Below, in pieces: positions 1-64,000 of a stretch of DNA of 64,000 nt. This DNA comes from Parcubacteria group bacterium (lineage in GTDB: Bacteria > Patescibacteriota > Minisyncoccia > Moranbacterales > UBA2206). Both the position numbers and the translations under genes were made by a program. The stretch spans positions 189,274 to 253,273 of the forward strand of contig JBAZYF010000001.1 in the NCBI GenBank assembly GCA_041659505.1, given 5' to 3'. The notes beneath the pieces were generated by a model, which saw nothing but the letters and a program-made list of their open reading frames with translations, was not told where the DNA came from and ran no database searches. Within the stretch, counting starts at the first letter, position 1, and every line of letters begins with the position of its first letter.

Positions 1-188
1 CGGTTTTTGTTTAGCATTTTTTTGTAGGGACAAATCTTGTATTTGTCCTCCCCTTGGATTTTGTTTGTCCTGAAATTTGTGTTTATCCTGATTCAAGGAC
101 AGACGCAAGGTCTGTCCCTACGATATTATGGGAAATTGAAAACGTGGATTGTTTTTGGGTTTGACTCCTCAAACCCCTACAAAATCCT

Positions 189-240
189 GCCAATCATTCA
201 ACCCAGAAAACCACAGTTTCGGACAATCAATCCGCACTCA
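189..240. repeat. conserved ~50-nt module GCCAATCATTCAAYCCAGAAAAYCAYRGTTTCGGACA, copy downstream of the ATPase1 stop
   Basis: ~85% identical to 1709-1760 and 15633-15666; partial copies abut all four LamG stop codons. Confidence 0.6.
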
Positions 241-249
241 TTGCATTGT

Positions 250-1632
250 CTATTTCAACATCCAAACCGGAACCAGCACTAAATCTTTGTGCACCATAAA
301 ATCGTTTTTGGTAACGACAACTAACTTGTTACCACTTTTTTTTGCCAACTTCGTGGCAAATTTAAATTTATTGAGCGCAATCTGCTCGCGATATTTCACT
401 TCGACGTATTGATACGTTTTCGCGTCCAAAATATTATCCGTCGCTAAAAAATCCACTTCATCTTTCCGAACCCGCCGGAAAGAAACTGCGGAATAGCTTT
501 TTTGCAAAAGTTGCAAACAATAATTCTCCACCAAAAACCCCATTTTGTAGTTCCCTTGCGCCTCATCTGACCAAGCATAGAACGCCGAAACAAAATTGGG
601 ACTACCCAGGTAGATTTTTTTACCCAAGCGCCGGGATTTTCTGGCCGATTTAGTGAAATTATAGACAAGCTGAATGAGAAAACTTTCAGCGAAATAGTTG
701 AGGTATTTTTTGACCGTTTTTTCGTCGATGCCAATTTCGCGCGCGATGTTGCCCGTCTCAATCACCGATCCGATTTCACCGGCCAAAACTTGAAACAAAA
801 ATTTAAGTTCGTCCACTTTTTCCACTCCGAAAATTCGCACAATATCATATTCAATGGTTTTTTTGTAGATCGCATCGGTGAGATATTTTTTGACCACCGC
901 TAGATTATTTTCCCCAACGATTTCCGGAAATTGACCATAGCGAAGATAGTGTTCAAATTCTTTTTCCATTTCCGCGCCGTATTTTTGGAAAAATTTTTCT
1001 TGTGTTGATGAATTTTTCAAGACGAGGCATTGCCTCGTCTCTACAGCGGATGACTGATAACCGGCAAGCAGTTCTTTTTTGACCTTTTTTAATTCCAAAT
1101 ATTCTTGAAAATCCAACACCGGCAAAGAAAATTCATAGATCCGACCCACCAGACTCTCGGTGGTCTTTTTGCGTAAAAACAAAGAGGAAGAACCACTGAT
1201 AATGAATTTTATCCGCGCGTCAGTGTCATAATAGCGTTTCAAAATATGTTGCCATTTCGGGTTATATTGAATTTCATCAAGAAAAATATACAGCGAACCA
1301 CTTTTTGGTGCGCTTTTTTCCAAGTACGCATTCAGGTAATCCGCAATAGTAATCTTTCCGGGAATAATCGCTTCGTCAAAAGTCAAAAAAAGAATCGCCT
1401 CCGGTTTCACTGTCACGAGCAGTTTTTCAATCAATTGTTTCAGGAGAATCGTTTTTCCCGTACGCCGGAGTCCGACAATGGAAATGATCTGTTTTTTGGC
1501 TAAATAGGGCAAAATTTCACCAAACAACTTCCGCTTATAGCTGATATTTTTCAACTCGGCCAAAAACTCATCCGGCGAATCCCAGTGTTTGTTCTGTCGA
1601 TAAATTTCGGCTATAATAAAGGATTTTTTCAT
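250..1632 (-). CDS. COG1373-type AAA+ ATPase (AAA_14-like N-domain + DUF4143/PD-(D/E)xK-like C-domain), ATPase1
   Basis: Walker A GLRRTGKTIL, Walker B IFLDEIQY, C-terminal D...EVK motif (VDFLATD...YVEVKY); paralogous to 14180..15478 and 21356..22642. Confidence 0.8.
   Translation of the reverse strand: MKKSFIIAEIYRQNKHWDSPDEFLAELKNISYKRKLFGEILPYLAKKQIISIVGLRRTGKTILLKQLIEKLLVTVKPEAILFLTFDEAIIPGKITIADYLNAYLEKSAPKSGSLYIFLDEIQYNPKWQHILKRYYDTDARIKFIISGSSSLFLRKKTTESLVGRIYEFSLPVLDFQEYLELKKVKKELLAGYQSSAVETRQCLVLKNSSTQEKFFQKYGAEMEKEFEHYLRYGQFPEIVGENNLAVVKKYLTDAIYKKTIEYDIVRIFGVEKVDELKFLFQVLAGEIGSVIETGNIAREIGIDEKTVKKYLNYFAESFLIQLVYNFTKSARKSRRLGKKIYLGSPNFVSAFYAWSDEAQGNYKMGFLVENYCLQLLQKSYSAVSFRRVRKDEVDFLATDNILDAKTYQYVEVKYREQIALNKFKFATKLAKKSGNKLVVVTKNDFMVHKDLVLVPVWMLK
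1019..1046. repeat. palindromic element (PE) copy inserted in frame within the ATPase1 CDS (AGACGAGGCA-t-TGCCTCGTCTCTAC)
   Basis: inverted repeat seen directly; translates as ..AVETRQCLVL.. on the minus strand without breaking the frame. Confidence 0.7.
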
Positions 1633-1708
1633 ATTTTTACATTTATAGGTATTATTATTACCAATAATGTAACATCTATTAGGATGAGTGTCAATTTAGA
1701 TGTATTTT

Positions 1709-1760
1709 GCCAATCATTCAATCCAGAAAATCATGGTTTCGGACAGCTAATCCACACTCA
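1709..1760. repeat. conserved ~50-nt module copy in the ATPase1 upstream region
   Basis: GCCAATCATTCAATCCAGAAAATCATGGTTTCGGACAGCTAATCC; matches 189-240 and 15633-15666. Confidence 0.6.
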
Positions 1761-2003
1761 ACCCTTGCGGGGCTATTGGCCGTGATTAAATCACAAAACC
1801 GTCCAAATCTTCGGGCGAAATAAGTTGAAAAAGTTTGTCCTTTATTTGCTCTTTGATAAGCCTTTTATACATAATAGGCGTAATTTAGTGATTATGATTA
1901 CTATTTTACGCCTAACTATCTAGATGTTAAGCGCTTGAGCGTTACCATTGCCCCGAAAACACCTATAAATATTGCGTTTGATTTTTATGTTTTTTATTAC
2001 CCC

Positions 2004-2032
2004 GTAGAGACGAGGCAGTGCCTCGTCTAGAC
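2004..2032. repeat. PE copy GTAGAGACGAGGCA-g-TGCCTCGTCTAGAC
   Basis: perfect 10-bp stem with conserved GTAGAGACG flank. Confidence 0.75.
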
Positions 2033-2064
2033 GCCATAGGATTGCGCCATAACGTTTTTAGTCT

Positions 2065-2090
2065 TAGACGTGGCAGTGCCACGTCTCTAC
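2065..2090. repeat. PE copy, stem variant TAGACGTGGCA-g-TGCCACGTCTCTAC
   Basis: compensatory GAGG/CCTC to GTGG/CCAC stem change relative to other copies. Confidence 0.75.
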
Positions 2091-2135
2091 AATAAAATCA
2101 TGTCAATCCTTTAATCAGAAAAATCATAGTTCAGA

Positions 2136-5100
2136 CTACTGAAAATTCAACGCACTAGAATTATTATACAATTGCTTCACTTGTTCGGCGGTGAGGGCGT
2201 AGTTGAAAATTTTGACTTCGTCGATTTGGCCGGAGAAGGGATATGACGGATTCATAGATCCTACTGATACATCACCAGCGTGAAGGTTCCAGTATTTATC
2301 TTCTGACGCCATAAATGCTCCATTTTTATATAAATAAACATCTACGCCGTCATAAACAGCAACAACATGGGTCCAAGTGTTCAAGGGTTGAGTGCCAAAA
2401 GATGTGGGATAATAATCATCACCATAGCTTATAACTCCCAGATAATCATTATCATTAATGGCAATTCCAAATATACCAGCATACCCGGTTTCCCCATACC
2501 AAGCCAATGCTTCAGTATAATTCTGGTCAGCGGTTCTATTAAACCATAATGACATAGTTCTTGGAGCAAAACCTATAGGCAAGTTACTTCCTGATGCTGT
2601 CACATAATCATCCCCCCCATCAAAATTCAAACTGGCGCCGTATTTTCCGGTTCGGCCGTTGTACCAGGGGGTGTTGGCGTTGGCGGAGCAGGTGCCGGCG
2701 GTGGTTTGGCCGGAAGCGCCAAGATTAATCGTGCCATCGTTGCCGTTGCCGGATTCGTCGTGCACTGTGCTTCCCTGACATTCATTAAACCGCCACGCCG
2801 CGACCGGTTTGCCTTGATTATATTCCCAAGCAATCTGCGCCGGTGTGCGGGCGTAGTCATAGATGCGGACTTGGTCGATTTGGCCAGGGAAATAATAAGA
2901 ACTGCCAAGAGAGTTTCCAAAACGCACCGGATAACCTCCAGTATCAAGCGTTTCCGTCGCACTGCCGGCACTTTTTCCATCAACATAGATTTTTTGCGCG
3001 TTACTCGTGCTAGTAAAAGCGACATAGTGCCATTTATTATCCAGCACATCAATGCTGGAAGTCGCACTGCCAGAAGAATCCCCATCAGCAATACAAGTGA
3101 TTGTGTTTCCGCTATACCCAGCTATGCAAGATACGCCAAGCTTACTAACAGTTCCTCCGTATGCGCCGGGCGATCCCTTAAGCCAGAAAGAATATGTTGC
3201 ACCGTTTACAAAAGCAAAATTGTTAGCAGACTCAATATAATCATCCACCCCATCAAACGCGCAAGCTGAGCCGTATTTGCCTTGGGCGGCGCAGTTCATT
3301 CCGGTGGCATTGGCCCCATAATGCGTCGTGCCGTTGTTGCCGTTTCCGCTGGTGTCATAGATCGTTTGATTGTCGCCAGCCACTTTTTCATCCATCTTCC
3401 ATTCCCCCACCGGCGTGGCGCAAGCGGTTGTGTCGCCCGGGACACAATATTTTCCGCTCGAGGCATTAGTCGGCGCGCCGGTCGTCGAGACCGATCCGCC
3501 AGCGCCCATCTGCGCCGACACTCCGGAGTTGTAGTCGGTTTTGATTTCGTCTTCGGTGAGAGCGTAGGGGTAGATTTTGAGATCGTCGAGTTCACCGTTA
3601 AAATAATAGATCGGAACAGCTTCGGAGCTATCTCTTCCAATACTCAAAGGCATCGCTGAATAACTTAGCGCTTGCCCCGGGCCATAGCCATTGGCAGTAT
3701 ATATCATTGAAGTTTCTTTTCCATCCAGATACGCTTTTGCATCTGAAGAATTTCCATTTGTCGGAGAAAATGTCACGACAAGATGGTGCCAAACGCTATC
3801 GGTCACTGAACCAGTCGGCAAGTCCCAATAGGGATAGGCTGATCCTGTCATAATTTCAAATCGCGCATGACCATCATTCATCACGAGCAGTGAATAACTT
3901 TTATTAGAGCTTGTATCCACCGGCTTGTTTACAATTATGCCCGAATCATTTGGAGCCCTTTTTAGCCAGGTAGAAATTGTCAGCGAACTTGGTCGAAGCG
4001 CTGTGCTATCTGACACGTTCACATAATCATTCCCATCAAAACTAAGCGCCTTGCCATTTTTGCCGTCATTGGTCCAAGTTGGCGAGGATGAGCCGACGCC
4101 TAGGTTTCCGGCCAAACTTGTTCCGCCAAAACCGGAATTATGCGCCAAAGAGCCGTAGCCTTCGTTGAAATCATACACAGCGACTGGGTTGTGTTCGCCA
4201 TTGTTCATGTCCTCCAAAATCTGCTGTTGCGTGCGGGCATAGTTGTAGATGCGGAAATCATCAATAGCGCCATCAAAATACCTACTTCCAAATTGCGCAC
4301 CAATTTGCATACTACTACCATCATCAACCGTCCCCGCCACCTGGCTATTTTGAAAAACTCCATCAACATAAAGACTGTTGTTAGTACCCGCATGCAGAAA
4401 TTCTATGTGATGCCAGTTTCCACCACCCACAGCCACATTGGAGACAAGATCACTTCCACCGGGTATAGCAAAAGCAATTTTATTGCCATAGCCCATGGAA
4501 GAATTTAAAACTGCATAGAAATACCAGCCTCTAGTAAATAGCACCGAATTGACTGTTGTATCTTTGCTTTTTGTCCAGAACGAAATTGAAAAATTAGGTT
4601 CCAAGGAAAATGCCGGAATATCCACAACATCATCCACCCCATTAAAGCTCAGCGCCGTGCCGTATTTCCCTGATACAAATGGCGCTGTTACATTCTCAAC
4701 ATTTCCGCCTTCCCAATCATCAATCCGTCCGCTAGTTCCGTACAGTAAAACAAAACCTGACGAACCGCTGGTCAAATTGCTGTCGACATAACTAGTTTTT
4801 TCCACGCCGTTGATATAGCCTTTGAGTGTATTCCCCACGACTGCGAACTTAAAGATATCACCATTGGCCGGCGCAGATATGACCACATTTGCAAGTGTCG
4901 AATTGGAACCGCCAAGTGAGCGACCAAGTATCATCCTCCAACTTCCATCATAAAAAACAAATGCGTAGTAAGTATTTTGAGTAGACCCATCTGATCGACT
5001 CAGGAGACTATATTCCGTGTCGGCATTAACTGTATCTAGTTTTATCTGGGAATATTGATCGGCATTTAAGCTATTAGCATTCCAAATAAAAACACTCGCG

Positions 5101-8000
5101 TCACTAGTCGCAGTCTGCCCAACCGTCGTGCTGGAAATAATCTGCGCTGCGCCGCCGTTATAGACTTCAGTCCAGTTAGAACCAAGTGTTGGTCCGGCTC
5201 GATTGAAATCATCCGTCGCAACTGACGTGTAAGAATATGTGACGTCTGAGCCTTGATAATTTCCATCGTTGCCATTTTCGCTCGAATCGCTTATGGTTGT
5301 TCCATTGTGATCATCCATTTTCCAGTGGCCGACCGGGCCGGGTGCCCACTGATAGAGACGCTCCACCTCATCGGCGGACAAGGCGCGGTTGTAGATGCGG
5401 GTTTCGTCGATCGAGCCATTAAATGGATAGGCACCATTGCTACTATGCGCTCCGATTCGAAGAGGATAATCATTGGCTCCGATTCCGCCAGCATATATCG
5501 TTGGCGTGCCAACAGGCGAGCCATTGGCATAAAATTTGATAGTAGCACCATCATATGTTAAAGCTACATTAGTCCACACTCCATCCGGAACGAGATAGCC
5601 ACTACTTAAATCACTTGAATCTGAGGCGGGCGAAGAGTTTCCTAAAAAACATCCCAGATTATTGTCTATAAGATCAAGAAAATAATTACTTTCATCATTA
5701 TTTCCATATCCTTTATTAACTATCATAGCATAACCGGGGTTATTGCCATTTCTTTTTATCCAAGCGGAAATCGTAATATTTGACGGATCCAAACTCCCAT
5801 TGGCCGGGTCGCCCGCATCTATATATTTACCATTCGTTCCAGTGAAAACTCCCCCATTACCAAATTTTCCTCCGGCGGTCGTCGCTCCTCCAGCGGATGT
5901 TCCGTTATTGTTGTTGCCACTAGCATCTTTCACTTCTCCGCTCGTGCCGTTCCAACTCGCTTCGTCCATTTTCCAATAGCCAACTAGACCATCGGTCATC
6001 CACTTGTCGGAACTGCCCCCGAAAGTAGCGCTCGCTCCGGTTTTGGCTTGACCCATACCAGCGAGCCCAGCATTGTAGTCGGCTAAAATTTGCGCTTGCG
6101 TGCGGGCGTAGGGGTAGATTTTTGGTTCGTCGATGGAACCAGTGAAATAATTGCCACCGCCACTATAACCACCAACCGTAAAATAAGTATCATTATACAG
6201 TGTAGCTGGAATTGTTCCGGTATAATTAATACTGACTTGAGTTCCGTTTTTATACAATTTTAAGCGCCCAGAATTTCCTGATTGCGTGCCATCAAAAACC
6301 ATCGTCAAATAAATCCATTGGTTGTCTTCCAAGATATTTGAATCCGACCAGCCATAGTTATTTCCATCCGAGAATAATAACACATCATCTTCCCCACCTT
6401 CACCAGCGTAAGATGTTTCTATTCCCATTCCAGTGGATGAACCAAGATATGAACCCAAAATCAGCTTAAACTCGCCGGGATTATTCGGTTTCACCCATGC
6501 AGACATCGAAACATAAGAATCTCCCGACAGCGGAGCATTCCAAGATGTAGTTACAATACTGCTTGTCCCATCAAACCCCAAACACTTCCCACTCACACAC
6601 TCGCTCTCCGGCTTCCAGGTTGCGCCGGTGATGGTGCCGTCGTTTCTGTTTGAAGTTTCGTCGTGCGCAGTTGCGCCTTGGCCTTCGTCAAATGACCAAT
6701 AGCCGACCGGAGCTGGCGATATTTCTTCGGTGCCTAGCGCGCCGACGGAGTAGGTTGACGCTTCAGTGGAAAAATTGGTGGGGAAGATTGTGTAGGTATA
6801 ATTAGACTCGTCATTGCGATTAAATCCAGTTTCTTCACTGACCCAATTGAAAGTCGATCCGTTTTGGGTTGAAGTAATTGTCGCGCCGGTGGTGGAGGGG
6901 GTGAGGACTTGCCGAATGTAAAGATTATCTATATAAACAGTTCCTGTACAAATCCACCCGTTGGCCGTTCTAACATAAGTGCCCGTATTTGTTAGATATG
7001 CGTTATATGTCGTCCAATTACCTCCACCAGCAAACTGATACCATCCGCTTGAATCCCAGTCAGAATCAATAAATTGAAAATAGCAATTTTCGCCACTAGC
7101 TGTTCTAGCATCAAATGTCGCTGAATATAGAGCACCAGTTGTTGCTGGAACATCGCTTGAATAAGCATATAAATAATCAATACCCAGAGAAATAGCATAA
7201 CTCCCAACATGCTGAGCTCCTCCGCCGACAATACCAATAGCTCCCCCAGCATCCACATACCAAGAACCATAAGTATTGGCTTCTGTCTGCTGATCGCTTG
7301 CCGCCGTATTGTTGGACGATATATCACTTCCATATGTCTCCCCACTTCCCGCCGCTTTAACGTAGCCGGTCAACTTTAATCCCGCATGATCAGCAATAAT
7401 TAATTTGCTATTCAAATTATTAGTGAGCACATTCGCTGCGGAGAAATCGACAAAAGCTGTGCCGTTGACAATCGACAGTTTCATATTAGCTTGTGTCACT
7501 GCCCCGGTCTGCGTCTGAGCAAAACCATTTTCCGCGCTGGTATTGCCATAATACTGCCAAATGGCTTGCTGGCCAGCAGGGAAAGAGTCAAAGCTGACAT
7601 AGACGGAAGTATTGGCTGTTCCGCAGCCGGAAACAATCAGATAGGGCATAATTTTGCCATCATTCTTGGTGAAACGTAAATCTCCGCAATCGGCTTGGAA
7701 TTTGGTGGTGTCCGAAGTGTCCACGGTGAGAGCCACATAGACATTTGTTTGCACACTACCACTGTTGGTCAGTTGGATCGATTTACGAAAAGCCCATTTT
7801 TCATCCCACCAAGAAGCTTCGGTTTTTCGGCCGGAGAACCAGAAGTAAATTGGTAAAATTATGATGACAAGCAGAATGGCCAGGGCGAGGGTTTTGATTT
7901 TTTTGGAACGGAAAATTCTTTTGCCAAATTTGGCAAATCTAAATAGGCCACGGAGAATGGTTAGCAGTGTGCGTTGGAATTTTTGTTTCAACTTTGGCAT
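2136..8000 (-). CDS. giant secreted/cell-surface protein LamG1: signal-anchor TM + DUF2341-like domain + six LamG (Laminin_G_3/ConA-like) domains, 1,954 aa
   Basis: N-terminal TM (LALAILLVIIILPIYFWF). ASWWDEKWAFRK...DLRF...YYGN matches DUF2341. Six repeats of the LamG C-terminal strand motif ID[ED]x[KR]I[YF]xxALxxxE[IV]. C-terminus ...AEQVKQLYNNSSALNFQ shared with three paralogs. Confidence 0.85.
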   Translation of the reverse strand: MPKLKQKFQRTLLTILRGLFRFAKFGKRIFRSKKIKTLALAILLVIIILPIYFWFSGRKTEASWWDEKWAFRKSIQLTNSGSVQTNVYVALTVDTSDTTKFQADCGDLRFTKNDGKIMPYLIVSGCGTANTSVYVSFDSFPAGQQAIWQYYGNTSAENGFAQTQTGAVTQANMKLSIVNGTAFVDFSAANVLTNNLNSKLIIADHAGLKLTGYVKAAGSGETYGSDISSNNTAASDQQTEANTYGSWYVDAGGAIGIVGGGAQHVGSYAISLGIDYLYAYSSDVPATTGALYSATFDARTASGENCYFQFIDSDWDSSGWYQFAGGGNWTTYNAYLTNTGTYVRTANGWICTGTVYIDNLYIRQVLTPSTTGATITSTQNGSTFNWVSEETGFNRNDESNYTYTIFPTNFSTEASTYSVGALGTEEISPAPVGYWSFDEGQGATAHDETSNRNDGTITGATWKPESECVSGKCLGFDGTSSIVTTSWNAPLSGDSYVSMSAWVKPNNPGEFKLILGSYLGSSTGMGIETSYAGEGGEDDVLLFSDGNNYGWSDSNILEDNQWIYLTMVFDGTQSGNSGRLKLYKNGTQVSINYTGTIPATLYNDTYFTVGGYSGGGNYFTGSIDEPKIYPYARTQAQILADYNAGLAGMGQAKTGASATFGGSSDKWMTDGLVGYWKMDEASWNGTSGEVKDASGNNNNGTSAGGATTAGGKFGNGGVFTGTNGKYIDAGDPANGSLDPSNITISAWIKRNGNNPGYAMIVNKGYGNNDESNYFLDLIDNNLGCFLGNSSPASDSSDLSSGYLVPDGVWTNVALTYDGATIKFYANGSPVGTPTIYAGGIGANDYPLRIGAHSSNGAYPFNGSIDETRIYNRALSADEVERLYQWAPGPVGHWKMDDHNGTTISDSSENGNDGNYQGSDVTYSYTSVATDDFNRAGPTLGSNWTEVYNGGAAQIISSTTVGQTATSDASVFIWNANSLNADQYSQIKLDTVNADTEYSLLSRSDGSTQNTYYAFVFYDGSWRMILGRSLGGSNSTLANVVISAPANGDIFKFAVVGNTLKGYINGVEKTSYVDSNLTSGSSGFVLLYGTSGRIDDWEGGNVENVTAPFVSGKYGTALSFNGVDDVVDIPAFSLEPNFSISFWTKSKDTTVNSVLFTRGWYFYAVLNSSMGYGNKIAFAIPGGSDLVSNVAVGGGNWHHIEFLHAGTNNSLYVDGVFQNSQVAGTVDDGSSMQIGAQFGSRYFDGAIDDFRIYNYARTQQQILEDMNNGEHNPVAVYDFNEGYGSLAHNSGFGGTSLAGNLGVGSSSPTWTNDGKNGKALSFDGNDYVNVSDSTALRPSSLTISTWLKRAPNDSGIIVNKPVDTSSNKSYSLLVMNDGHARFEIMTGSAYPYWDLPTGSVTDSVWHHLVVTFSPTNGNSSDAKAYLDGKETSMIYTANGYGPGQALSYSAMPLSIGRDSSEAVPIYYFNGELDDLKIYPYALTEDEIKTDYNSGVSAQMGAGGSVSTTGAPTNASSGKYCVPGDTTACATPVGEWKMDEKVAGDNQTIYDTSGNGNNGTTHYGANATGMNCAAQGKYGSACAFDGVDDYIESANNFAFVNGATYSFWLKGSPGAYGGTVSKLGVSCIAGYSGNTITCIADGDSSGSATSSIDVLDNKWHYVAFTSTSNAQKIYVDGKSAGSATETLDTGGYPVRFGNSLGSSYYFPGQIDQVRIYDYARTPAQIAWEYNQGKPVAAWRFNECQGSTVHDESGNGNDGTINLGASGQTTAGTCSANANTPWYNGRTGKYGASLNFDGGDDYVTASGSNLPIGFAPRTMSLWFNRTADQNYTEALAWYGETGYAGIFGIAINDNDYLGVISYGDDYYPTSFGTQPLNTWTHVVAVYDGVDVYLYKNGAFMASEDKYWNLHAGDVSVGSMNPSYPFSGQIDEVKIFNYALTAEQVKQLYNNSSALNFQ

Positions 8001-8048
8001 ATGTCTGAACCACTGATTCGCACGTGATTTTCCTGATTACACGTGATT
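7994..8048. repeat. ~55-bp direct repeat, left copy (includes the LamG1 start codon and CACGTGATT x2)
   Basis: TTGGCATATGTCTGAACCACTGATTCGCACGTGATTTTCCTGATTACACGTGATT; second copy at 8428-8483 with ~3 mismatches. Confidence 0.8.
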
Positions 8049-8057
8049 AAGAGGAAC

Positions 8058-8447
8058 TTACTTAATATATCTTCTAACTTCCAAACTTTTTGCTCCGAAA
8101 TTAATCAATAGTCCTACTTTAACTTTATAGGCTTCAATGTAATTTATCAACTGAGCAACATTTACTTCTTCCAGTTTTGTGATGGCTTTTAGTTCTACCA
8201 TGATGTCACCATCAACTAGGAAATCGACTCTTCTTTTACCAATCATCGCGGATTCGTAAAAGATATCCATTTCTTTCTCTCTTTCAAATTTCAAATCTTC
8301 TTTGCTAAATTCTATTTCCAGTGCGCGTTGGTAGATTACCTCTTGAAATCCATTGCCTAGATACTGATGAACTTTTTGCGCACAGCCGATAATCTTTCCG
8401 GTTATGTCGGATTTGTAGTATTTATTGTTGGCATATGTCTGAACCAC
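8058..8447 (-). CDS. GxxExxY family protein (PD-(D/E)xK nuclease superfamily; family known from 23S rRNA intervening sequences)
   Basis: GFQEVIY matches the GxxExxY motif; ~125 aa size; C-terminal GLLINFG. ORF begins at a GTG that lies inside the direct repeat. Confidence 0.7.
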   Translation of the reverse strand: MVQTYANNKYYKSDITGKIIGCAQKVHQYLGNGFQEVIYQRALEIEFSKEDLKFEREKEMDIFYESAMIGKRRVDFLVDGDIMVELKAITKLEEVNVAQLINYIEAYKVKVGLLINFGAKSLEVRRYIK

Positions 8448-8483
8448 ATGATTAGCACGTGATTTTCCTGATTACACGTGATT
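8428..8483. repeat. ~55-bp direct repeat, right copy
   Basis: TTGGCATATGTCTGAACCACATGATTAGCACGTGATTTTCCTGATTACACGTGATT; it supplies the first ~6 codons of the GxxExxY ORF. Confidence 0.8.
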
Positions 8484-8543
8484 TAATTTAAGATTTCCCC
8501 AATCAGTGAAATCAGCGTAATCAGTGATAATCAGTGGTTCAGA
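8484..8543. repeat. short tandem AATCAGTG repeats plus partial LamG 3'-flank module (GTGGTTCAGACTACTGG)
   Basis: AATCAGTGAAATCAGCGTAATCAGTGATAATCAGTGG; GTGGTTCAGAC is the reverse complement of TGTCTGAACCAC in the adjacent direct repeat. Confidence 0.55.
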
Positions 8544-11500
8544 CTACTGGAAATTCAACGCGCTAGAATTATTATACAGTTGCTTGACTTGTTCGGCGGT
8601 GAGGGCGTAGTTGAAAATTTTGACTTCGTCGATTTGGCCGGGGAAAAAATAGCCATTATTTGAACTACCTAAATAAAGAGGAACTGAATCGCTGGATACA
8701 ATATTGCCAGTAGCAGCGGCATGATTTCTTGCGATGCCATCAACATAAATATAGACATTCGCTCCATCATAAATTCCCGTAATAAAATGCCAACTATTGT
8801 CCCAAACAATATTTCCTGAATCACCAGAAATAACTCCTCCGCTATTCGTAGTATGGACTCCGAACTGTAAATTTCCCGCACTTCCGGTGTACAATAAGTA
8901 CCCATAGCTCAAAGGAGCATCGCTTTTCCACACTAACCCTTCCCAATTTCCTGGGCTACTACTTTTTGCCCACATTGATACTGTCATACTATTCCCTGTT
9001 ATGTTCAAACTTGAACTATTGCTCACCAATGCCCAATCATCCCCCCCATCAAAATTCAAACTGGCGGCGTATTTTCCGGTTCTTCCATTATACCACGGTG
9101 TATTAGCATTGGCACTACAGGTGCCGGTGGTGGTTTGGCCGGAGGCGCCGAGATTTAATGTGCCGGTGTTGCCATTGCCACTGTCATCATGAATCGCCGT
9201 TCCCTGACACTCATTCATCCGCCACTCGGCAATCGGCCGCCCTTGATTATATTCCCAAGCAATTTGTGCCGGCGTGCGGGCGTAGTTGTAGATGCGGACT
9301 TGGTCGATCTGGCCGCCATAAGGATGCTCCCCGATCTGGCTATTGCCGATAGCGAGACCATAGCCGGTTACTGGAGTTCCGGTGTTTGAAGATCCTGACT
9401 GGGCGCCGTTTATATATAAGGTTCCTGTACCATTGCTTAAGCGCACTCCACAAACATACTGCCAAGTATTCAAATTTAAAGTTTTATCCGAAATTACAGC
9501 GCTAGATCCGTCATCGCTAGTTAAAGCCAAATTAGCTCCGTGATTATAGCTCATGAAAACAAATCTTGAGTTGCTGACTATCCCATCAAAAACATTCTTG
9601 CCCTGTGGTTTTATCCAGGCGCAAACAGTGACGGTGTTGGTGGAAATCAGATCAGTTCCGAGAGCCGCATAATCATCCACCCCATCAAACGTGCAGGCTT
9701 TGCCGACTTTTCCCGGTTGGGTGCAATCCATCCCGGTGTTGTTGGCGCCGTCAACGGTTGTGCCGTTGTTGCCGTTGCCGGAAGTGTCGTTGAGGTTTTT
9801 AGCGTCGCCAGATACTTTTTCATCCATCAGCCATTCCCCCACCGGTGCTGAGCATGTCGAAGTGTCGCCCGGCACGCAATACTGGCGTGAGTCGGAATTG
9901 CTAGGAGCGCCAGCCGAAGTCGTCCCGGAACTCCCCACCACTGCTGAGTAGCCGGAGTTGTAGTCGGATTTGACTTCGTCTTCGGTGAGGGCATAATTAT
10001 ATAATTTGACATCATCAAAAACCCCGCCAGCGTAGGCTGGTGAATTATCGAGCGATCTTCCACCAATAATTATTTTTTGGGCTGTTAGGGATTCAATGTC
10101 TCCCGAAAGAGCAAGGCTCGCTTCCAATTTTCCATTAATAAATATTTTTTTAGTATCACTACTGTCAAAAGAAAATACAAAATGATACCATTGTCCGCTT
10201 TGCATAACTGTTGTCCCAGTAGTATCGTGATAACTACCAATCCAATCACTGAAATGAGCTTTATGATCAGGATCTACAGCAACGACCCACTCACCACCCC
10301 AATCACCGCCATTAAAATATTTTGATATTTCACATGATTCCCCTGCGGTCGGCTTGCACCAATAGGAAACGGAAAATTCCGGACGAGCGCCATATGTTCC
10401 TGCATCGACATAATCATTCGTCCCATCAAAACTAAGCGCCTTGCCGTTTTTGCCGTCATTAGTCCAAGTCGGCGCGGATGATCCGACACCTAAGTTTCCA
10501 GCTAAACTTGCACCGCCATAACCGGAATTATGTGCTACAGAGCCGTAGCCTTCGTTGAAATTGTAATTGGCGATTGGTTGACTATTGCCTCCTCCGCCTG
10601 CTGGCTCCGGCGTGCCAAGCATATCATCCAAAATCTGCTGTTGGGTGCGGGCGTAGTTATATACACGGACGTCGTCGATTAATCCTAGAAAAGGATCCTC
10701 GGAAGGACCACTCGCGATATAAAGATCATAGCTAGTATTACCCACCGCCAAATAACTGCCCCAATCATAAGTGTAGGTATTTACACCGTCTACATAATAG
10801 ACAACCTTATAGCCATCATAGGTGGCAGAAACAAAATGCCATTTTCCATCCGTCACAACAGTTGGCGCATTTTGCGCTCTGAACGTTCCGCCGGAAAGAA
10901 TATACAAATACAACCTGCCCAGAGTATCCGTTCCAAACCACCAGCCATTGTCGTTATAGAGTTGCTTTTTGGCAAATAAATTCCAACCTGCGTGAGAACT
11001 ATTAATCCACATGCCGACCGACACGGTGCCGGAACTTTGCAAGCTGGAACCATTGCCACAATTTATCCAATCATCCACCCCATCAAAATTGCAAGCTGAA
11101 CCAAACTTGCCCGGCACAGTGCAATCCATTCCAGTGGTGTTGGCGCCGTAGTGGGTGGTGCCGTTATTGCCATAAGTCGAATCATCAGCAATCGTTTTTG
11201 CGTCCCCTTGTACTTTTTCATCCATCTTAAGATGCAAGACCGGCCCGGGTGCCCATTCGTAGAGTTTTTTAATTTCAGAAGGAGAAAGCGCGCGGTTGTA
11301 GATACGGGTTTCGTCGATTTTTCCCGGAAAATAATAATTACCTCCACCAATATATTCCCCCATTCTAACATTTGGGGTGAGTAAAGATAACGTAGCCGAA
11401 GTTTGATTATTTTTTTCGCCGTTTAGGTACATAATCAGATTCTTTCCCGAAAAATCATACACTATTGAAAAATGATACCAAGTATTCTGGGTAATTGTTC

Positions 11501-13868
11501 CGGTGCTTGAAAGATATAATCCATCAGCGGGGTCTTGAAAGTTTAACTGATTTGAAGTAATATGAATTTGTTTTTGAAAATCTAAATCAATAATATGATC
11601 TTCGGAAGTATCATTAACATTTCGATAGAACCAGCCAGAAATCGAAAAACTATTGTCGAATGCTGTTGCATCATTTAAAGCACCTACATTTACATAATCA
11701 TCCCCCCCATCAAAACTCCCCCCATTGCCAAATTTTCCTCCCGCAGTCGTAACGCCTCCGGCGGATGTTCCGTTATTATTGTTGTCACTAGCGTCTTTCA
11801 CTTCCCCGCTCGTGCCGCTCCAACTCGCTTCGTCCATTTTCCAATAACCGACCAGGCCGTCGGTGAGCCATTTTGTTGATTCGGAGCCAAAGGCAGCCGA
11901 CGCGCCTTGGGGGGCGCTTTGGCTTGCCAAGCCGGCGTTATAATCCTGCAAAATCTGCGCTTGCGTGCGGGCGTAGGGGTAGATTTTTGGTTCGTCGATG
12001 GAGCCTTGAAACAATGAATCTGTATTAACTGCTCCACCACCAAACCAAGCGCCTATCCGCAATTTATCACCTGTAGGAATTGAAGCAGAACTGGAATCTG
12101 TCCCTTTACTCACACCGTCTAAATACATTTCAAAGTCGTTGCCACTCCGGGTTAAAATGATGTGATGCCATTGATTAGTGGATGGGTCAACTCCGAGAGA
12201 AAAATACAACTGGCCTATTCCGCTGGTTCCAAACCAAAACTCCATGGCCGAATCTCCGCTATTATAAAACCATTCCCAGTCCATACTACCATATTCATCC
12301 CGCTTGCTCATCAATGTTTTATATGCGGATCCCGTTGTCCATGTTTTAGAATTAAACCAAAGAGAAAGAGTAAAATCTCCTGTCATATCAAGACTGCTAT
12401 CGTTGCCCATATCCACATAATCACTCGTCCCATTAAACGAAAGACACTTCCCACTCACACAATCACTCTCCGGCTTCCACGTCGCCCCGGTGATGCTGCC
12501 GTCATTTTTGTTGGCACTTTCATCGTGCGCGACCGCGCCTTGACCTTCATCGAATGACCAATAGGCGACCGGGGCTGGCGATATTTCTTCGGTTCCCAGC
12601 GCGCCAACAGAATAGGTTGACGCTTCGGTGGAGAAATTGGTGGGGAAAATTGTGTAGGTATAGTTAGAAGTATCATTGCGATTGAAACCACTTTCCTCAC
12701 TCGTCCAATTGAATGTCGAGCCATTTTGGGTCGAAGTGATGGTGGTGCCGGTAACAGAGGGAGAAATAATCTGCCTAGCAGAGGCATCATCCACTCTAAA
12801 ACTCTTGCCGACTGGTGAGATGGGGCTCCACCAGTTTGGATCAATGCCTTGAGCTATATCTGCTTTTGTCCTGTACCCACCACAACTAGTCCAGGCTGTA
12901 TCGCCACTGTCAATAGAACATAAGTTATAATAATCAAAAGTTTGGAAAAGACAAGCACCATCTGTTTGATCAACATTGCGCAGCCAGATACTCATATAGT
13001 AAAGTGCACCGGACGTAAATATGATATCCGATGAGGCCCCTGCCGTATTGCCAGTTGCCAAAACATTCAACGAATACGCTCCTGAGCTCCCCGGCCTCGG
13101 ATCAGTCACTCGACTGAGTGTCGCGTACCAGGCATGCCAATCGGAAGGCGGATCGCCAGTTTCAAATCCGGGATTTAATACTAATTCGCTTCCCAGCGAC
13201 TCCCCTGACCCCGCCGCCTTGATATAGCCAATCAATTCTAATCCTGCATTATCGGCAATAAACAGTTTGCTATTCAAATTATTAGTGAGAACGTTGGCAG
13301 CAGAAAAATCGACAAAAGCGGTGCCGTTAACAATGGATAGTTTCATATTCGCTTGCGTCACTGCTCCCGTCTGCGTCTGAGTAAAACCATTTTCCGCACC
13401 GGGGTTGCCATAATATTCCCAAATGGCTTGCTCACCTGCCGGGAAAGTTTCAAAGCTGACATAGACCGAAGTATTGGCCGTTCCGCAACCGGAAACAATC
13501 AGATAGGGCATAACCTTGCCGTCATTCTTGGTGAAACGCAAATCTCCGCAATCGGCTTGGAATTTAGTCGTGTCGGAAGTGTCCACGGTGAGCGCGACAT
13601 AGACATTCGTTTGCACTGCTCCGCTGTTGGTCAGTTGGATTGATTTGCGAAAGGCCCATTTTTCATCCCACCAGGAAGCTTCGGTGCTTCTGCCAGAAAG
13701 CCAGAAGTAAATTGGTAAAATTATTATCACTAATAAAATGGCCAGGGCGAGGGTTTTGGCTTTTTTGGATTGAAAAATTCTTTTCAAAAATTTGGCGAAT
13801 TTAAACAGGCCACGGATGAGGTGGAGCATTAGGCGTTGGAATTTTTGTTTGAGGGTTGGCATTTTCAA
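8544..13868 (-). CDS. giant cell-surface protein LamG2: TM + DUF2341-like + six LamG domains, 1,774 aa
   Basis: same domain motif order as LamG1; N-terminus MKMPTLKQKFQR..., identical C-terminus; real start may be the second ATG (13862). Confidence 0.85.
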   Translation of the reverse strand: MKMPTLKQKFQRLMLHLIRGLFKFAKFLKRIFQSKKAKTLALAILLVIIILPIYFWLSGRSTEASWWDEKWAFRKSIQLTNSGAVQTNVYVALTVDTSDTTKFQADCGDLRFTKNDGKVMPYLIVSGCGTANTSVYVSFETFPAGEQAIWEYYGNPGAENGFTQTQTGAVTQANMKLSIVNGTAFVDFSAANVLTNNLNSKLFIADNAGLELIGYIKAAGSGESLGSELVLNPGFETGDPPSDWHAWYATLSRVTDPRPGSSGAYSLNVLATGNTAGASSDIIFTSGALYYMSIWLRNVDQTDGACLFQTFDYYNLCSIDSGDTAWTSCGGYRTKADIAQGIDPNWWSPISPVGKSFRVDDASARQIISPSVTGTTITSTQNGSTFNWTSEESGFNRNDTSNYTYTIFPTNFSTEASTYSVGALGTEEISPAPVAYWSFDEGQGAVAHDESANKNDGSITGATWKPESDCVSGKCLSFNGTSDYVDMGNDSSLDMTGDFTLSLWFNSKTWTTGSAYKTLMSKRDEYGSMDWEWFYNSGDSAMEFWFGTSGIGQLYFSLGVDPSTNQWHHIILTRSGNDFEMYLDGVSKGTDSSSASIPTGDKLRIGAWFGGGAVNTDSLFQGSIDEPKIYPYARTQAQILQDYNAGLASQSAPQGASAAFGSESTKWLTDGLVGYWKMDEASWSGTSGEVKDASDNNNNGTSAGGVTTAGGKFGNGGSFDGGDDYVNVGALNDATAFDNSFSISGWFYRNVNDTSEDHIIDLDFQKQIHITSNQLNFQDPADGLYLSSTGTITQNTWYHFSIVYDFSGKNLIMYLNGEKNNQTSATLSLLTPNVRMGEYIGGGNYYFPGKIDETRIYNRALSPSEIKKLYEWAPGPVLHLKMDEKVQGDAKTIADDSTYGNNGTTHYGANTTGMDCTVPGKFGSACNFDGVDDWINCGNGSSLQSSGTVSVGMWINSSHAGWNLFAKKQLYNDNGWWFGTDTLGRLYLYILSGGTFRAQNAPTVVTDGKWHFVSATYDGYKVVYYVDGVNTYTYDWGSYLAVGNTSYDLYIASGPSEDPFLGLIDDVRVYNYARTQQQILDDMLGTPEPAGGGGNSQPIANYNFNEGYGSVAHNSGYGGASLAGNLGVGSSAPTWTNDGKNGKALSFDGTNDYVDAGTYGARPEFSVSYWCKPTAGESCEISKYFNGGDWGGEWVVAVDPDHKAHFSDWIGSYHDTTGTTVMQSGQWYHFVFSFDSSDTKKIFINGKLEASLALSGDIESLTAQKIIIGGRSLDNSPAYAGGVFDDVKLYNYALTEDEVKSDYNSGYSAVVGSSGTTSAGAPSNSDSRQYCVPGDTSTCSAPVGEWLMDEKVSGDAKNLNDTSGNGNNGTTVDGANNTGMDCTQPGKVGKACTFDGVDDYAALGTDLISTNTVTVCAWIKPQGKNVFDGIVSNSRFVFMSYNHGANLALTSDDGSSAVISDKTLNLNTWQYVCGVRLSNGTGTLYINGAQSGSSNTGTPVTGYGLAIGNSQIGEHPYGGQIDQVRIYNYARTPAQIAWEYNQGRPIAEWRMNECQGTAIHDDSGNGNTGTLNLGASGQTTTGTCSANANTPWYNGRTGKYAASLNFDGGDDWALVSNSSSLNITGNSMTVSMWAKSSSPGNWEGLVWKSDAPLSYGYLLYTGSAGNLQFGVHTTNSGGVISGDSGNIVWDNSWHFITGIYDGANVYIYVDGIARNHAAATGNIVSSDSVPLYLGSSNNGYFFPGQIDEVKIFNYALTAEQVKQLYNNSSALNFQ

Positions 13869-13884
13869 ATTTTATTATTCCCCC

Positions 13885-13910
13885 GTAGAGACGAGGCACT
13901 GCCTCGTCTT
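13885..13910. repeat. PE copy GTAGAGACGAGGCA-c-TGCCTCGTCTTGG, ~20 nt upstream of the LamG2 ATG
   Basis: on the gene strand: ...CGTCTCTACgggggaataataaaatttgaaaATG. Confidence 0.75.
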
Positions 13911-13945
13911 GGGCATTATTTTTCACCTCGTCTTGGGTTAAATTT
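13900..13945. promoter_or_regulatory. direct-repeat array of CCTCGTCTTGG half-sites (~27-bp spacing, 3 copies including the PE arm) in the LamG2 leader
   Basis: cctcgtcttgggcattatttttcacctcgtcttgggtta; parallels the 4-copy array at 21148-21250. Confidence 0.5.
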
Positions 13946-13991
13946 TTCTGCGTTTTGCTGTTGTTGGTTTGCGCATTGACGTTGTTAGTTC

Positions 13992-14017
13992 TAGACGTGG
14001 CAATGCCACGTCTCTAC
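13992..14017. repeat. PE copy, stem variant TAGACGTGGCA-a-TGCCACGTCTCTAC
   Basis: same GTGG/CCAC variant as 2065-2090. Confidence 0.75.
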
Positions 14018-14049
14018 AATTAGAATATAACGTATTAGAATATGCATAT

Positions 14050-14078
14050 ATTATACCGTAATTTTCACTATTTTACAA
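14050..14078 (-). promoter_or_regulatory. candidate sigma70-type promoter on the minus strand: TTGTAA, 17-bp spacer, TATAAT
   Basis: minus-strand reading ttgtaaaatagtgaaaattacggTATAATat; lies between the ATPase2 stop and the PE/iteron leader of LamG2. Confidence 0.45.
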
Positions 14079-14179
14079 AACAAAAAATCCTTAAAAAACA
14101 GGTTTTCAAATAAAAATTGGGCGTGGTAATTCGGGCGGTTTGAGTTTGCTTTTTTTGCTGTTAATTGAGCGCGCTAAAA

Positions 14180-15478
14180 TTATTTTAAATCTAAAAGCCA
14201 TTTCCAAACCGGAACTATTTTGATTTTTTTGCCTTTTATCTCTCGCTTCTCTTCCTGATTCTCGGTGATAATCAGTCCATTTTTAAGCTTAAACTTTTCC
14301 ATCGCTTCCAAGAGTCCCGCCAATTCCCTTTTTTCGTTATTATTATCCAACACCTTCGTCACCTGAATCGCTTCTGTTATTTTTCGTCCTTCTCTGACGA
14401 CAAAATCACATTCATGTTTTTCAAAATGGTAATAGATTTCTTTTCCCGCTTCTAAAAGGCCCAAAAAAACTGTGTTTTCCAAAAAACGGCCAAAATTTTC
14501 ACTAAACGAAAATGAGACTGCACTGATAAAGCTATTGTCGATCGCATAGGCTTTTTTGGGATAATTTTCCTGCTTTTTAAGCGAGTATTGATAGTTAGAC
14601 AGTTCGAACAAGAGAAAAGATTTTTCAAAAAATCCGATATATTCCTTGACGGTCTTATCATTCATCTGCAAAAAATCCGCTAGTGCGTTATAGCTGTACT
14701 TTTGGCCGATGTTGGAAAAAAGGTAGAGCAAAAGATTTTCGATTTCCCGAGTTTTTTTCACTTCAAAGCGCGGAACAATATCTTGATAGAGAATGTTTTT
14801 GTAATAATTGATTAGAATTTCTTGCCTGATTTCCTTCTTCTTTTCCAGGACTATTTCCGGAAAACCGCCAACTTTCAAGTATTCTCCGAAAACTTTTTTT
14901 AATTTTCCTTCGTTTCTTATCTGCTCCACCGCGCTACGCACTTCAATTTTTCTGGCGTCCGCTATTTCCGCCAAATTAAACGGGTAGATCTTTTTGGCAA
15001 TCGATCGGCCGGAAAGTAGTGTAGCCATCTCTGCCGAAAGCAGCCGAGAATTTGATCCGGTAATAAAAAATTTTACCCCGCCTTTCTCATAGAGACTTTT
15101 GACAAAAACTTGCCAATCGGAAAAAAACTGAACTTCATCCAGAAAAACAAACACTTTGCCCTTTGGTTCGACCAGCGCCAAATATTCCTCGAAAATTTTC
15201 GCAAGATTTCCCGGATCATTCTTGAAGCGATTAAGCAAGGGCGATTCCAAATTAAGTAGCAAGATATTTTTTGGTTTGACCTTTTTTTCTTGTATCAAAA
15301 ATTCGATCAATTGCCTGGCAACGGTTGATTTCCCGCTTCTTCGGACGCCCACCAAAGCCACAATTTGCCTGATATTGAGATATTTGACAAGTTCCACGAG
15401 AATTGCCCGCGGAAAGCCAACCTCCAGCGCTGTGCCCGCCCAATGCCTATTTTGCTCAACGATAAATTTTTCAAACAT
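14180..15478 (-). CDS. COG1373-type AAA+ ATPase with DUF4143/PD-(D/E)xK-like C-domain, ATPase2
   Basis: GVRRSGKST Walker A, VFLDEVQF Walker B, C-terminal HECDFVV...EAIQVTK. Confidence 0.8.
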   Translation of the reverse strand: MFEKFIVEQNRHWAGTALEVGFPRAILVELVKYLNIRQIVALVGVRRSGKSTVARQLIEFLIQEKKVKPKNILLLNLESPLLNRFKNDPGNLAKIFEEYLALVEPKGKVFVFLDEVQFFSDWQVFVKSLYEKGGVKFFITGSNSRLLSAEMATLLSGRSIAKKIYPFNLAEIADARKIEVRSAVEQIRNEGKLKKVFGEYLKVGGFPEIVLEKKKEIRQEILINYYKNILYQDIVPRFEVKKTREIENLLLYLFSNIGQKYSYNALADFLQMNDKTVKEYIGFFEKSFLLFELSNYQYSLKKQENYPKKAYAIDNSFISAVSFSFSENFGRFLENTVFLGLLEAGKEIYYHFEKHECDFVVREGRKITEAIQVTKVLDNNNEKRELAGLLEAMEKFKLKNGLIITENQEEKREIKGKKIKIVPVWKWLLDLK

Positions 15479-15507
15479 ACGATTCTATTACGAATTAACC
15501 ACTGTTT

Positions 15508-15529
15508 ATTCGTATTGTATTACGAATAG
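15508..15529. promoter_or_regulatory. operator-like inverted repeat TATTCGTA-ttgtat-TACGAATA ~30 nt upstream of the ATPase2 start; related half-site TATTACGAAT at 15487-15496
   Basis: perfect 8-bp arms seen directly. Confidence 0.35.
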
Positions 15530-15597
15530 ATTGAGATGTCAATTTAATCTATTTTCCCCTGAATGTTGTTGTTTTGCGCGTTGCTGTTTTCAGGTCT

Positions 15598-15623
15598 AGA
15601 CGAGGCAATGCCTCGTCTCTACA
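15598..15623. repeat. PE copy TAGACGAGGCA-a-TGCCTCGTCTCTAC
   Basis: inverted repeat; preceded by the conserved block GTTGTTGTTTTGCGCGTTGCTGTTTTCAGG also seen upstream of LamG2 and LamG3. Confidence 0.75.
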
Positions 15624-15632
15624 GGAATCATG

Positions 15633-15666
15633 CCAATCATTTAATCAGAAAAATCATAGTTTCGGA
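15633..15666. repeat. LamG 3'-flank module, full copy, directly downstream of the LamG3 stop
   Basis: GCCAATCATTTAATCAGAAAAATCATAGTTTCGGACTACTGG. Confidence 0.65.
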
Positions 15667-18600
15667 CTACTGGAAGTTGAGCGCGCTAGAATTATTATAC
15701 AATTGTTTCACTTGCTCGGCGGTGAGGGCGTAGTTGAAGATTTTGACTTCGTCGATTTTTCCTCCAAACGGATAACTAGAATATGTATTATCACCCATAA
15801 AAACATCGCCTGACGAATCATCAATCCTGGTGCCGCTTCCCCTGTTAGTATATGCAGCTACTATCTCTTCTCCGTTTATAAATAAATGAACACTATTAGC
15901 GCCTATCCCGCCGGAATAGACACCACAAACATACTGCCAGCTATTAAAGACTATTAAATTATCTGGCGTTTCCCTTAAAGCAATATAGTCACTCGTCGTA
16001 TTTGCAATTGACATGCCTAAGTGATTAGTATTCCAGATATACAAATCCCACCCAAAATAAGAGAGGCCATGTTTTGCAACAATCAAGGCATCAGTTTTAG
16101 TCGGATAAATCCAGGCGCAAGCTGAAAATGTTGCCATATTATCCAATGCTACTGGCGATCCCGCATTCACATAATCCCCCACCCCATCAAAATTCAAACT
16201 GGCGCCGTATTTTCCGGTTCGTCCGTTGTACCAGGGGGTGTCGGCGTTGGCACTGCAAGTGCCGGCGGTTGTTTGACCAGAGGCGCCCAGATTGATCGTC
16301 CCGTCATTACGATTCAAACTTTCATCATGCACCGTCGCGCCTTGGCATTCATCAAAATTCCACTGCGCCACCGGTTGCCCTTGGTTATATTCCCAAGCAA
16401 TTTGCGCCGGAGTGCGGGCGTAGTTGTAGATGCGGACTTGGTCGATTTGGCCGGTCCAATAATCTGCGCTAGTCGCTGGATCTTTTCCAACCGTAAGATT
16501 ATAAACACCCGAAACGACATCTAGGGTTTGGGCGACCGGAGTGGCCGCGGATATGCCATCAACATAAATTCTAAGATAACTGCCATCAAATGTTCCAGCA
16601 ACGTAGTGCCACGAATTATCATTGTAGCCATTTTTATCGCTCACAATATATATATAGCTACTTGAATCATGTAATTGCAAAGCAAAATCACCGGGATTAT
16701 CACCATTGGCAAATAACATATATCCATTTCTGTCAGTATCCCAGTTAGCATTTCCGACTATTGCTGGCCAATTTACTGTACTAGTAGTAAATTTAACCCA
16801 AGCCGAAACTGTTCCAGTGTGGGTCAGCTGGATTGATGGATCATTTCCCAGATCCGCATAATCGTCCACCCCATCAAAGCTACACGCTGTCCCCGCTTTT
16901 CCCGGTACACTACAATCCATTCCGGTTGTATTGGCGCCGTAATGTGTTGTGCCGTTGTTGCCGTTGCCTGATGTGTCATAAATCGTTTTTGCATCGCCTT
17001 TGACTTTTTCTTCCATCTTCCATTCCCCCACCGGCGCGGCGCAAGCGGTTGTGTCGCCCGGCACGCAATATTCTCCTCCGGCGGAATTGGTCGGCGCGCC
17101 AGTCGAAGCGGCCGTGCCCGCCGAACCCCACTGCGCCGAAGCACCGGAGTTGTAATCGGTTTTAATTTCGTCTTCGGTGAGAGCGTAGGGGTAGATTTTG
17201 ACGTCGTCAAGCTGTCCACCGAAATAATTTATCGGAGGATCATATGAGTTATTTCTGCCAATATTTAAATCATCCGATGAATATTGTAATGAACCTCCTG
17301 CCCCATAACCATTTGCCGAATAAATTGTTGCGATTTCCTTACCATCAATATATGTTTTTGAATCTGAAGCATCTCCCCGCACTGGAGAAAATGTCACCAC
17401 CAGATGGTGCCAATTATTATCTGGATATGGGAGTGTGCCGCATGGCGTTTCCCAATAGGGATAACCGTTGTTTGTTTGTATTTCAAAATGCGTTCCTCCT
17501 GCATATAGACACGTAGTGGAGAAAGAATAACTCTTTCCTGAAGTAGTGCCGTAGGCCTTATTTATCATCGTTCCACCCCCCCCATTTTGTTTTATCCAAG
17601 TAGAAAGTGTAAGTGCAGCCGGACGTAGGGCTGTACTATCCGGCACGCTGACATAATCATTCACCCCATCAAAACTCAAAGCCTTGCCATTTTTGCCGTC
17701 ATTAGTCCAAGTCGGCGCGGATGAGCCGACGCCCAGATTTGCATTCGTAGAGACGCATTGCGATGCGTCTCTACAACCCAGCCCGGAATTATGCGCCACA
17801 GAGCCGTAGCCTTCGTTGAAATCATAATTTACAATTGGTTGGCCATTGCCACCTCCGCCTGCTGGCTCCGGCGTGCCAAGCATATCCTCTAAAATCTGCT
17901 GTTGGGTGCGGGCGTAGTTGTAGATTCTCACATCATCCATTTTTCCTTTGAGCGCTTCATCCCAACTTGAGGTGCCAAAAACAAAACCGGCATTATCATT
18001 AGCAATTGGCGCTTCATTGCCCGTACCGCTAACCCAGCTTCCACTTACCGGGTTTCCATTCAAAAAAGCCTTGATGGAACTGCCTTGCCCGAAAGTATAT
18101 TCGAGGGTGAGATACGACCACTCATTCAATGGCACACCAGCACTAGCTACCTGCCACGACGACCAATCAGAATTATCCACTCGACGATAATAAAGAGTCG
18201 GATAAGCTCCAATTAGCGCAAAGCCATAGTTTTCATTCAATGTGGCTCCTTTGAAAATAAGATTGCTCTCACCGGCATATGCTTCGGGATTGACCCAAAG
18301 GGAAATTGTAATCGTTTTGCCCAATTGGAAATCATAGGGGCTGTTAGTGCCGGAATCAGGAAAATTCGCTTCATCGGGAACGCTACTGTCGAAAACTAGT
18401 GCACTGCCATATTTTCCCGTTGTCCAAACCGGGTCCTCGGCTTCGGCGGAACTGGTCGTACCCAAAACTCCTTCTCCAGTCGGTTGCTCGGAATTATAGA
18501 AATTCTGACCGGTTTTTTCATCAAATTTCCAATAGGCTACCGGGCCGGGTGCCCACTGGTAGAGTTTTTTAATTTCAGCGGGCGAAAGCGCGCGGTTGTA

Positions 18601-21162
18601 GATGCGGGTTTCGTCGATTTGGCCATCAAAAAAATAAGTAGTCATTTGGCCAATTTGAGCGCCGTTTCCCGAATCAGCTCCAGTATTTATATCTGGAACA
18701 CCTGTTGAAATTCTTGTACCCTGACTCACGCCATTAACAAAAACTTCTTGCAATTTCGTATTACGTTTAAATGTGGCAACAATATGATACCAAGTATCTG
18801 CTTCCATTAACTTAACATTATCAAAATCATCACCATAAAAACCAAAGGTTAGATTATTACTATTACCTCTAATCCCTAATGAAACGCGCCTATCAGTGCC
18901 ATTTGCATCGCCTATGTCAAAAAACCATTGATATCTATCAAGAGTATCTATTTTAATCCATGATTCAATTGAAAAATCGCCCGTATCAAAAGTATTAATA
19001 TATGGTGCTTGCACATAATCATCCACCCCATCAAAACTCCCCCCATTCCCAAATTTTCCTCCGGCGGTCGTGACGCCTCCGGCGGATGTTCCGTTATTAT
19101 TGTTGCCACTGGCATCTTTCACTTCTCCGCTCGTGCCGTTCCAACTCGCTTCGTCCATTTTCCAATAGCCGACCAGGCCGTCGGTCAGCCATTTTGTTGA
19201 CTCTGAACCGAAAGCAGCCGACGCGCCTTGGGGGGCGCTTTGGCTTGCCAAGCCTGCATTATAATCCTGCAAAATCTGCGCTTGCGTGCGGGCGTAGGGG
19301 TAGATTTTAACTTCATCGATATAGCCGGGAAAAAATTCGTGGTAAGAGCCACTTGAATAATAGGCTCCGATGATGACCTGCTGATCATTGACAACATTTA
19401 TACCCCCGCCATATGATCCATTATATTGAGAATCAAACTTGCCATTAATATAAAGCTTCTGATAACCAGTCGTCGCATCGTATGTTGCAGACATATAGTA
19501 CCACTTATTAATTTCCAGTGTCCCACCGACTAAATAGTCTCCGGTTATTACTGGCTGCTCTGTTTCATCCAGAGTGGTATAATAATTGAAAGTATCCAAT
19601 CCTTTATTTACAACAGTCTTAAAATTCGCATTATCCGCTGTCAATTTGATCCAATGACTGACAGTATAGCCATTGGGTGAATCCAGTGAATTACTATCTG
19701 GAATTGTCGCATAAGCGCTGGTTCCGTTGAAATATAGACACCCTCCACTCACACACTCACTCTCCGGCTTCCACGTCGCACCGGTGATGGTGCCGTTGTT
19801 TTTGTTTGATGTTTCGTCGTGCGCCGTTGTGCCTTGGCCTTCGTCGAATGACCAATAGCCGACCGGTCCGCCGGGGCTAGTTTCCTGCTTTCCCGAAACA
19901 GTCAAAAACGCCAATGGATTATTCTGATTAGCATATTCCGTGGCGATCCATTCGGGGTTGCGGACAGTGTTGGAAATTTTAACTTCTTCAATGCTTCCTG
20001 GAAATTGACTTGTATAACCCTGCCTCGCTCCAATAACAAACCCGTTACCAATGTGCCAAGGATCATCAATATCAGTCGGTCCCGCAACAAGATTGCCATT
20101 GATATATAACTTTGCCATATTATCAACGTCTATTGTCGCACAAACATATTGCCACTGGTCAAGTATGATACTGCCATTTGCACTATTTAGAACGCCTCGA
20201 TTATTATAAATGTTTAAATAATAAACCCCACCATCATTACCCATATTAAACTCGAAATCAGCATCACCAATAAATTGAGACATCCAACTATCATCCGCTT
20301 GTGGCTTTATCCAAGCGCAACCCGTTATCGGATAATCATCCAAGTCAACAGCTGTATCCACATAATCATCCCCCCCATCAAAATCCAACCCTTTCCCCAC
20401 TTTCGCGTCAACCGAATCCCCACTCGTCATTGTGCCATTACTTGTTCCATTGTTCGCGTTAGCGGTGGAGTCCAGCATTTGCGGAGCCGTGCCCGAAGGA
20501 TCCTGGTTCATATGTTGGACCATTTTGTAGTTTCCATCCCACACATTCATTTTGTCTTGTTGGCTAGTGGCGGTAGCATTGCCATAGTAAAGATAAATTT
20601 CCGTATCTTTGGCTTGAGTGAGATTGGGTAATTTTACCCAAGCAATGAGGGCGCCAGTGCCGGAGGTGTAGGATTCGATTTCGTGCGAGAGTTTTTTTCC
20701 GGTGGAATCGGTGAATACCAAATCATCGCCGTCTGTTTGAGCACCGGTGATGAGATTGGTGTCCGTGATGGAAACTAGCACCGGAAAGTTTTGCAACTCC
20801 CCTGCCACTTGGGATTTATTGATGGTGATTTTTTTGCGAAATCCCCAAGTGTCGTTCCACCAGGAGGCTTGGGTGTTTCTTCCTGAGAAGAAAAAATAGA
20901 TGGGTAAAATTATGAGGACGAGAAGAATGGCAAGGGCTACTTGCCTGTAAGCCACCCAGTGGCGCAAGCTTGCGCCACCGGGTGGCTTCGGAGAACCGGA
21001 AGTTAAGGTCGGACCTTTTGGGTGCCTAAGGTCCGACCTTAGTTTTTTCAAAAATCTGGCAAATTTAAACAGGCCACGGAGGATGGTTAGCATTGTGCGT
21101 TGGAATTTTTGTTTTAGGGTTGGCATTTTTGAATTTTTTGTTTCCCTGTAGAGACGAGGCAC
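15667..21162 (-). CDS. giant cell-surface protein LamG3: TM + DUF2341 + six LamG domains. The ORF-caller start is a GTG inside a PE; the likely true start is the ATG at ~21126 (MPTLKQKFQR...)
   Basis: N-terminus after residue 12 matches LamG1/2. DUF2341 signature ASWWNDTWGFRKKITINKSQV...NFPVLV...YLYYGN. Six LamG motif repeats; shared C-terminus. Confidence 0.85.
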   Translation of the reverse strand: MPRLYRETKNSKMPTLKQKFQRTMLTILRGLFKFARFLKKLRSDLRHPKGPTLTSGSPKPPGGASLRHWVAYRQVALAILLVLIILPIYFFFSGRNTQASWWNDTWGFRKKITINKSQVAGELQNFPVLVSITDTNLITGAQTDGDDLVFTDSTGKKLSHEIESYTSGTGALIAWVKLPNLTQAKDTEIYLYYGNATATSQQDKMNVWDGNYKMVQHMNQDPSGTAPQMLDSTANANNGTSNGTMTSGDSVDAKVGKGLDFDGGDDYVDTAVDLDDYPITGCAWIKPQADDSWMSQFIGDADFEFNMGNDGGVYYLNIYNNRGVLNSANGSIILDQWQYVCATIDVDNMAKLYINGNLVAGPTDIDDPWHIGNGFVIGARQGYTSQFPGSIEEVKISNTVRNPEWIATEYANQNNPLAFLTVSGKQETSPGGPVGYWSFDEGQGTTAHDETSNKNNGTITGATWKPESECVSGGCLYFNGTSAYATIPDSNSLDSPNGYTVSHWIKLTADNANFKTVVNKGLDTFNYYTTLDETEQPVITGDYLVGGTLEINKWYYMSATYDATTGYQKLYINGKFDSQYNGSYGGGINVVNDQQVIIGAYYSSGSYHEFFPGYIDEVKIYPYARTQAQILQDYNAGLASQSAPQGASAAFGSESTKWLTDGLVGYWKMDEASWNGTSGEVKDASGNNNNGTSAGGVTTAGGKFGNGGSFDGVDDYVQAPYINTFDTGDFSIESWIKIDTLDRYQWFFDIGDANGTDRRVSLGIRGNSNNLTFGFYGDDFDNVKLMEADTWYHIVATFKRNTKLQEVFVNGVSQGTRISTGVPDINTGADSGNGAQIGQMTTYFFDGQIDETRIYNRALSPAEIKKLYQWAPGPVAYWKFDEKTGQNFYNSEQPTGEGVLGTTSSAEAEDPVWTTGKYGSALVFDSSVPDEANFPDSGTNSPYDFQLGKTITISLWVNPEAYAGESNLIFKGATLNENYGFALIGAYPTLYYRRVDNSDWSSWQVASAGVPLNEWSYLTLEYTFGQGSSIKAFLNGNPVSGSWVSGTGNEAPIANDNAGFVFGTSSWDEALKGKMDDVRIYNYARTQQQILEDMLGTPEPAGGGGNGQPIVNYDFNEGYGSVAHNSGLGCRDASQCVSTNANLGVGSSAPTWTNDGKNGKALSFDGVNDYVSVPDSTALRPAALTLSTWIKQNGGGGTMINKAYGTTSGKSYSFSTTCLYAGGTHFEIQTNNGYPYWETPCGTLPYPDNNWHHLVVTFSPVRGDASDSKTYIDGKEIATIYSANGYGAGGSLQYSSDDLNIGRNNSYDPPINYFGGQLDDVKIYPYALTEDEIKTDYNSGASAQWGSAGTAASTGAPTNSAGGEYCVPGDTTACAAPVGEWKMEEKVKGDAKTIYDTSGNGNNGTTHYGANTTGMDCSVPGKAGTACSFDGVDDYADLGNDPSIQLTHTGTVSAWVKFTTSTVNWPAIVGNANWDTDRNGYMLFANGDNPGDFALQLHDSSSYIYIVSDKNGYNDNSWHYVAGTFDGSYLRIYVDGISAATPVAQTLDVVSGVYNLTVGKDPATSADYWTGQIDQVRIYNYARTPAQIAWEYNQGQPVAQWNFDECQGATVHDESLNRNDGTINLGASGQTTAGTCSANADTPWYNGRTGKYGASLNFDGVGDYVNAGSPVALDNMATFSACAWIYPTKTDALIVAKHGLSYFGWDLYIWNTNHLGMSIANTTSDYIALRETPDNLIVFNSWQYVCGVYSGGIGANSVHLFINGEEIVAAYTNRGSGTRIDDSSGDVFMGDNTYSSYPFGGKIDEVKIFNYALTAEQVKQLYNNSSALNFQ
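17747..17774. repeat. PE copy inserted in frame inside the LamG3 CDS (GTAGAGACGCAT-tgcg-ATGCGTCTCTAC)
   Basis: encodes CRDASQCVST. Paralogs LamG1/LamG2 have ..SLAGNLGVGSS.. here with no palindrome; flanking DNA aligns on both sides. Confidence 0.8.
20951..21040. repeat. two further palindromes inserted in frame in the LamG3 N-terminal region: 36-bp palindrome centred on AAGCTT, and a paired AAGGTCGGACCTT/AAGGTCCGACCTT
   Basis: adds ~35 aa (LRSDLRHPKGPTLTSGSPKPPGGASLRHWVAYRQV) absent from LamG1/2/4 between the basic leader and the TM helix. Confidence 0.7.
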
Positions 21163-21172
21163 TGCCTCGTCT
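21148..21172. repeat. PE copy GTAGAGACGAGGCA-c-TGCCTCGTCTTAGG, ~20 nt upstream of the LamG3 ATG
   Basis: gene strand: ...CGTCTCTACagggaaacaaaaaattcaaaaATG. Confidence 0.75.
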
Positions 21173-21250
21173 TAGGTTAATATTTTCACCTCGTCTTGGA
21201 CATTATTTTTCATCTCGTCTTGGGTTAATATTTTCACCTCATCTTGATGT
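21173..21250. promoter_or_regulatory. iteron-like array, ~4 copies of TTAATATTTTCACCTCGTCTTGG (~27-bp period)
   Basis: ttaatattttcacctcgtcttggaca / ttatttttcatctcgtcttgggttaa / tattttcacctcatcttgatg seen directly. Confidence 0.55.
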
Positions 21251-21310
21251 TAATTTTTCTGCGTTTTGTTGTTGTTATTATTGGTTTGTACGTCGACGTG
21301 GTTCTTTTCC

Positions 21311-21336
21311 TAGACGCCCCAACGGGGCGTCTCTAC
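21311..21336. repeat. PE copy, stem variant TAGACGCCCC-aa-CGGGGCGTCTCTAC
   Basis: different inner stem (GCCCC/GGGGC) with the same outer TAGACG/CGTCTCTAC. Confidence 0.75.
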
Positions 21337-21355
21337 AGAATCCGAATAATCGGGC

Positions 21356-22642
21356 TCAGACGGTTTCCAAAATCCACCGCCAGGCCGGAATAATTCGAAT
21401 TTTTTTGCCCTTGATTTTGATTTCCTCTTCCTGATCCATCGTGATGATTGTTCCGGTTTTCAATTTGAATTTCTCCAGCGCTTCAAGAAGACCATCAATT
21501 TCTCGTTGGTGATTCTTTTCATTTAGATTATAACACACTTGGTAGGCTTTTTTTATCTTCAAGCCGTCTTTCACCACAAAATCACATTCATGCTTTTCGC
21601 TGTAATAGAAAATTTCTTGTCCGCTTCGCAGGAGTTCCAAAAAAACCAGGTTTTCCAAATAGCATCCGCTATTTTCTGAAAAAGCAAAACCGATCTTGCC
21701 GACCAGTCCGCTATCAACGCAATAGATCTTGCGCCGGTTGGCATTTTGCTTGTGCAGGGAATAATCAAACTTTTTCAAGTCATAAAACAAATGGGCCTCT
21801 TTCAAAAGTTCCACATATTCTTTGGCGGTATGCTCATGGATATGAAGCATCTTAGCCAAACTGTTGTAGCTAAAAAGGCGAGCGGTGTTGCTGATTAAAA
21901 AATAGGCGGCTTGCTTGAGATTGTATGAATCCCTGATTTCATTATTATCAATGACGTCTTTTAGGATTATCGTTTGATAGTAGGCCTCGAGGACTGCGGC
22001 ATCACCTGTCATGACCGCTACCGGAAAACCTCCTTGACGCAAATATTGCTCAAACAAATTAGCCAGCTTATTTTTGAATGCGAAGTTTTTGGCATAGGAG
22101 GAAAAGAATTCTTGTTTTTTCGCCGTCAAAAATTCCTTGTAGGAAAAAGGAAAGACTGTTTGGGCAAAGTAACGTCCGGACAGGCGCGAAATATATTTTC
22201 CGGCAAGCAAATTCGCGTTAGAACCGGTAATGAAAATTTTTTGGAAAACCCGCGCGTCATATTTCGCCTTAACCCATTTTTCCCAAAACTGGATATTTTG
22301 CACTTCGTCCAGAAACAGATACTTGATTTTTTTGCCGGTTAGCGTTTCAGCTATTTCGATTATTTCGTCTAATTTTTCCGCTTTTTTATAGAAAGATAAA
22401 AAGACCGGGTTATCAAAATTAACCAGCAGGATTTCTTCGGGATGAGTTTTGCACTTAGCCACCAGCTCACTGATCAATAAATTAAAAATTACCGACTTCC
22501 CACTTCTTCTCACACCGGCAATCACTTCAATAAAATCGCTCTTCAGTCTGACTTTTTCCGTGGCCGCTCGAAAAACATAGCCCGCTTCCGCTTGTGTTCG
22601 CCAATGGCTGTTTTGCTCTAAAATTATATTTTTTAAGTCCAT
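21356..22642 (-). CDS. COG1373-type AAA+ ATPase with DUF4143-like C-domain, ATPase3
   Basis: GVRRSGKSV Walker A, LFLDEVQN Walker B, C-terminal HECDFVV. Confidence 0.8.
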   Translation of the reverse strand: MDLKNIILEQNSHWRTQAEAGYVFRAATEKVRLKSDFIEVIAGVRRSGKSVIFNLLISELVAKCKTHPEEILLVNFDNPVFLSFYKKAEKLDEIIEIAETLTGKKIKYLFLDEVQNIQFWEKWVKAKYDARVFQKIFITGSNANLLAGKYISRLSGRYFAQTVFPFSYKEFLTAKKQEFFSSYAKNFAFKNKLANLFEQYLRQGGFPVAVMTGDAAVLEAYYQTIILKDVIDNNEIRDSYNLKQAAYFLISNTARLFSYNSLAKMLHIHEHTAKEYVELLKEAHLFYDLKKFDYSLHKQNANRRKIYCVDSGLVGKIGFAFSENSGCYLENLVFLELLRSGQEIFYYSEKHECDFVVKDGLKIKKAYQVCYNLNEKNHQREIDGLLEALEKFKLKTGTIITMDQEEEIKIKGKKIRIIPAWRWILETV

Positions 22643-22702
22643 AATATATTATGTAATTTATTATATAATTGCATTATATACTATGCAATTTATAATGTCA
22701 AC

Positions 22703-22728
22703 CGCGTCCGAAAAATCATTGTTTCAGA
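22703..22728. repeat. partial LamG 3'-flank module downstream of the LamG4 stop
   Basis: CGAAAAATCATTGTTTCAGACTACTGG. Confidence 0.55.
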
Positions 22729-25700
22729 CTACTGGAAATTGAGCGCGCTGGAATTATTATACAATTGCTTCACTTGTTCGGCGGTGAGGGCGTAGTTGAA
22801 AATTTTGATGTCGTCGATTTGGCCGTTCATTGCATTACCAAATTTTAAATGATCAGGAGAATTTCCGACAGAAGAAGGCCCCATGTCTAATTCACTTGTT
22901 AGTGCCTTATCGACACCGTCAATGTAAACATGATTTATAGTTGGACTGCCAGCTTTCCATGTCCAAGTAAAATGAACCCATTTCTCCTTTTCCCATGTAT
23001 AATCCGTAACCCAGTAATAAGAGGCAACCGCACTGCTTGTTTGTCGAACTGCAACATACGGATGGTTTCCCGTAAAGGATGTGATTATATAACTAGGATT
23101 TGTCTCCCACTTTTCCAGGGGCGTTATTGCTAATGTTGCTCCCGAGCTCAAAAAATACCAAAAAGAAATCGTCAATGAGGTTGCTCCATCTAATAACGAA
23201 ACATCGCCAATATCTGCATAATCATCCCCCCCATCAAAATTCAAACTTGCGGCGTATTTTCCGGTTCTTCCATTATACCATGGCGTGTTGGCGTTGGCAC
23301 TGCAGGTGCCGGTCGTTGTTTGACCGGAGGCGCCAAGGTTGATTGTGCCGTTGTTGCCGTTGCCGGAATTATCGTGCACGGTTCCACCTTGGCATTCGTC
23401 AAATTTCCATTCGGCAATCGGTTTGCCTTGATTATATTCCCAAGCGATTTGCGCCGGTGTGCGGGCGTAGTTGTAGATGCGGACTTGGTCAATAGAACCG
23501 TTTAAAAATGAACCAGAATTAGTGTTGTGGCCAATTTGTATGGGTAAATTGTTTAGCGATGCATTGCAACCACCGGCTCCATCTCCTTTATCTAATAATC
23601 CGTTCAAATAAAATTTCGTACTACTCGGAGTCTCCACTATCGAAAAATGTGTCCACTGATTATTAGGAATTGTATTATTTCCCAAAACCCAGCCGGTGAC
23701 ATCGGAATAAAATATCAAGCGACCGTCATCATGATTCGTCGCCAGATACCATCGTTGGCCACTGCCTGATTGTTGATTGATAAAATAGTTATTTTGTGAC
23801 CTTATTGCCGCTTTAATCCAACCGCTGACTGTAAAACTAGAACTGCCTATGCTGAAATTTCCTGTGTCTGTAGCATCATCCACCCCATCAAACGAACAAG
23901 CGCTACCGACTTTTCCTGGGACGGTGCAATCCATTCCGGTGTTGTTGGCGCCGTCGTTGGTGGTGCCGTTGTTTCCGTTGCCGGAGGTGTCATAGATCGT
24001 TTGGGCATCGCCCGCCACTTTTTTATCCATCAGCCATTCCCCCACCGGTGCCGCACAAGGCTCAGTCGAACCCGGCACGCAATAGACGCCAGAAGTTGAA
24101 TTGGTCGGTGAGCCAGTCGTTGCAACTGTCCCCGCCGAACCCCACTGCGCCGAAGCACCGGAGTTGTAGTCAGTTTTAATTTCGTCTTCGGTGAGAGCGT
24201 AGGGGTAGATTTTGACGTCGTCGAAAAGCGCGTTAGTATAATATGAATTTGCATTACTATTGGCTATGCGCAAGCTTCTTCCAGCATTATTCACACTCAC
24301 TGTCCCAATGCTAGTCGTTTTTTTGTTTTTCCCATCTACATATAGTTTCAGATTTGTGCCTTCCCGTAAGCCAACCACATGATACCAATTATTTAGAGAA
24401 TGAGTGTCTGGATCGACAACTGTATAGCTTGTTGATCCACTTTCAATTGCGAAAAAAAATTTATCAGTCTCCCCGTCTGAACAAAGATTTATTACCCATT
24501 CATTATTTCCCGGTGAAGATCCGGTATCCCATTTATTAACTCCCCAAACATTATTCCAATTAGAACAAGCTGATTTTTTATTAACCCAAAAAGAGACCGA
24601 AAAATCATTGGCGCCAAAATCTAAAAGAGCATTGTCCGGCACTTCCGCATAATCATCATCCCCATCAAACTCCACGGCTTTGCCATTTTTTCCATTTTTC
24701 TCCCACATTAAAGCTACGCTATTATTAGCGCCGCCTCCAGCGATTAGGTTGGCATTTAATACTGCTCCGCCATAACCAAAATTATGCGCCACTGAGCCGT
24801 AGCCTTCGTTGAAATTGTAATGGGCGATTGGCTGACCATTGCCTCCTCCGCCTGCTGGCTCCGGCGTGCCAAGCATATCCTCCAAAATCTGCTGTTGCGT
24901 GCGAGCGTAGTTGTAGATGCGGACGTCATCGATTTGGCCACCGCAATAACCACCCCAATCATCCCGTCCAATTCTTAATTCTTGGCCACTATCGGAAACA
25001 TATGCACCGACACCATTTTGTTGGGATTGATAACCAGTCACTTTTGTGCCATCAAGATAAATCGATACACCCGAAACATCATCTCCTCCTAAAAAAGACA
25101 CCGCCACAAAATGAGATTTTCCATCTCCAGGAATTACCGAGTTAGTTACGATCCTTAAATCCGTATCACGGTTAATCCCGAATTGAATACGGCCTGCTTC
25201 ATCTGCTGTAAGGTACCACGAAACATTATTCGAAGCTCCTTTGGTTAAAAAAGGAACGTAATCGGTGCTATTCTTTACCCAGGCACTAGCGGAAAAAGTT
25301 TTTTGTGACAAATCAATCATCGCCACTGGGTTGGGAACAGAAACATAATCATCCACCCCATCAAAGTTACAGGATGAGCCAAACTTCCCCGGCGTGGTGC
25401 AATCCATTCCGGTGGTGTTAGCGCCGTAGTGGGTGGTGCCGTTGTTGCCATAGGTGGAATCATCGGCGAGGGTTTTTGCGTCGCCTTGAACTTTTTCATC
25501 CATCTTGAGGTGCAAGACCGGACCGGGTGCCCACTCGTAGAGTTTTTTAATTTCATCAGGCGAAAGCGCGCGGTTGTAGATGCGGGTTTCGTCGATTTGG
25601 CCATTGAAATCATATGGCGCATTATCACTTATTCCACCTATTTGAAATCGTGAGTCGCCCTCCCAATTCAGCGCTCCAACACTATTACTATTATCATACT

Positions 25701-27990
25701 GCCCATTAATATAAAGTTTCTGACTAGTAGAATCTGACACTAAAACTACATGGGTCCATTTTCCTACAATGTTACCCGATGTAATTGAATTCAGATTATG
25801 ATTTGAACCATCATAAATATTTGATACTACTACTCCGGACGATGTAATACCTACCCACGCATCTGATGAAGCCACATTCACTGCTCTATTATTAGAAACG
25901 CCGCTGGGTGCTACGGACGGCTTTATCCAGGTAGATATTGTTATATTAGGGAAAAGCGCCGGGCTCATTGGATTTTTTATTACATAATCATCCACCCCAT
26001 CAAAACTCCCCCCATTCCCAAACTTTCCCCCGGCGGTTGTGGCGCCTCCGGCAGATGTTCCGTTATTATTGTTACCGCTAGCATCAATCACTTCCCCACT
26101 CGTGCCGTTCCAAAGACTCTCGTCCATTTTCCAATAACCGACCAGGCCGTCGGTGAGCCATTTGCTTGACTCTGAACCGAAAGCAGCCGACGCGCCTTGG
26201 GGGGCGCTTTGGCTTGCCAAGCCTGCATTATAATCCTGCAAAATCTGCGCTTGCGTGCGGGCGTAGGGGTAGATTTTTGGTTCGTCAATGGAGCCGGAAA
26301 AGAAATCATAATATCCGCCCTGATCATCCGCGCCGACAACAACCTTATTAGAATTAGAAATAATGGCACCACTAGGATTTCCGGTATTAACATCCTGTTT
26401 TCCATTAATATACATCTTGCACATTGATCCATCGTAAGTCGCCATTATATGATACCAAGTATTTACCGATAATGCAGTAGCGGAAGTTATATAAACTGTC
26501 CAGCCACCCTCTGATGTTTTTAAAAGAAATAAAACATTTCCATCGGAATTTATGTCTATTTTATATTCTTGCTCTTTGCCAGCAATTACATAAATATTTC
26601 CTAGCGAAGGAGTTGCATTTATTTTTACCCAAGCTCCAATAGTAAGGGTAGAAAGTCCACTTAAGCCAGTTGCATTACCCATATCCACATAATCACTCGT
26701 CCCATCAAATCCCAAACACTTCCCACTCACACACTCACTCTCCGGCTTCCACGTTGCACCGGTGATGGTGCCGTCGTTACTGCTTGAACTTTCATCGTGG
26801 GCAGTCGTTCCTTGGCCTTCGTCGAATGACCAATAGCCAACCGGTCCGCCGGGACTTTGTTCCACTTTTCCACTGACCGACAAAAACGCCGAAGGGTTGT
26901 TTTGATTGGCATATTCGGTGGCGATCCATTCGGGGGTGCGGACGGAATTGGAAATTTTTACTTCTTCAATATTTCCTGGAAATTGACTTGTATAACCCTG
27001 CCTCGCTCCAATAACAAACCCGTTGCCAGCGTGCCAAGGATCATCAATATCAGTCGGCCCCGCAACAAGACCGCCATTGATATATAACTTTGCCATATTA
27101 TCAACGTCTATTGTCGCACAAACATATTGCCACTGATCAAGTATGATGCTGCCAAATGCACTATTTAGACCGCCTCGATTATTATAAATGCTTAAATAAT
27201 AAGCCCCACTATCATTACCCATATTAAACTCGAAATCAGCATCACCAATAAATTGAGACATCCAATTATCATCCGTTTGTGGCTTTATCCAGGCACAACC
27301 CGTAATCGGATAATCATCCAAGTCAACAGTCGTATCAACATAATCATCCGTCCCATCAAAATCCAACCCCTTCCCCACTTTCGCGTCAACCAAATCCCCA
27401 CTCGTCATTGTTCCGCCCGAAGTTCCATTATTAGCATTGCTCGTCGAATCAGTCATCTGCGGAGCAGTGCCCGAAGGATCCTGATTCATATGTTGCACCA
27501 TCTTGAAATTTCCATCCCACACATTTGTTTTGTCTTGCTGGCTCGTCGCCGTAGCATTGCCGTAATAAAGATAAATTTCCGTGTCTTTGGCTTTGGTTAA
27601 ATTTGGCAATTTTACCCAAGCAACCAGAGCGCCCGTGCCGGAAGTATAAGATTCAATTTCGTGCGACAGTTTTTTGCCGGTGGAATCCGTGAACACCAAA
27701 TCATCGCCGTCGGTTTGTGCGCCGGTGATGAGGTTGGTGTCGGTGATGGAAACGAGGACAGGAAAGTTTTGCAGTTCGCCCGCCACCTGAGATTTGTTGA
27801 TGGTGATTTTTTTTCTGTAGCCCCAGGTGTCGTTCCACCAGGAGGCTTCGGTGTTTCGGCCGGAGAAGAAAAAATAGATGGGTAAAATTATGAGGACAAT
27901 TAAAACAAGCGACAACAAAGCACGCTTTTTGCGAGGAGAGAAAAGACGGCGGGTGTAATTTTTAATTTTGAATTTTGAATTTTGAAACAA
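22729..27990 (-). CDS. giant cell-surface protein LamG4: TM + DUF2341 + six LamG domains; 5' end atypical (TTG start inside a repeat, conserved MPTLKQKF leader missing)
   Basis: DUF2341 block nearly identical to LamG3. Shared C-terminus. No in-frame ATG before the TM helix; the N-terminus is encoded by the AATTTTGAA repeats. Confidence 0.75.
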   Translation of the reverse strand: MFQNSKFKIKNYTRRLFSPRKKRALLSLVLIVLIILPIYFFFSGRNTEASWWNDTWGYRKKITINKSQVAGELQNFPVLVSITDTNLITGAQTDGDDLVFTDSTGKKLSHEIESYTSGTGALVAWVKLPNLTKAKDTEIYLYYGNATATSQQDKTNVWDGNFKMVQHMNQDPSGTAPQMTDSTSNANNGTSGGTMTSGDLVDAKVGKGLDFDGTDDYVDTTVDLDDYPITGCAWIKPQTDDNWMSQFIGDADFEFNMGNDSGAYYLSIYNNRGGLNSAFGSIILDQWQYVCATIDVDNMAKLYINGGLVAGPTDIDDPWHAGNGFVIGARQGYTSQFPGNIEEVKISNSVRTPEWIATEYANQNNPSAFLSVSGKVEQSPGGPVGYWSFDEGQGTTAHDESSSSNDGTITGATWKPESECVSGKCLGFDGTSDYVDMGNATGLSGLSTLTIGAWVKINATPSLGNIYVIAGKEQEYKIDINSDGNVLFLLKTSEGGWTVYITSATALSVNTWYHIMATYDGSMCKMYINGKQDVNTGNPSGAIISNSNKVVVGADDQGGYYDFFSGSIDEPKIYPYARTQAQILQDYNAGLASQSAPQGASAAFGSESSKWLTDGLVGYWKMDESLWNGTSGEVIDASGNNNNGTSAGGATTAGGKFGNGGSFDGVDDYVIKNPMSPALFPNITISTWIKPSVAPSGVSNNRAVNVASSDAWVGITSSGVVVSNIYDGSNHNLNSITSGNIVGKWTHVVLVSDSTSQKLYINGQYDNSNSVGALNWEGDSRFQIGGISDNAPYDFNGQIDETRIYNRALSPDEIKKLYEWAPGPVLHLKMDEKVQGDAKTLADDSTYGNNGTTHYGANTTGMDCTTPGKFGSSCNFDGVDDYVSVPNPVAMIDLSQKTFSASAWVKNSTDYVPFLTKGASNNVSWYLTADEAGRIQFGINRDTDLRIVTNSVIPGDGKSHFVAVSFLGGDDVSGVSIYLDGTKVTGYQSQQNGVGAYVSDSGQELRIGRDDWGGYCGGQIDDVRIYNYARTQQQILEDMLGTPEPAGGGGNGQPIAHYNFNEGYGSVAHNFGYGGAVLNANLIAGGGANNSVALMWEKNGKNGKAVEFDGDDDYAEVPDNALLDFGANDFSVSFWVNKKSACSNWNNVWGVNKWDTGSSPGNNEWVINLCSDGETDKFFFAIESGSTSYTVVDPDTHSLNNWYHVVGLREGTNLKLYVDGKNKKTTSIGTVSVNNAGRSLRIANSNANSYYTNALFDDVKIYPYALTEDEIKTDYNSGASAQWGSAGTVATTGSPTNSTSGVYCVPGSTEPCAAPVGEWLMDKKVAGDAQTIYDTSGNGNNGTTNDGANNTGMDCTVPGKVGSACSFDGVDDATDTGNFSIGSSSFTVSGWIKAAIRSQNNYFINQQSGSGQRWYLATNHDDGRLIFYSDVTGWVLGNNTIPNNQWTHFSIVETPSSTKFYLNGLLDKGDGAGGCNASLNNLPIQIGHNTNSGSFLNGSIDQVRIYNYARTPAQIAWEYNQGKPIAEWKFDECQGGTVHDNSGNGNNGTINLGASGQTTTGTCSANANTPWYNGRTGKYAASLNFDGGDDYADIGDVSLLDGATSLTISFWYFLSSGATLAITPLEKWETNPSYIITSFTGNHPYVAVRQTSSAVASYYWVTDYTWEKEKWVHFTWTWKAGSPTINHVYIDGVDKALTSELDMGPSSVGNSPDHLKFGNAMNGQIDDIKIFNYALTAEQVKQLYNNSSALNFQ

Positions 27991-27994
27991 GTCT

Positions 27995-28339
27995 TTAATC
28001 TTTTAATTTTGAAACAATTTTACCGAATATCAAGGTTAGCTCTTGGCATTCTTTCCAAACATTTTTGAGTTCTTCTTTTTTACTTGGTTCGCATTCTGCT
28101 AGCATGCGCAACCAGTGTTTTGTTTCTTGCGTTTCTTTTTTGGAGATAAAAATTTTATTTCTAAAATCTTTTTTCGAACTAGCCGCGTTGGCTTCCATAT
28201 AGTTAGCACCAATACTAGTTGCGGAACGAACTATTTGATTGATAATTGGCTTATTAATGGAATCTTGTTTTATATTTTTGCATAACTTGATGACTTCTAG
28301 GCCAAATTTTGCCGTACGCTCTTCTAAATCATATACCAT
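27995..28339 (-). CDS. four-helix-bundle protein of the 23S rRNA intervening-sequence protein family (Avd-like)
   Basis: RSATSIGANYMEA...SKKDFRNKIFISKKETQETKHWLRML matches the conserved core of this family (PF05635/TIGR02436); 114 aa. Confidence 0.75.
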   Translation of the reverse strand: MVYDLEERTAKFGLEVIKLCKNIKQDSINKPIINQIVRSATSIGANYMEANAASSKKDFRNKIFISKKETQETKHWLRMLAECEPSKKEELKNVWKECQELTLIFGKIVSKLKD

Positions 28340-28515
28340 AAATTTAAATCTTAATTTTGAATTTTTAAGCTCGAATTTTGAAATAATTTTTTAATTTTCA
28401 AATGTTTCAAAATTAATTCATTCGAGTTTGTTTCAAAATTAAGAATTCGAAATTCAAAATTAACTTAGTTTATTCGAGTTTGTTTCAAAATTCAAAATTC
28501 GAAATTCAAAATTAA
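28340..28515. repeat. AT-rich array of AATTTTGAA / TTCAAAATT repeats including a ~48-bp tandem duplication (28411-28455 / 28459-28510)
   Basis: seen directly; similar repeats at 27961-28020 flank the other side of the Avd-like gene. Confidence 0.7.
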
Positions 28516-31500
28516 CTACTTCTCCTCCACAATCCACCAGTTGACTTTCACGCTGCCGATGATCGGGTCGGAACATTTGATTTTGAATCCGGTGTACTCG
28601 CCGGTGACAACGTCGGTTTGTTTTTCCACCCAGACGCGTCCGCCGGCGTCGCCTTCGGGGGTGATAAAAATCTTGGTCGTCGCGCTAACGGCGGTCGTAT
28701 CAATCTTTACGGTCTTGCCATCTGACGCGGATATGATTTCCTCCTCGGTGACCGGCACATCGCAAATTCCGTTTTTCATAATCTTTCCGGCTTCACAAAT
28801 CACCACATCACCTAAGGTTTTCTTGGCCGCATCCACGATTTTCACGCTGAACGCTCCCGCCACGACGCTTTCCGCTTCCAGTTGGCCATTGAGAAGGATC
28901 GAATTGGCCGTGATACTGCCAGCCGTAATTTTTCCGTTCACAAAACTTAGATTAATTTCCCCTGTTTCCTTGTTAATATCCAGCGCATCGGCAAAATCCA
29001 TTACGCCTTGCGCTTGCACTTTCAGATCATCCATCTGCGTCTGGAGAGCCAGAAGGTCGCCAGATTGTTGGCTCAACTGCGCCTGCAAGTCTGCGATTTG
29101 CTGCGTCTGAGTTTCCAGATTCTGTGTGTCGGCAGTGATGCTGGAAAGTGTCTCCCCGATCAGTTGTAGTTTATTATCCACACTCAAAGATTGATCAGCC
29201 AGTTGACCGGTCAATTGGGCGACGATCTGGTTTTGATTTTGGGTGATGCTGGCAATCTGGGTTTCTTGCTGTTTAACTTGGCTGGAAAGGGCAATTGGAT
29301 TATTTATTCCACCGATCTGACCGAGCAGATATTTGGTCACTTCATTGATGGAAGAAACGGAAGCCGACAGATCGCGCTCTCCATTGGAAGCTAAAATGAA
29401 ATCGCTCAGCTTGGAGTGATCAAGCTGATTGGTCGAATCATTTTCGTCATACTCCCCATCCGGCAAACGTTGCATCGACAGCACTGCTTCGTAAGCCTGG
29501 TCGAGCGTTTTTGGATAAGCGGTGCGGTCAGTGATGGTGAGGGCGGACAGATTGGCGGTGGTATAGATGTCACCGACGACATAGAGCTTGGAAGTTGGAT
29601 CAGTTGTGCCGATGCCGACGTTGCCGGTTACTGTATCAATCCGCATTTTCTCTACTGAAGAAATATCATTAATAGTGACCAAACCTGCTTTCAAACTCAT
29701 TATATAGTCAGACGTATTGCTAAAAGTCAATGAGCCAACATCTTCGGCGCCGGGATATCCAAAATAGATTCCGGAACTGTAATATTGCTGAGAAGTCAGC
29801 ATCAACTCAGCATATCCATTGTAATTTGCAACTTGTACCTTTGCCATTGGATTCGTCGTCCCAATTCCCACATTTCCACTTGCATTAACATTAAAGCGTG
29901 AGCCGTTGATTTGGATGTCATCGTTGATGATTACTTCGCCCAAGTTGGCTGCAGACAGCGTCAGGTCAAGATTTTGCCAAGACGAATCAGTGGCGATATT
30001 GCCCGGGCCTTGGAACAGCAGATTGCCAGTATCTTCATTGGTGAGTAATAGATCATTGGCAAAGGAAACGTTGCCAGCCGAAGCAAACGACACGGGATTG
30101 GAGAAGGTTGTTTGTGCGCCACTGACCGTCATCACGTCTGTGCCGGCATAATCCAGTGTGAGTAGATTGCCCAGGCCATCACTGCGAATATATAGTCCGC
30201 CGGCGGATGCGGTGGTGGCGGAGTTATAGAAAGAACTGAGATAGCTATCGACTGATCCGGCTAGTTGCAGTTTGTAGCTTGGCGCGGTGGTGCCGATGCC
30301 GACGTTGCCAGCTATTAATGTTCCTATCGAATTCCCCTGAGTTCCATTTCCAATTGCCAGTACACCGCTAGATAATCGAGAAAGTCCAATATCTAATGTT
30401 CCCGCGTAACCGCCTTGCGACCAAGCAATTGAACTTGTGCTTGAAAGCTGTATTCCATTAGAATCAAGGTTCGCAGCAGAACCGCCATTTACGCTAGCGG
30501 CGTATAAATTTCCACTGGCGTTAAAATAGGTAACGACAGATCCGGTATTATTTTTAATCTCCAATAAATTCGTACTGCTCTGTCCAATCCCGGCTTGTAC
30601 GATAAAAGTAGTAGCACCGGTTTGATTCTCAATTCTAGAATTACCATTCACATCCAAAGCATACCCCGGATTCGTCGTTCCAATCCCCACATTCCCACTT
30701 CCCGTAATCAAAGCGAAATTATTATCCGCGCCTGACGCACTGAAATATCCGCCAATCGCAGTCGATGTTCCGCCGGTGTCGCCGGTGACGTTGGAATAGA
30801 TGCCGTAGGAATTAATTGTTCCGCCGGTGGCTCCGGTTCTGGAAAGGGCTTGATAGAGTCCGTAAGTTGTGTCGACTCCGGTGGTGACAATGCCGGTGTT
30901 ACTCAATGTTTGATAGATGCCATAGTTTGTTCCCGGGGCGGTGGTGCCGATGTTTAGGTTGTTTTGCAAAGTGTCATCGACAACCACAAATCCGTCGTTG
31001 GCGGCTGAGAGCGTCAAGTTGAGATTTTGCCAGCTGGATTCCGTGACAACATAACCCGGACCTTTGAAGCGGATATTGCCGGCGGTTGCATTGGTAAGAA
31101 GTAAGTCATTTGATAGCGACACATTGCCGGCCGAAGCAAACGAGACGGGATTGGAGAAAGTTGTTTGTGCGCCAGTGACCGTCATCACGTCCGATCCGGC
31201 ATAGTTTAAAGTCAAAAGACTGCCGAGGCCATCGCCACGGACATAGAGACCACCAGCCGAGTTTCCGGTGTTGGAATTGTAGAGATAACTCAAGTAGTTG
31301 TCGGTTGAACCGGTGACGTGAAGTTTGTAGGTTGGTGCGGTAGTGCCGATTCCGATGTTGCCGGAAGCATCAATGCGCATTCTTTCTGATCCGGATGTGT
31401 CTAAATTAATAAATCCATCATTGTGCGTAGTGTTATCTCCAGAACTTATGAACCACGAATAAGCACCATTAGGTGTCTGACCCCCAGAGCCGATACCACC

Positions 31501-34500
31501 TAACGCAGGATCAGAAATATAAAAGCCAGTATTGTCAATGGAATAAGTTGAACCAAGTCTAATGCTTGTTGCGAGTATTGAACCATTCACATCTAGCTTC
31601 GCTCCCGGATCCGTCGTCCCGATGCCGACGTTGCCATTTGCCAAAATTCTCATTCTTTCAAGATATTGCGTCACGAATGACATTACCCCTACAGATGTTA
31701 TGTTCAGCGAGTCATCTATGCCACTATTATTTTGATAAAGTATACTGCCCCGAGTTGGAGAAGTTGGCGAGCCGAAATATGAACCTGATACATATCCACC
31801 ATCACCAGCAATAAATTGCATCAGGGCTGAATTTGGATTATTTATTACGAATTGATACCCTGGCGCAGTCGTCCCAATTCCCACATTGCCATTTCCCGTA
31901 ATCAAGGCGAAATTGTTGTCGGCGCCTGACGCGCTGAAGTATCCACCGATCGCTGTCGATGTTCCGCCGGTGTCGCCGGTCACATTGGAATAGACACCGT
32001 AGGAATTGATTGTTCCACCAGTCGCTCCGGTTCTGGACAGGGCTTGATAGAGGCCATAAGTCGTGTCAACTCCGGTGGTCACAATGCCGGTGTTGTTCAA
32101 TGTTTGATAGATGCCATAGTTCGTGCCCGGGGCGGTAGAGCCGATGTTCAAATTGTTTTGCAATGTGTCGGCCACCACCACAAAGCCGTCATTGGCGGCG
32201 GACAATGTTAGGTCAAGATTTTGCCAGCCGGATTCGGTGACCACATAGCCAGCGCCTTGGAAGCGGATATTTCCGGCGGTCGAGTTGGTCAAAACCAAAT
32301 CATTCGAGAAAGCCACATTGCCGGCTGAAGCAAACGACACAGGATTGGAGAAAGTGGTTTGCGCGCCACTCACCGTCATCACGTCCGTGCCGGCATAGTT
32401 CAAAGTCAAAAGATTTCCCAGGCCATCGCCACGGACATAAAGGCCCCCAGCGGAATTTCCGGTGTTGGAATTATATAGATATGATAGATAGTTATCAGTT
32501 GAACCGGTGACGTGGAGTTTGTAGCCGGGAGCGGTGGTGCCGATGCCGACGTTGCCAGCTGCATTGATTAACATTGAATAATTACTACTATCACCATTTG
32601 TTGCAAAAGCAACATTGCCTCCTACGCCAGAATAAAGCTCGATTGAATTGTCTATGGCGTGGTCAAAGATAAGCCCCCCATCGCTTACTGAATTGTTAAA
32701 TAATCCCGCTGCCCCACCTGCCATAAATAAGTTTCCGCTTCTAATATAACCATTAGTATAAACTCCCACGTCGCTATCTGATGCTGTTACAATATCTAAT
32801 TTTCGTGTTGGATTCGTCGTTCCGATGCCGACGTTGCCGGAAGAGTTTATAACCATCTGAAGGGAAGCCATGTTAGTAGTTGAAAAGCCTAAAGAATTTC
32901 CACTTGTTAGAATAGGGCTATTGCCTCCGAGCATTGTTCCCCATGTTAAACTACCATATCCATTGATACCAAAAGCATTGCCAGCTGATACATTTCCACT
33001 GGCCGATATATTTCCGGTTACACTTAATTTTTCAGTCGGATTCGTTGTCCCAATTCCCACATTTCCATTTCCTGTAATCAAAGCGAAATTATTGTCGGCT
33101 CCTGATGCGCTGAAGTATCCGCCAATCGCGGTGGAGGTTCCGGTGCCGGCGTTGTCGGCGGTAACATTAGAATAAATTCCATAAGAATTGATCGTTCCGC
33201 CGGTGGCTCCGGTGCGAGACAGGGCTTGATAGAGTCCGTAAGTTGTGTCAACTCCGGTGGTTACAATTCCAGTGTTGTTCAGAGTTTGATAGATGCCATA
33301 ATTTGTTCCCGGTGCGGTGGAGCCGATGTTGAGGTTGTTTTGCAATGTGTCGGAAACGATGACGTAGCCATTGTTGGCGGCGCTAAGGTTGAGATTGAGA
33401 TCTTCCCAGCCGGATTCGGTGGCGATATAGCCCTGACTGCTAAAGCGGATATTGCCCGCCATTGGATTGGCCATCACCAAATCATTGGCCAGCGTCACAT
33501 TGCCAGCCGAAGCAAACGACACGGGATTAGAGAAAGTCGTTTGCGCTCCGCTGACTGTGAACACGTCTGTGCCGGCATAATTCAAAGTGAACAGATTGCC
33601 CAAGCCATCGCCACGAACATAGAGGCCACCAGCGGAGTTTCCGGTGTTGGAATTGTAGAGATAACTCAAATAGTTGTCGGTTGAGCCGGTGACGTGGAGT
33701 TTGTAACCGGGTGCGGTGGTGCCGATGCCAATGTTGCCAGCATTGCTAACGAAGAGTCCATTTCCTGTTCCTCCATAAATATAAGCATTGCCTCCCGCGG
33801 CAGTTTCTCCCTGCAATCCAATTCCATTAGTTGCTTTAAGATATCCCTGAACTCCTCCGCTTTGTTTGAAAACAAGCACGTTAGGATCCGTTCCTTTGCC
33901 ATCAAAACTCCCAGTGCCATATACATCCAATTTGTACCCCGGATTCGTCGTCCCGATGCCGACGTTACCACCAAGTCCTAAAACTGTGGCCGAATTAGCA
34001 TATCGCCCAAATATTTCCAGCGCATTTGATGTTATTGAAAAAGGATGAGTGGCATCGTAATTCACCGCAAACGTTGCATAATAACCTGCGCTAGAAGAAC
34101 TAACTACTCCCATAGCTGGATTAGCTACTCCGCCTATTTCGAGTTGTCTGGTCGGATTCGTCGTCCCGATGCCAACGTTGCCGGTGGAAGATATGAACAT
34201 TCTATCACTTCCGGCGGTCATAAAACTTATGAATTGCGATCCACTATCACTTCCCTGGATACCAGTTCCAGTTGCTCCAAAATACAAATAGTTGCTATAG
34301 CCGAGGAATAAATTTGACCTTATACGAGATTGTCCATCCACATCCAATATATACTGCGGACTTGTCATTCCAATTCCCACATTCGTCCCATCGTTATATA
34401 GATTGCTCGTCGCGGTCCAGGTTCCGGCGTTGCTGTAGAGTGTTTGGCCGGTGATGCCGGTCGGCAGTGAACCTCCGCCAGTGAGATTGATGCCGTTCCA

Positions 34501-37500
34501 GAGCAAATTGCCCCCGACGTTATAGAGCCGGTCGGTGGTTGGAGTTGGCGCCGTCGTCTGCGCCAAGTGCAGTCGGCCATTGACATCTAAAATTTCCACC
34601 GGAGCGGTGGTGCCGATGCCGATGTTTCCGGAAGAATTAATAACTAAATCTGAAGTAGGAGTTTGCCCAGAAGCATTTACATTTGTTAATCGACCAAATG
34701 ATAAAATACCTGCAGATACATTATTCATTAATACGCGACCCATTATTCCTCTTGTAATGAATGTATCCCCATTCGCACCCTGCTCACCATTGAAAACTAA
34801 ATACGGATAGCCACTGCTATAAGTAGAGCCAATAGCACTTCCATATCCTGCTGCATTAGGATGTCCAAATTCCAATCCATTTCCCGTGCCCCGCGCAGAA
34901 ATTAATGTGATAGATTGGGAGTTCCCTCCAATATCCAATCTTACTCCCGGACTCGTCGTGCCAATTCCAACATTTCCCGCCGCAGTGACTACAAAAGCGT
35001 TTGCGCCAGAGTTATTCACTTGCAAAAGTTGTGACGGCGCGGTTGTCCCGATGCCGACGAAACCGTTGGCGTCGATAATCATTGCGGTGGTGCCGGAACC
35101 CATTGTGACTTTGGAGTTGGCGGCGCTGAGGCGCAATAGTTCTTGACTATTGCCCAGGCCATTAGCACCGATGAACACAAAATCTCCGCCGGTGATGTTG
35201 GAGAAAACGGTCGAGTTGGCGCCGAGCGCTCCGACAGTCGGCGTGCCAACAATGAGGCCACTGACCGCCGTGTTGGCAGTGACCGGCGTCGCGCGGTGGG
35301 TAATGATCGAATCATTGGAATCACCCAGGGTAAAATATTGATCATCTTTCATCGAGAACGCTCCGGTCACCGTGAGGCCGGCAAAACTTGGTGAGCTGGT
35401 CGTCAAAAGATGCTGATTGAGATTCGCGTCTCCCGTGAGGTTTAGGGTGTAAGTGCTAAGTCCCAGTGTTCCGCTTCCACTGGAAATCGTGTTGCCATTC
35501 ACTTTCACCGCCGTCACCTCGCCCAAGGCATTGACTTGGAATTGAGAAGTGGCGCCGACGGAAAGCAGAGCCAATGGATTCGTCGTTCCGATTCCCACAT
35601 TCCCGCCATTAGCAATCCACATCCGATCTGCATTGGCGGTTCTGAAATATAGACTGCTACCAGCGCCGGTTCCGCTCCAATTAATACTCTCCGTGCCATT
35701 AGAATTAACGATGTCTAGGTTTGATGAACGCATGTATAGTCCTGCACCAGATGCAAAGACTCGCAAATTTCCTACTATATCCAAAGCCACTCCCGGAGCA
35801 GTCGTCCCAATTCCCACATTCCCCGCCGAAGTCACATTCAAACCGTTTGTTCCGCCGGCGATGAGGGAAAGGATGTCTGCATCAGCTGTTCCAACTCCGG
35901 TATTTTGATCAGCAAAGAAAGTAAAACCAGGGATTGTTCCCGAAGGAGTTGCGTGTAGGATCGCTGCACCATTGGTAACATTAGAATGGATAAAGCTGGA
36001 ACTTATGCTCCACGCGCCACCTCCATTTAAATTTATCATCAAACTATCATCTGCATCTTCATAAATCCCACTATCCCCGTCGCCAAAAGCCAAGCCAGTC
36101 GCCAAACTGCCGACTCCGCCGTTGAGGTGGAGGATGGCTAGCGGATTGGTGGTGCCGATGCCGACTTGGCCCGCCGAAGTAACAACGAAGGAGGCCGTTG
36201 CCGAACTATTAACTTGAAAAAGTTGCACTGGCGAGACAGTACCAATTCCCACATTGCCACCATTAAAATAACTATTTCCCGAACCGGTCACAGCAAGAAG
36301 GCCTCCCATTGATAAATTTCCAGCAGTATCCATTACGATAAGAGGAGCTGAGCCAGTGGCGGTGGTTGGGTTTCCGGTAGCACTGTATTTCGGATTCCAT
36401 CCTCCCGCCAAGAGCGGAGGTGTAGCGCCAGTCGTGTTGGAATACCATATATTAGTAGAATTATCCGGTCCGATACCATCAATACTCATGTCACCGGCAT
36501 AACTGCCAATATACCAGGTATTGTCCCCGCTTGACCACCAGATATACCAGGTGACCCCGAATTGGTAATAATTTTTCCCATTATGTTGCCCCATATATAC
36601 ATATGTCCCATTGGGGCTACCCATTGTGCCTCCGCCATTACCGCTCACCACTATTGGGACAACAACAGTTTGTCCAATTGTTGCCGACTGAGAGACTAAA
36701 GCTCCCATGGAAGACACTGTAAATTGATTGTCTGCTACTGCCAGTAACTGCGTTGGATTCGTCGTCCCAATCCCGACATTCGTACCATCGTCATACAGCA
36801 CCCCTGTCGAAAGATTATTGGCTCCTGTCCAGCGGGCGACATAGTTTTGGGTACCGGTGCCCAGGGCGAATGTTCCAGTGGCATCGGGCAATGTATAGGT
36901 CTGCACGGCGGTAAGATTAGCAATCGTCAATTGTCCTCGGCCATCGGCGTCATAGAAATAGAGTTGGGTGCCGGCGGTGCCGGTTGCAGTGAAGGCGTCG
37001 CCGGAAGTGACGTTGCCAATGCCGGTGATGTCACCGATTCCGCCTGTTCCTGCCGCAGACCAACTCATGGCACCGTCTATGGCCGAAGTGAGAACATAAC
37101 CTGATCCGCCGGGATAGCTACCAGGCAGAGTATAGGTGATGTCCGCTGTTTGATCGGCGCCTTGAAGAATTGTGTAGTATTGAGGAGTTGATCCACCTTC
37201 CAAGATTCCCATTGTTCCGGCGATGGAGAGTTTTTGGAGAGGGTTCGTGGTGCCGATGCCTAAATTACCATCTGTAGTAAGTCTCATTTTCTCCAAAGTT
37301 GTGCCTCCCACGGCAAAATATAAATTTTCACCGGCATTTGAAGCAATTTGGCCAGAATTATTGCCGATAACAAGACCATTCAAGTAAATCGCATCTCCCC
37401 CGATGTTTCCATTTACATGTAATTTATAGAGGGGATTCGTCGTTCCGATGCCAACGTTGCCGGAAGAATTGATTCGCATCGCCTCTGCTCCGACCGTAGA

Positions 37501-40500
37501 AAATCCTAATGCATTGTTAGAGCCAGTAAGAAACAAGCCTGTTGATTGTCCATTGGAAAAAGTATAGCTTGGCGATGCAGGGCCACCATTAGCATTCATA
37601 ATGTAGGAATTTACCGTAAGATTTGAATTTATAAAAGTAGCGCCACCTACATGCAATTTATACGTTGGATCAGTCGTCCCAATACCAATGTTGCCATTGC
37701 TTAAAATAACCATGCTTCTTGTCGGGATATAATCAACACCACTGGTTAGACCAGAGTTGTTCCAAAATTCAGTTCCTCCATTTTGATTAAAGTTAATTCC
37801 AGATGCCGCTGAATAATTTGGTGTAAAGTTTAGATTTGAATGATAGTAGGCATTGTTTCCAATAAAACTTCCAACGCTATCATACACAGAGCCAATCCAT
37901 AATTGCTGCAATGAGTTTGTGTTCCAAAGACGCAGTTGTTTGTAGTCCGTGTTTTGGAGGTCTAATCTTGTTGCTGGACTCGTCGTCCCAATTCCCACAT
38001 TCGTCCCATTGTCATACAGCACCCCAGTGGAAAGATTATTCGCTCCTGTCCAGCGGGCGACATAATTTTGCGTGCCGGTGCCGAGGGCCACTGTGCCGTC
38101 GGCGTTTGGCAAGGTGTAGGTTCTGGCTTGAGTAAGATCAGCAATTGTCAGTTGACCTCTACCATCGGCGTCGTAGAAATAGAGTTGGGTGCCAGCTGTG
38201 CCGGAAGCGGTGAAGGCGTCGCCTCCTGTTACATTGCCAATGGCGGTGATATCGCCTGCTCCGCTGATGCCGTTTACGGTTTTCCATTCCAAAACGCCAC
38301 TTCCATTGGAAACCAAAACTTGATCAGGATCACCGTCATTGACCGGAAAAGTGTAGATCGTATTTTGCGTCATTGAGGCGCTGGGTTGCAAGGTCAAAGT
38401 ATAGTCCGTCGCACCGACTTCGCTGTAGAGCGCGAGGCTTCCTGTGATTCCAGCGTTGCCGATTTGCATGCGCGCTGTGCTCGTGTCGATGCCAAAAATT
38501 GAATTAGCCAAAGTTGTTCCGCCGATAGCAAAGTCGCTGGCGGTGTCCGTGAGATAGGAAAGGCTCGGCGTACCAACCACGCGCGTCCAATCGCTTGATC
38601 CGGCAGTGGCTTCCGCCCAGCGCGGATTGACGCCGACACCTCTGGTTTGGAGATAATAACCGTCTGTTCCGGCGGGCAAATTGACCCAGCTCGTTCCGTT
38701 GTAATAAAGCACATCGCCTTGCGCGGGAGTGCTTGGCGCGACGAGATAGCTATTAGTATCAAAGCCCATCACTCCGCCACTGGTCATGCTCAAAAGATAG
38801 GTGGCAATGGGTTCGTCGGAAGGCAGATAGAAATGGGCGGAAGAAGTCATCGCACTGTTGGGGGAAAGGGTGGCGGAATAATCCAAGGCGCCTTGTTCGC
38901 TATAGAAACTTAAAGCTCCACTGGTGCCAGCCATTCCCAATGTCGGCGTGTGGGTAATTGACCAAGTGCCGGCGGTGAGCATCGGCATACCGCTGGAAGA
39001 TGCCGTGTCGATGCCAGTGCCTCCGCGCGATGTGGCCAGTTGCGGTTCAGCGGTGAGGGCGTTGGCTCCGCTCCAATAAGCAACCGATCCGGCAGTGCCT
39101 GATCCGGAAATAGCTCCCGCCGCGCCCCAAGTAGTAATGCAGCTGGTGCCATTGCCGAGGCACAGTCCCGCAAATTCGCCATAACCGGCGGTCACGACTT
39201 TGTCATAAGTAGAAATTCCACCAGTGATGCGTAAATTTCCGACTGTGCCGGCATCGGAAAAAGAAGCCAAAAGATTGGTACCATCGGTCAATTCAAGATT
39301 ACCGGAAGTACCGTTATAGCTGGTCGAAAAATTACCATCTGCGCCATAACGCAAAGCTGTGTTGTCCGCGAGCGTCCAAACTCCGCTGATGTTTTCGCTG
39401 TCTGCATCGAAGATATAGGCTTCGATTTTGTTTTCCAAATTCGCTTCCGTCGCTACGCCCGTGCCTCCAGTTGCGACGCCAAGAGTGGCATTGATTGACC
39501 AAGTTCCACTAGAAAGCGTCGGCACGCCGGTCGCACTGCCGGTGTTGAGGCCCGTTCCGCCATTGCCCGCACCCAAAAGTCCCGTCACATCCGTGGCCAG
39601 ATCAATCGCATTTCTGGTGAGCACTTGATTACCATCAAGGGTGATGTAGTCCAGTGTTCCCGCGAGTGTAAGCGCGGTGTGGATGTCGGTGGTGTAGGCC
39701 ACTGTTCCGCCTTCGTTTTTGAACACGATGTCACGATCAGCGGTCGGATTGGTGATGATGAAGCGCGTTTCAAAATTATCATCCGCTCCCGAACCTTCAA
39801 AGGTGATTGTTTGCGTATCGGAGTAGTTGGCATCGGCCAGGTTGAAATAGAAAGCGGAAGAATTGACCGCGCTTCCGCCAATCATTAGGCTGTCTGCGGT
39901 ATCGGTAAGAAAAGTAAAGGCGCCTCCGTCTGACCATTTCGACCCCCCACTTCCTCCATCATTCACAATCCAAGTAAACCCACCACCAGAATTATAGCTC
40001 AAAACATAACCGGCTGTTGGGCCGTTGGTGGCGCTCAAATCCGCTTCGGCAATCGTGCTGTCGCTGATTTCTGAGGAACCGATGGCATCTGATTGAATCG
40101 TGGCGACACCTAAGTTACTGATGAGCATATCTCCGCTCATAGAACGGAAAGTTGGCACACCAGTCGCTCCGGCAATGAGCAGTTGGGCGTCGGTGCCGGC
40201 CGTCGTCATTCCGACTGCACTGGCTCCCAGACCATAAAGGACACCGTTCGTGGTGAGCGTGGAGCGACCGGTTCCGCCATCAGCCACGGAAATGTCGGTG
40301 CCACCGGCGCGGTAGATGTAGCTCGAACCGATGGTTACGGCGGTTGGGATGTCAGTGGCAATCGAAGGCACGCCCGATCCGTTAGTCACGAGTAGTCCAT
40401 TATTGCCGGAAGTCACGCCAGAAAGGGCGTTAGTGCCAGACCAATAGGCCAGTTGATTAGCCACGCCGGTGCCCAGAGCGACTGAGCCTGTGGCATTGGG

Positions 40501-43500
40501 GAAAGTGTAAGTTTGATTGGCGCTGAGATCTGCCACGTCTAATGTTCCATAAAAAGTATCACCGGTGGATTCCATAATTTGCAGTTCACTGCCGGCATTA
40601 GCGAGCACAATGTCAAAGGCGCCGGCTTGCGTCCAATTGGAAGTCAAACTGCCTAAAGCCAAGGTGAGTGTCGCACCTTCGCTGCCGCCGTTGGCGCCGG
40701 TGATTCCATTGCCGTTAGTGAGCGTTGCCACGTAGTTGCCGGTGGTATCGGTGGTCAGTGCGACAGAATTAGATTGAATTGTGGCGGTGCCAGTGTCAGT
40801 CAGATTTATGTCTCCACTAACTGATTGGAAAGTCGGTGTTCCGGTTGCTCCGGCAATGAGGATTTGTCCGCTCGTACCGGCGCTGGTCATTCCCACGGCA
40901 CTCGAACCGAGGCCATAAATAACGCCGTTATTGGTGAGAGTCGAGCGACCGGTTCCGCCGTTACTCACCGGTAGTGTGCCTGTGACATCAGTTGTGAGAT
41001 CAATCGCTCCGCGCGTAAGCACTTGATTACTGTCCAGCGTGAGATAGTCCAGTGTTCCGGCCAGGGTGACGGAATTGTGGAGATCAGTTGTGAGAGCGAT
41101 GGTGCCGGAGGCGTTGGGGAAATTAATCGCTCGATCAGCGGTTGGATCAAGCACACCGACGGTTGTTTCATAAGCGTCCGGAGTGGCTCCTTCGAAAGTG
41201 AACGTAGAAGCGCTAATATCAAAGAAAAATCCAGTATCTGCCGTGCTTCCGCCGATAAGCAGGTTATTTGTCGTCGCAGTAAGATAGGTAAAACCACTGC
41301 CGGAATCAGTCCATTTCGACCCCCCACTTCCTCCATCATTCACAATCCAAGTAAACCCACCACCAGAATTATAGCTCAAAACATAACCGGCTGTTGGGCC
41401 GTTGGTGGCGCTCAAATCCGCTTCGGCAATCGTGCTGTCGCTGATTTCTGAGGAACCGATGGCATCTGATTGAATCGTGGCGACACCTAAGTTACTGATG
41501 AGCATATCTCCGCTCATAGAACGGAAAGTTGGCACACCAGTCGCTCCGGCAATGAGCAGTTGGGCGTCGGTGCCGGCCGTCGTCATTCCGACTGCACTGG
41601 CTCCCAGACCATAAAGGACACCGTTCGTGGTGAGCGTGGAGCGACCGGTTCCGCCATCAGCCACGGAAATGTCGGTGCCACCGGCGCGGTAGATGTAGCT
41701 CGAACCGATGGTTACGGCGGTTGGGATGTCAGTGGCAATCGAAGGCACGCCCGATCCGTTAGTCACGAGTAGTCCATTATTGCCGGAAGTCACGCCAGAA
41801 AGGGCGTTAGTGCCAGACCAATAGGCCAGTTGATTAGCCACGCCGGTGCCCAGAGCGACTGAGCCTGTGGCATTGGGGAAAGTGTAAGTTTGATTGGCGC
41901 TGAGATCTGCCACGTCTAATGTTCCATAAAAAGTATCACCGGTGGATTCCATAATTTGCAGTTCACTGCCGGCATTAGCGAGCACAATGTCAAAGGCGCC
42001 GGCTTGCGTCCAATTGGAAGTCAAACTGCCTAAAGCCAAGGTGAGTGTCGCACCTTCGCTGCCGCCGTTGGCGCCGGTGATTCCATTGCCGTTAGTGAGC
42101 GTTGCCACGTAGTTGCCGGTGGTATCGGTGGTCAGTGCGACAGAATTAGATTGAATTGTGGCGGTGCCAGTGTCAGTCAGATTTATGTCTCCACTAACTG
42201 ATTGGAAAGTCGGTGTTCCGGTTGCTCCGGCAATGAGGATTTGTCCGCTCGTACCGGCGCTGGTCATTCCCACGGCACTCGAACCGAGGCCATAAATAAC
42301 GCCGTTATTGGTGAGAGTCGAGCGACCGGTTCCGCCGTTACTCACCGGTAGTGTGCCTGTGACATCAGTTGTGAGATCAATCGCTCCGCGCGTAAGCACT
42401 TGATTACTGTCCAGCGTGAGATAGTCCAGTGTTCCGGCCAGGGTGACGGAATTGTGGAGATCAGTTGTGAGAGCGATGGTGCCGGAGGCGTTGGGGAAAG
42501 TGTAAGTTTGATTGGCGCTCAAGTCGCCCACGTCCACTGTGCCATAATAGGTGTTGCCAGATGATTCCATAATTTGCAATTCACTGCCCGCGTTGCCCAA
42601 GATTATATCAAAAGCACCCGACTGATTCCAATTAGCGGTGAGATTACTCAAAGCCAAAGTTAAGGTTGCGCCTTCACTGCCAGCGGAACCGCCGGTCAGG
42701 CCATTACCACTGGCGACTGTGGCCACATAGTTTCCAGTTGTCTGCGTCGTGAGTGCGATGCGATCCGCTCCGACTGAGGCCACACCCGCCGCGCTGATCG
42801 TCACATCCCCACTCATCGTCACAAAAGTCGGCACACCAGTCGCGTTAGCCACTAAAAATTGCGTTTCTGTTCCAGCCGTCGTCGCTTGAAGCGCGCCTGT
42901 TCCATTGCCATAGAGCACGCCGTTGGTTGCATAAGTTCCCGCTCCGGTGCCTCCGCGCGTCACACTCAAATACTGTTCCGCCGCCAGAGAACTGGCTCCC
43001 GTCCAATAGGTCGCGTAGCCATTGGTGCCAGTGCCAGTCACTCCGCCCACGCCGGAAACCGAACTCCAAGAGAGCGCACCGTTGCCGTCCGTGATTAAAA
43101 CTTGCTGATTGATTCCGTCATCGGCCGGCATAGTCAGTGTCACATCTTGCGTCATCGCCGGATTTGGCGCAATAGCCAGCGTGTGATCAGTCGCGCCTTG
43201 CTCACTATATATAGTGAGCGATCCGCTTGTGGCATCTGCTCCTAATTGAATTGTCGCATCCAGATCCAGTGTTGTTCCGGTCAAGTTCAGATTGCCCGAA
43301 TTGGCGGTGATCCAAGCGATAGAACTATTGGAATCATCCCAGAACATTAGACGGTCGGCGTTGGGGTCGGTGAGATTCGCTCCAGTTCCTCCGCGCGACA
43401 TTGCGAGTTGATTTTCATAAGCCAGTGTGTTGTCATCAAGCCAATAAGCGGCCGAATTGGCAAAACCGGTGCCATCAAGCGCGCCCACACCGGAAACTGA

Positions 43501-46500
43501 ACTCCAAGTCAGGGCGCCGGCACCATTCGTAATCAGCACTTGACTAGCATCACCATCATTAGCTGGAAGGGTGAAGGTAACGTTTTGCGTCATTGCTCCG
43601 TTTGGTTGTAATTTGACAGAATAATCTGTTGTTCCTTGTTCACTATATAGGGTAAGGTCACCACTCGTACCATTGGAACCAAGCGTGACAGAAGAAGCCA
43701 GGTCAAACACTGTGCCGGTGATGTTAAGGTTAGCAGCGCCGGAAAGCCAAGCGATAGAACTATTGGAATCATCCCAGAACATTAGACGGTCGGCGTTGGG
43801 GTCGGTGAGCGAGGCTCCCGTTCCACCGTCAGCCAGTGACACATCCGTTCCGCCAGCGCGATAGATATAGCCCGAACCGATCGTGACGGCGGTGGGCAAA
43901 TCCGTACTAATTGAAGGCGCGCCACCGGCACCAGTGACCAAAATTCCGTCGTTCGCGGTGGCAATGCTCGAGAGCGTGTTCGCCGAAGTTGTATAAAGAA
44001 TAGTGTTTACTCCGCCAAAAGTTCCCACACCAGTGCCTCCGCGCACCACACTCACATATTGTTCCGCCAAAAGCGTGTTAGCATCTGACCAATAAGCCGG
44101 ATAACCGGCAGTTCCGATGCCTAATGCAACAGTTCCGGAAACATTAGGAAAGGTGTATGTCTGATCAGCGCTCAAATTTGCTACATCAAAAATTCCGTAA
44201 TATAGCCCGCCGATTGATTCCATAATTTTCAATTCAGACGAGGCATTGGCTAAAACTAAATCATAGGCGCCACCTTGGCTCCAATCAGCCGTTAGATTGC
44301 TCAGCGCCAACGTCAGAGTTGCCCCCTCACTCCCGCCATTAGCACCAGCTATTCCATTGCCATTGCTCAAGGAAAGGACATAATTGCCTGTCGTGTCACT
44401 GCCCAGCGCCACAGCGTCCGGTTGGATTGTCGCCACACCCAAATCTGTCAGATTAATGTCCCCGCTCACCGAACGGAAAACTGGTGTGCCGGTTGCTCCA
44501 GCGATAATAAGCTGTCCACTGGTTCCCGCTGTGCTCGCACTGATTCCACTGGTGCCATTGCCATAGAGTACGCCATTGGTAGCAAAAGTGATCTGTCCTG
44601 TTCCGCCGTTGCCCACTGGCAGTGTGCCGGTCACGTCGGTGGCAAGATCAATGGCACTTCTAGTAATGACTTGATTGCCATCAATTGTGAGATAGTCTAA
44701 TGTTCCGCCCAAGGTCGCAGAGTTGTGTAAATCAGAGGTAAGGGCAACTGTGCCGGAAGCGTTGGGGAAATTAATCGCTCGATCAGCCGTTGGATCAAGC
44801 ACACCTAGCGTTGTTTCATAAGCATCCGGAGTGGCTCCTTCCAAAGTTAAGGTAGAGGCGCTGATATCAAAGAAGAATCCTGTATCCGTTGCGCTTCCGC
44901 CGATAACCAGGTCATTTGTCGTTGTGGTGAGATAGGTAAACGTTCCCGTGTCTGTCCATTTGGAAGAACCCGAGCCACCCGTTTCTGGCGACCAATGCAT
45001 CTGACCGCCGACATATTTCAAAATCAAGCCTTCTCCGGCGGCATTGTCAAAATTAATGTCCCCTTCGGCGATACTGCTGTCGATAATTTCCGCGCTACCC
45101 ACCGCACTATTAGCAATTGTCGCCGTTCCATTGGCGATAATGGTTACATCTCCGCCTAGCGTCACAAAAGCTGGAATACTGCTGGCATTAGCAATGAGGA
45201 TTTGTCCCGATGATCCGGCCGCGGTGATTTGCATTGCTCCGACTCCATTGCCATAAACAATTCCATTGGGCGTGAAAGTAGTCGCGCCGGTTCCGCCGTT
45301 GGCCACTGGGAGCGTACCAGTCACATGGCTAGCCAGATCAATTTGAGCAAAGGTAATCGCTTGACCGATGATTGACGCATAGGTTTGGCCGGCGAGCGTG
45401 ACTGGGGCGTGGATGTCGCTAGTCAAAGCTAGTGTGCCAGAGGTATCGGGGAAAGTATAGGTGCGGTTAGCACTCAAGTCGCCCACATCTACTGTGCCAT
45501 AGAACGCTCCGCCATTGGATTCCATGATTTGCAATTCACTGCCGGCATTAGCGAGTACGATGTCAAATGCGCCGGTTTGGTTCCAATTGGAGGTTAAATT
45601 ACCTAGCGCCAACGTCAGAGTTGCCCCCTCACTCCCGCCATTAGCACCAGCTATTCCATTGCCATTGCTCAAGGAAAGGACATAATTGCCTGTCGTGTCA
45701 CTGCCCAGCGCCACAGCGTCCGGTTGGATTGTCGCCACACCCAAATCTGTCAGATTAATGTCCCCGCTCACCGAACGGAAAACTGGTGTGCCGGTTGCTC
45801 CAGCGATAATAAGCTGTCCACTGGTTCCCGCTGTGCTCGCACTGATTCCACTGGTGCCATTGCCATAGAGTACGCCATTGGTAGCAAAAGTGATCTGTCC
45901 TGTTCCGCCGTTGCCCACTGGCAGTGTGCCGGTCACGTCGGTGGCAAGATCAATGGCACTTCTAGTAATGACTTGATTGCCATCAATTGTGAGATAGTCT
46001 AATGTTCCGCCCAAGGTCGCAGAGTTGTGTAAATCAGAGGTAAGGGCAACTGTGCCGGAAGCGTTGGGGAAATTAATCGCTCGATCAGCCGTTGGATCAA
46101 GCACACCTAGCGTTGTTTCATAAGCATCCGGAGTGGCTCCTTCCAAAGTTAAGGTAGAGGCGCTGATATCAAAGAAGAATCCTGTATCCGTTGCGCTTCC
46201 GCCGATAACCAGGTCATTTGTCGTTGTGGTGAGATAGGTAAACGTTCCCGTGTCTGTCCATTTGGAAGAACCCGAGCCACCCGTTTCTGGCGACCAATGC
46301 ATCTGACCGCCGACATATTTCAAAATCAAGCCTTCTCCGGCGGCATTGTCAAAATTAATGTCCCCTTCGGCGATACTGCTGTCGATAATTTCCGCGCTAC
46401 CCACCGCACTATTAGCAATTGTCGCCGTTCCATTGGCGATAATGGTTACATCTCCGCCTAGCGTCACAAAAGCTGGAATACTGCTGGCATTAGCAATGAG

Positions 46501-49500
46501 GATTTGTCCCGATGATCCGGCCGCGGTGATTTGCATTGCTCCGACTCCATTGCCATAAACAATTCCATTGGGCGTGAAAGTAGTCGCGCCGGTTCCGCCG
46601 TTGGCCACTGGGAGCGTACCAGTCACATGGCTAGCCAGATCAATTTGAGCAAAGGTAATCGCTTGACCGATGATTGACGCATAGGTTTGGCCGGCGAGCG
46701 TGACTGGGGCGTGGATGTCGCTAGTCAAAGCTAGTGTGCCAGAGGTATCGGGGAAAGTATAGGTGCGGTTAGCACTCAAGTCGCCCACATCTACTGTGCC
46801 ATAGAACGCTCCGCCATTGGATTCCATGATTTGCAATTCACTGCCGGCATTAGCGAGTACGATGTCAAATGCGCCGGTTTGGTTCCAATTGGAAGTCAGG
46901 CTATCCAGCGCAAACGACGCCGTCCAACCTTCTCCGGCCACGCCGGAAATGGCAATTCCATTGCCACTTGTTGCACCGAGCAGATAATTTCCCACCGTGT
47001 CAGTTCCTAGTGCGACTGAATTGGGCTGAATCGTTGACGCGCCCGAAGCCGCAATAAAAACATCGCCGGTCATTGGCACAAATACTGGCACCCCGCTGGA
47101 ATTGGCCACGACAAACTGCGCTTCCGTTCCTGCTGCTGTAATGTTAATTCCACTCGTGCCATTACCGTAGAGAATGCCGTTGGTGGCAAAAGTCGCTCTG
47201 CCTGTTCCACCGTTGCTGATTGGCAACGTACCCGTCACATCAGTTGTCAAATCAATCTGCCCGCGCACTATGTCTTGCCCGGCAAGCGTGATGTAGTCAT
47301 AAAGACCGCTCACACTCAAATTCGTCTGAGTAATAATTGTTTGCCCGGTGCCATTGCCAATCACCAATTGATCATTGTCCACGTCCCATTCAATCCGGCC
47401 TTCAGCGGTTGGTGTCGGCGTGGCTGATTGAACCAGTGTAAGATTTGATCCGGAAATCGTTCCGCCGGAAATCGTCAGCGCATCAGAAACATAGGCATCC
47501 GTAACAGGAGTCGCATTCCAGATACCGGCCGTCACTGTTCCCAGCGAACTGATAGTTGATGTATTGCGCCATTGTAAAGCAGATCCGGTATTGCTCAAAA
47601 ATTGACCCGCTGATCCAACAGCCATTCTTTGCCATTTGATGATTCCCCCGCCTTGATTAGTTCCCACAATCATATCGCCCTCCAAAGGCGAAGCAGCCAC
47701 GACATCCGGATGAGAAAGCGAAAGTAAATTATGCGCTCCGACAAAGGGGGAATTTTGCCAGCCAGGCGCTCCGCCCAAAACACCAAAAATTTGTCCGTTC
47801 GATCCAATCGGCAAACGTGTCAGCGCTCCGCCGGAAGAATAATATAGCAGATCGCCTGGAACATAACTAGACAGTCCTGTTCCGCCATTGCCAGTTGGCA
47901 ATGTGCCCGTCACATCCGTGCCTAAATCAATCGCGTTTAGTGTAAGCACTTGATTGGCATCGATTGAGAGATAATCCAAAGAACCAGCCAACGTGACTGC
48001 GCTGTGACCAAGTGCCGACAAATTACCCCATGCCGGTGTACCATCGGCAGAAATTGATAATACTTGGCCGATTGTTCCCGCGGATATCTTAGAGAAAGTT
48101 GAGCCGGAAGAATAATACAGCATATCGCCGGAAGTAAAAGCAGAAAGTCCCGTGCCTCCACTGGCAATTGGCAAAATGCCTTGCGTTTCGCTTGCCAGAT
48201 CAACTTTTCCGACCGTGAATTTTTGGCCAGAAAGCGTGAGAAACTTGGAGCCGGAAATGGTAAATTTCAAACGTTTGTCGTTGCCCAAAAGTAGCTGATT
48301 ACTCCCCGTTCCGGTTGGCAAATTGGAAATGGCAATTTTGCCTTGCGCGTCCAGAGCAACAATGTCCCCGGCCGAGACGCCAACTTTTTTGCCATTGAGG
48401 AGCAGTGAATTTCCGGCATTGAGCGCATAAAGCGGAGTGGCCAGTCTTTTTCTCGGTGCCATCTCGCTATCCTCTCCCACGCGGATGCCCAAAAAGAACT
48501 GACCAGCTTGGATGGTTGTGAAAATTGGCAAGTCAGTGACTTGTCCCAGGTTAACGCGGAAAATACCATCCTTAACCGTGACAGTTTGCGTTTCTTCCCA
48601 AACGCGATTGGCGCTGTCTGTGTCGGAAGGATAAGCGTCAATTTGGGTGCGATCTGTGTCATAGATGGCAAAACGCACAGCATAGCTTCCGTCCTCTACT
48701 TGCCCGTTGGCGCCGGAAAGCGCTCCGGTCAATTGAATAATTCTCGGTTTTGTGACAATGGTTGTCGCGTCACTCGCATTTTGCGTCGTCGTATTGTCCG
48801 ACGCAACAATCGCTTCCGCCAAAACCATTTCTTGTCCTCCTTCGCTAAAGCTACGGCGTGACGAGCCCGAATTGGATTTGGCAATAGTTTTTTCATCTCC
48901 CATCGGCGCATACGCCAAATCTTGTCCCCCTGCCAAATTTCCTTCGCTACGCTGAAGCTCTTTGACACGCCGTAGTTCATCAACGGAGGAGGTTAGCGAA
49001 AGCGAGGCCAACTGATATTTTTCCGGCAAAGCGTAGGCCACTGTCGCGAAAAGCAAAATAATTCCAACCACCAAAGCCGGATATTTAGCATTGACAAGAA
49101 TTAAATTTTTCTTGGCTCGGAGTGCCAGAGAATTTTCTTGCCTTTTTTCTTTCGAAGCCAATTCAAAATTATGCGCGGATTTTTCTTTTTTGACAGAAAG
49201 ATTTTTTTTGCCTTTGAAAAAAATTGAAATTATTTTTTCTGATGATTTTAGTAATTTTAGATTCGCAAAAATTTGGCGGATAATTTTTAGCAAAAACCAA
49301 GCCAGAAAAATACCGGAAATCAGAACCGCAAATGAGACTGCAAGTTGTTCAATCAGCACCAAATCTAGTTTTTCGCCGGAAAAAATCGCACCGGCAAAAA
49401 TGGCTTGTTTGCGGGAATTTTTACCCGTGCAGACGAGGCAGTGCCTCGTCTCTGCCGCTTTTTTGCCACCACAAATAGCCCTTTCCCAAACTTGGGTTAA

Positions 49501-49575
49501 GAGATTTTTCATCGATTCTCTCGATGTGGAAATAAACAAAATCAGACTGTGGACTAAGCGTCTATGGACTCGCAT
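28516..49575 (-). CDS. giant repetitive cell-surface protein (7,019 aa): N-terminal TM helices, long arrays of GTLPxxNGGTG-containing repeats, C-terminal arrays of N[VI]GIGTTxP..KL.V repeats, coiled-coil tail
   Basis: single uninterrupted ORF. Two hydrophobic helices near the N-terminus. Internal tandem and dispersed repeats. True start uncertain (a PE lies in the first 50 codons). Confidence 0.8.
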   Translation of the reverse strand: MRVHRRLVHSLILFISTSRESMKNLLTQVWERAICGGKKAAETRHCLVCTGKNSRKQAIFAGAIFSGEKLDLVLIEQLAVSFAVLISGIFLAWFLLKIIRQIFANLKLLKSSEKIISIFFKGKKNLSVKKEKSAHNFELASKEKRQENSLALRAKKNLILVNAKYPALVVGIILLFATVAYALPEKYQLASLSLTSSVDELRRVKELQRSEGNLAGGQDLAYAPMGDEKTIAKSNSGSSRRSFSEGGQEMVLAEAIVASDNTTTQNASDATTIVTKPRIIQLTGALSGANGQVEDGSYAVRFAIYDTDRTQIDAYPSDTDSANRVWEETQTVTVKDGIFRVNLGQVTDLPIFTTIQAGQFFLGIRVGEDSEMAPRKRLATPLYALNAGNSLLLNGKKVGVSAGDIVALDAQGKIAISNLPTGTGSNQLLLGNDKRLKFTISGSKFLTLSGQKFTVGKVDLASETQGILPIASGGTGLSAFTSGDMLYYSSGSTFSKISAGTIGQVLSISADGTPAWGNLSALGHSAVTLAGSLDYLSIDANQVLTLNAIDLGTDVTGTLPTGNGGTGLSSYVPGDLLYYSSGGALTRLPIGSNGQIFGVLGGAPGWQNSPFVGAHNLLSLSHPDVVAASPLEGDMIVGTNQGGGIIKWQRMAVGSAGQFLSNTGSALQWRNTSTISSLGTVTAGIWNATPVTDAYVSDALTISGGTISGSNLTLVQSATPTPTAEGRIEWDVDNDQLVIGNGTGQTIITQTNLSVSGLYDYITLAGQDIVRGQIDLTTDVTGTLPISNGGTGRATFATNGILYGNGTSGINITAAGTEAQFVVANSSGVPVFVPMTGDVFIAASGASTIQPNSVALGTDTVGNYLLGATSGNGIAISGVAGEGWTASFALDSLTSNWNQTGAFDIVLANAGSELQIMESNGGAFYGTVDVGDLSANRTYTFPDTSGTLALTSDIHAPVTLAGQTYASIIGQAITFAQIDLASHVTGTLPVANGGTGATTFTPNGIVYGNGVGAMQITAAGSSGQILIANASSIPAFVTLGGDVTIIANGTATIANSAVGSAEIIDSSIAEGDINFDNAAGEGLILKYVGGQMHWSPETGGSGSSKWTDTGTFTYLTTTTNDLVIGGSATDTGFFFDISASTLTLEGATPDAYETTLGVLDPTADRAINFPNASGTVALTSDLHNSATLGGTLDYLTIDGNQVITRSAIDLATDVTGTLPVGNGGTGQITFATNGVLYGNGTSGISASTAGTSGQLIIAGATGTPVFRSVSGDINLTDLGVATIQPDAVALGSDTTGNYVLSLSNGNGIAGANGGSEGATLTLALGNLTSNWNQTGAFDIVLANAGSELQIMESNGGAFYGTVDVGDLSANRTYTFPDTSGTLALTSDIHAPVTLAGQTYASIIGQAITFAQIDLASHVTGTLPVANGGTGATTFTPNGIVYGNGVGAMQITAAGSSGQILIANASSIPAFVTLGGDVTIIANGTATIANSAVGSAEIIDSSIAEGDINFDNAAGEGLILKYVGGQMHWSPETGGSGSSKWTDTGTFTYLTTTTNDLVIGGSATDTGFFFDISASTLTLEGATPDAYETTLGVLDPTADRAINFPNASGTVALTSDLHNSATLGGTLDYLTIDGNQVITRSAIDLATDVTGTLPVGNGGTGQITFATNGVLYGNGTSGISASTAGTSGQLIIAGATGTPVFRSVSGDINLTDLGVATIQPDAVALGSDTTGNYVLSLSNGNGIAGANGGSEGATLTLALSNLTADWSQGGAYDLVLANASSELKIMESIGGLYYGIFDVANLSADQTYTFPNVSGTVALGIGTAGYPAYWSDANTLLAEQYVSVVRGGTGVGTFGGVNTILYTTSANTLSSIATANDGILVTGAGGAPSISTDLPTAVTIGSGYIYRAGGTDVSLADGGTGASLTDPNADRLMFWDDSNSSIAWLSGAANLNITGTVFDLASSVTLGSNGTSGDLTLYSEQGTTDYSVKLQPNGAMTQNVTFTLPANDGDASQVLITNGAGALTWSSVSGVGALDGTGFANSAAYWLDDNTLAYENQLAMSRGGTGANLTDPNADRLMFWDDSNSSIAWITANSGNLNLTGTTLDLDATIQLGADATSGSLTIYSEQGATDHTLAIAPNPAMTQDVTLTMPADDGINQQVLITDGNGALSWSSVSGVGGVTGTGTNGYATYWTGASSLAAEQYLSVTRGGTGAGTYATNGVLYGNGTGALQATTAGTETQFLVANATGVPTFVTMSGDVTISAAGVASVGADRIALTTQTTGNYVATVASGNGLTGGSAGSEGATLTLALSNLTANWNQSGAFDIILGNAGSELQIMESSGNTYYGTVDVGDLSANQTYTFPNASGTIALTTDLHNSVTLAGTLDYLTLDSNQVLTRGAIDLTTDVTGTLPVSNGGTGRSTLTNNGVIYGLGSSAVGMTSAGTSGQILIAGATGTPTFQSVSGDINLTDTGTATIQSNSVALTTDTTGNYVATLTNGNGITGANGGSEGATLTLALGSLTSNWTQAGAFDIVLANAGSELQIMESTGDTFYGTLDVADLSANQTYTFPNATGSVALGTGVANQLAYWSGTNALSGVTSGNNGLLVTNGSGVPSIATDIPTAVTIGSSYIYRAGGTDISVADGGTGRSTLTTNGVLYGLGASAVGMTTAGTDAQLLIAGATGVPTFRSMSGDMLISNLGVATIQSDAIGSSEISDSTIAEADLSATNGPTAGYVLSYNSGGGFTWIVNDGGSGGSKWTDSGSGFTYLTATTNNLLIGGSTADTGFFFDISASTFTFEGATPDAYETTVGVLDPTADRAINFPNASGTIALTTDLHNSVTLAGTLDYLTLDSNQVLTRGAIDLTTDVTGTLPVSNGGTGRSTLTNNGVIYGLGSSAVGMTSAGTSGQILIAGATGTPTFQSVSGDINLTDTGTATIQSNSVALTTDTTGNYVATLTNGNGITGANGGSEGATLTLALGSLTSNWTQAGAFDIVLANAGSELQIMESTGDTFYGTLDVADLSANQTYTFPNATGSVALGTGVANQLAYWSGTNALSGVTSGNNGLLVTNGSGVPSIATDIPTAVTIGSSYIYRAGGTDISVADGGTGRSTLTTNGVLYGLGASAVGMTTAGTDAQLLIAGATGVPTFRSMSGDMLISNLGVATIQSDAIGSSEISDSTIAEADLSATNGPTAGYVLSYNSGGGFTWIVNDGGSGGSKWSDGGAFTFLTDTADSLMIGGSAVNSSAFYFNLADANYSDTQTITFEGSGADDNFETRFIITNPTADRDIVFKNEGGTVAYTTDIHTALTLAGTLDYITLDGNQVLTRNAIDLATDVTGLLGAGNGGTGLNTGSATGVPTLSSGTWSINATLGVATGGTGVATEANLENKIEAYIFDADSENISGVWTLADNTALRYGADGNFSTSYNGTSGNLELTDGTNLLASFSDAGTVGNLRITGGISTYDKVVTAGYGEFAGLCLGNGTSCITTWGAAGAISGSGTAGSVAYWSGANALTAEPQLATSRGGTGIDTASSSGMPMLTAGTWSITHTPTLGMAGTSGALSFYSEQGALDYSATLSPNSAMTSSAHFYLPSDEPIATYLLSMTSGGVMGFDTNSYLVAPSTPAQGDVLYYNGTSWVNLPAGTDGYYLQTRGVGVNPRWAEATAGSSDWTRVVGTPSLSYLTDTASDFAIGGTTLANSIFGIDTSTARMQIGNAGITGSLALYSEVGATDYTLTLQPSASMTQNTIYTFPVNDGDPDQVLVSNGSGVLEWKTVNGISGAGDITAIGNVTGGDAFTASGTAGTQLYFYDADGRGQLTIADLTQARTYTLPNADGTVALGTGTQNYVARWTGANNLSTGVLYDNGTNVGIGTTSPATRLDLQNTDYKQLRLWNTNSLQQLWIGSVYDSVGSFIGNNAYYHSNLNFTPNYSAASGINFNQNGGTEFWNNSGLTSGVDYIPTRSMVILSNGNIGIGTTDPTYKLHVGGATFINSNLTVNSYIMNANGGPASPSYTFSNGQSTGLFLTGSNNALGFSTVGAEAMRINSSGNVGIGTTNPLYKLHVNGNIGGDAIYLNGLVIGNNSGQIASNAGENLYFAVGGTTLEKMRLTTDGNLGIGTTNPLQKLSIAGTMGILEGGSTPQYYTILQGADQTADITYTLPGSYPGGSGYVLTSAIDGAMSWSAAGTGGIGDITGIGNVTSGDAFTATGTAGTQLYFYDADGRGQLTIANLTAVQTYTLPDATGTFALGTGTQNYVARWTGANNLSTGVLYDDGTNVGIGTTNPTQLLAVADNQFTVSSMGALVSQSATIGQTVVVPIVVSGNGGGTMGSPNGTYVYMGQHNGKNYYQFGVTWYIWWSSGDNTWYIGSYAGDMSIDGIGPDNSTNIWYSNTTGATPPLLAGGWNPKYSATGNPTTATGSAPLIVMDTAGNLSMGGLLAVTGSGNSYFNGGNVGIGTVSPVQLFQVNSSATASFVVTSAGQVGIGTTNPLAILHLNGGVGSLATGLAFGDGDSGIYEDADDSLMINLNGGGAWSISSSFIHSNVTNGAAILHATPSGTIPGFTFFADQNTGVGTADADILSLIAGGTNGLNVTSAGNVGIGTTAPGVALDIVGNLRVFASGAGLYMRSSNLDIVNSNGTESINWSGTGAGSSLYFRTANADRMWIANGGNVGIGTTNPLALLSVGATSQFQVNALGEVTAVKVNGNTISSGSGTLGLSTYTLNLTGDANLNQHLLTTSSPSFAGLTVTGAFSMKDDQYFTLGDSNDSIITHRATPVTANTAVSGLIVGTPTVGALGANSTVFSNITGGDFVFIGANGLGNSQELLRLSAANSKVTMGSGTTAMIIDANGFVGIGTTAPSQLLQVNNSGANAFVVTAAGNVGIGTTSPGVRLDIGGNSQSITLISARGTGNGLEFGHPNAAGYGSAIGSTYSSGYPYLVFNGEQGANGDTFITRGIMGRVLMNNVSAGILSFGRLTNVNASGQTPTSDLVINSSGNIGIGTTAPVEILDVNGRLHLAQTTAPTPTTDRLYNVGGNLLWNGINLTGGGSLPTGITGQTLYSNAGTWTATSNLYNDGTNVGIGMTSPQYILDVDGQSRIRSNLFLGYSNYLYFGATGTGIQGSDSGSQFISFMTAGSDRMFISSTGNVGIGTTNPTRQLEIGGVANPAMGVVSSSSAGYYATFAVNYDATHPFSITSNALEIFGRYANSATVLGLGGNVGIGTTNPGYKLDVYGTGSFDGKGTDPNVLVFKQSGGVQGYLKATNGIGLQGETAAGGNAYIYGGTGNGLFVSNAGNIGIGTTAPGYKLHVTGSTDNYLSYLYNSNTGNSAGGLYVRGDGLGNLFTLNYAGTDVFTVSGAQTTFSNPVSFASAGNVTLANDLVMANPMAGNIRFSSQGYIATESGWEDLNLNLSAANNGYVIVSDTLQNNLNIGSTAPGTNYGIYQTLNNTGIVTTGVDTTYGLYQALSRTGATGGTINSYGIYSNVTADNAGTGTSTAIGGYFSASGADNNFALITGNGNVGIGTTNPTEKLSVTGNISASGNVSAGNAFGINGYGSLTWGTMLGGNSPILTSGNSLGFSTTNMASLQMVINSSGNVGIGTTNPTRKLDIVTASDSDVGVYTNGYIRSGNLFMAGGAAGLFNNSVSDGGLIFDHAIDNSIELYSGVGGNVAFATNGDSSNYSMLINAAGNVGIGTTAPGYKLHVTGSTDNYLSYLYNSNTGNSAGGLYVRGDGLGNLLTLNYAGTDVMTVSGAQTTFSNPVSFASAGNVAFSNDLVLTNSTAGNIRFQGAGYVVTESGWQNLDLTLSAANDGFVVVADTLQNNLNIGSTAPGTNYGIYQTLNNTGIVTTGVDTTYGLYQALSRTGATGGTINSYGVYSNVTGDTGGTSTAIGGYFSASGADNNFALITGNGNVGIGTTAPGYQFVINNPNSALMQFIAGDGGYVSGSYFGSPTSPTRGSILYQNNSGIDDSLNITSVGVMSFVTQYLERMRILANGNVGIGTTDPGAKLDVNGSILATSIRLGSTYSIDNTGFYISDPALGGIGSGGQTPNGAYSWFISSGDNTTHNDGFINLDTSGSERMRIDASGNIGIGTTAPTYKLHVTGSTDNYLSYLYNSNTGNSAGGLYVRGDGLGSLLTLNYAGSDVMTVTGAQTTFSNPVSFASAGNVSLSNDLLLTNATAGNIRFKGPGYVVTESSWQNLNLTLSAANDGFVVVDDTLQNNLNIGTTAPGTNYGIYQTLSNTGIVTTGVDTTYGLYQALSRTGATGGTINSYGIYSNVTGDTGGTSTAIGGYFSASGADNNFALITGSGNVGIGTTNPGYALDVNGNSRIENQTGATTFIVQAGIGQSSTNLLEIKNNTGSVVTYFNASGNLYAASVNGGSAANLDSNGIQLSSTSSIAWSQGGYAGTLDIGLSRLSSGVLAIGNGTQGNSIGTLIAGNVGIGTTAPSYKLQLAGSVDSYLSSFYNSATTASAGGLYIRSDGLGNLLTLDYAGTDVMTVSGAQTTFSNPVSFASAGNVSFANDLLLTNEDTGNLLFQGPGNIATDSSWQNLDLTLSAANLGEVIINDDIQINGSRFNVNASGNVGIGTTNPMAKVQVANYNGYAELMLTSQQYYSSGIYFGYPGAEDVGSLTFSNTSDYIMSLKAGLVTINDISSVEKMRIDTVTGNVGIGTTDPTSKLYVVGDIYTTANLSALTITDRTAYPKTLDQAYEAVLSMQRLPDGEYDENDSTNQLDHSKLSDFILASNGERDLSASVSSINEVTKYLLGQIGGINNPIALSSQVKQQETQIASITQNQNQIVAQLTGQLADQSLSVDNKLQLIGETLSSITADTQNLETQTQQIADLQAQLSQQSGDLLALQTQMDDLKVQAQGVMDFADALDINKETGEINLSFVNGKITAGSITANSILLNGQLEAESVVAGAFSVKIVDAAKKTLGDVVICEAGKIMKNGICDVPVTEEEIISASDGKTVKIDTTAVSATTKIFITPEGDAGGRVWVEKQTDVVTGEYTGFKIKCSDPIIGSVKVNWWIVEEK
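30670..33470. repeat. three diverged ~1.2-kb repeats inside the giant CDS (~300-aa units beginning N[IV]GIGTT[AN]PGYKLHVTGSTDNYLSYLYNSNTGNSAGGLYVRGDGLG...)
   Basis: protein repeats visible three times; DNA blocks at ~30670, ~31868 and ~33040 are ~85-90% identical. Confidence 0.7.
39933..42505. repeat. near-identical tandem duplication inside the giant CDS, period 1,377 bp (~1.9 copies)
   Basis: identical spurious ORFs at 40183..40395 and 41560..41772; identity starts at CATTTCGACCCCCCACTTCC (39933 / 41310) and is lost near 41127 / 42504. Confidence 0.85.
44299..46890. repeat. near-identical tandem duplication inside the giant CDS, period 1,302 bp (2 copies)
   Basis: identical spurious ORF pairs 44384/45686, 44422/45724, 45044/46346; 434-aa identical protein blocks. 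Confidence 0.85.
49427..49455. repeat. PE copy inside the annotated N-terminus of the giant ORF (GTGCAGACGAGGCA-g-TGCCTCGTCTCTGC)
   Basis: translates as AAETRHCLVCT in frame. Confidence 0.7.
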
Positions 49576-49714
49576 TTTTTGTTTTATTTTCCCATGAATT
49601 TACTTCTGAATTATACCATAAAAAAAAAGATTGCAATAGGGCAAAATGGCAAAGTTATCCACAGGTGGAAATTGAGAAAAAATTGGTTGAATTTTTGATA
49701 TATTTATCGCATCC

Positions 49715-49742
49715 GTAGAGACGAGGCACTGCCTCGGCTTGG
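49715..49742. repeat. PE copy, degenerate right arm (GTAGAGACGAGGCA-c-TGCCTCGGCTTGG)
   Basis: seen directly. Confidence 0.65.
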
Positions 49743-49781
49743 TCACATTTCCAATCTATTTTTTGCAAAAATACCTAGCCT

Positions 49782-49829
49782 GTAGAGACGCCTGCCTGTC
49801 CGGTAGGCAGGCAATTCAATGCGTCTAGC
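49782..49829. repeat. long PE variant GTAGAGACG-[GCCTGCCT-gtccggt-AGGCAGGC]-caattcaatg-CGTCTAGC
   Basis: conserved outer arms with a different 8-bp inner hairpin. Confidence 0.6.
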
Positions 49830-49862
49830 GGTTTTAATAATCGGGTAAATTTTACACAAAAA

Positions 49863-49887
49863 AAGACGTGGCAGTGCCACGTCTCTA
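49863..49887. repeat. PE copy AGACGTGGCA-g-TGCCACGTCTCTAC
   Basis: GTGG/CCAC stem variant. Confidence 0.75.
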
Positions 49888-49912
49888 CAAGTAAATTTAT
49901 TTTCGCAAATTT

Positions 49913-50992
49913 TTACCGATTCCCCTCAATCTTCCAAGAATGCACTTCCTTCAAGATCGAATCGACGTCGGAAACCCATTTTTGCACCGCCTTTGGATCA
50001 TCCAAGTCCGGTCGATAACCGCATTTCCAGGGACTAACCATCTTTTGCGCGGTGGTCATTTTTTCATTATAAATCAAATCCTTGATCCGTTTGGCCGTCC
50101 GTTCAAAACCTTCTTGCGGAGTCGCAAAACAAGAATGCCCGGCTGAGCCCATTTTGTCTGTCTTTAAGCGAAAACCGACGTAGTTATAGCAATCCTTGCC
50201 ATTGTTCACCGGGACATGATCACCCCAAGAACTTTCCTTTCTGGCAATCGCGATAAACATCGCCGCCACCAACGGATCTTCTTTGGCAATGAAAGGCGCC
50301 ATTTGCTTGATCGGATGATTGCCGACCAACTCACGAATTTTGGTTTCAAATTCTTTTTGTTTGGCCAATTTTGCATCTTCGACCTGTTTTTTGGCCAGAT
50401 CTGCCTGTTTCTTTTTGTCTGCCTCCGCCTCGGCCTTGGCCGCATTTTCGCCCAAAACCCTGGATTCTTCTTGTTTTTGACTCAACTGCACGATTGCCTC
50501 TTTGACCTGAGCCTCTTCCACGTCGGCGTGCGCGCCCGGCCCCAAATAACGATAAATCATCGTCATCAAAAACATCCCAAAAATGAGCGAACCGACCAGC
50601 GACAAATTCCAAGCCCGCATCACACTCACACCATTTGTATAACCAGCAAATGCATCTTTGAGATAAGTCGTGAAACTGGCATAACGCTCGCTCAACTCGG
50701 AATAAATCTTCGCTTCCGGTTTTGTCTGATAGCTATAGCGGACAGTTTTTTCCCGCCGTGAAACAACCGAATCTAATCGGTCAGTCGCAAAATTAATTTT
50801 CCCGCCACGCTTTATCCGCAAAAGTTCATTTTGGGTGAGGTAGAGCTTAGAATCGCGCGTCGTGAAATCGCGCACTTGTCCATATTTTTTAGAAAACAAG
50901 ACGGAAGAATTTTTATACTTCAAGACAAATTTCGCCAAAGCATAATCCGGCGCGAGCGGTTTCTTTTGATTTTTGATTATCCCATCTAACAT
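49913..50992 (-). CDS. membrane-anchored protein with coiled-coil and C-terminal GH73 (glucosaminidase)-like peptidoglycan hydrolase domain
   Basis: TM helix MRAWNLSLVGSLIFGMFLMTMIY; K/A/E-rich coiled coil; FIAIARKESSWGDHVPVNNGKDCYNYVGFR resembles the A..ESgwG...NN.FG core of mannosyl-glycoprotein endo-beta-N-acetylglucosaminidase domains. Confidence 0.5.
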   Translation of the reverse strand: MLDGIIKNQKKPLAPDYALAKFVLKYKNSSVLFSKKYGQVRDFTTRDSKLYLTQNELLRIKRGGKINFATDRLDSVVSRREKTVRYSYQTKPEAKIYSELSERYASFTTYLKDAFAGYTNGVSVMRAWNLSLVGSLIFGMFLMTMIYRYLGPGAHADVEEAQVKEAIVQLSQKQEESRVLGENAAKAEAEADKKKQADLAKKQVEDAKLAKQKEFETKIRELVGNHPIKQMAPFIAKEDPLVAAMFIAIARKESSWGDHVPVNNGKDCYNYVGFRLKTDKMGSAGHSCFATPQEGFERTAKRIKDLIYNEKMTTAQKMVSPWKCGYRPDLDDPKAVQKWVSDVDSILKEVHSWKIEGNR

Positions 50993-51039
50993 GTTTTGAT
51001 TATAGCATAGTTTTTATTTTTCGTCTTTTTATAAATCCC

Positions 51040-51240
51040 CTTCGCCCTCCGGGAGAAGGCCTGCCCGAATTGCAACTCGTTGCAGGCGGGTGGCCGAAGG
51101 CCGGATGAGGGAAAGGGTGTTGCGTAAAACAAAAACTGAATTGGTTTAGATTATTCCTAATTTATTGCCCTTGCCCTCACCTGTCATGATTGCATGACAT
51201 CCTCTCCCGAGGGGAGAAGAGGCTTTTTATTTTTTTTCAA
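51040..51240. other. structured intergenic region: GC-rich nested inverted repeats, and a plus-strand terminator-like hairpin + T-run (CCTCTCCCgaGGGGAGAAGAGGcttttt) overlapping the lgt 3' end
   Basis: GCCTGCCCGAATTGCAACTCGTTGCAGGCGGG and CCGAAGGCCGG pairings seen directly. Confidence 0.35.
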
Positions 51241-52107
51241 AAAAAGTAAAATCAATCCACCAAAAAACATTGCGAGAGAAAATATTTGTCCCAATGTGAA
51301 ATTGCCAAAAATAAATCCGATTTGCGGATCCGGTTCGCGAAAAAATTCACCCGCGAAACGCGCGCCGGCATAACCGATGAGATAGAGCGCTAAAAATTTT
51401 CCTGAGAAACTTTTATAATTGCGCCAAAACCAAAAAAATATAAATAGTAAAAATCCCTCCAAAAAGGCTTCATAGAGCTGTGATGGATAGCGTAAAACAC
51501 CGGTTGGATCGGCCGGAAAATACATCCCAAAGCGTGAAACCGTCACTCGTCCATAAAGTTCGCCGTTCAAAAAATTGCCGATCCGGCCGAAAAAATAGCC
51601 GGCAGGAATGACGGGAATAATAAAATCCGCGAGCGCCCAAAAATTAATTTTGTATTTTTTAATAAAAATCCAAGCGGCGATTAGAACGCCAAGAAGTCCT
51701 CCGTGATAACTCATACCATAAATGCCAATCAGTTTTCCCGTGTCCAAATCAAACGGAGAAATGATTGCCAAAGGATGCGCAGAATAAAATGGGAAATTAT
51801 AGAAAAAAACATAGCCCAAGCGTCCACCGATGATGACACCAAAAAAACAAAATAGTAAAAAATCTAAAAGCACTTCTTGCTTTTTTTGTAATTTATTTTT
51901 TGCACTGATATTTCTTCCCTCCTCGAGTTTAGAAAAAATTTTTTTATCCTCAAAAAGCTGCAATCTTTTTTTCAAAAGCAGCCAAACAACCAAAAGCGCC
52001 ACCGCATACATCAGAGCATACCAGCCGACAGAAAAAAATCCGAAATGCATTATTTCGGGATTGATTTTTTCAGGAATGTGCTGATAGAAGTCTAAGAAAT
52101 TATTCAT
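51184..52107 (-). CDS. lgt: prolipoprotein diacylglyceryl transferase
   Basis: Lgt signature GRIGNFLNGELYG, polytopic membrane protein, conserved YHGG. Confidence 0.9.
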   Translation of the reverse strand: MNNFLDFYQHIPEKINPEIMHFGFFSVGWYALMYAVALLVVWLLLKKRLQLFEDKKIFSKLEEGRNISAKNKLQKKQEVLLDFLLFCFFGVIIGGRLGYVFFYNFPFYSAHPLAIISPFDLDTGKLIGIYGMSYHGGLLGVLIAAWIFIKKYKINFWALADFIIPVIPAGYFFGRIGNFLNGELYGRVTVSRFGMYFPADPTGVLRYPSQLYEAFLEGFLLFIFFWFWRNYKSFSGKFLALYLIGYAGARFAGEFFREPDPQIGFIFGNFTLGQIFSLAMFFGGLILLFLKKNKKPLLPSGEDVMQS

Positions 52108-52235
52108 TCAAAAGCACCTAATTTCTAATTACAAATTTCCAATGTCAAACCAAGTCTAAAATCCAAAGTTCAAAAAATACTTTTTGTCATTTTGATTTGG
52201 AAATTGATTTGATATTTGGCATTGGAAATTTGGAA

Positions 52236-52535
52236 TTATTGTTTCCCCTTCTTCATCTCCGCCTCCGCTTTTTTCTCTTCTTTTTTCTCCAGGCGTGCCA
52301 GATAAAAACTGGCGACTACCACGATCAAAGTAATCACTACCGCATAGGCCAGTTTAGCTCTGAGGCTGTTTTGATCCTGTGGGAAAAAATAGTCGATAAA
52401 GGCTTTAATGGCGTCATTCCAGGCCAGACCAGCTACGAGTCCAAGCGCCGCAACGATATATTTCACCGTCCGGTTGCGCACCTCGCTTTTCACTTTCGCC
52501 AGCTCCCCGATCAATTTTTCTTCAATTTTTTTCAT
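52236..52535 (-). CDS. small membrane protein, unknown function
   Basis: one or two TM helices, K/E-rich C-terminal tail. Confidence 0.5.
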   Translation of the reverse strand: MKKIEEKLIGELAKVKSEVRNRTVKYIVAALGLVAGLAWNDAIKAFIDYFFPQDQNSLRAKLAYAVVITLIVVVASFYLARLEKKEEKKAEAEMKKGKQ

Positions 52536-52543
52536 ATTGTTTT

Positions 52544-53293
52544 TTATTTTTTACCAATTAATTCTTCCACCGCCAAGCTAGCTACCAATGCGAATGCATG
52601 GTGCCGGCCAAAACGTGACAGAGTAATTTTTTCTGCTTTTTCATCGTGTTCTATTTCTACAATTTGTCCGATTTCTATCTTCTCAATTTTCCCGATTTTC
52701 CAATCTTTTTTACTCTCGCTTGTTTCGCCGAAATAGCTGACTGGAGCATGCGATTTTTTTGCCAGCTCCTTAACCCGCAGATTATCATGATTCAAAATCA
52801 CCGCACCGCTTTTTTTCGTTTTTTCGGCCAGGATAATATACTCCGCGACAAGATCATTCATCGTAGGAAAAGATTCTAAATATCTTTGCGTGATATCCGT
52901 CACGACAGAAATTTCCGGTTCGATGATTGAAAGCAGATAGCGCATATCACCGGGACAAGAAACACCCAACTCCAAAACCAGATATTCGGGAAAGTTTTTT
53001 TGCCAGATTGCCCGAAAAGCAGCACTGATCACTGGCCGCCATTCTTGAAAAGAATTATATCCACTGGATAGGCCTAGAATGGCCAAGGGAAGCCCGATGT
53101 CTGTGTTAAAATTACGTGGATTTGCCCTAACTTTTCTTCCTTTTTTCTCCAAAATCTTTTTGATTTCATCCCGCACAAAAGTCTTATTCACACTCCCCGC
53201 CACCGCAATAATTTTCGGACGATGAATCGCCAAAACTAATTTAGCGATTAGCTTGAGATAAAATTTTAGGATGGGTTTGAAAATTGTTTTCAT
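52544..53293 (-). CDS. short Mur-ligase-family protein (MurF-like central domain only, degenerate P-loop)
   Basis: KIIAVAGSVNKT replaces the canonical GTNGKTTT; NFNTDIGLPLAILGL resembles the MurF N.NN.IGvPLTLL motif; only 249 aa. Confidence 0.5.
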   Translation of the reverse strand: MKTIFKPILKFYLKLIAKLVLAIHRPKIIAVAGSVNKTFVRDEIKKILEKKGRKVRANPRNFNTDIGLPLAILGLSSGYNSFQEWRPVISAAFRAIWQKNFPEYLVLELGVSCPGDMRYLLSIIEPEISVVTDITQRYLESFPTMNDLVAEYIILAEKTKKSGAVILNHDNLRVKELAKKSHAPVSYFGETSESKKDWKIGKIEKIEIGQIVEIEHDEKAEKITLSRFGRHHAFALVASLAVEELIGKK

Positions 53294-53379
53294 ATCTCTT
53301 GTGTCATTCCCGCCCCCGTTTTCACGAGGATAAACTCCGTCGGGAATCTAGGTTCCGCTAATTATAAGTTTTAATTTTT

Positions 53380-53518
53380 GTCATCCTGAGCGGAGTTCGT
53401 ACTCGAACGTAGTCGAAGGATCTGCTCACCAATACCGCAAGTTTTACAAATATAAATTAAGCTCTGGATAACGCAAAGCAGATTCTTCGACTCCGCTCCG
53501 CTTCGCTCAGAATGACAA
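53380..53518. repeat. ~140-bp imperfect long inverted repeat (GTCATCCTGAGCG...GTCGAAGGATCTGC / GCAGATTCTTCGAC...CGCTCAGAATGAC)
   Basis: arms 53380-53425 and 53478-53518; the spurious ORF 53371..53589 translates it as ..HCHSERSGAESK../..SSTNSAQDDKN. Confidence 0.6.
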
Positions 53519-53524
53519 TGCTTT

Positions 53525-54712
53525 TTATTTGCCAAACAATTTTTCCATCCGATCAAACGCCCGATTAATATCTTGCGCACTCCGCCCAAAACTCATCCGC
53601 ACATGATTTTTTCCGCTCGGTCCAAAGGCCACACCAGGCACAACCGCCACTTGCGCTTTTTCTAACAGTCCCAGTGCGAAACGCCACGACAAACTATCCG
53701 GACAATCCTTGATCTCGCCAAAATCAAAATCAGTTTTCAAAATGCGGGGAAAAACATAATAGGCACTGGTGGGTTTTACGTAGCTAAAAATATGACTCAA
53801 TTTGTCCAATCGGCGACAAATCAGATCGCGCCTTTTTTCATATTCCCGATTAAAAAATTCGACGTCACGATCCCCCATTTCAAGCGCTCCCATTGCCGCG
53901 TATTGCGAAATGACCGGGGCGCAAGTGACCAACGAATCATGAACTTTCAATATTTCTTTGGCAATACTTTCGTCGGTGTGGAGGTACGCCACACGCCAAC
54001 CGGTCATCGCAAAAGATTTGGAAAAACTGAACAGCCGAATCACTCTTTTGCGCAATTCCGGCAATTCCGCCAGACTAAAAATTTTCTCATTGGAATCGAA
54101 AATAAAATCCTTATATACTTCATCGGAAATGAGATAGAGGTTATGTTTTTCGGCGAGCCGTGCCAGTCCCAAGAGTTGTTCTTTGGAATAGATCGTCCCG
54201 GTCGGGTTGTTTGGATTGCAATAGAAAATTGCTTTGGTTTTTGGCGTGATCGCCGCTTCATATTTTTCTAAGTTAAACGCCCAACCATTTCCTTCATCAA
54301 GTGAAACAAATACCGGTTGGCATCCAGCGAGCAAGATCACTTCGCGGTACGAAGTATAGGTCGGCTCAGGAATAATGATTTCATCACCAGGATTCGTAAT
54401 GGCAAATAATGTTGCTGTAATGCCTTCAATCGAGCCAGCCGTCACAATAATTTCTTTTTCAAAATCATAAAACATCCCCGCCTCCGCCAGTTTCACTTCA
54501 ATTAGCTCGCGCAGTTCAGAAAGTCCCGGAGAAAGCGAATATTTCGCCACCACACCATTTTTGAGGGCCAGTTCCACGCGCCGTTTAATGCACTCTGGCG
54601 TATCAAAACTCGGCACGCCTTGCGCCAAGGAAATGACATCCGGAAACTTAGAAGCCCGTAGTTCCATCTGCTTAATCACAGACAGTCGTAAATTTTTTGT
54701 GCGTTCAAACAT
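53525..54712 (-). CDS. pyridoxal-phosphate-dependent aminotransferase, class I/II
   Basis: NPNNPTGT motif and the SFSKSFAMTGWRVAY PLP-lysine region. Confidence 0.85.
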   Translation of the reverse strand: MFERTKNLRLSVIKQMELRASKFPDVISLAQGVPSFDTPECIKRRVELALKNGVVAKYSLSPGLSELRELIEVKLAEAGMFYDFEKEIIVTAGSIEGITATLFAITNPGDEIIIPEPTYTSYREVILLAGCQPVFVSLDEGNGWAFNLEKYEAAITPKTKAIFYCNPNNPTGTIYSKEQLLGLARLAEKHNLYLISDEVYKDFIFDSNEKIFSLAELPELRKRVIRLFSFSKSFAMTGWRVAYLHTDESIAKEILKVHDSLVTCAPVISQYAAMGALEMGDRDVEFFNREYEKRRDLICRRLDKLSHIFSYVKPTSAYYVFPRILKTDFDFGEIKDCPDSLSWRFALGLLEKAQVAVVPGVAFGPSGKNHVRMSFGRSAQDINRAFDRMEKLFGK

Positions 54713-54714
54713 AA

Positions 54715-55191
54715 CTAAAAACTATTTAAGCCAGTAATAACAGTTGATTCATTATTCCTTTGATTATCCAGCGCTTCTTTAATTCCTGCAAACAAAGACT
54801 CAGGGAGATTATCATAATCAAACCACTCCCATTTTTCACATCTCAGCGGCTCATTCACCATTGCCTCACCTCCGATATGCTTCCCTTCTAATATTATCGT
54901 TATGTGATGTAACCGATATGGCTCAAGTCGATCCTCTCTCGCCACTAGAACTTTTTTTGACACCTCGATTTCAATCCCACATCCCAGCTCTTCATCTATC
55001 TCTCTGTCGGCAGCGTCAAGCAACTTTTCGTTTTGCTTAAGATGCCCGCCAGGAAAACCCCACTGGCCATAACCAACTTTTGATAACCTTTTTCCAAGAA
55101 GCACTCTTCCTGCGCTATCAAACACAGCCACATCAACACCTATCATAATTCCCTGACCTTCTTTCATGCTTATCCTTACTTCCTGCTCCAT
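54715..55191 (-). CDS. NUDIX hydrolase
   Basis: Nudix box GFPGGHLKQNEKLLDAADREIDEELG. Confidence 0.85.
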   Translation of the reverse strand: MEQEVRISMKEGQGIMIGVDVAVFDSAGRVLLGKRLSKVGYGQWGFPGGHLKQNEKLLDAADREIDEELGCGIEIEVSKKVLVAREDRLEPYRLHHITIILEGKHIGGEAMVNEPLRCEKWEWFDYDNLPESLFAGIKEALDNQRNNESTVITGLNSF

Positions 55192-55371
55192 ATTGATCTA
55201 GTTTTAATTTTTAATCTTATTCCAACTTTTTCCCCAATTTCAACTTCACCGAATTCGCAAAATTTAGCATAGCGGAATCAAGCGCATATTTAGGTTTAAA
55301 TTTGTTTTTTTGCATAAAAAATTTGCTTCATCCTTTCGTAATTATATGCAAAGATAAAGCAAAAAGCAAGG

Positions 55372-56442
55372 TTATTTTTTCAATAGCGCGCCCGAAATCA
55401 ACTCATCCAAAAATACTGGAAAACCCATTCCAGCCTGACGCGCTGCCTCTGGAGCAAGACTGGTCGGAGTCATGCCAGGCACAGTGTTGATGTCGATAAA
55501 ATAGGCTTCGCTATTTTTTTCATCATACATAAAATCCACCCGCGCGAGATCCGCGCAACCGATTGCTTGAAAAGTTTTGATGGCATAAGCTTCCAATTTT
55601 TTCTGAAACTCTACTGGAATCTCTGCCGGACAAATGTGCCGACTTCCTCCGGTTTCATATTTGGCTTTGTAATCATAGAACTCGGAAATGAGTGGAATGA
55701 TTTCTGTGATTGCCAACACTTTCGGATCAGCATTTCCCATCACCGTCACTGTCAGCTCGCGCCCTTTGATATATTGTTCCAAGAGCACTTCCGATCCATA
55801 GCGAAAGGCATCCGCAATTCCTTTCTCCAATTCCGTTTCAGTTTTCGCAATAGAAATTCCGACCGATGATCCCAGTTCTGCCGGTTTAATCACAACAGGC
55901 AAATCGATCTTTTCTAAAATATTTTCTAGCGTATAATTTTCTTTTTTCAAGACCAGATCTTTCGCAACACTGACACCAAAATTTTTAGCAATTACTTTTG
56001 CTTTTGGTTTATTCATCCCTAGCGCATGCGCCAAAACTCCGGAAAAAACATACGGAACACCCAGCATATCCAGCATCCCCTGCAAACGTCCGTCTTCGCC
56101 AAACGGCCCGTGGATAAGCGGGAATACTCGATCAATTTTTTCACCAGAAAGATCACCTTCGGTAAAATTCAAAAGACTACGCTCTCCCCTTTGAAGAGTC
56201 ACCAAGCTCTGAGATTTCTCGAGACTGATCGCACCTTCCTTACCAAGTTTATCAGAATTATTTTTCAGATACTGCGCGCCTTTTTCTCCGATCAACCAAT
56301 TTCCGCCTTTTGTAATTGCAATTGGAATGATGCGATATTTTTCCTGATTAAGGTTTTTCATTACCGCCTGCGCCGAAGAAAGGGACACTTCATGCTCGCC
56401 AGACTGACCACCAAAAATCACCGCGATGTTTATTTTTTTCAT
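55372..56442 (-). CDS. ddl: D-alanine--D-alanine ligase (start placed at internal ATG, MKKINIAVIFGG; the ORF-caller's start at 56577 is probably too long)
   Basis: N-terminal IAVIFGGQSGEHEVSLSS, ATP-grasp core; FPLIHGPFGEDGRLQGMLDMLGVPYV is a typical Ddl segment. Confidence 0.85.
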   Translation of the reverse strand: MKKINIAVIFGGQSGEHEVSLSSAQAVMKNLNQEKYRIIPIAITKGGNWLIGEKGAQYLKNNSDKLGKEGAISLEKSQSLVTLQRGERSLLNFTEGDLSGEKIDRVFPLIHGPFGEDGRLQGMLDMLGVPYVFSGVLAHALGMNKPKAKVIAKNFGVSVAKDLVLKKENYTLENILEKIDLPVVIKPAELGSSVGISIAKTETELEKGIADAFRYGSEVLLEQYIKGRELTVTVMGNADPKVLAITEIIPLISEFYDYKAKYETGGSRHICPAEIPVEFQKKLEAYAIKTFQAIGCADLARVDFMYDEKNSEAYFIDINTVPGMTPTSLAPEAARQAGMGFPVFLDELISGALLKK

Positions 56443-56455
56443 AAGTTTTAACAGA

Positions 56456-56845
56456 TTATCTTTTCTTCTTAATTTCCCGCAAAACCTTTCTCGCCACTTC
56501 AAGATACTTGGGAAATTTGGCATAAAGATCATTGGCCATTTTTTCCGAATACGTATGCACCGACAAATTGCGATCATCCGTCATAGAAAGACAGGTTTCA
56601 ATTTCTTCTTCACTCAGTTCCAAAATATTTCGTACTTCGCGGAAACAAGCCTTGGGCGATGCGCATTCGATACTTTCGAGTTCTTTCAAATAAATTTTCA
56701 CCACTTTCCAAAAAAGCTCAAAAGAAAATTCATAGCGTTGAATTGTAGCGTCACGATTAAGGTCATTAAAAGGTGCGTCCAGCGCCTTTTTCCAAGCAGT
56801 TAGCGCTTGTTCTAATTGCCCAATTTTTTCGCCTAAATAAGCCAT
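56456..56845 (-). CDS. HEPN-domain nucleotidyltransferase substrate-binding protein (HI0074 family), putative toxin
   Basis: DATIQRYEFSFELFWKVVKIYL and the RNLSVHTYSE R-x4-HxY HEPN motif. Confidence 0.8.
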   Translation of the reverse strand: MAYLGEKIGQLEQALTAWKKALDAPFNDLNRDATIQRYEFSFELFWKVVKIYLKELESIECASPKACFREVRNILELSEEEIETCLSMTDDRNLSVHTYSEKMANDLYAKFPKYLEVARKVLREIKKKR

Positions 56846-57117
56846 ATTTTTTTCTCATTTAATAATTTAGCTTGAAAATTTTCATCTGCTTTTTTGAGAT
56901 AGACCAAATCAACTTTATAGGGTAAATGTGATTCCTCCAAATCTTCCTTCGCCAGGGCAATTGCTTTTTCATCGAAAATATCGCCTGAAATGGCCACATC
57001 AACATCGGAAAACATGCCCTCACCCAGACTGGAACCAAACACAAAAAACTTGGCCTCACCGCCCAGCCTCTTTCTCAAAATAGCGCTGATCTGTTTTTGA
57101 TATTTTTCCTCTAACAT
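56833..57117 (-). CDS. minimal nucleotidyltransferase (MNT, HI0073-like), putative antitoxin; start placed at internal ATG
   Basis: FVFGSSLGEGMFSDVDVAI (GS...D.D motif); overlaps the HEPN gene by 13 bp. Confidence 0.75.
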   Translation of the reverse strand: MLEEKYQKQISAILRKRLGGEAKFFVFGSSLGEGMFSDVDVAISGDIFDEKAIALAKEDLEESHLPYKVDLVYLKKADENFQAKLLNEKKIWLI

Positions 57118-57224
57118 AGTCTTGCTTTGATTATAGCAAATAATAGGCAAAAATCAACTAAAATCCACCCCCTGCCTAGAGGGTGGATTTATCTTTCGTT
57201 ATGCCGTAAATTTCAAAAAATTTA

Positions 57225-58046
57225 CTAGTTATTTGACGCTTCCGCACTATCTTTGGCAAAAGCCTTTCGCAGTTCAATCCTGGCTTGCTCCATCGTTGTT
57301 TTGAAATTAGAAAGAGCACTTTCCACAACACCTTTTCTGGTTGCAATCAGCGCTGCCACTTGCGTGTTGACTTTGGCGACACTCTGCTTGTCTGTCTGCG
57401 TTTTTGTGCGATTAGCTTGCATACTTTTTTTGAAATTTGCCATCACTGTTTTCGCGTCAACTCCCGCCACGCAATCAGCTTTGGCTTTCTCCAAAAGCGC
57501 CTTGCGCGAATCTGCCGTCACGCTCAATAATTGATCTACCTGGCCATTTCTAGTGGCAATTGCCGCCTGTACACCCTCTTGAAATTTACTAATCGCTCCG
57601 TCCAAAATTCCCCGCCGTGTTTCGATTGCCGCGCGAACCTTGGTTTCAAAATCGGCTACCGCTTTTTTCTGCGCGTCAGTCATTGCTTTCGCTTCCAATG
57701 CCTTAAATTGGCCGTCGCGGTTAGCATCCCAAGCCTCTCGGTTAGTGTTTAATTTAGCTTCGATTTCCGCTTTTTTGGCTGTCCAATTCGTCAATCTTTC
57801 TTGACTCCTGGTCTGAAGCTTATTTTCTTCACCTGCCATTTTCTGAGCGAACGCATCGGCCCGCTCTGCAATTTTTTCACAGATATTGTCATTTACCGCC
57901 GCTTTTTTGTCGGCTATTTTTTGCTGGACATCCGATCTCCCGCTCCCCCCATTTGTAGCGTCACTGACAGCCCAAGCATTGGCGGAAAAAAGCAAACCGG
58001 CAACAACCGCTAACGATAGGGTTTGTTTATAAATTAGTTTGATCAT
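57225..58046 (-). CDS. secreted alpha-helical/coiled-coil protein, unknown function
   Basis: signal peptide MIKLIYKQTLSLAVVAGLLFSANAWA; repetitive A/K/E-rich helices. Confidence 0.6.
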   Translation of the reverse strand: MIKLIYKQTLSLAVVAGLLFSANAWAVSDATNGGSGRSDVQQKIADKKAAVNDNICEKIAERADAFAQKMAGEENKLQTRSQERLTNWTAKKAEIEAKLNTNREAWDANRDGQFKALEAKAMTDAQKKAVADFETKVRAAIETRRGILDGAISKFQEGVQAAIATRNGQVDQLLSVTADSRKALLEKAKADCVAGVDAKTVMANFKKSMQANRTKTQTDKQSVAKVNTQVAALIATRKGVVESALSNFKTTMEQARIELRKAFAKDSAEASNN

Positions 58047-58356
58047 AAGTATTGCTTAAATTATTAGACTCCGCGCTATCATCAGTTAGTGCTTTGACAT
58101 CAGCCTCATCGCTGGTTGCCTGGAGTTTCTCATTGTCCGCTCCGCTGATTATCGCATCAACAGTGTTGTCCACTTCGCCAGTCGGCGCAGGTGTTTTGAT
58201 TTCCGCCGTATCCATTGTCTTTTTTACTGCCGGATTTTCCGCCGGCTTTTCCGCTTGCTTTTGCATCGGTGGGTTAGTCGTCACGTCCTTAGCACCGCAT
58301 CCCGCGAGCAAAAAAACGCTCGCGCCGAGGGCTAGTGTGATAATGTTTTTTTTCAT
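58027..58356 (-). CDS. small lipoprotein
   Basis: signal peptide + lipobox LLAGC; low-complexity mature part. Confidence 0.6.
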   Translation of the reverse strand: MKKNIITLALGASVFLLAGCGAKDVTTNPPMQKQAEKPAENPAVKKTMDTAEIKTPAPTGEVDNTVDAIISGADNEKLQATSDEADVKALTDDSAESNNLSNTYDQTNL

Positions 58357-58442
58357 AGAATTGTTTTGTGTTTAGTTGATTACTTAAAACCTCCTTATTC
58401 AAAGAGCATCGACCAAACGCACTTTGTTATTTTTTTTCAAAA

Positions 58443-59087
58443 TTATTCAATACAACAATCGATCGCTTTTCTAACTAACTCGCCCAACTTTCCCATGAAA
58501 CCACTTCGCTCAGTAACGCTTGCGGTTTTTGCCGAACCTGCGACTGACGAATTATTTATTTGAGCCTGCGGAATTTCTGCTGATTTGTTTTTCTTGTCGT
58601 CATGTCTGTTCAGTGCCTCATCATCAATTTTTTTGATATCCCCGGTGTTGATTACTTTCATGTTAATCCCCCAAAACAACGAGTATAAATCATAGGCTTT
58701 TTGAAAAAGATCTTGCGCTTTTTCTTTTCTACCCATCCCCTGTTGCTTCGTCCCCACTTCCATTAGCCTCATTGAAGCCGCCAGCAAGTGTTTTGAAATG
58801 CACCATTCTTCGCCTTGTGGATCTTTGACAATTTCTCGCAAAAGTTCTCCACGCATTTTCCGCGCCTCTTGCAACAAATCAAAATATTCCGGTTTTTGCA
58901 ATTTCGCTCCCGTAAAAAAGAAATGCTCTTCAATACTCACCAAGTTCATGATAGCAATCGACAAATCCTGATCGGATGAGAGATCCATCTTATCCTGCTT
59001 TTTCATCTGATCGATCTTTTCCACGAACTCATTAAGACTGCGGATTTTGTTTTCTTCCATAATTCTACGAATTACAAATCTGTACAA
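58443..59087 (-). CDS. hypothetical cytoplasmic protein
   Basis: long ORF, no recognisable motif. Confidence 0.45.
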   Translation of the reverse strand: MYRFVIRRIMEENKIRSLNEFVEKIDQMKKQDKMDLSSDQDLSIAIMNLVSIEEHFFFTGAKLQKPEYFDLLQEARKMRGELLREIVKDPQGEEWCISKHLLAASMRLMEVGTKQQGMGRKEKAQDLFQKAYDLYSLFWGINMKVINTGDIKKIDDEALNRHDDKKNKSAEIPQAQINNSSVAGSAKTASVTERSGFMGKLGELVRKAIDCCIE

Positions 59088-59277
59088 ATTTACAAATATA
59101 CAAATTGCAATATTATATTGCTAATTATAAAGGCTTGCTATTTTTCGTTCAAGAAAATTCTTGACGTTCGACTTTTTTAGCATCCAAAATTTTAGTAGAC
59201 CGGCAGAACACCAACCAAAATGCGGAAACCGCGCTATAAAGAATTTACTTGGACGGAAAATAGCAAACTACACTTTC

Positions 59278-59796
59278 TTAGCTTCGAGTTAAAAAATAAA
59301 ATGCAATACTCAAAAGCAAAAGAAATCCTACCGGAACAGCCACTTTTTGAAAAGGAAAATAGACTTTATTATTATTATTTTTCTTTAATTTAAAATGCCA
59401 CATTCCGCCGAAATAAAAAACTACACTCCCGAAAATTATGCCCAAAAGCAGTTTGTCCACGCCCCAAAATGTGTGATAGGCCTGCCCCATCAGTCCCACA
59501 AAATAGAGCGGGATGATAGTGAGGAGATAATAACCGGCGTAGACTGTGAGAGCTTCTCCCCGGAAATTAATTTTTTTCTTTTTCAACCATTCCAATGTCC
59601 AAGCCGAAAGCCCGACCAAGAGCGCTCCAATCCAAAGTCCCGTCACTGTGTCGTCAATGCCGAGATAATGCGAAAGCTCCAGTCCCGCACCCACCGCCAC
59701 CACACAAACCGGACAAAATGCTTGCACAGAAAATGTTGGCATCAGCATTAATCCAACCAGTAAAAATATTTTTTTAAGTCCTGCACTACTGCGCAT
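59278..59796 (-). CDS. polytopic membrane protein with an N-terminal CPVC motif
   Basis: 4-5 predicted TM helices; CxxC (AFCPVCVV) at the start of TM1. Confidence 0.55.
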   Translation of the reverse strand: MRSSAGLKKIFLLVGLMLMPTFSVQAFCPVCVVAVGAGLELSHYLGIDDTVTGLWIGALLVGLSAWTLEWLKKKKINFRGEALTVYAGYYLLTIIPLYFVGLMGQAYHTFWGVDKLLLGIIFGSVVFYFGGMWHFKLKKNNNNKVYFPFQKVAVPVGFLLLLSIAFYFLTRS

Positions 59797-60151
59797 TAAT
59801 TTTATCTTTGAAAAAATTGATTATTTCATCCTGTCCAAGATAGCACTTTTCCGCCGTCCAAAGAAATGGAACTGCTCCGATAGAATCTTTGGCCACTTGG
59901 CACTCCTGTTGTTTTTGAATCATCAGATTAGCGCTCGCCTTATCGCCCCCCACTTCGTGCTGCGAAAAACTGACCTTATCTTTGACATTATTATCCGCGA
60001 TATATTTTTCTACCACGATGCAATGCGGACACTGCGTGCTGTAAAACAAAATAATCGCCGAATTGTCCGTCACCGTCGCTGGCGGATTGCCGCAACCGGA
60101 AAAAATTAACAACACAAAAAACAAAAAAACACCCAAAGTAATTTTTCGCAT
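59786..60151 (-). CDS. thioredoxin-fold lipoprotein (CPHC active-site motif); start placed at internal ATG MRKITLG
   Basis: lipobox IFSGC; FYSTQCPHC thioredoxin/glutaredoxin-like CxxC; overlaps the upstream membrane-protein gene by ~11 bp. Confidence 0.6.
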   Translation of the reverse strand: MRKITLGVFLFFVLLIFSGCGNPPATVTDNSAIILFYSTQCPHCIVVEKYIADNNVKDKVSFSQHEVGGDKASANLMIQKQQECQVAKDSIGAVPFLWTAEKCYLGQDEIINFFKDKINAQ

Positions 60152-60338
60152 AAAAACAAAATTAGTCCGAATTAATAATACAAACTCCAAAATTTACTCC
60201 AGTTTACCAGCCTACAACAAATCATAAATAAGTTAACCAACGAACTCGTCCGCTGTAGCCTTAGCGAAGGCGGATTAAATCCTGACGTTCTAAATTATAC
60301 CAGTCACCAGCTTATCCTGCAACCCGATAAGAATACAC

Positions 60339-60386
60339 GTGGGATTTACGGGCTTGCCAAAAGCAAGTCCGTAAATCCCACTGCAA
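60339..60386. other. long perfect hairpin (12-bp stem TGGGATTTACGG / CCGTAAATCCCA with inner stem CTTGC/GCAAG)
   Basis: seen directly in a 255-bp ORF-free interval; function unknown. Confidence 0.4.
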
Positions 60387-60392
60387 ACAAAA

Positions 60393-60428
60393 AAACAGCC
60401 CCGATTGCTCGGGACTGATTTTTTTTCA
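60393..60428 (-). terminator. bidirectional intrinsic terminator (A-run, hairpin CAGCCCCGattgctCGGGACTG, T-run) right after the RRM gene stop
   Basis: minus-strand reading: CAGTCCCGagcaatCGGGGCTG followed by TTTTTTTG. Confidence 0.6.
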
Positions 60429-60444
60429 GCGTTTCAAAGAAATA

Positions 60445-60768
60445 CTAGTATCTCCTTGATCCACCAAAACCACCATCGCCGCCGCCTGGTTTTCGGAAAC
60501 CACCAGTTCTTGGTCTTTCCTCCATTGGGCGAGCTTCATTAACAGTCAAAGTTCTTCCTTCGAACTCTTTTCCGTCAAACATTTCGATAGCTTTTGTAGC
60601 TTCTTCGTCAGAAGCCATTTCCACAAAACCGAAACCCTTTGAACGACCAGACATCTTATCAGTGATGATAATAGCTGTCGCAACGGCTCCTGCTTGAGAG
60701 AAATAATCTTTCAAGCCGTCTTGTGTTGTACTGTAGGAGAGTCCTCCCACGTATAGTTTTTGTGCCAT
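60445..60768 (-). CDS. RNA-binding protein with an RRM domain and glycine-rich tail
   Basis: RNP-2 LYVGGL, RNP-1 KGFGFVEM, C-terminal GGGDGGFGG. Confidence 0.85.
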   Translation of the reverse strand: MAQKLYVGGLSYSTTQDGLKDYFSQAGAVATAIIITDKMSGRSKGFGFVEMASDEEATKAIEMFDGKEFEGRTLTVNEARPMEERPRTGGFRKPGGGDGGFGGSRRY

Positions 60769-61186
60769 GTGTTTGCCTTATACTTAAATTACATTGCAAG
60801 CCGACCTTCTCTTTTAGCTTACTTCTCTGAAACTGACGTTTCAAGATCTTTGTCCTTAGATTCACATATAAGGCAAAACCTACTGAGAAAACTTACAATA
60901 GGTCTATTATACACCTAAACACGAAAAAAATCAAGTGGTAGGAGTCAAAATGGCTCATTATCGACTTTTTGTTCTAATGGCGGGGAAACAAGCGTTTAAT
61001 CTACTATCTGTTGATGTAGACAAAAATTTGCGTTTTTCTTTTCACCGCCGCAGCGCTTGTCACCGGCAGTTATCTTTTCTCTAAGATTGAGGTTTAGAAA
61101 ATTTTGCAAATTAAATAAGGCAATCGGAAATTTAATTTCCGATTGCCTTGCGACTTGTTTTTTGTATAAACGCTCCTCTCTTATAA

Positions 61187-61552
61187 TTAGCTGGAGGAAT
61201 TTTTCTTTTTCCAGTAATAACAATCTCCCGGAGATGCTCTGTATATTTTTTTACAATGCACCCCACACTTACATTCTTTGTGAGGTTCATCATTTTCTGA
61301 TATTCCAAAATAGCATCCAAATTTTTCAGCGCCTGTGTCTTTCATTTTGTTTTCCGCTTTTGATTCATTTTTCCACACATCAATCGCATTCAAGGTCATT
61401 GATATTTTTCTTTCCGCAGATGCCCTGAAATCTTCCCAGAAAGTTTCTTTGCTAGTTTGGCCTTCTTTGTATGCTTCCAATAATACGCAAAGGGAGTCCC
61501 TTACCTCTGTTGAAATTCCTTCAATCAGTCGATCTATTTTTGTTTTCATCAT
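61187..61552 (-). CDS. hypothetical small protein with Cys-rich C-terminus
   Basis: ORF only; CKCGVHCKK...GDCYYW. Confidence 0.35.
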   Translation of the reverse strand: MMKTKIDRLIEGISTEVRDSLCVLLEAYKEGQTSKETFWEDFRASAERKISMTLNAIDVWKNESKAENKMKDTGAEKFGCYFGISENDEPHKECKCGVHCKKIYRASPGDCYYWKKKNSSS

Positions 61553-61576
61553 AAACCTCCTATTTCGTAAACGTTT

Positions 61577-62341
61577 CTACAACCTGTCCCACATAAAATC
61601 CAGGTACATCTTAATCGCTTGAGCGATAGACGCATCTTCGATGACAGTCGCGGTTTTGCGGTCGTAGGAAATAAGCGCTGTGACTGCTCCGGAAATGACC
61701 ACGTCGGCAGAAATTTTTATTTCCGGCAAAAGAAATTTAGTGTGCGCGATGCCCTTGGCCACGTGAGCAAATTTGTGATTAAGTGGCGTGTCTTCCAAGA
61801 TCATGCGATAGAAAATTTTTCGCTCTTTAATCTCTTGGAAATAGGCCAGCTCGTCTCTTTCCGAGACAACTTTGGTCGCCGTTTCGTAGGATCCGCAATT
61901 GATGACAGAATGATGCTTGAGAATGTATTGCTCAAAAACCTGCTCAATTCCTTCCCTCCCTTCGAAGAATTTGATTTGCGGTTTATTTTCTTGACTGATA
62001 TCAATCATTTTGAGCATTGGCAAAATGGTATTTTGTAAAAGTTGCATTTCCAATTTTGTTTCTGCTTGCCTCTCGATAACCAACTTTTCCAGGTTTTGCG
62101 GATCTTCCGCCACAAACAATTTCTTTTTTCCTTTGCGACTTTCCGCCACGAGTCCCTTAAGCTTCAACTTATCCAGCGCCGCATAGATGCTCACGCGGTT
62201 CACTCCTGATGCCCGCGAAATATCCTGCACAGTCGATGCACCGTTTTCCAAAAGAGCCAGGTAAGCAGCCACTTCTTTCTCGGTCAGTTTTAATTGTAAA
62301 AGAGCCACTTCTAACTTTTGCGGCGTTTGTTTCTTTCTCAT
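61577..62341 (-). CDS. TrmB-family HTH transcriptional regulator
   Basis: N-terminal wHTH LTEKEVAAYLALLENGASTVQDISRASGVNRVSIYAALDKLKLKGLV typical of TrmB. Confidence 0.75.
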   Translation of the reverse strand: MRKKQTPQKLEVALLQLKLTEKEVAAYLALLENGASTVQDISRASGVNRVSIYAALDKLKLKGLVAESRKGKKKLFVAEDPQNLEKLVIERQAETKLEMQLLQNTILPMLKMIDISQENKPQIKFFEGREGIEQVFEQYILKHHSVINCGSYETATKVVSERDELAYFQEIKERKIFYRMILEDTPLNHKFAHVAKGIAHTKFLLPEIKISADVVISGAVTALISYDRKTATVIEDASIAQAIKMYLDFMWDRL

Positions 62342-62467
62342 GGCATTAGTAAGTTAAGATACACCAGATTGGAACGATCACCAAGGCGATGTATACAAAT
62401 TATATTAATTAAATTCACAATTGGCGATATTTTGGCTTGTTTGTTGGTTATTTTGATTTTAATAATG

Positions 62468-62488
62468 TTGTAAATGGGTTGTTTACAA
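62468..62488. promoter_or_regulatory. perfect palindrome TTGTAAA-N7-TTTACAA in the divergent intergenic region between the TrmB-like gene and the plus-strand gene; related GT[AT]TACAAATTA half-sites at 62389-62401 and 62481-62493
   Basis: seen directly. Confidence 0.4.
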
Positions 62489-62627
62489 ATTAGCATGAAG
62501 TCACATTAAAAACAAGTCTAATGTTAAAAAGTCTCAAATAGAATTGTACACAGAAGAGTAATGGAAAAAGCCTAATAAAAACTGTCATAAAATAGACACA
62601 ACCCTTCTTTACTGGTAAACTATATTT

Positions 62628-63230
62628 ATGGAAACATTCTTATCAACAATTACTTCTGGCTATCCAATACCAACTTGGATCGTAAAAGTAGCTCTAATTA
62701 TTTGGGCTGTTTATATTTTTGTTGGAATAGTACTTCGTATTTATAAATTTATTGAAAAAACAAACAGCTCTATTTGTTTATTTAATGAAGTTAAAAAAGA
62801 ACTGAAATCATTAGGTGACAAGCATTCCAAGCTACTGGAAAAATTCAACACGCTTATCGCTGCGCTAGCTGAAAAAAACTCGCTCGATAATCCAGATTTA
62901 TTTTCCACAAATAGCCCACTGAATCTCACTCAAAAAGGAATTGACTTTATTGAAAATGTTGGATGGAAGGCATCGCTTGAAAATGAAGTCAATAAGAAGA
63001 TACTGTTCGATTCATTGGATAAATTCAAATTGAAAACAAAATATGACGTTGAAAAATATTCAATCGTCTTACTTACAGAGCTAGCGGGAATGAGAAGTGA
63101 AAATCCCTACACTCCCGTAAAAAGATACCTTTATGAAAATGCCAAGCAGGATGATTTCAAAGTATTAACCGCTTGTGCCATATATCTCAGGGATAAATAC
63201 TTAGAAAGCCATCCAGAAATAAAAGACTAA
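62628..63230 (+). CDS. hypothetical membrane-anchored protein (only credible plus-strand gene in the window)
   Basis: N-terminal TM helix VKVALIIWAVYIFVGIVL; no recognisable motif. Confidence 0.5.
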   Translation: METFLSTITSGYPIPTWIVKVALIIWAVYIFVGIVLRIYKFIEKTNSSICLFNEVKKELKSLGDKHSKLLEKFNTLIAALAEKNSLDNPDLFSTNSPLNLTQKGIDFIENVGWKASLENEVNKKILFDSLDKFKLKTKYDVEKYSIVLLTELAGMRSENPYTPVKRYLYENAKQDDFKVLTACAIYLRDKYLESHPEIKD

Positions 63231-63268
63231 ATAGCCAGAACGTGGCTATTTTTTCTTGCTACCAAAAT

Positions 63269-63952
63269 TTACTGACAAGCGTATTGACAAGCATCGATCC
63301 AACTTGCAAGTTCGCTTTTTGTTTGAACATATCCCAAGATATTAACGCTCGCGCCTTTGTGAATTCCGAGGTGTAGGTGTTTTCTCTCGCCGTCCGTTTC
63401 CGTGCTATAGGCAGCGCCGAGTTGACCAAGTGTGTCGCCGGCTTTCAGATCAGCCCCGATAGCGCTTGTGATACTGGAAAGTTTCAAGTGGCCGTAAACA
63501 ACCGTAACTGGTTGGTTGTTGAGCATGCACGATTCCACAGCCACTCCGCCATAACCGCTGGCAGATTTTTTCAAGATTAATTTTCCGTCACAAATTGCCT
63601 GCACAGGAACGGTTGCGTTCAGTTCTTCGGGAAAGATTTCGAAATCCGTGCCAGTGTGATAGCCAGAAAAACGTTCCGGCTGAACTGGAGACGTTGCTGG
63701 CGTGATGTAGATGCCGAAATATTTTTTGGTCACGCGCTCATTGGCGCGATCTAGTGGAGCCTGAAAACCACCAACGACTTGCACTGGTGAGCTGGTCGCC
63801 GGATCGGAAACTGTAGAATTATTTTGTATCGGCAAAGGCTGAGTTTGATTATTTTTAGTCACAGAGGCAGGCGCAACTATTTTTTCCACCCGCCAAAAAA
63901 TCAACCCCACTAAAACAAAAACTAAAATCAGAAGAATAAAATATTTTTTCAT
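63269..63952 (-). CDS. M23 family (LytM-like) metallopeptidase, secreted/anchored
   Basis: signal anchor; YHTGTDFE (HxGxD) and HLHLGIHK zinc-binding motifs. Confidence 0.85.
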   Translation of the reverse strand: MKKYFILLILVFVLVGLIFWRVEKIVAPASVTKNNQTQPLPIQNNSTVSDPATSSPVQVVGGFQAPLDRANERVTKKYFGIYITPATSPVQPERFSGYHTGTDFEIFPEELNATVPVQAICDGKLILKKSASGYGGVAVESCMLNNQPVTVVYGHLKLSSITSAIGADLKAGDTLGQLGAAYSTETDGERKHLHLGIHKGASVNILGYVQTKSELASWIDACQYACQ

Positions 63953-64000
63953 ATTCTTATATTATTAAAATAGCTCTCTTTTGCGAATTTTTTTCTCCAA

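What the first reader, a model, noticed from the sequence alone, without database searches (positions are those of the whole stretch)
13885..13945. Iteron-like arrays of the PE half-site (CCTCGTCTTGG) in the leaders of LamG2 and LamG3
Upstream of both LamG2 (13885-13945) and LamG3 (21148-21250) the palindromic element nearest the ATG is followed by 2-4 direct repeats of TTTTCACCTCGTCTTGG at ~27-bp spacing. Each repeat reuses the right arm of the PE. Direct repeats of a hairpin half-site next to the full palindrome suggest a DNA-binding protein that recognises the PE arm and regulates these genes, or a repeat-expansion process. In both genes the last PE ends ~20 nt before the ATG and is followed by a G-rich, Shine-Dalgarno-like GGGGGAA/AGGGAAA.
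Basis: seen in the sequence. Interest (0 to 1): 0.55.

Follow-up and report, generated by a model that had tools for sequence, protein, structure and literature searches.

The report
Partial tandem duplications inside REP doublets
The "iteron-like" repeats are real, but they are most likely short tandem duplications of one arm of a known type of mobile bacterial palindrome (a GTAG-tagged REP element) sitting upstream of two duplicated giant surface-protein genes, and nothing indicates a new regulatory site.

Summary
The repeats exist and are far beyond chance, but several details need correcting. The period is 24 nt, not about 27. There is one extra copy upstream of LamG2 and three upstream of LamG3, beside the arm of the palindrome itself. 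The genes lie on the minus strand.

The palindromic element (PE) is a "double-foot" GTAG REP: GTAGAGACG, a variable self-complementary core, then CGTCTCTAC. The exact 25-mer occurs in at least 120 stretches of MAGs labelled Patescibacteria, Omnitrophota, WOR-3, Calditrichaceae and Bacteroidales. In 10 of those loci it lies in frame inside a RAYT-like Y1 transposase gene. That is the published hallmark of TnpA_REP subclass 2.4.

In the window the PEs form head-to-head doublets with a conserved spacer. The same doublet occurs without an array 3' of LamG1 and, truncated to one PE plus spacer, 3' of LamG3. The 24-nt unit joins the foot-less PE arm to a sequence resembling the spacer tail, so it duplicates the spacer/PE junction.

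LamG2 and LamG3 share it because they are paralogous. LamG1, 86% identical up to its ATG, has no PE. The unit was found nowhere else. No regulator gene, phasing or conservation supports iterons, and the G-run is too far from the ATG to be a Shine-Dalgarno site.

Verdict: an ordinary feature, a new member of a known kind.

The parts
13885..13912 (+). PE2 of the LamG2-leader doublet (E2): GTAGAGACGAGGCACTGCCTCGTCTTGG. The GTAG foot faces outward, towards the LamG2 ATG at 13862. The inner end is TTGG instead of the canonical CTAC.
13913..13936 (+). The single extra 24-nt unit of E2 (GCATTATTTTTCACCTCGTCTTGG): an A/T-rich tail plus a copy of the foot-less PE arm.
13937..13990 (+). Conserved spacer of the doublet. 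On the coding strand it reads AACTAACAACGTCAATGCGCAAACCAACAACAGCAAAACGCAGAAAAATTTAAC. Its 3' tail resembles the tail of the repeat unit.
13991..14017 (-). PE1 of E2: GTAGAGACGTGGCATTGCCACGTCTAG. Its stem differs from PE2 by a compensatory change (GTGG/CCAC against GAGG/CCTC).
14050..14078 (-). Promoter-like site TTGTAA-N17-TATAAT (10 of 12 matches), upstream of PE1. If it is real, the whole doublet lies in the LamG2 5' UTR.
   Evidence: a consensus match only
21148..21175 (+). PE2 of the LamG3-leader doublet (E4): GTAGAGACGAGGCACTGCCTCGTCTTAG. It ends 21 nt before the LamG3 ATG at 21126.
21176..21247 (+). Three extra 24-nt units of E4 (21176-21199, 21200-21223, 21224-21247). Unit tails alternate between two types, giving a 48-nt super-period. 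The last unit is degenerate (CCTCATCTTGA).
21248..21309 (+). Spacer of E4, homologous to the E2 spacer.
21310..21336 (-). PE1 of E4: GTAGAGACGCCCCGTTGGGGCGTCTAG, with a third stem variant. It starts 19 nt after the ATPase3 stop codon.
2004..2090 (-). E1: the same head-to-head doublet (PE 2062-2090 on the minus strand, PE 2004-2033 on the plus strand) without any array. It lies 3' of LamG1 and is followed by the same GGGG-A/T flank, 357 nt from the next ATG.
15540..15622 (-). E3: a single PE (15596-15622) plus the conserved spacer, 3' of LamG3. The second PE and the array are absent.
49715..49888 (.). PE cluster upstream of the 7019-aa gene. It contains a PE2-type copy with the same CCAAG inner end (49715-49742), a PE with a long nested core (49782-49827), and a PE followed by a T-run (49863-49888, terminator-like).
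1017..1044 (-). PE copy inside the AAA_14/DUF4143 ATPase gene 250-1632. It encodes AVETRQCLVL and falls in a gap relative to both paralogues.
17747..17774 (.). Perfect double-foot PE (GTAGAGACGCATTGCGATGCGTCTCTAC), in frame inside LamG3. It encodes GCRDASQCVST in a linker that is gapped in sister repeats.
49425..49453 (-). Degenerate PE, in frame near the N-terminus of the 7019-aa ORF (AETRHCLVCT).

Best explanation
The palindromic element is a GTAG-tagged, 'double-foot' REP: 5' GTAGAGACG, a variable self-complementary core, then CGTCTCTAC 3'. This is the kind of REP associated with RAYT/TnpA_REP transposases of subclass 2.4.

In this genome the REPs occur as head-to-head doublets (BIME- or REPIN-like) with a conserved spacer. 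They sit in the intergenic gaps of a tandemly duplicated ATPase/LamG gene cluster.

In one such doublet, the junction between the spacer tail and the inner, foot-less arm of the second REP was duplicated in tandem as a 24-nt unit. The likely cause is replication slippage or template switching at the hairpin (inferred). The doublet was then copied along with the gene when the LamG2/LamG3 ancestor duplicated. The array later changed in copy number (1 against 3 extra units, including a 48-nt two-unit step) and drifted in sequence.

The extra half-sites have no partner arm and no GTAG foot. They are therefore probably inert by-products. Any effect on expression would come from the whole REP doublet, which is transcribed with LamG2/LamG3 and is predicted to fold into a stable RNA structure just upstream of the start codon, as REP/BIME elements do in other bacteria (inferred, not shown).
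For: The PE belongs to a known REP class:
- There are 13 exact GTAGAGACG sites in the window against 0.11 expected.
- The stems differ by compensatory changes, and all common cores in other genomes are self-complementary. 172 of 249 copies end in CTAC.
- 10 of those loci carry a Y1_Tnp ORF whose best NCBIfam hit is REP_Tyr_transpos, with a PE in frame between the HuH and Tyr motifs. Its best PDB hit is 4ER8, E. coli TnpA_REP.
- This matches the published description of subclass 2.4 and its double-foot REPs (PMC6006769).

The array sits inside a REP doublet:
- E1 to E4 align as PE, conserved spacer, 0/1/3 extra units (none in the truncated E3), PE, G-run.
- E1 (a full doublet) and E3 (one PE plus spacer) lie 3' of LamG genes and have no array.
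- Head-to-head dimers with conserved spacers, and REP clusters reiterated with flanking DNA, are described for GTAG REPs (PMC3733652).

The array arose by duplication:
- The period is 24 nt, units match at 77-82%, and there is a 48-nt super-period.
- The unit tail resembles the spacer tail.
- The LamG2 and LamG3 leaders are paralogous, whereas LamG1 homology stops at the ATG.
- Short direct duplications of a PE arm next to a full PE also occur sporadically in other genomes, for example L093, L010, L027 and L030.

There is no sign of conservation or function:
- The unit is absent elsewhere, and homologue leaders lack PEs.
- In the RNA ensemble the extra half-sites pair with the 3' arm at P about 0. 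PE1:PE2 (E2) pair at 0.87-1.0 and the PE2 hairpin (E4) forms at 0.97.
- There is no Rfam match.
Against: - No RAYT gene lies in the 64-kb window, and the source genome could not be found in the collections. The link between REP and RAYT is therefore shown only in other genomes.
- The 11-nt half-site cores are somewhat better conserved between units (3 changes in 44 positions) than the two tail types are. That could mean weak selection, or gene conversion against the PE arm.
- Strictly defined arm-only duplications are rare elsewhere: 1 among 249 strand-wise PE hits. An array of 3 extra units is therefore unusual.
- No expression, population or binding data exist, so the slippage mechanism is inferred rather than shown.
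Confidence: 0.72

Rival explanations
1. Iteron-like operator. A sequence-specific DNA-binding protein recognises the double-stranded half-site CCTCGTCTTGG. It binds cooperatively to the direct repeats and the adjacent palindrome and regulates LamG2 and LamG3.
For: - There are direct repeats of a palindrome arm next to the full palindrome, close to the start codon, in two genes.
- The half-site cores are slightly better conserved than the unit tails.
Against: - The two arrays are one event inherited by paralogy.
- LamG1 and LamG4 leaders, and the leaders of outside homologues, lack them.
- The unit occurs nowhere else.
- The 24-bp period is 2.3 helical turns, so successive sites face different sides of the helix (established DNA geometry).
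- Units are only 65-85% alike, with changes in the core (CCTCATCTTGA, TCTCGTCTTGG).
- The same PE lies 3' of genes and inside coding sequence, so it is not an operator.
- The neighbouring genes are AAA_14/DUF4143 ATPases, with no recognisable regulator or initiator.
Confidence: 0.06
2. RNA-level control of the leader. The extra 5' arms (AAGACGAGG) compete with the true 5' arm for the single 3' arm. Alternatively, their GAGGUGA motifs act as decoy ribosome-binding sites or drive short upstream ORFs. Either way they would tune translation or stability of the LamG mRNAs.
For: - The leaders fold much better than shuffles (z = -5.3 and -4.6).
- Each unit carries GAGGTGA, a near-consensus Shine-Dalgarno sequence.
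- In LamG2 one unit is followed after 6 nt by an ATG that opens a 13-codon uORF running through the hairpin (read).
- A promoter-like site upstream places the doublet in the 5' UTR.
Against: - The ensemble probability that any extra half-site pairs with the 3' arm is about 0.
- The uORFs are not conserved between the two paralogous leaders (13 codons against 5 or fewer).
- Most genes in the window show no Shine-Dalgarno sequence.
- There is no Rfam family and no occurrence elsewhere, so covariation cannot be tested.
- The stability signal comes from the REP hairpins, not from the units.
Confidence: 0.12
3. Footprint of enzymatic processing of the REP hairpin rather than polymerase slippage. 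Cleavage at or near the hairpin tip, by the cognate RAYT or by an SbcCD-type nuclease, followed by repair synthesis, generates duplications that end at the loop.
For: - In the window, and in sporadic cases elsewhere (L093, L030, L010, L027), the duplicated copy ends at or within a few nt of the loop.
- RAYT-like genes co-occur with this PE in other genomes.
Against: - The evidence is purely circumstantial and rests on few cases.
- The repeated arm lacks the GTAG foot that TnpA_REP recognises (PMC6006769).
- Slippage at hairpins predicts the same breakpoints.
Confidence: 0.08
4. Assembly artefact. The arrays result from misassembled repeat reads.
For: The window probably comes from a metagenome-assembled genome rich in repeats. 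This is an inference from gene content and from the relatives found.
Against: - The units differ from one another at several positions.
- The two arrays are embedded in unique, alignable flanks. Collapse or expansion artefacts normally give identical units.
Confidence: 0.02

Closest known systems
'Double-foot' GTAG REP sequences associated with TnpA_REP/RAYT subclass 2.4 (Bertels group 4); Quentin et al. 2018, PMC6006769
   Same: - 5' GTAG and 3' CTAC feet on a long hairpin.
- Many copies per genome, and occurrence across several phyla.
- In-frame insertions in unrelated genes.
- In-frame insertion inside the RAYT gene between the HuH and Tyr motifs, seen here in 10 loci of other genomes.
- The RAYT-like proteins carry NH[LVI]H, WQ and YIxxNP motifs.
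   Different: - The hosts here are labelled mainly Patescibacteria, Omnitrophota, WOR-3 and Calditrichaceae, rather than Cyanobacteria and Bacteroidetes.
- No RAYT lies in this window.
- Most copies in the window have a degenerate inner foot (CGTCTAG or CGTCTTGG).
- Half-arm tandem arrays are not part of the published description I read.
Head-to-head (HH) REP dimers, BIMEs and REPINs; Di Nocera et al. 2013, PMC3733652; Bertels & Rainey 2011, PMC3116915
   Same: - Two REPs in inverted orientation with the GTAG ends outside.
- A conserved spacer of tens of nt, and heterodimers with different stems.
- Predicted folding into one long hairpin (E2).
- Location between co-directional genes.
- Clusters in which REPs are reiterated together with flanking DNA.
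   Different: - Here only one arm of one REP plus 13 nt of spacer is reiterated, not whole REPs or dimers.
- The doublet copies in the window are partly explained by segmental gene duplication rather than transposition.
Iterons of plasmid and phage replication or regulatory regions
   Same: Short direct repeats in a non-coding region, next to an inverted repeat that shares the same half-site.
   Different: - The period is 24 bp and out of helical phase.
- There are only 1 and 3 extra copies, and they have diverged.
- There is no Rep or regulator gene, AT-rich origin or DnaA boxes.
- The arrays are not conserved in relatives.
- The palindrome is a dispersed mobile repeat.
Rickettsia palindromic elements (RPE) and other intragenic REPs (from my own knowledge; intragenic REPs are also reported in PMC3733652)
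   Same: Palindromic repeats inserted in frame into protein-coding genes without breaking them. Here these are ATPase1, LamG3 and the 7019-aa gene.
   Different: RPEs are about 100-150 bp and restricted to Rickettsia. The PE here is 28-29 bp and of the GTAG type.

Membership tests
Double-foot GTAG REP (RAYT subclass 2.4 type) | [quoted passage not shown] | tested here: met
   - A perfect copy lies at 17747-17774.
- All 13 GTAGAGACG sites lie in PE copies.
- 172 of 249 copies in other genomes end in CTAC.
- In the window's dimers the inner foot is degenerate (TAG or TTGG).
Double-foot GTAG REP (RAYT subclass 2.4 type) | Stem maintained by complementary changes among copies | tested here: met
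   Cores seen are GAGGCANTGCCTC, GTGGCANTGCCAC, GCCCCGTTGGGGC and GCATTGCGATGC in the window, plus CATTGCAATG, CGATTAATCG, CCCCGCCGGGG and others elsewhere. All are self-complementary.
Double-foot GTAG REP (RAYT subclass 2.4 type) | Repeated many times in a genome, mostly extragenic, occasionally in frame inside genes | tested here: met
   - About 14 copies lie in 64 kb, 3 of them in frame in coding sequence.
- Several MAGs contributed 4-9 loci each, even though the scan was truncated.
Double-foot GTAG REP (RAYT subclass 2.4 type) | Cognate TnpA_REP gene (HuH NHxH, WQ, YIxNNP), often with a REP inserted in frame between HuH and Y | tested here: inconclusive
   - Met in other genomes: 10 of 120 loci, with Pfam Y1_Tnp and NCBIfam REP_Tyr_transpos at 57-67 bits (below the cutoff of 80), and the PE encoding CRDEALPRLY.
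- Not met within this window, which has no such ORF.
- The rest of the source genome is unavailable.
Double-foot GTAG REP (RAYT subclass 2.4 type) | Cleavage and joining of the single-stranded REP by the RAYT | not testable with these tools
   This needs biochemistry.
HH REP dimer / REPIN / BIME | Two REPs in inverted orientation, GTAG ends outside, separated by a conserved spacer of tens of nt | tested here: met
   E1 (2004-2090), E2 (13885-14017) and E4 (21148-21336) align with a shared spacer. E3 is a remnant with one PE plus spacer.
HH REP dimer / REPIN / BIME | The dimer can fold into one long hairpin | tested here: met
   - E2: PE1 pairs with PE2 at P 0.87-1.0.
- E4: the two PEs fold separately, but the outer feet pair at P 0.68.
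HH REP dimer / REPIN / BIME | The dimer replicates as a unit to unrelated sites in the genome | tested here: inconclusive
   - There are four copies in the window, but E2 and E4 are explained by gene duplication.
- The spacer was not found in the 120 other loci.
- A similar dimer with a different spacer occurs in L072.
Iterons / operator arrays | Three or more near-identical direct repeats (about 17-22 bp) spaced in helical phase | tested here: not met
   The period is 24 bp, with 1 and 3 extra units that match at 77-82% (65% for adjacent units in LamG3).
Iterons / operator arrays | Adjacent gene for the cognate binding protein (Rep or regulator) | tested here: not met
   The neighbours are AAA_14+DUF4143 ATPases and Laminin_G_3/DUF2341 giant proteins.
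Iterons / operator arrays | Conservation of the array at homologous or co-regulated loci | tested here: not met
   - The array is absent from the LamG1 and LamG4 leaders and from homologue leaders.
- It is absent from 126 loci and, as a two-unit pattern, from JGI metagenomes.
Shine-Dalgarno site (for the G-run) | Purine-rich anti-SD complement about 5-10 nt upstream of the start codon | tested here: not met
   - 17 nt separate GGGGG/AGGGA from the ATG.
- The same G-run follows E1, 357 nt from any ATG.
Phase-variable tandem repeat (contingency locus) | Near-identical units, with copy number polymorphic between strains or reads | not testable with these tools
   The units have diverged, which argues against high slippage rates. 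No reads or sister strains were available.

The most novel reading that the evidence does not exclude
The arm-only arrays could be functional or mechanistically informative.

One possibility is that they are fossils of how double-foot REPs are processed, namely a break at the hairpin tip followed by re-synthesis. That would give a sequence-level handle on the still unknown amplification mechanism of RAYT-associated REPs.

The other possibility is that spare 5' arms in single-stranded DNA or RNA modulate formation of the REP hairpin. This would turn the copy-number difference (1 against 3) into a tuning knob for expression of paralogous giant LamG surface proteins in a CPR-type bacterium.
Probability: 0.1. 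Interest if true: 0.5.

Novelty: new member of a known kind. Interest (0 to 1): 0.2.

Why it matters
The main value is for annotation and as a caution. What looks like an operator or iteron array in front of two giant adhesin-like genes is the debris of a mobile palindrome.

It also shows three further things:
- The RAYT subclass 2.4 type of double-foot REP, with one identical 25-29-nt sequence, is present in uncultivated lineages labelled Patescibacteria, Omnitrophota, WOR-3 and Calditrichaceae.
- It populates the intergenic gaps of a tandemly duplicated ATPase/LamG cluster.
- It has inserted in frame into three genes here, including giant surface-protein genes.

These elements may shape mRNA structure and promote rearrangement in such loci, but that was not tested here.

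Tried and rejected
- I looked for the source genome by exact protein look-up (Ddl). It is not on record.
- I searched 5.8 billion proteins with the LamG2 N-terminus. The best hit is only 42-57% identical. The leaders of the two homologues examined (L125, L126) have no PE, so a comparative test of the leader was impossible.
- A metagenome scan for two adjacent units gave 4 hits, all chance matches in coding KDE-type repeats without PEs.
- A viral-contig scan for the 29-mer PE gave no hits.
- Rfam showed nothing at gathering threshold across the window, and nothing meaningful at E <= 1 around the LamG2 leader. No tRNA genes were found.
- A literature search for the PE sequence itself returned only primer and cloning hits (BsmBI sites). 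A search for Patescibacteria plus REP returned nothing relevant.
- CRISPR-like array: rejected, because both the 'repeat' and the 'spacer' parts of the 24-nt unit are repeated.
- Promoter elements created by the units: rejected, because the scan finds none in the LamG3 leader and only one upstream of PE1 in LamG2.
- Conserved uORF: rejected, because it differs between the paralogous leaders.
- RNA arm competition: rejected, because the pairing probability is about 0.
- A strict search for arm-only duplications next to PEs in other genomes found one clear case, L093. Looser criteria gave a handful. The phenomenon recurs but is rare.

Full report
**1. Observation**

All genes in this part of the window lie on the minus strand. 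The layout is:
- Laminin_G_3/DUF2341 giant genes: 2136-8000 (LamG1), 8544-13862 (LamG2), 15667-21126 (LamG3) and 22729-27990 (LamG4).
- A 7019-aa ORF at 28516-49575.
- AAA_14+DUF4143 ATPase genes at 250-1632, 14180-15478 and 21356-22642.

The half-site CCTCGTCTTGG with up to 1 mismatch occurs 7 times against 0.58 expected. Every hit is either an arm of a palindromic element (PE) or a unit of the two arrays.

The 17-mer TTTTCACCTCGTCTTGG occurs once in the LamG2 leader (13920) and three times in the LamG3 leader (21183, 21207 and 21231, with 0, 1 and 2 mismatches). That is 4 matches against 0.2 expected.

The period is 24 nt, not about 27. On the coding strand the layout is:
- LamG2: PE1 (14017-13991), spacer, one unit CCAAGACGAGGTGAAAAATAATGC, PE2 CCAAGACGAGGCAGTGCCTCGTCTCTAC, 22 nt, ATG.
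- LamG3: PE1 (21336-21310), spacer, three units, PE2, 21 nt, ATG.

**2. What the palindrome is**

GTAGAGACG occurs 13 times in the window against 0.11 expected. The copies share GTAGAGACG ... CGTCT(CTAC). They differ in a self-complementary core, with compensatory changes such as GAGG/CCTC, GTGG/CCAC, GCCCC/GGGGC and GCATTGC/GCGATGC.

The MAGs are labelled Moranii-, Buchanan-, Komeili-, Magasanik-, Falkow- and Saccharibacteria, Omnitrophota, WOR-3, Calditrichaceae and Bacteroidales. Some are labelled Gammaproteobacteria, which I doubt, because one of these (L088) is syntenic with this window at about 70% identity.

In those loci the canonical form is a perfect 29-mer, GTAGAGACGAGGCA-N-TGCCTCGTCTCTAC. 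Other cores in the same loci are also palindromic. The flanks show no strong target motif, although the PE often sits at the centre of a longer local palindrome.

I searched the ORFs of those loci with Y1-transposase sequences recalled from memory, used only as probes. I then confirmed the hits with Pfam, NCBIfam and PDB. This showed RAYT-like genes with these properties:
- Pfam Y1_Tnp, with NCBIfam REP_Tyr_transpos as best hit at 57-67 bits (cutoff 80).
- Best PDB hit 4ER8, E. coli TnpA_REP.
- Motifs MPNH[LVI]HGI, WQxRFYDHIIRN and YIxxNP.

In 10 loci the PE lies inside that gene, in frame, between the HuH and Tyr motifs, where it encodes CRDEALPRLY. Other PE variants occupy the same position in L032 and L011.

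This is the published signature of TnpA_REP subclass 2.4 (Bertels group 4). That subclass has 'double foot' REPs with 5' GT[AG]G and 3' C[TC]AC, REPs inserted in frame within tnpA_REP between HuH and Y, and a distribution scattered over phyla (PMC6006769). The PE therefore belongs to a known kind of element. No RAYT gene lies in the window itself. The 29-mer is absent from the viral collection.

**3. The doublets**

An alignment of the PE-bearing intergenic regions shows that four of them are homologous composite elements. These are E1 (3' of LamG1, 2004-2090), E2 (LamG2 leader), E3 (3' of LamG3, 15540-15622) and E4 (LamG3 leader). The full element runs as follows:
- PE in forward orientation.
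- Spacer (ACGTCAACGCGCAAACCAACAACA...).
- 0 (E1), 1 (E2) or 3 (E4) extra units.
- PE in reverse orientation.
- GGG(G)-A/T flank.

E3 keeps only the first PE and the spacer.

These are head-to-head heterodimers with a conserved spacer, as described for GTAG REPs (PMC3733652). The element is therefore not specific to LamG leaders. It follows that the G-run after PE2 is part of the element's flank and not a ribosome-binding site. Three observations support this:
- The G-run is 17 nt from the ATG in E2 and E4.
- It is 357 nt from any start codon in E1.
- Most genes in the window have no Shine-Dalgarno sequence.

**4. Origin of the array**

Each unit consists of 11 nt of the inner PE2 arm, the one without the GTAG/CTAC foot, plus 13 A/T-rich nt. 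The A/T-rich part resembles the 3' tail of the spacer (GAAAAATT(T)AAC). The unit is therefore a duplication of the spacer/PE2 junction.

In LamG3, unit tails of two types alternate. Identity is 85% at an offset of 48 nt but 65% at 24 nt, which indicates a two-unit duplication step.

The LamG2 and LamG3 leaders are paralogous: 13781-13936 matches 21045-21199 at 86.6%. LamG1 is 85.6% identical to LamG2 up to the ATG but has an unrelated, PE-free leader. The two arrays are thus one event that was inherited and then changed in copy number.

Short direct duplications of a PE arm beside a full PE occur sporadically in other genomes:
- L093 has an 18-nt duplication inside the RAYT gene.
- L030, L010 and L027 have duplications of 19-25 nt.

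In all of these the copy ends at or near the hairpin loop. This fits slippage or template switching at a hairpin. That mechanism is inferred, not shown.

**5. Tests of function**

- DNA-binding (iteron) reading. No independent half-sites exist and there is no conservation. A two-unit pattern gave only chance hits in JGI metagenomes, and the 17-mer is absent from 126 loci. Homologue leaders have no PE. No regulator gene is adjacent, and the period is out of helical phase.
- RNA reading. The leaders fold much better than shuffles (z = -5.3 and -4.6), but this is due to the REPs. In E2, PE1 pairs with PE2 in one long hairpin (P 0.87-1.0). In E4, PE2 folds on itself (P 0.97) and the outer feet pair (P 0.68). 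The extra half-sites pair with the 3' arm at P about 0.
- Upstream ORFs. The units contain GAGGTGA and short uORFs, but these differ between the two leaders.
- Promoters. A good promoter-like site (TTGTAA-N17-TATAAT, 14078-14050) lies upstream of PE1 in LamG2. None lies between ATPase3 and LamG3. The doublet is probably transcribed in both cases, as 5' UTR or as intercistronic RNA.
- Known RNA families. No Rfam family matches.

**6. Conclusion**

The interpretation as an iteron-like regulatory array is not supported.

The best explanation, at confidence about 0.7, is a partial tandem duplication inside a head-to-head dimer of double-foot GTAG REPs that was carried along by paralogous gene duplication. 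Any biological effect most likely comes from the REP hairpins themselves, through mRNA structure near the start codon. This is by analogy with REP/BIME elements and is not shown here.

The finding is a new member of a known kind, and interest is low.

Noticed in passing
L062:3296-3928, L082:4946-5578, L043:2298-2891, L038:857-1714, L093:3011-4030, L067:2637-3197, L032:2530-3252, L011, L059: In other genomes the same PE lies in frame inside a RAYT-like Y1 transposase gene, between the HuH and Tyr motifs, where it encodes CRDEALPRLY. Other PE variants occupy the same spot in L032 and L011. This matches the published feature of TnpA_REP subclass 2.4 (PMC6006769). Here it is seen in MAGs labelled Patescibacteria and Omnitrophota, among others.
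   Followed up: yes
window 1017-1044, 17747-17774, 49425-49453: PE copies are inserted in frame in three protein-coding genes. ATPase1 gains AVETRQCLVL, which is gapped in its paralogues. LamG3 gains GCRDASQCVST in a repeat linker. The 7019-aa ORF gains AETRHCLVCT.
   Followed up: partly
window 7994-8048 and 8428-8483: A 55-nt direct repeat (97-100% identical, 434-435 nt apart) brackets the PDDEXK_3 gene (8058-8447). It includes the LamG1 start-codon region, so the small nuclease-fold gene looks like a cassette inserted with duplication of the LamG1 leader. The repeat is 83-94% identical to a stretch in L020 (Moraniibacteriota MAG).
   Followed up: partly
window 27957-27986 and 28351-28517: The 23S_rRNA_IVP-family gene (27995-28339) is flanked by AATTTTG/TTCAAAA heptamer runs and by a 52-nt tandem repeat (2 copies, 92% identical). 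A similar stretch (76-79% identity) occurs in L094.
   Followed up: no
window 52119-52240 and 53380-53530: Other short intergenic repeats (including a 25-nt tandem unit, TTTGACATTTGGAATTGGAAATTGA) share 70-91% identity with stretches in MAGs from other assemblies (L032, L040, L016, L012, L056). These may be further dispersed repeat families.
   Followed up: no
window 1-50000 versus 50000-64000: All PE copies lie in the part of the window holding the LamG/ATPase/giant-gene cluster. None lies in the housekeeping part (lgt, aminotransferase, ddl and others).
   Followed up: no
window 49863-49888: A PE followed directly by a T-run (GTAGAGACGTGGCACTGCCACGTCTTTTTTTG) lies 25 nt after the stop codon of gene 49913-50992. 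It looks like a REP serving as an intrinsic terminator.
   Followed up: no
L008, L037, L040, L065, L091 (flanks of the PE): In several genomes the 29-mer PE sits exactly at the centre of a longer local palindrome, for example cataaaaaa-PE-ttttttatg. It is as if the PE had inserted into the loop of an existing hairpin or terminator.
   Followed up: no

What the first reader, a model, noticed from the sequence alone, without database searches (positions are those of the whole stretch)
20951..21040. Second class of in-frame palindrome insertions in the LamG3 leader
Between the conserved basic leader and the TM helix, LamG3 carries ~105 bp absent from LamG1/2/4. It consists of a 36-bp near-perfect palindrome (GCCACCCAGTGGCGCAAGC|GCTTGCGCCACCGGGTGGC, one mismatch) and a pair of mutually reverse-complementary 13-mers (AAGGTCGGACCTT ... 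AAGGTCCGACCTT). It adds ~35 residues to a signal-anchor region. This shows that different palindromic sequences insert in frame in this gene family.
Basis: seen in the sequence. Interest (0 to 1): 0.55.

Follow-up and report, generated by a model that had tools for sequence, protein, structure and literature searches.

The report
In-frame REP-like palindromes in LamG3
The extra stretch in this surface-protein gene consists of two tiny hairpin-forming repeat elements; one belongs to a family tied to a REP-type transposase and found in many ultra-small groundwater bacteria, usually translated inside genes, and here they only lengthen the protein's cytoplasmic tail.

Summary
LamG3 (15667-21126, minus strand) has 105 nt (20938-21042, 35 codons) where paralogues LamG1/2 have 30 nt. 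The segment holds two 36-nt units of identical design, a 13-mer palindrome, 10 nt, then its reverse complement: M1 (21005-21040) and M2 (20951-20986, one G.U mismatch), joined by an 18-nt linker. It is in frame, has no stop codon, and is identical in four assemblies.

The cause is not specific to this gene family. A metagenome scan found M1's arm pair in at least 120 contigs. Their flanks and loops differ, and 87 of 129 copies lie in long open reading frames of unrelated housekeeping genes. Twelve of these contigs carry an IS200-like (RAYT-like) tyrosine transposase, and in eight the hairpin abuts the gene. Four such transposase genes, chosen without regard to the palindrome, are all flanked by AAGG-N5-CCTT hairpins.

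M1 is therefore a REPIN-like doublet. It lacks the GTAG tag and is tolerated inside genes.

M2 has the same design but was found only here and in one related LamG gene. That gene carries the whole insert, with the palindromes far better conserved than their flanks.

Best reading: selfish palindromic elements sit in a permissive, basic N-terminal tail. This is a new variant of a known kind.

The parts
21005..21040 (.). M1: a REPIN-like doublet, AAGGTCGGACCTT + 10-nt spacer + AAGGTCCGACCTT. It is translated on the minus strand as RSDLRHPKGPT(L).
   Evidence: (I15). Identical arm pairs occur in at least 120 metagenome contigs. The family lies next to Y1_Tnp genes.
20987..21004 (-). 18-nt linker between the two palindromes (AACTTCCGGTTCTCCGAA on the minus strand). 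It is translated.
   Evidence: It differs from L086 at 4 of 18 positions, and 3 of those 4 changes are synonymous in the LamG frame.
20951..20986 (.). M2: a 36-nt palindrome of the same design, GCCACCCGGTGGC + GCAAGCTTGC + GCCACTGGGTGGC on the minus strand. It has one mismatch (20958/20979), which is G.U on the sense strand.
   Evidence: (I4). L086 has the perfect form. No other copy was found.
20938..21042 (-). The whole LamG3-specific segment: 105 nt, 35 codons (LRSDLRHPKGPTLTSGSPKPPGGASLRHWVAYRQV). It replaces 30 nt (IF[QR]SKK[AI]KTL) of LamG1/2.
21046..21126 (-). Conserved basic leader (MPTLKQKFQRTMLTILRGLFKFARFLKK). The real start codon is the ATG at 21126.
   Evidence: The leader is shared with LamG1, LamG2 and L086, with synonymous differences.
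20884..20940 (-). Signal-anchor transmembrane helix (VALAILLVLIILPIYFFFS, residues 63-81).
   Evidence: maximum Kyte-Doolittle score 2.83 over 19 residues. The N-terminal tail is 62 aa with 14 K+R and 1 acidic residue, against 36 aa in LamG1/2.
15667..21126 (-). LamG3 gene (DUF2341 plus Laminin_G_3 repeats), the host of the insertion.
   Evidence: Pfam families on the called gene.

Best explanation
The LamG3-specific segment is made of two miniature palindromic repeat elements of the REP/REPIN kind. Each is a doublet of a 13-nt mini-hairpin unit in inverted orientation, and the two are joined by an 18-nt linker. They lie in the part of the gene that encodes the cytoplasmic, basic N-terminal tail just before the signal-anchor helix.

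Shown:
- M1 belongs to a large family (core AAGGTCSGACCTT, more generally AAGG-N5-CCTT). Members are scattered through genomes labelled Patescibacteria, and wherever the cognate gene is seen they flank an IS200-like HUH tyrosine transposase whose best named match is 'REP-associated tyrosine transposase'.
- Copies sit in unrelated genes, in all three frames and in both orientations.
- Copies are present or absent among orthologues.
- Their arms change by compensatory pairs.

Inferred:
- Such a transposase mobilised the elements as single-stranded DNA hairpins, in the way IS200/IS605 and REP elements move, without a target duplication.
- In these gene-dense genomes, selection keeps only insertions that preserve the reading frame, contain no stop codon and hit permissive sites. 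The cores are stop-free in all six frames.
- At the LamG3 site the insert is simply translated. It adds about 25 G/P/S/T-rich, net +5 residues to a tail that remains strongly basic, so membrane topology is kept.
- The insertion predates the split between this strain and the L086 organism. It has since been carried between LamG paralogue bodies by homologous recombination.
- The hairpins are kept intact either by selection for pairing or by hairpin-templated correction.
- M2 is assigned to the same kind only by its identical architecture.
For: Anatomy and folding.

Insertion relative to paralogues.

Real, not an artefact: 100% identical in four assemblies.

Family:
- At least 120 contigs hold the exact arm pair with variable spacers, where chance predicts less than one hit.
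- About 264 of the 274 13-mers in those loci occur as pairs.
- The centre bases are complementary in 78 copies and identical in 9.
- 87 of 129 copies lie in open frames of at least 150 codons, against 76% for random 37-nt windows in the same loci.
- All three frames are used, and orientation relative to the coding strand is 45:33.

Mobility:
- Homologous proteins differ by gaps of 13-21 aa exactly at the element.
- Identical arm+loop units occur in unrelated genes (L108 and L145 twice; L107 and L136; L072, L101 and L137).
- LigA orthologues at 67-80% identity carry the element, a degenerate copy, a different insert or nothing at three hot spots.

Transposase link:
- 12 of 120 loci have a Y1_Tnp ORF, and in 8 it lies within 31 nt of the element. 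No such ORF occurs in 373 kb of control DNA.
- Four transposase homologues, picked without reference to the palindrome, are all flanked on both sides by AAGG-N5-CCTT hairpins in inverted orientation.
- Their only NCBIfam hit is NF047646, REP-associated tyrosine transposase.

Covariation: and (an orthologous copy with a compensated G>A / C>T pair).

Translation at this locus: the two junction indels relative to L086 are 6 and 3 nt, and the tail stays basic.

The source genome hosts other REPs and a RAYT-like gene next to the window.
Against: - Neither core occurs a second time in the 64-kb window or in about 13 kb of adjoining sequence. High copy number in this genome is therefore not shown.
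- No transposase of the clade linked to M1 is seen in the window.
- M1 and M2 lack the GTAG or CGTC tag that defines classical REPs. The flanks show only 'not G' 5' and 'not C' 3' of each 13-mer.
- The transposases score below the curated cut-off of the RAYT model (35-60 bits against 80).
- M2 has no relative other than L086: none in 679 kb of M1-bearing loci, none in species-representative genomes for its half-site with loop, and none in viral contigs.
- No transposition event, target-site rule or duplication could be defined.
- The palindromes are much better conserved than their flanks. This could instead mean a host function.
Confidence: 0.7

Rival explanations
1. The two hairpins are a selected cis-acting structure of the LamG3 mRNA or DNA. 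Possible roles include a translational pause before the signal anchor emerges, an RNase III processing site, or a recombination or conversion signal that shuffles leaders and bodies among LamG paralogues. Their resemblance to mobile repeats would then be secondary (exaptation).
For: - The palindromes are conserved at 45 of 46 positions while the flanks and linker are 79% identical.
- The only mismatch is G.U on the sense strand.
- Arms evolve by compensatory pairs.
- The insert sits at the boundary of a mosaic gene: a LamG1/2-type leader on a LamG4-type body here, and on a LamG1/2-type body in L086.
Against: - The same hairpin occurs in dozens of unrelated genes, in intergenic DNA and beside transposase genes.
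- Orientation relative to the coding strand is unbiased, 45:33, p = 0.21.
- Three of the four LamG paralogues function without it.
- No Rfam family matches.
- Arm conservation is also expected from hairpin-templated correction or from selection at the level of the element.
Confidence: 0.12
2. The palindromes, or at least M2, arose locally by template switching or snap-back synthesis during repair of a break in the leader. On this view they never moved as elements, and M1's match to the widespread family is convergence on a favoured sequence.
For: - M2 is unique to this locus and L086.
- M2's spacer is itself palindromic, so the whole 36-mer is one perfect inverted duplication in L086.
- No target duplication is evident.
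- There is weak similarity between the M1 spacer and right arm and the replaced LamG1/2 codons.
Against: - M1's 26 arm bases are identical to those of at least 120 other loci, which convergence cannot explain.
- M2 copies M1's 13-10-13 design exactly.
- Other cores with the same design exist in M1-bearing contigs (GACCTGSCAGGTC, AAGGAGWCTCCTT, CCACCCCGGGGTGG).
Confidence: 0.1
3. The insert is not translated. LamG3 starts at a codon downstream of the hairpins (for example the GTG at 20953-20955), the upstream 'leader' is a remnant, and the open frame through the insert is chance.
For: - A GTG lies in frame inside the 3' arm of M2.
- Roughly 1 in 10 random insertions of this length would stay in frame and free of stop codons (inference).
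Against: - The leader is conserved as protein across LamG1, LamG2, LamG3 and L086, with synonymous changes.
- The frame is open in both insert-bearing genes, although their junctions differ by 6-nt and 3-nt indels.
- 3 of the 4 linker substitutions are synonymous.
- A start codon inside an 18-bp stem with no upstream ribosome-binding site is unlikely.
Confidence: 0.05
4. Assembly or library artefact, such as chimeric or hairpin-derived sequence.
For: Perfect palindromes are a known artefact class.
Against: - The sequence is identical in four assemblies from different runs.
- It is present with substitutions in an independent JGI contig.
- Family members keep reading frames open in 87 genes from many projects.
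Confidence: 0.01

Closest known systems
REPINs / REP elements mobilised by RAYTs (REP-associated tyrosine transposases of the IS200/IS605 HUH family; PMC3116915, PMC3337134)
   Same: - Short hairpin-forming units, with two units in inverted orientation and a short spacer forming a larger hairpin.
- Many sequence sub-families.
- The units flank a single Y1 (HUH) transposase gene in inverted orientation.
- No target duplication is evident.
- Copies persist at orthologous positions.
   Different: - The unit is only 13 nt and almost perfectly self-symmetric.
- There is no GTAG tag.
- About two thirds of copies are inside genes and in frame, close to what coding density predicts, rather than extragenic.
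- The transposases are 230-245 aa and score below the curated RAYT cut-off.
- The hosts are Patescibacteria.
- In the window itself there is only one copy of each core.
Intragenic GTAG/CGTC REPs (Di Nocera et al. 2013, PMC3733652) and Rickettsia palindromic elements, RPEs (Ogata et al. 2000, as summarised in PMC10969869)
   Same: - Palindromic repeats inserted in frame in unrelated, often housekeeping genes.
- Dimers add some 20-30 residues.
- Some genes are hit more than once.
- Insertions are thought to survive only at permissive sites.
   Different: - RPEs are about 100-150 bp and found in Rickettsia.
- The REPs of PMC3733652 carry a GTAG or CGTC tag and are mostly extragenic.
- The present doublets are 36-40 nt and untagged, occur in a different phylum, and are linked to their own transposase clade. 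CGTC REPs, by contrast, have no known transposase.
BIMEs of Escherichia coli (mosaics of different REP types with fixed linkers; from general knowledge)
   Same: M1-linker-M2 is a side-by-side mosaic of two different palindromic units with a short linker, inherited as a block.
   Different: BIMEs are extragenic, made of GTAG-type REPs and present in many copies. This mosaic was found in only two related genes.
[quoted passage not shown]
   Same: Small, non-autonomous, with inverted-repeat ends. They can make in-frame fusions.
   Different: No target-site duplication is seen. The elements are far smaller than typical MITEs. The linked enzyme is a Y1 HUH transposase, not a DDE transposase.

Membership tests
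REP/REPIN-RAYT system | A short (about 20-40 nt) palindromic unit able to form a stem-loop | tested here: met
   M1 has a 14-bp perfect stem and M2 an 18-bp stem with one G.U pair. Folding z = -9.6.
REP/REPIN-RAYT system | Doublet: two units in inverted orientation separated by a short spacer (REPIN) | tested here: met
   Each arm is a 6+1+6 palindrome. The centre bases of the two arms are complementary here and in 78 of 87 ORF-borne family members. The spacer mode is 10-11 nt.
REP/REPIN-RAYT system | Conserved GTAG (or CGTC) tetranucleotide at one end of the hairpin | tested here: not met
   The flank profile of 116 elements shows no conserved tetranucleotide. Only G is excluded at -1/-2 and C at +1/+2. 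The M1 and M2 flanks in the window have no GTAG. By contrast, the class-1 palindromes of the same window do carry GTAG.
REP/REPIN-RAYT system | Units flank a RAYT (Y1 HUH transposase) gene | tested here: met
   This holds for the family, not for this locus. 12 of 120 loci carry a Y1_Tnp ORF, and 8 of them lie within 31 nt of the element. All 4 independently chosen transposase loci are flanked on both sides. No transposase of that clade is in the window. A different RAYT-like gene lies at the window's left edge.
REP/REPIN-RAYT system | The transposase is a RAYT by the curated model | tested here: inconclusive
   NF047646 is the only NCBIfam hit, but it scores 35-51 bits against a cut-off of 80. 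Pfam Y1_Tnp passes its cut-off in 4 of 5 proteins.
REP/REPIN-RAYT system | Many copies within one genome | tested here: inconclusive
   There is one M1 and one M2 in 64 kb plus about 13 kb of flanks. Related genomes show 4-5 copies per 20 kb. The rest of the 656-kb source contig could not be read.
REP/REPIN-RAYT system | Extragenic location | tested here: not met
   The elements lie inside the LamG3 coding sequence. 67% of family members are in long ORFs. Intragenic REPs are known exceptions (PMC3733652).
Rickettsia palindromic elements (RPE) | An element of about 100-150 bp encoding a conserved peptide, in Rickettsia | tested here: not met
   The units are 36 nt. The peptide depends on frame: RSDL, G[PR]T or KV[GR]P. 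The hosts are labelled Patescibacteria.
MITE | Terminal inverted repeats plus a target-site duplication | tested here: not met
   The arms are inverted repeats, but no duplication appears at filled versus empty sites (LamG; LigA), and the flanks pair only slightly above chance.
Intrinsic transcription terminator | A GC-rich hairpin followed by a U-run on the transcribed strand | tested here: not met
   There is no U-run after either hairpin on the sense (minus) strand. The only terminator-like call is antisense (21026-21042 plus TTTTTT), and the number of such calls is not above the shuffled expectation.
Known structured RNA (Rfam) | A match reaching a family's gathering score | tested here: not met
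   The best hits are generic miRNA-hairpin models at 26 bits against thresholds of 79-97.

The most novel reading that the evidence does not exclude
AAGG-N5-CCTT doublets, and sister cores such as GCCACC-S-GGTGGC, would form a Patescibacteria-wide class of untagged mini-REPINs run by its own clade of Y1 transposases. On this reading they colonise coding sequence almost as freely as intergenic DNA and are actively kept as hairpins inside essential genes by compensatory evolution. They would then be under selection, either as replicators or for a host function at the DNA or RNA level. They would also be a major source of insertion hot spots and length variation in the proteins of these streamlined genomes (LigA, GatA, TsaD, TopA-like proteins and LamG surface proteins).
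Probability: 0.35. Interest if true: 0.7.

Novelty: new variant of a known kind. Interest (0 to 1): 0.55.

Why it matters
REP and REPIN elements are usually treated as extragenic passengers, studied mainly in Proteobacteria. Here, a hairpin family tied to a REP-type transposase sits mostly inside genes in the smallest, most gene-dense bacterial genomes. It stays in frame, persists at orthologous sites and keeps its pairing by compensatory change.

- **Annotation:** it explains a class of puzzling short insertions and length differences in proteins of candidate-phyla bacteria. Gene annotation and structure prediction should expect RSDL...GPTL-type stretches to be repeat-derived.
- **Experiment:** it offers a compact, sequence-defined substrate (13-nt unit, 36-nt doublet) and a candidate enzyme for testing how REP-type transposases act.
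- **Evolution:** it gives a natural system for asking whether such elements are parasites or are maintained for a function.
- **This locus:** the odd LamG3 leader needs no special biology of the LamG family.

Tried and rejected
- **Other copies in the window:** none for either 13-mer, even allowing 2 mismatches.
- **Rfam:** only sub-threshold hairpin noise.
- **Viral contigs:** nothing for M1 or for the M2 half-site. The M2-pair pattern hit only GMPPGG coding tandem repeats, which are unrelated.
- **Species-representative genomes, M2 half-site plus half loop:** 42 hits, all single half-sites in GC-rich genomes and none palindromic, so chance. In hindsight, including the loop made this scan too strict to detect M2 relatives with other spacers.
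- **Protein homologues of the LamG3 N-terminus:** only 6 distant hits. One has a long leader but no evident relation to the insert.
- **The 31-aa insert peptide against 1.84 billion representative proteins:** only a repeat protein with chance similarity.
- **Literature:** no paper holds either M1 13-mer (AAGGTCCGACCTT or AAGGTCGGACCTT); the M2 13-mer was not searched.
- **DNA-uptake or partition-type site:** rejected. Density is about 1 per 60 kb, the 13-mer almost never occurs singly, and the two centre bases are complementary.
- **Operator pair for a dimeric regulator:** rejected for the same centre-base reason, and because most copies lie inside ORFs.
- **Loop derived from host sequence, with only the arms inserted:** rejected. 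Gaps in homologues are as long as or longer than arms plus loop.
- **Target-site duplication:** looked for at LamG and LigA filled and empty sites. None is evident, but the flanks are too diverged to be sure.


Full report
**1. What is in the sequence**

LamG3 is the minus-strand ORF 15667-21162. Its real start is the ATG at 21126. From that codon the leader MPTLKQKFQR..LRGLFKFA.F.K is shared with LamG1 (2136-8000) and LamG2 (8544-13868).

Downstream of the leader, LamG3 has 105 nt (21042-20938, 35 codons) where LamG1/2 have 30 nt. LamG1/2-type sequence resumes on the far side (GCCCTTGCCATTCT...). The segment is therefore an indel inside an otherwise homologous leader, with a net gain of 25 codons. 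LamG4 has an unrelated leader.

The segment holds two 36-nt units:
- M1, 21005-21040.
- M2, 20951-20986, with a single mismatch at 20958/20979. The mismatch is G.U on the sense strand and A.C on the other strand.

An 18-nt linker joins them. A 13-mer that is itself a 6+1+6 palindrome (AAGGTC-S-GACCTT or GCCACC-S-GGTGGC) is followed by 10 nt and then its reverse complement.

The region folds at -73.9 kcal/mol (z = -9.6) on the sense strand. It is 100% identical in four assemblies from different samples.

**2. Source and context**

The window comes from a MAG labelled Parcubacteria group bacterium, on a 656-kb contig. It contains:
- four DUF2341/Laminin_G_3 giant surface proteins;
- three AAA_14/DUF4143 ATPases;
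- a 7019-aa ORF;
- housekeeping genes.

**3. M1 is a member of a large, widespread family**

Neither 13-mer recurs in the window. Many of these contigs come from groundwater samples. A pattern with 24 fixed bases should give less than one hit by chance.

The 129 non-overlapping elements have the following properties:
- Their flanks and loops are unrelated.
- The spacer mode is 10-11 nt.
- The 13-mer almost never occurs alone: about 264 of 274 copies are paired.
- The centre bases of the two arms are complementary in 78 copies and identical in 9. The two arms are therefore true inverted repeats, not two independent binding sites.
- Each 13-mer is preceded by 'not G' and followed by 'not C'. No tag such as GTAG is present.

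**4. Most copies are inside genes and are insertions**

87 of 129 elements lie in a stop-free frame of at least 150 codons. For random 37-nt windows of the same loci the figure is 76%. The elements therefore follow coding density rather than avoiding genes.

All three frames occur, giving RSDL, G[PR]T or KV[GR]P peptides. Both orientations relative to the coding strand occur, 45:33, p = 0.21.

Homologous proteins within the data set differ by 13-21-residue gaps exactly at the element. Examples are LigA, GatA, IscS-like, Dus-like and TsaD proteins.

Identical arm+loop units sit in unrelated genes.

Among 120 LigA orthologues of Paceibacterota/Nomurabacteria (67-80% identity, 665-758 aa), three hot-spot sites carry the element, a decayed copy, a different insert or nothing. 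At the DNA level:
- L180 has no insert at any of the three sites.
- L064 and L181 share one copy with the same loop, but with a compensated pair change: AAGGTCGGACCTT..AAGGTCCGACCTT versus AAGGTCGAACCTT..AAGGTTCGACCTT.

Other compensated variants are common.

**5. Link to a transposase**

Twelve of the 120 loci carry an ORF with the motifs YYHIYNRG, NHFHFLI, RYIHLNP and SSY.
- Pfam calls it Y1_Tnp (IS200-like), above threshold in 4 of 5 proteins tested.
- NCBIfam's only hit is 'REP-associated tyrosine transposase', below its strict cut-off.
- In eight loci the element lies within 31 nt of the ORF. In L147 the gene is bracketed by two copies.
- A ninth locus (L137) is bracketed by inverted GCCACAA-AAGGTYSRACCTT-TTGTGGC hairpins.
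- No such ORF occurs in 373 kb of control DNA.

The reciprocal test also holds. The family has 2525 members at E <= 1e-10. Those that carry a source name are called transposases, from Patescibacteria group bacterium, Candidatus Gottesmanbacteria and Candidatus Collierbacteria, plus one hypothetical protein from Candidatus Levybacteria. Four of these were chosen only for lying on long contigs. All four are flanked on both sides, within 60 nt, by 13-mers of the form AAGG-N5-CCTT in inverted orientation. The same units recur 4-5 times in the surrounding 20 kb.

The 13-mer is thus a mini-REP, and the M1-type pair is a REP doublet, which is a REPIN in the sense of PMC3337134.

**6. The LamG locus in a relative**

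L086, a JGI contig from another organism, encodes a LamG gene with the same leader and the same M1-linker-M2 block. There the block sits on a LamG1/2-type body, whereas here the body is LamG4-type.

Between the two genes:

| Segment | Identical positions |
|---|---|
| M1 | 36/36 |
| M2 (perfect palindrome in L086) | 35/36 |
| Linker | 14/18 |
| Leader | 68/84 |
| TM side | 49/63 |

Leaving out the arm bases that were used to find L086, the palindromes differ at 1 of 46 positions, against 34 of 165 elsewhere (p = 0.0014).

The two junctions differ by indels of 6 and 3 nt, and 3 of the 4 linker changes are synonymous. These points argue that the block is translated.

The insertion is therefore older than the split of the two organisms. 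It has been moved between paralogue bodies by recombination, and its hairpins are protected from decay.

**7. Consequence for the protein**

The insert lies between the basic leader and the single hydrophobic helix (residues 63-81). The tail grows from 36 to 62 residues. It keeps 14 K+R against 1 acidic residue. The inserted peptide is 43% G/P/S/T with net charge +5. An N-in signal-anchor topology should be unaffected (inference from the positive-inside rule).

**8. M2**

M2 has exactly M1's architecture, but its core was found only here and in L086. It is absent as a palindrome from species-representative genomes, although that pattern included half of the loop and was therefore strict. It is also absent from viral contigs.

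The composite peptide has no relative among 1.84 billion representative proteins.

Other cores with the same 13-spacer-13 design exist in M1-bearing contigs, including a similar CCACCCCGGGGTGG. Assigning M2 to the same kind rests on architecture only.

**9. Other repeats in this genome**

A GTAG-tagged REP, AGACG[AT]GGCANTGCC[AT]CGTCT with CTAC or GTAG on one side, occurs 11 times in the window. It often forms inverted doublets. Three copies are in frame inside ORFs, and one of these is absent from the two paralogous ATPases.

A RAYT-like gene straddles the left edge of the window. It scores 59.8 bits against NF047646. It is preceded by a GTAG hairpin at 97-117 and is itself interrupted by in-frame copies of that hairpin.

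The genome therefore clearly hosts REP-type elements.

**10. Interpretation**

The best-supported account is that the elements are selfish REP/REPIN-like hairpins. The evidence, point by point:
- There is a transposase association.
- Copies occur in unrelated genes and in both orientations.
- Copies are present or absent among orthologues.

Inferred, not shown:
- The mechanism, namely single-strand hairpin transposition by the Y1 enzyme.
- The filter of frame, absence of stop codons and permissive site.
- The cause of arm conservation.

Rivals, in decreasing order of likelihood, are:
- a selected cis-structure of the LamG3 mRNA or DNA;
- a local origin by template switching, mainly for M2;
- a downstream start codon;
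- an artefact.

Because the GTAG tag is absent and the location is intragenic, I do not file the elements as classical REPs. I treat them as a new variant that works like them.

Noticed in passing
window 1-17 and beyond (L182 11616-12278); hairpin at window 97-117: A RAYT-like gene straddles the left edge of the window. It scores 59.8 bits against NCBIfam NF047646 (cut-off 80), and its HUH motif is NHTHM. A GTAG-tagged hairpin (GTAGGGACAGAC cttgc GTCTGTCC) precedes it. The gene itself contains in-frame copies of that hairpin (VGTDLVSVR and VGTDLASVR).
   Followed up: partly
window 1020, 2008, 2066, 13889, 13993, 15598, 17751, 21152, 21312, 49431, 49864 (about 21 nt each): A GTAG-tagged REP family, AGACG[AT]GGCANTGCC[AT]CGTCT with GTAG or CTAC on one side. 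There are 11 copies in the window, often as inverted doublets (2008/2066, 13889/13993, 21152/21312). Three copies are in frame inside ORFs: the ATPase 250-1632 (absent from its two paralogues), LamG3 and the 7019-aa ORF. None occurs in the 120 M1-type loci. Its stem resembles the GATAGAGAC-CSG-GTCTCTATC hairpins that flank the transposase gene in L076.
   Followed up: partly
window ~21175-21245 and ~13915-13940 (minus strand): Direct repeats CAAGACGAGGTGAAAATATTAAC lie just upstream of the GTAG REP in front of LamG3 (three copies) and of LamG2 (one copy). They look like half-REPs with a fixed tail. Unexplained.
   Followed up: no
window 19745-20919 vs 26723-27897; L086: LamG3 is a mosaic. Its leader is of LamG1/2 type and its body of LamG4 type (88% identity over 1.18 kb). 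In L086 the same insert-bearing leader is joined to a LamG1/2-type body. This indicates recombination among paralogues near the signal anchor.
   Followed up: partly
window 27995-28339 (-) and 8058-8447 (-): Two small genes, a PF05635 '23S rRNA intervening sequence protein' and a PF13366 PDDEXK_3, sit immediately upstream of LamG4 and LamG1. Each is framed by local AT-rich direct repeats. In LamG4 this is where the usual leader and promoter region has been replaced.
   Followed up: no
LigA orthologues P0148-P0267 (sites near residues 193, 279 and 471 of P0148): Three insertion hot spots occur in Paceibacterota LigA. Different lineages fill them with M1-type doublets, decayed copies, single units (RSDF or GSDL), or other inserts that also look palindrome-derived (for example PLLNKEGVKASPPLEGG and KGEVGRG).
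   Followed up: partly
L091 151-262: A tandem array of at least six head-to-tail copies of the 13-mer AAGGTCGGACCTT, with identical centres, lies in a GC-rich contig inside an open frame. This arrangement differs from the usual inverted doublet.
   Followed up: no
window 61490-61502: A solitary perfect 13-mer palindrome of the AAGG-N5-CCTT form (AAGGGAGTCCCTT) lies downstream of the TrmB-like gene.
   Followed up: no
window 21026-21042 (+ strand): The right M1 unit followed by TTTTTT scores as terminator-like on the strand antisense to LamG3. The T-run corresponds to Lys codons that are also present in paralogues without the insert, so this is probably coincidental.
   Followed up: yes

Follow-up and report, generated by a model that had tools for sequence, protein, structure and literature searches.

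A 23S-IVS-family four-helix-bundle gene framed by inverted heptamer arrays forms a putative hairpin cassette between protein-coding genes of Patescibacteria

Genes of the S23p family (PF05635/TIGR02436) are known from intervening sequences (IVSs) of 23S rRNA in Coxiella burnetii, Leptospira, and Brucella, where the insertion site is helix 9, 25, or 45 (PMC4990558). [quoted passage not shown] For the S23p protein of Xanthomonas, a homopentameric assembly of four-helix bundles has been described. Two stand-alone four-helix-bundle proteins, BT_0352 (PDB: 2RLD) and Xcc0516 (PDB: 2GSC), are the closest solved relatives of the protein described here, and we found no description of a hairpin and heptamer context for either of them in the literature searched. 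Heptanucleotide tandem repeats are known as STRRs in heterocystous cyanobacteria. Intergenic heptamers have also been described as GGGAATC in Xanthomonas, where about 70 convergent (inverted) pairs occur, and GGGGAYT in Nostoc (PMC4692102), and as TAACTGA in Beggiatoaceae, Cyanobacteria, and Bacteroidetes (PMC4679880); neither paper mentions S23p, four-helix-bundle genes, or intervening sequences.

The locus studied here lies in a 64-kb stretch of DNA from a Parcubacteria group bacterium, the whole of which we call the window. A palindromic cassette of 560 bp at 27956–28515 sits between two surface-protein genes, LamG4 and a giant gene, and occupies all of the DNA from the giant-gene stop codon (TAG, 28516–28518), directly beyond which the left arm starts, to codon 12 of LamG4. 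Its GC content, read along the window, is 22 to 33%, against approximately 50% in the flanks, and its repeats recur at no other place in the window, which contains a single copy of the element. The features, all on the minus strand, are as follows.

28516–49575, minus strand: giant gene, 7019 aa; its stop abuts the left arm, and its C-terminal domain belongs to the tail-fibre-like Peptidase_S74 family.
28480–28515, minus strand: outer left arm, about five AATTTYG heptamers followed by GAAACAA; abuts the giant-gene stop and is an inverted repeat of 27956–27990.
28428–28463, minus strand: second left-arm copy, part of a 52-nt tandem duplication (28410–28461 and 28462–28513).
28351–28386, minus strand: right-arm-like segment, which together with 28428–28463 makes up a nested ORF-less mini-hairpin in the stretch that separates the ORF from the outer left arm.
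27995–28339, minus strand: predicted four-helix-bundle gene of the 23S-IVS/S23p family, 114 aa (PF05635, TIGR02436, AF2 model, and Foldseek).
27956–27990, minus strand: right arm, reverse complement of the left arm; holds the predicted LamG4 TTG start and its first ~11 codons.
22729–27990, minus strand: LamG4, a 1753-aa DUF2341/Laminin_G_3 surface protein lacking the 26-aa leader of its paralogues, with a right-arm-encoded N terminus.

The initial annotation had placed AATTTTGAA arrays on both sides of the gene. They are indeed there and are more sharply described as inverted arrays of the heptamer AATTTYG, the arms of a 35-nt inverted repeat (27956–27990 and 28480–28514; 94% complementary) that encloses the gene. 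In the minimum-free-energy RNA fold, this repeat is the closing stem of the whole cassette (z = −4.69). The two 52-nt tandem copies are 90% identical, and the second left-arm copy is 89% complementary to the right arm and 78% complementary to 28351–28386. Arm-like sequence is also present in the 3′ end of the four-helix-bundle ORF.

The 114-aa ORF had been assigned to the 23S-IVS family and called a four-helix bundle from its sequence core, and both calls stood up to profile and structure comparison. It exceeds the curated HMM thresholds of PF05635 (E = 4e-19; 69.2 bits, cutoff 33.8) and TIGR02436 (E = 1.5e-24; 86.3 bits, cutoff 24), and its AF2 model (pLDDT 94.5) has helices at residues 6–21, 29–51, 56–83, and 85–113; we accordingly describe it as a predicted four-helix-bundle protein of this family. 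Foldseek searches with the model placed BT_0352 nearest among solved structures (31% identity, TM 0.82–0.87), with Xcc0516 at TM 0.71–0.84, and a profile of the family reached 2RLD, an entry of five chains, at E = 1e-16. Homologues fall into at least 7,997 clusters. Across loci, the protein is under strong purifying selection, with a median pS of 0.86, a median pN of 0.21, a dN/dS of ~0.1, and saturated synonymous sites.

The cassette and the 23S rRNA IVS have several traits in common. In both, an ORF of the same family is preceded by tandem heptamers and is looped out by a long stem of terminal inverted repeats, which measures 28 bp in Coxiella and ~35 bp in the cassette. A Shine-Dalgarno-like sequence, for which the cassette was inspected by eye, was not noticed in front of the ORF, and the element has a position inside a host transcript, as proposed in the case of the cassette. 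The two differ in that the cassette lies between protein-coding genes and not in a helix of a 23S rRNA gene, its ORF is under strong purifying selection whereas that of the Coxiella IVS is reported to be decaying, and its family includes ORF-less mini-hairpins. No Rfam match was found in the window, and no conserved rRNA motif was found in or near the cassettes of 98 related loci, so that the IVS analogy rests on ORF homology and shared architecture. As for the published intergenic heptamers, they too are period-7 tandem arrays, often directly upstream of start codons, and occur in the same phyla as relatives of the four-helix-bundle protein; their sequences differ from AATTTYG, and the arrays of the cassette are paired around a specific gene.

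One of the two readings offered by the initial annotation was that the locus is what remains of a diversity-generating retroelement (DGR), or a satellite of one, acting in trans on the surface proteins next to it. The protein would then be an accessory variability determinant (Avd) that works with a reverse transcriptase (RT) and a template repeat from another part of the genome. DGRs are frequent in these lineages, the neighbouring genes do encode surface proteins, and the protein has a distant likeness to Avd (PDB: 4DWL, 8UB7): the four-helix-bundle fold is shared at TM 0.70–0.77. Sequence identity is 11–13%, however, and a profile search from the 114-aa protein family did not reach Avd, so the proposed comparison with Avd bore out the fold and not the relationship at profile level. 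The annotation had reported neither an RT nor a template/variable repeat (TR/VR) pair in the window, and our searches agree. A Pfam scan of window ORFs from 150 aa upward (a set without the giant gene and ORFs overlapping annotated genes) found no RT, and the DGR-RT hallmark motif was found neither in window open frames of at least 200 aa nor in the 98 related loci. Self-BLAST of the window (556 HSPs) yielded no A-biased TR/VR pair; the sole A-biased candidate pair, which matches LamG1 to LamG2 at their 3′ ends, has only five mismatches. No IMH was found, and neither set of neighbour genes has RVT_1 among its 25 listed families. Nor does the gene stand beside a TR-RT module as an Avd gene would: across related loci, the median distance from the stop codon to the start of the downstream gene is 58 nt, which leaves no space for a template repeat. 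Elsewhere, moreover, the cassette adjoins housekeeping genes such as those of EF-Tu, SHMT, and ATP synthase. We regard the DGR interpretation as highly improbable.

The arrangement of heptamer-array arm, ORF, and complementary arm recurs in Patescibacteria genomes, at about 70 of the 80 loci compared, and the gene context differs in nearly every genome, with heterogeneous neighbours drawn from unrelated housekeeping and envelope gene families. Arm alignments score at least 14 in 68 of 79 related loci, with a median arm of 35 nt in those 68 (34 nt at 84% identity over all 79), and the modal arm is five heptamer units long, 35 nt being 5 × 7. The mean arm duplex energy is −31.5 kcal/mol, compared with −17.1 kcal/mol in shuffled controls. 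Autocorrelation of the flanks peaks at lag 7 (0.50–0.53 versus 0.27 in controls), and period-7 arrays were found in 71% of intergenic regions adjoining a four-helix-bundle gene but in 23% of the others (p = 2e-17). Arm type is the same on the left and right sides wherever it was assigned (22 G/G, 47 C/C, and 0 mixed), which amounts to perfect covariation, and in 65 of 70 cases a cassette shares its arm type with the cassette of its nearest protein relative (permutation mean 38, maximum 54). Judged from these sequence comparisons, the gene and its two arms are one conserved unit, inherited together, in many unrelated contexts across Patescibacteria.

Copies within a genome have sharp edges. In one pair of same-genome paralogues (L024/L026), 95% identity over 575 nt runs exactly from arm to arm, and in another (L019/L030), 82% identity over 455 nt is likewise bounded exactly by the arms. 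One syntenic position holds the cassette in L001 and L007 and lacks it in L096; no clean empty site was found. These observations bear on whether this is simply an ordinary resident gene, inherited vertically, with an AT-rich promoter and terminator hairpins of its own. Saturated synonymous sites between copies, the conservation of some positions between related genomes (L065/L067, L046/L083, and, across samples, L001–L006), and a correlation of CDS GC with flank GC (r = 0.73) would all fit such a gene. However, contexts differ in nearly every genome, same-genome paralogues lie in unrelated flanks, arm copies devoid of the ORF have multiplied, the GC of the gene is ~10 points under that of its flanks, and the arms are not terminator-like. 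The region has a single terminator-like match, on the other strand and beyond the cassette. A promoter scan found three promoter-like sites against 2.4 expected and so tells neither for nor against an internal promoter. A resident gene is a very improbable description, and the alternative reading of the initial annotation, a cassette, gains support from the unrelated contexts, the arm-bounded paralogues in two genomes, and the ORF-less derivatives.

Those derivatives are MITE-like mini-hairpins of ~113 nt. Four near-identical copies (L106/L108/L119/L115; 95–100% identical) each have surroundings unrelated to those of the others, although two share a contig, and the nested region of our cassette (28351–28386 with 28428–28463) was itself recovered as a mini element. 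For the arm subtype of this cassette, 97 exact 20-mer matches included 25 minis and no ORF-bearing copy; the minis are the more numerous form, and gene-less miniature derivatives appear to have multiplied recently. MITEs, Neisseria CREE, and REP/BIME elements are likewise short palindromes with inverted ends, found as near-identical copies at unrelated intergenic sites, and MITEs, Correia elements, and REP/BIME are often co-transcribed with their neighbours, as we propose for the cassette. Correia elements have been reported as RNase III substrates. Unlike MITEs and CREE, the cassette has arms that are tandem heptamer arrays and not unique terminal inverted repeats, and it shows no duplication of TA or another target; what a full-length copy encodes is a non-enzymatic four-helix-bundle protein in place of a transposase.

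The mobility of the cassette, as suggested by its distribution and copy boundaries, could operate at the DNA level, with the arms as terminal inverted repeats for a transposase or recombinase encoded elsewhere, the gene a passenger, and RNA pairing incidental. The sharp arm-to-arm edges of paralogues and minis in unrelated flanks are what such an element would leave, the prevalence of minis over ORF copies in this arm subtype is in keeping with it, and covariation of the left and right arms would follow if both were bound by a single protein. The strands also behave alike: G:U-type arm mismatches are not enriched on the sense strand (69 versus 87 for the antisense strand, p = 0.17), and duplex energies are equal between strands (41 versus 38 loci), so that pairing could matter at the DNA level instead. 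Against this, no target-site duplication was found at the flanks of 79 full-length and four near-identical mini copies, which is weak evidence as there is no empty site for comparison. No transposase family occurs among the listed neighbour families, and full-length copies have the four-helix-bundle gene as their only ORF, so no transposase lies in or beside the elements and no autonomous relative encoding one was found. A mere passenger would be unlikely to keep a dN/dS of ~0.1 with saturated dS and to be co-inherited with arm type across many lineages of the phylum, and the same protein family occurs in 23S rRNA stems processed by RNase III. We consider this account unlikely though worth keeping in mind; it is compatible with the explanation we prefer, and the two are not mutually exclusive.

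A further possibility is that the arms are binding sites for the protein, a homopentameric ring engaging about five tandem heptamers as single-stranded RNA or DNA, one protomer per unit, and thereby regulating the cassette and its flanking genes or spreading the element. The modal arm of five units, the five chains of 2RLD, and the homopentamer described for Xanthomonas S23p all point that way. Period-7 arrays flank the gene at all nine non-Patescibacteria loci examined (in Cyanobacteria, Bacteroidota, Spirochaetota, and Chloroflexota), with other heptamer sequences, and heptamers are present in the Coxiella IVS as well. Residue 106, in addition, follows arm type without exception, being Gly in 24/24 G-type cassettes and Gln, His, or Asn in 46/46 C-type cassettes, and the match persists in cassettes that differ in arm type from their closest relative by protein. 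This correlation may nevertheless mark clades, or it may reflect a constraint on the nucleotides, given the arm-like sequence in the 3′ end of the ORF. Some intergenic regions that have no four-helix-bundle gene close by contain heptamer arrays too, and such arrays have been attributed to polymerase slippage (PMC4692102). Direct recognition of the heptamers by the protein seems to us rather doubtful.

The predicted start of LamG4 is a TTG (27988–27990) inside the right arm, 4 nt past the stop codon of the four-helix-bundle gene; the other in-frame candidates are TTG codons 25 and 26, and an ATG does not appear in frame before codon 164. In public assemblies, gene callers likewise place the start of the 1753-aa protein in the right arm. 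Alignment to the paralogues confirmed the earlier observation that LamG4 lacks the 26-aa leader conserved in LamG1–3, MP(K/T)LKQKFQR...F(K/R)FA(K/R)F, and has a repeat-encoded N terminus; the transmembrane helix is retained. That insertion of a cassette had disrupted the 5′ end of LamG4 was borne out only in part. The leader is missing, but no remnant of it or of the original intergenic DNA remains on either side of the cassette, and a simple insertion therefore cannot explain the locus. Right-arm-encoded starts of downstream exported-protein genes, moreover, recur at other loci, so the start of LamG4 appears to follow a recurrent pattern and is not a one-off disruption.

On balance, we lean toward the interpretation that 27956–28515 is an IVS-like hairpin cassette belonging to a large Patescibacteria family, co-transcribed with its neighbours and processed by RNase III, and not part of a DGR. 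The four-helix-bundle gene would lie in the loop of a long hairpin whose arms are the inverted heptamer arrays of ~35 nt each, in a cassette that would have taken the place of the first 26 LamG4 codons and of the spacer that once preceded them. With no reliable promoter of its own, the cassette would be transcribed by read-through from the giant gene; at related loci, the upstream neighbour is co-directional in 62 of 75 cases, with stop-to-ATG gaps clustering at 38–46 nt, and the downstream neighbour in 61 of 80. In the transcript, the arms would pair into an AU-rich duplex of ~35 bp, which, by analogy with 23S rRNA IVS elements, RNase III would probably cut, freeing the four-helix-bundle mRNA and splitting the flanking cistrons. 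Translation of LamG4 would then start at the right-arm TTG, 4 nt past the upstream stop codon, probably by translational coupling.

IVS-type genes have been known from 23S rRNA stems, and the locus described here appears to be a variant between protein-coding genes, one member of a widespread hairpin family that includes gene-less minis. We would tentatively go further and suggest, as a possibility that we hold to be well short of probable, that the S23p/IVS protein and the inverted heptamer arrays are one ancient two-part system found in many phyla, in which a pentamer reads about five heptamers per arm and serves as the dedicated factor of enzyme-less hairpin mobile elements. If so, such a system would link the origin of 23S rRNA intervening sequences, the function of the large family of four-helix-bundle proteins, which has Avd as a distant fold relative, and the abundance of intergenic heptanucleotide repeats in Xanthomonas, cyanobacteria, Beggiatoaceae, and Bacteroidetes.

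The cassette at 27956-28515 is carried on the minus strand, as are all of the genes that surround it, and the DNA over 27900-28500 has a GC content of 22-33% compared to ~50% on both sides. The genes at this locus are the following:

28516-49575, minus strand: giant gene encoding 7019 aa
27995-28339, minus strand: 114-aa four-helix-bundle ORF, PF05635 and TIGR02436
22729-27990, minus strand: LamG4, a 1753-aa DUF2341/Laminin_G_3 gene

The initial annotation placed repeat arrays on both sides of the four-helix-bundle gene. These repeats are real, were found within the 64-kb window at the cassette only, and do lie on both sides; they can be described more sharply as arrays of the heptamer AATTTYG that are mutually reverse-complementary. 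The two arms, 28480-28514 and 27956-27990, form a 35-nt inverted repeat with 94% complementarity, and the TAG of the giant gene directly precedes the left arm. On its upstream side, the cassette also repeats the left arm in a 52-nt tandem duplication and contains an internal segment resembling the right arm (28351-28386); combined, they give a short hairpin without an ORF that is nested after the outer arm and ahead of the ORF. When the 591-nt region was folded as RNA, the outer arms formed the closing stem (-125.6 kcal/mol, z = -4.69). Rfam gave no match at E <= 1 around the cassette and none at gathering score in the whole window, and a promoter and terminator scan of the cassette region remained at chance level. 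Elsewhere in the window, a 1.8-kb stretch (59796-61577) lacks both Rfam matches and ORFs of 150 aa or more, and a 249-aa ORF (52544-53293), possibly a truncated or split gene, has the Mur ligase middle domain as its only domain.

The family assignment of the 114-aa ORF was confirmed, as its scores clear the curated cutoffs of PF05635 (E 4e-19) and TIGR02436 (E 1.5e-24). The ORFs of 23S rRNA intervening sequences (IVS) belong to this four-helix-bundle protein family, whose members are everywhere labeled "four helix bundle protein" and for which we know of no function. An AlphaFold2 model built with 24 homologs has four helices and a mean pLDDT of 94.5. Using Foldseek against the PDB, the first-ranked structure was BT_0352 (2RLD; 31% identity, TM 0.82-0.87), followed by Xcc0516 (2GSC), while Avd, the accessory variability determinant of diversity-generating retroelements (DGRs) and a distant fold relative of this family, ranked below the latter (8UB7 and 4DWL; 11-13% identity, TM 0.70-0.77). 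A sequence profile of the protein reached 2RLD at E 1e-16 and did not reach Avd at E <= 1. Taken together, the fold ranking and the profile result identify the protein as a stand-alone IVS-type family member and not an Avd ortholog. The query matches at least 7,997 clusters (90% identity) at E <= 1e-5, and the closest relatives among the matches listed, 75-85% identical, come from Parcubacteria, Moranbacteria, Jorgensenbacteria, and others. Carriage by phages was considered and rejected, as an IMG/VR search with family patterns found no relative and GenBank phages gave only two distant matches (37-41% identity). A defense-system identity was likewise rejected, the four-helix-bundle protein having no PADLOC match. 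The LamG genes alternate with three genes for AAA_14/DUF4143 ATPases (250-1632, 14180-15478, and 21356-22642, minus strand), of which the one at 21356-22642 matches the PADLOC candidate phage-defense family PDC-S01 (E 2e-110).

The initial annotation had also offered a remnant or satellite of a DGR, acting in trans on neighboring surface proteins, as one of two readings. This reading is unsupported: in the 64-kb window, out of a source contig of 656 kb, neither a reverse transcriptase (RT) nor a TR/VR pair was found, and the window and 98 related loci yielded no positive sign of a DGR. A Pfam scan of window ORFs of at least 150 aa, with the giant gene and ORFs overlapping annotated genes outside the scan, detected no RT; RT was not among the families listed for 122 neighbor genes; and in neither the window nor the 98 loci did an open frame of 200 aa or more carry the DGR-RT hallmark motif. 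Comparison of the window with itself yielded 556 HSPs, among which the sole A-biased pair, a trivial candidate with five mismatches, joins the 3' ends of LamG1 and LamG2. Nor could a template repeat fit between the stop codon and the downstream genes, which begin too near to it. Over 109 nt at their 3' ends (2129-2237 and 8537-8645), LamG1 and LamG2 are 95% identical, far above the gene bodies, which suggests recent gene conversion between these paralogs.

The other reading, a selfish cassette, proved essentially right, on the grounds of its recurrence, arm-bounded copies, and varied neighbors. We examined 12 metagenome loci, representing two contexts, and 80 loci from GTDB species representatives belonging to Parcubacteria, Microgenomates, Saccharibacteria, Kazan, Berkelbacteria, and Doudnabacteria (related loci are numbered L001 onward). 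The same arm-ORF-arm architecture was present around nearly every ORF. The arm alignment score was at least 14 in 68 of 79 loci, in which the median arm measured 35 nt (IQR 31-40) and the commonest arm length was five heptamers; the mean arm duplex energy was -31.5 kcal/mol versus -17.1 with shuffled partners. There are two arm types, G-type (AATTTTG...CAAAATT) and C-type (AATTTTC...GAAAATT), and the types agree across the two sides (22 G/G, 47 C/C, and 0 mixed). In 65 of 70 cases the nearest protein relative has arms of the same type (permutation mean 38, maximum 54); arms and ORF are co-inherited. Autocorrelation in the flanks has maxima at lag 7 (0.50-0.53) and lag 14, compared to ~0.27 in control DNA, and period-7 arrays exceed threshold in 71% of gene-adjacent intergenic regions versus 23% of the others in the same loci (p = 2e-17). 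Intergenic heptamer arrays with no adjoining four-helix-bundle gene also occur in Patescibacteria (L070:2270-2358, L054:4591-5100, L079:1771-1905, and L066:336-415); they differ strongly in sequence (CAACxxA/TTGTAGG, GAAGCAC, CCCTAAN, and CTACxxx), and some are inverted.

The neighboring genes vary from locus to locus and include those for T2SSF, O-antigen ligase, glycosyltransferases, SHMT, ATP synthase, DprA, RF-1, EF-Tu, DNA polymerase III delta', pilins, and LamG proteins. The upstream neighbor runs in the same direction in 62 of 75 loci, with stop-to-ATG distances clustering at 38-46 nt, just the arm; downstream, 61 of 80 neighbors share the direction, and the median gap is 58 nt. Each of two genomes holds a pair of copies. 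The L024/L026 pair shares 95.3% identity across 575 nt, a span whose limits coincide exactly with the outer arms, and the flanks are unrelated; for L019/L030 the identity is 82% across 455 nt. In a syntenic neighborhood running from a surface protein to a TPR protein, the cassette is present in L001 and L007 and absent from L096. A clean empty site was sought for the present locus, but no close ortholog of the giant gene C-terminus was found in the protein database (best 37% identity), and the looser syntenic comparison above was the one presence/absence case obtained. Neither a target-site duplication, in the flanks of full-length and mini copies, nor a transposase, among the neighbor genes, was found.

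Hairpins of ~100 nt built of the same arms and lacking an ORF surround the L024/L026 and L019/L030 copies and occur in eight further loci; these minis were picked up by a tolerant scan and are missed by a strict regular expression. The window's own 20-mer AATTTTGAATTTTGAAACAA was located at 97 places in a metagenome scan, none with the four-helix-bundle ORF, and 25 of these are mini-hairpins with a median of 126 nt. Four minis are 95-100% identical over ~113 nt within unrelated flanks, and two of them share one contig. The cassette is an IVS-type hairpin element residing in protein-coding operons, with arms made of heptamer arrays and with MITE-like derivatives. A full-text literature search found no description of it.

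LamG4 indeed lacks the leader of LamG1-3, a 26-aa MP(K/T)LKQKFQR...F(K/R)FA(K/R)F segment preceding the transmembrane helix, and its alignment to them begins at the equivalent of "KRIFRSKK". The proposal that an insertion disrupted the LamG4 5' end stands insofar as the leader is gone; since leader and original spacer survive on neither side of the cassette, the event was not a simple insertion. The candidate start is the TTG at 27988-27990, within the right arm and 4 nt past the upstream stop, which was also the choice of gene callers in three further assemblies of this organism; the other in-frame starts are TTG at codons 25 and 26, and no ATG occurs before codon 164. Two contigs of this organism from Logan (L094 and L095) both end exactly 127 nt past the four-helix-bundle stop codon, close to the point where LamG4 turns near-identical to LamG3, probably an assembly break from the paralog repeat. 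The LamG3 leader (20940-21044, minus strand) carries an in-frame, GC-rich insertion of ~105 nt composed of palindromes (AAGGTCGGACCTTAGG... and CCACCCGGTGGCGCAAGCTTGCGCCACTGGGTGG) that is absent from LamG1, LamG2, and LamG4 and resembles another, unrelated palindromic element of small size inserted in coding sequence. Upstream of LamG2 and LamG3 (13890-13936 and 21153-21199, minus strand), repeated CCAAGACGAGGTGAAAA motifs are followed by the hairpin GACGAGGCAGTGCCTCGTC, a possible regulatory or terminator module common to the LamG paralogs.

Starts within the right arm are found at other loci as well. C-type right arms contain ATGAAAAYT in 25 of 49 cases, and in seven of these the ATG opens a real downstream gene (the LamG protein of L034, the prepilins of L051, L080, and L086, and also L060, L068, and L025), giving N-termini like MKIENWKLKI ahead of a signal peptide, a membrane anchor, or a prepilin motif. 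Other start codons in the right arm serve the LamG proteins of L036 and L062 and the prepilin of L088. At C-type loci such as L034, L035, L050, and L062, the inner arm ends deviate consistently from complementarity, the left reading CAATCAATTT and the right, as reverse complement, CATTGAATTT, and this mismatch yields the ATG in the right arm. With its predicted start, LamG4 is the G-type example, in which the arm encodes FQNSKFKIKN. An N-terminal hydrophobic segment is present in 35 of 57 downstream co-directional neighbors versus 84 of 280 other ORFs at these loci (odds ratio 3.7, p = 1.4e-5). On the upstream side, the last ~260 aa of the giant protein (28516-29300, minus strand) are homologous to Moranbacteria Peptidase_S74 "tail fiber domain-containing" C-termini, and this protein and its homologs in L001, L096, and L097 all end in NWWI(V/L)E(E/D)K. 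That the cassette supplies the C-terminus of the upstream gene (NWWIVEEK in the window and L001) was rejected because this is a Peptidase_S74-family motif, which L096 and L097 possess without a cassette.

Synonymous sites are saturated between copies (median pS 0.86; dS > 2 or undefined in 96% of pairs), with a median pN of 0.21 and dN/dS of ~0.1, indicating that the four-helix-bundle protein is functional and old. The non-coding arms have kept their heptamer form and complementarity over the same time span, which argues that they are functional too. The GC content of the coding sequence is ~10 points under that of the flanks, yet correlated with it (r = 0.73).

We propose that the cassette would be co-transcribed with its neighbors and that its arms would pair in RNA as an AU-rich duplex of ~35 bp, long enough for RNase III. 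By analogy with rRNA IVS elements, cleavage would free the four-helix-bundle mRNA and uncouple the flanking cistrons. Tandem heptamers on both sides may keep the arms complementary in any register, and LamG4 would be translated from the arm TTG via coupling to the upstream stop. Recognition of the arms at the DNA level is a live alternative because there is no strand asymmetry: G:U-compatible mismatches are not enriched in the sense strand (69 versus 87, p = 0.17), and both strands fold equally well, with similar duplex energies. Mobility requires some DNA-level step in any case. A third possibility is that the four-helix-bundle protein itself reads the heptamers. The arm comprises about five units, 2RLD is a five-chain entry, and the Xanthomonas S23p is described as a homopentamer (PMC4990558). 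Furthermore, residue 106 (window ~28022-28024) separates the arm types completely, being Gly in 24 of 24 G-type and Gln, His, or Asn in 46 of 46 C-type cassettes. The split holds between nearest relatives of opposite arm type among the 70 related loci, with protein identity of 0.69 within and 0.67 between types; however, it could be a clade marker or, as the ORF 3' end itself contains arm-like sequence, a nucleotide-level constraint.

Pairing of the arms in RNA has a precedent in the Coxiella IVS, which is reported to be excised by RNase III and to have a terminal stem of 28 bp and, upstream of the S23p ORF, heptamers of the sequence GACAGAT; there the ORF is reportedly decaying (PMC4990558), whereas the cassette's protein is under purifying selection. 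Plasmid-borne relatives with 33-41% identity were examined in Anabaena, Pseudanabaena, Nostoc, Planktothrix, Euhalothece, Bernardetia, Chondrinema, Treponema, and "Chlorohelix", most of them between co-directional genes, in settings such as csx2/cas1, RND adaptor/RND permease, and helicase/N6-methylase. The operon-embedded relatives are L196 (Anabaena pANACY.01), L197 (Pseudanabaena pPg_04), L201 (Chondrinema), and L200 (Chlorohelix); that of Anabaena lies between cas2 and cas1 on the opposite strand. In a CRISPR survey, one figure legend gives "23S rRNA IVP" among its abbreviations for CRISPR-linked genes (PMC10910872). Period-7 arrays adjoin the ORF in 9 of 9 of these relatives (8 of 9 with p <= 0.01 by shuffling on at least one flank), and such arrays flank relatives in at least four other phyla. 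The heptamers differ (Treponema GGAAAGT/GGAGAGC, Nostoc CAATTCG/CGAATTG, Euhalothece CAGTGAC/GTCACTG, and Planktothrix CGTAAAT), and the flanking arrays of Planktothrix and Bernardetia are apparently direct, not inverted. This suggests a likely family-wide link in which the S23p-type protein may be a partner for bacterial intergenic heptanucleotide repeats. Papers on such repeats in Xanthomonas and Nostoc (PMC4692102) and in Beggiatoaceae (PMC4679880) do not mention this protein family.

For annotation, the cassette accounts for the odd AT-rich starts ("MKIENWKLKI...") of pilins and LamG proteins in candidate-phyla genomes and for assembly breaks at cassette loci. That IVS elements are mobile DNA is an old, unproven idea, and a gene traveling together with its inverted heptamer arms gives this idea a concrete, testable form.
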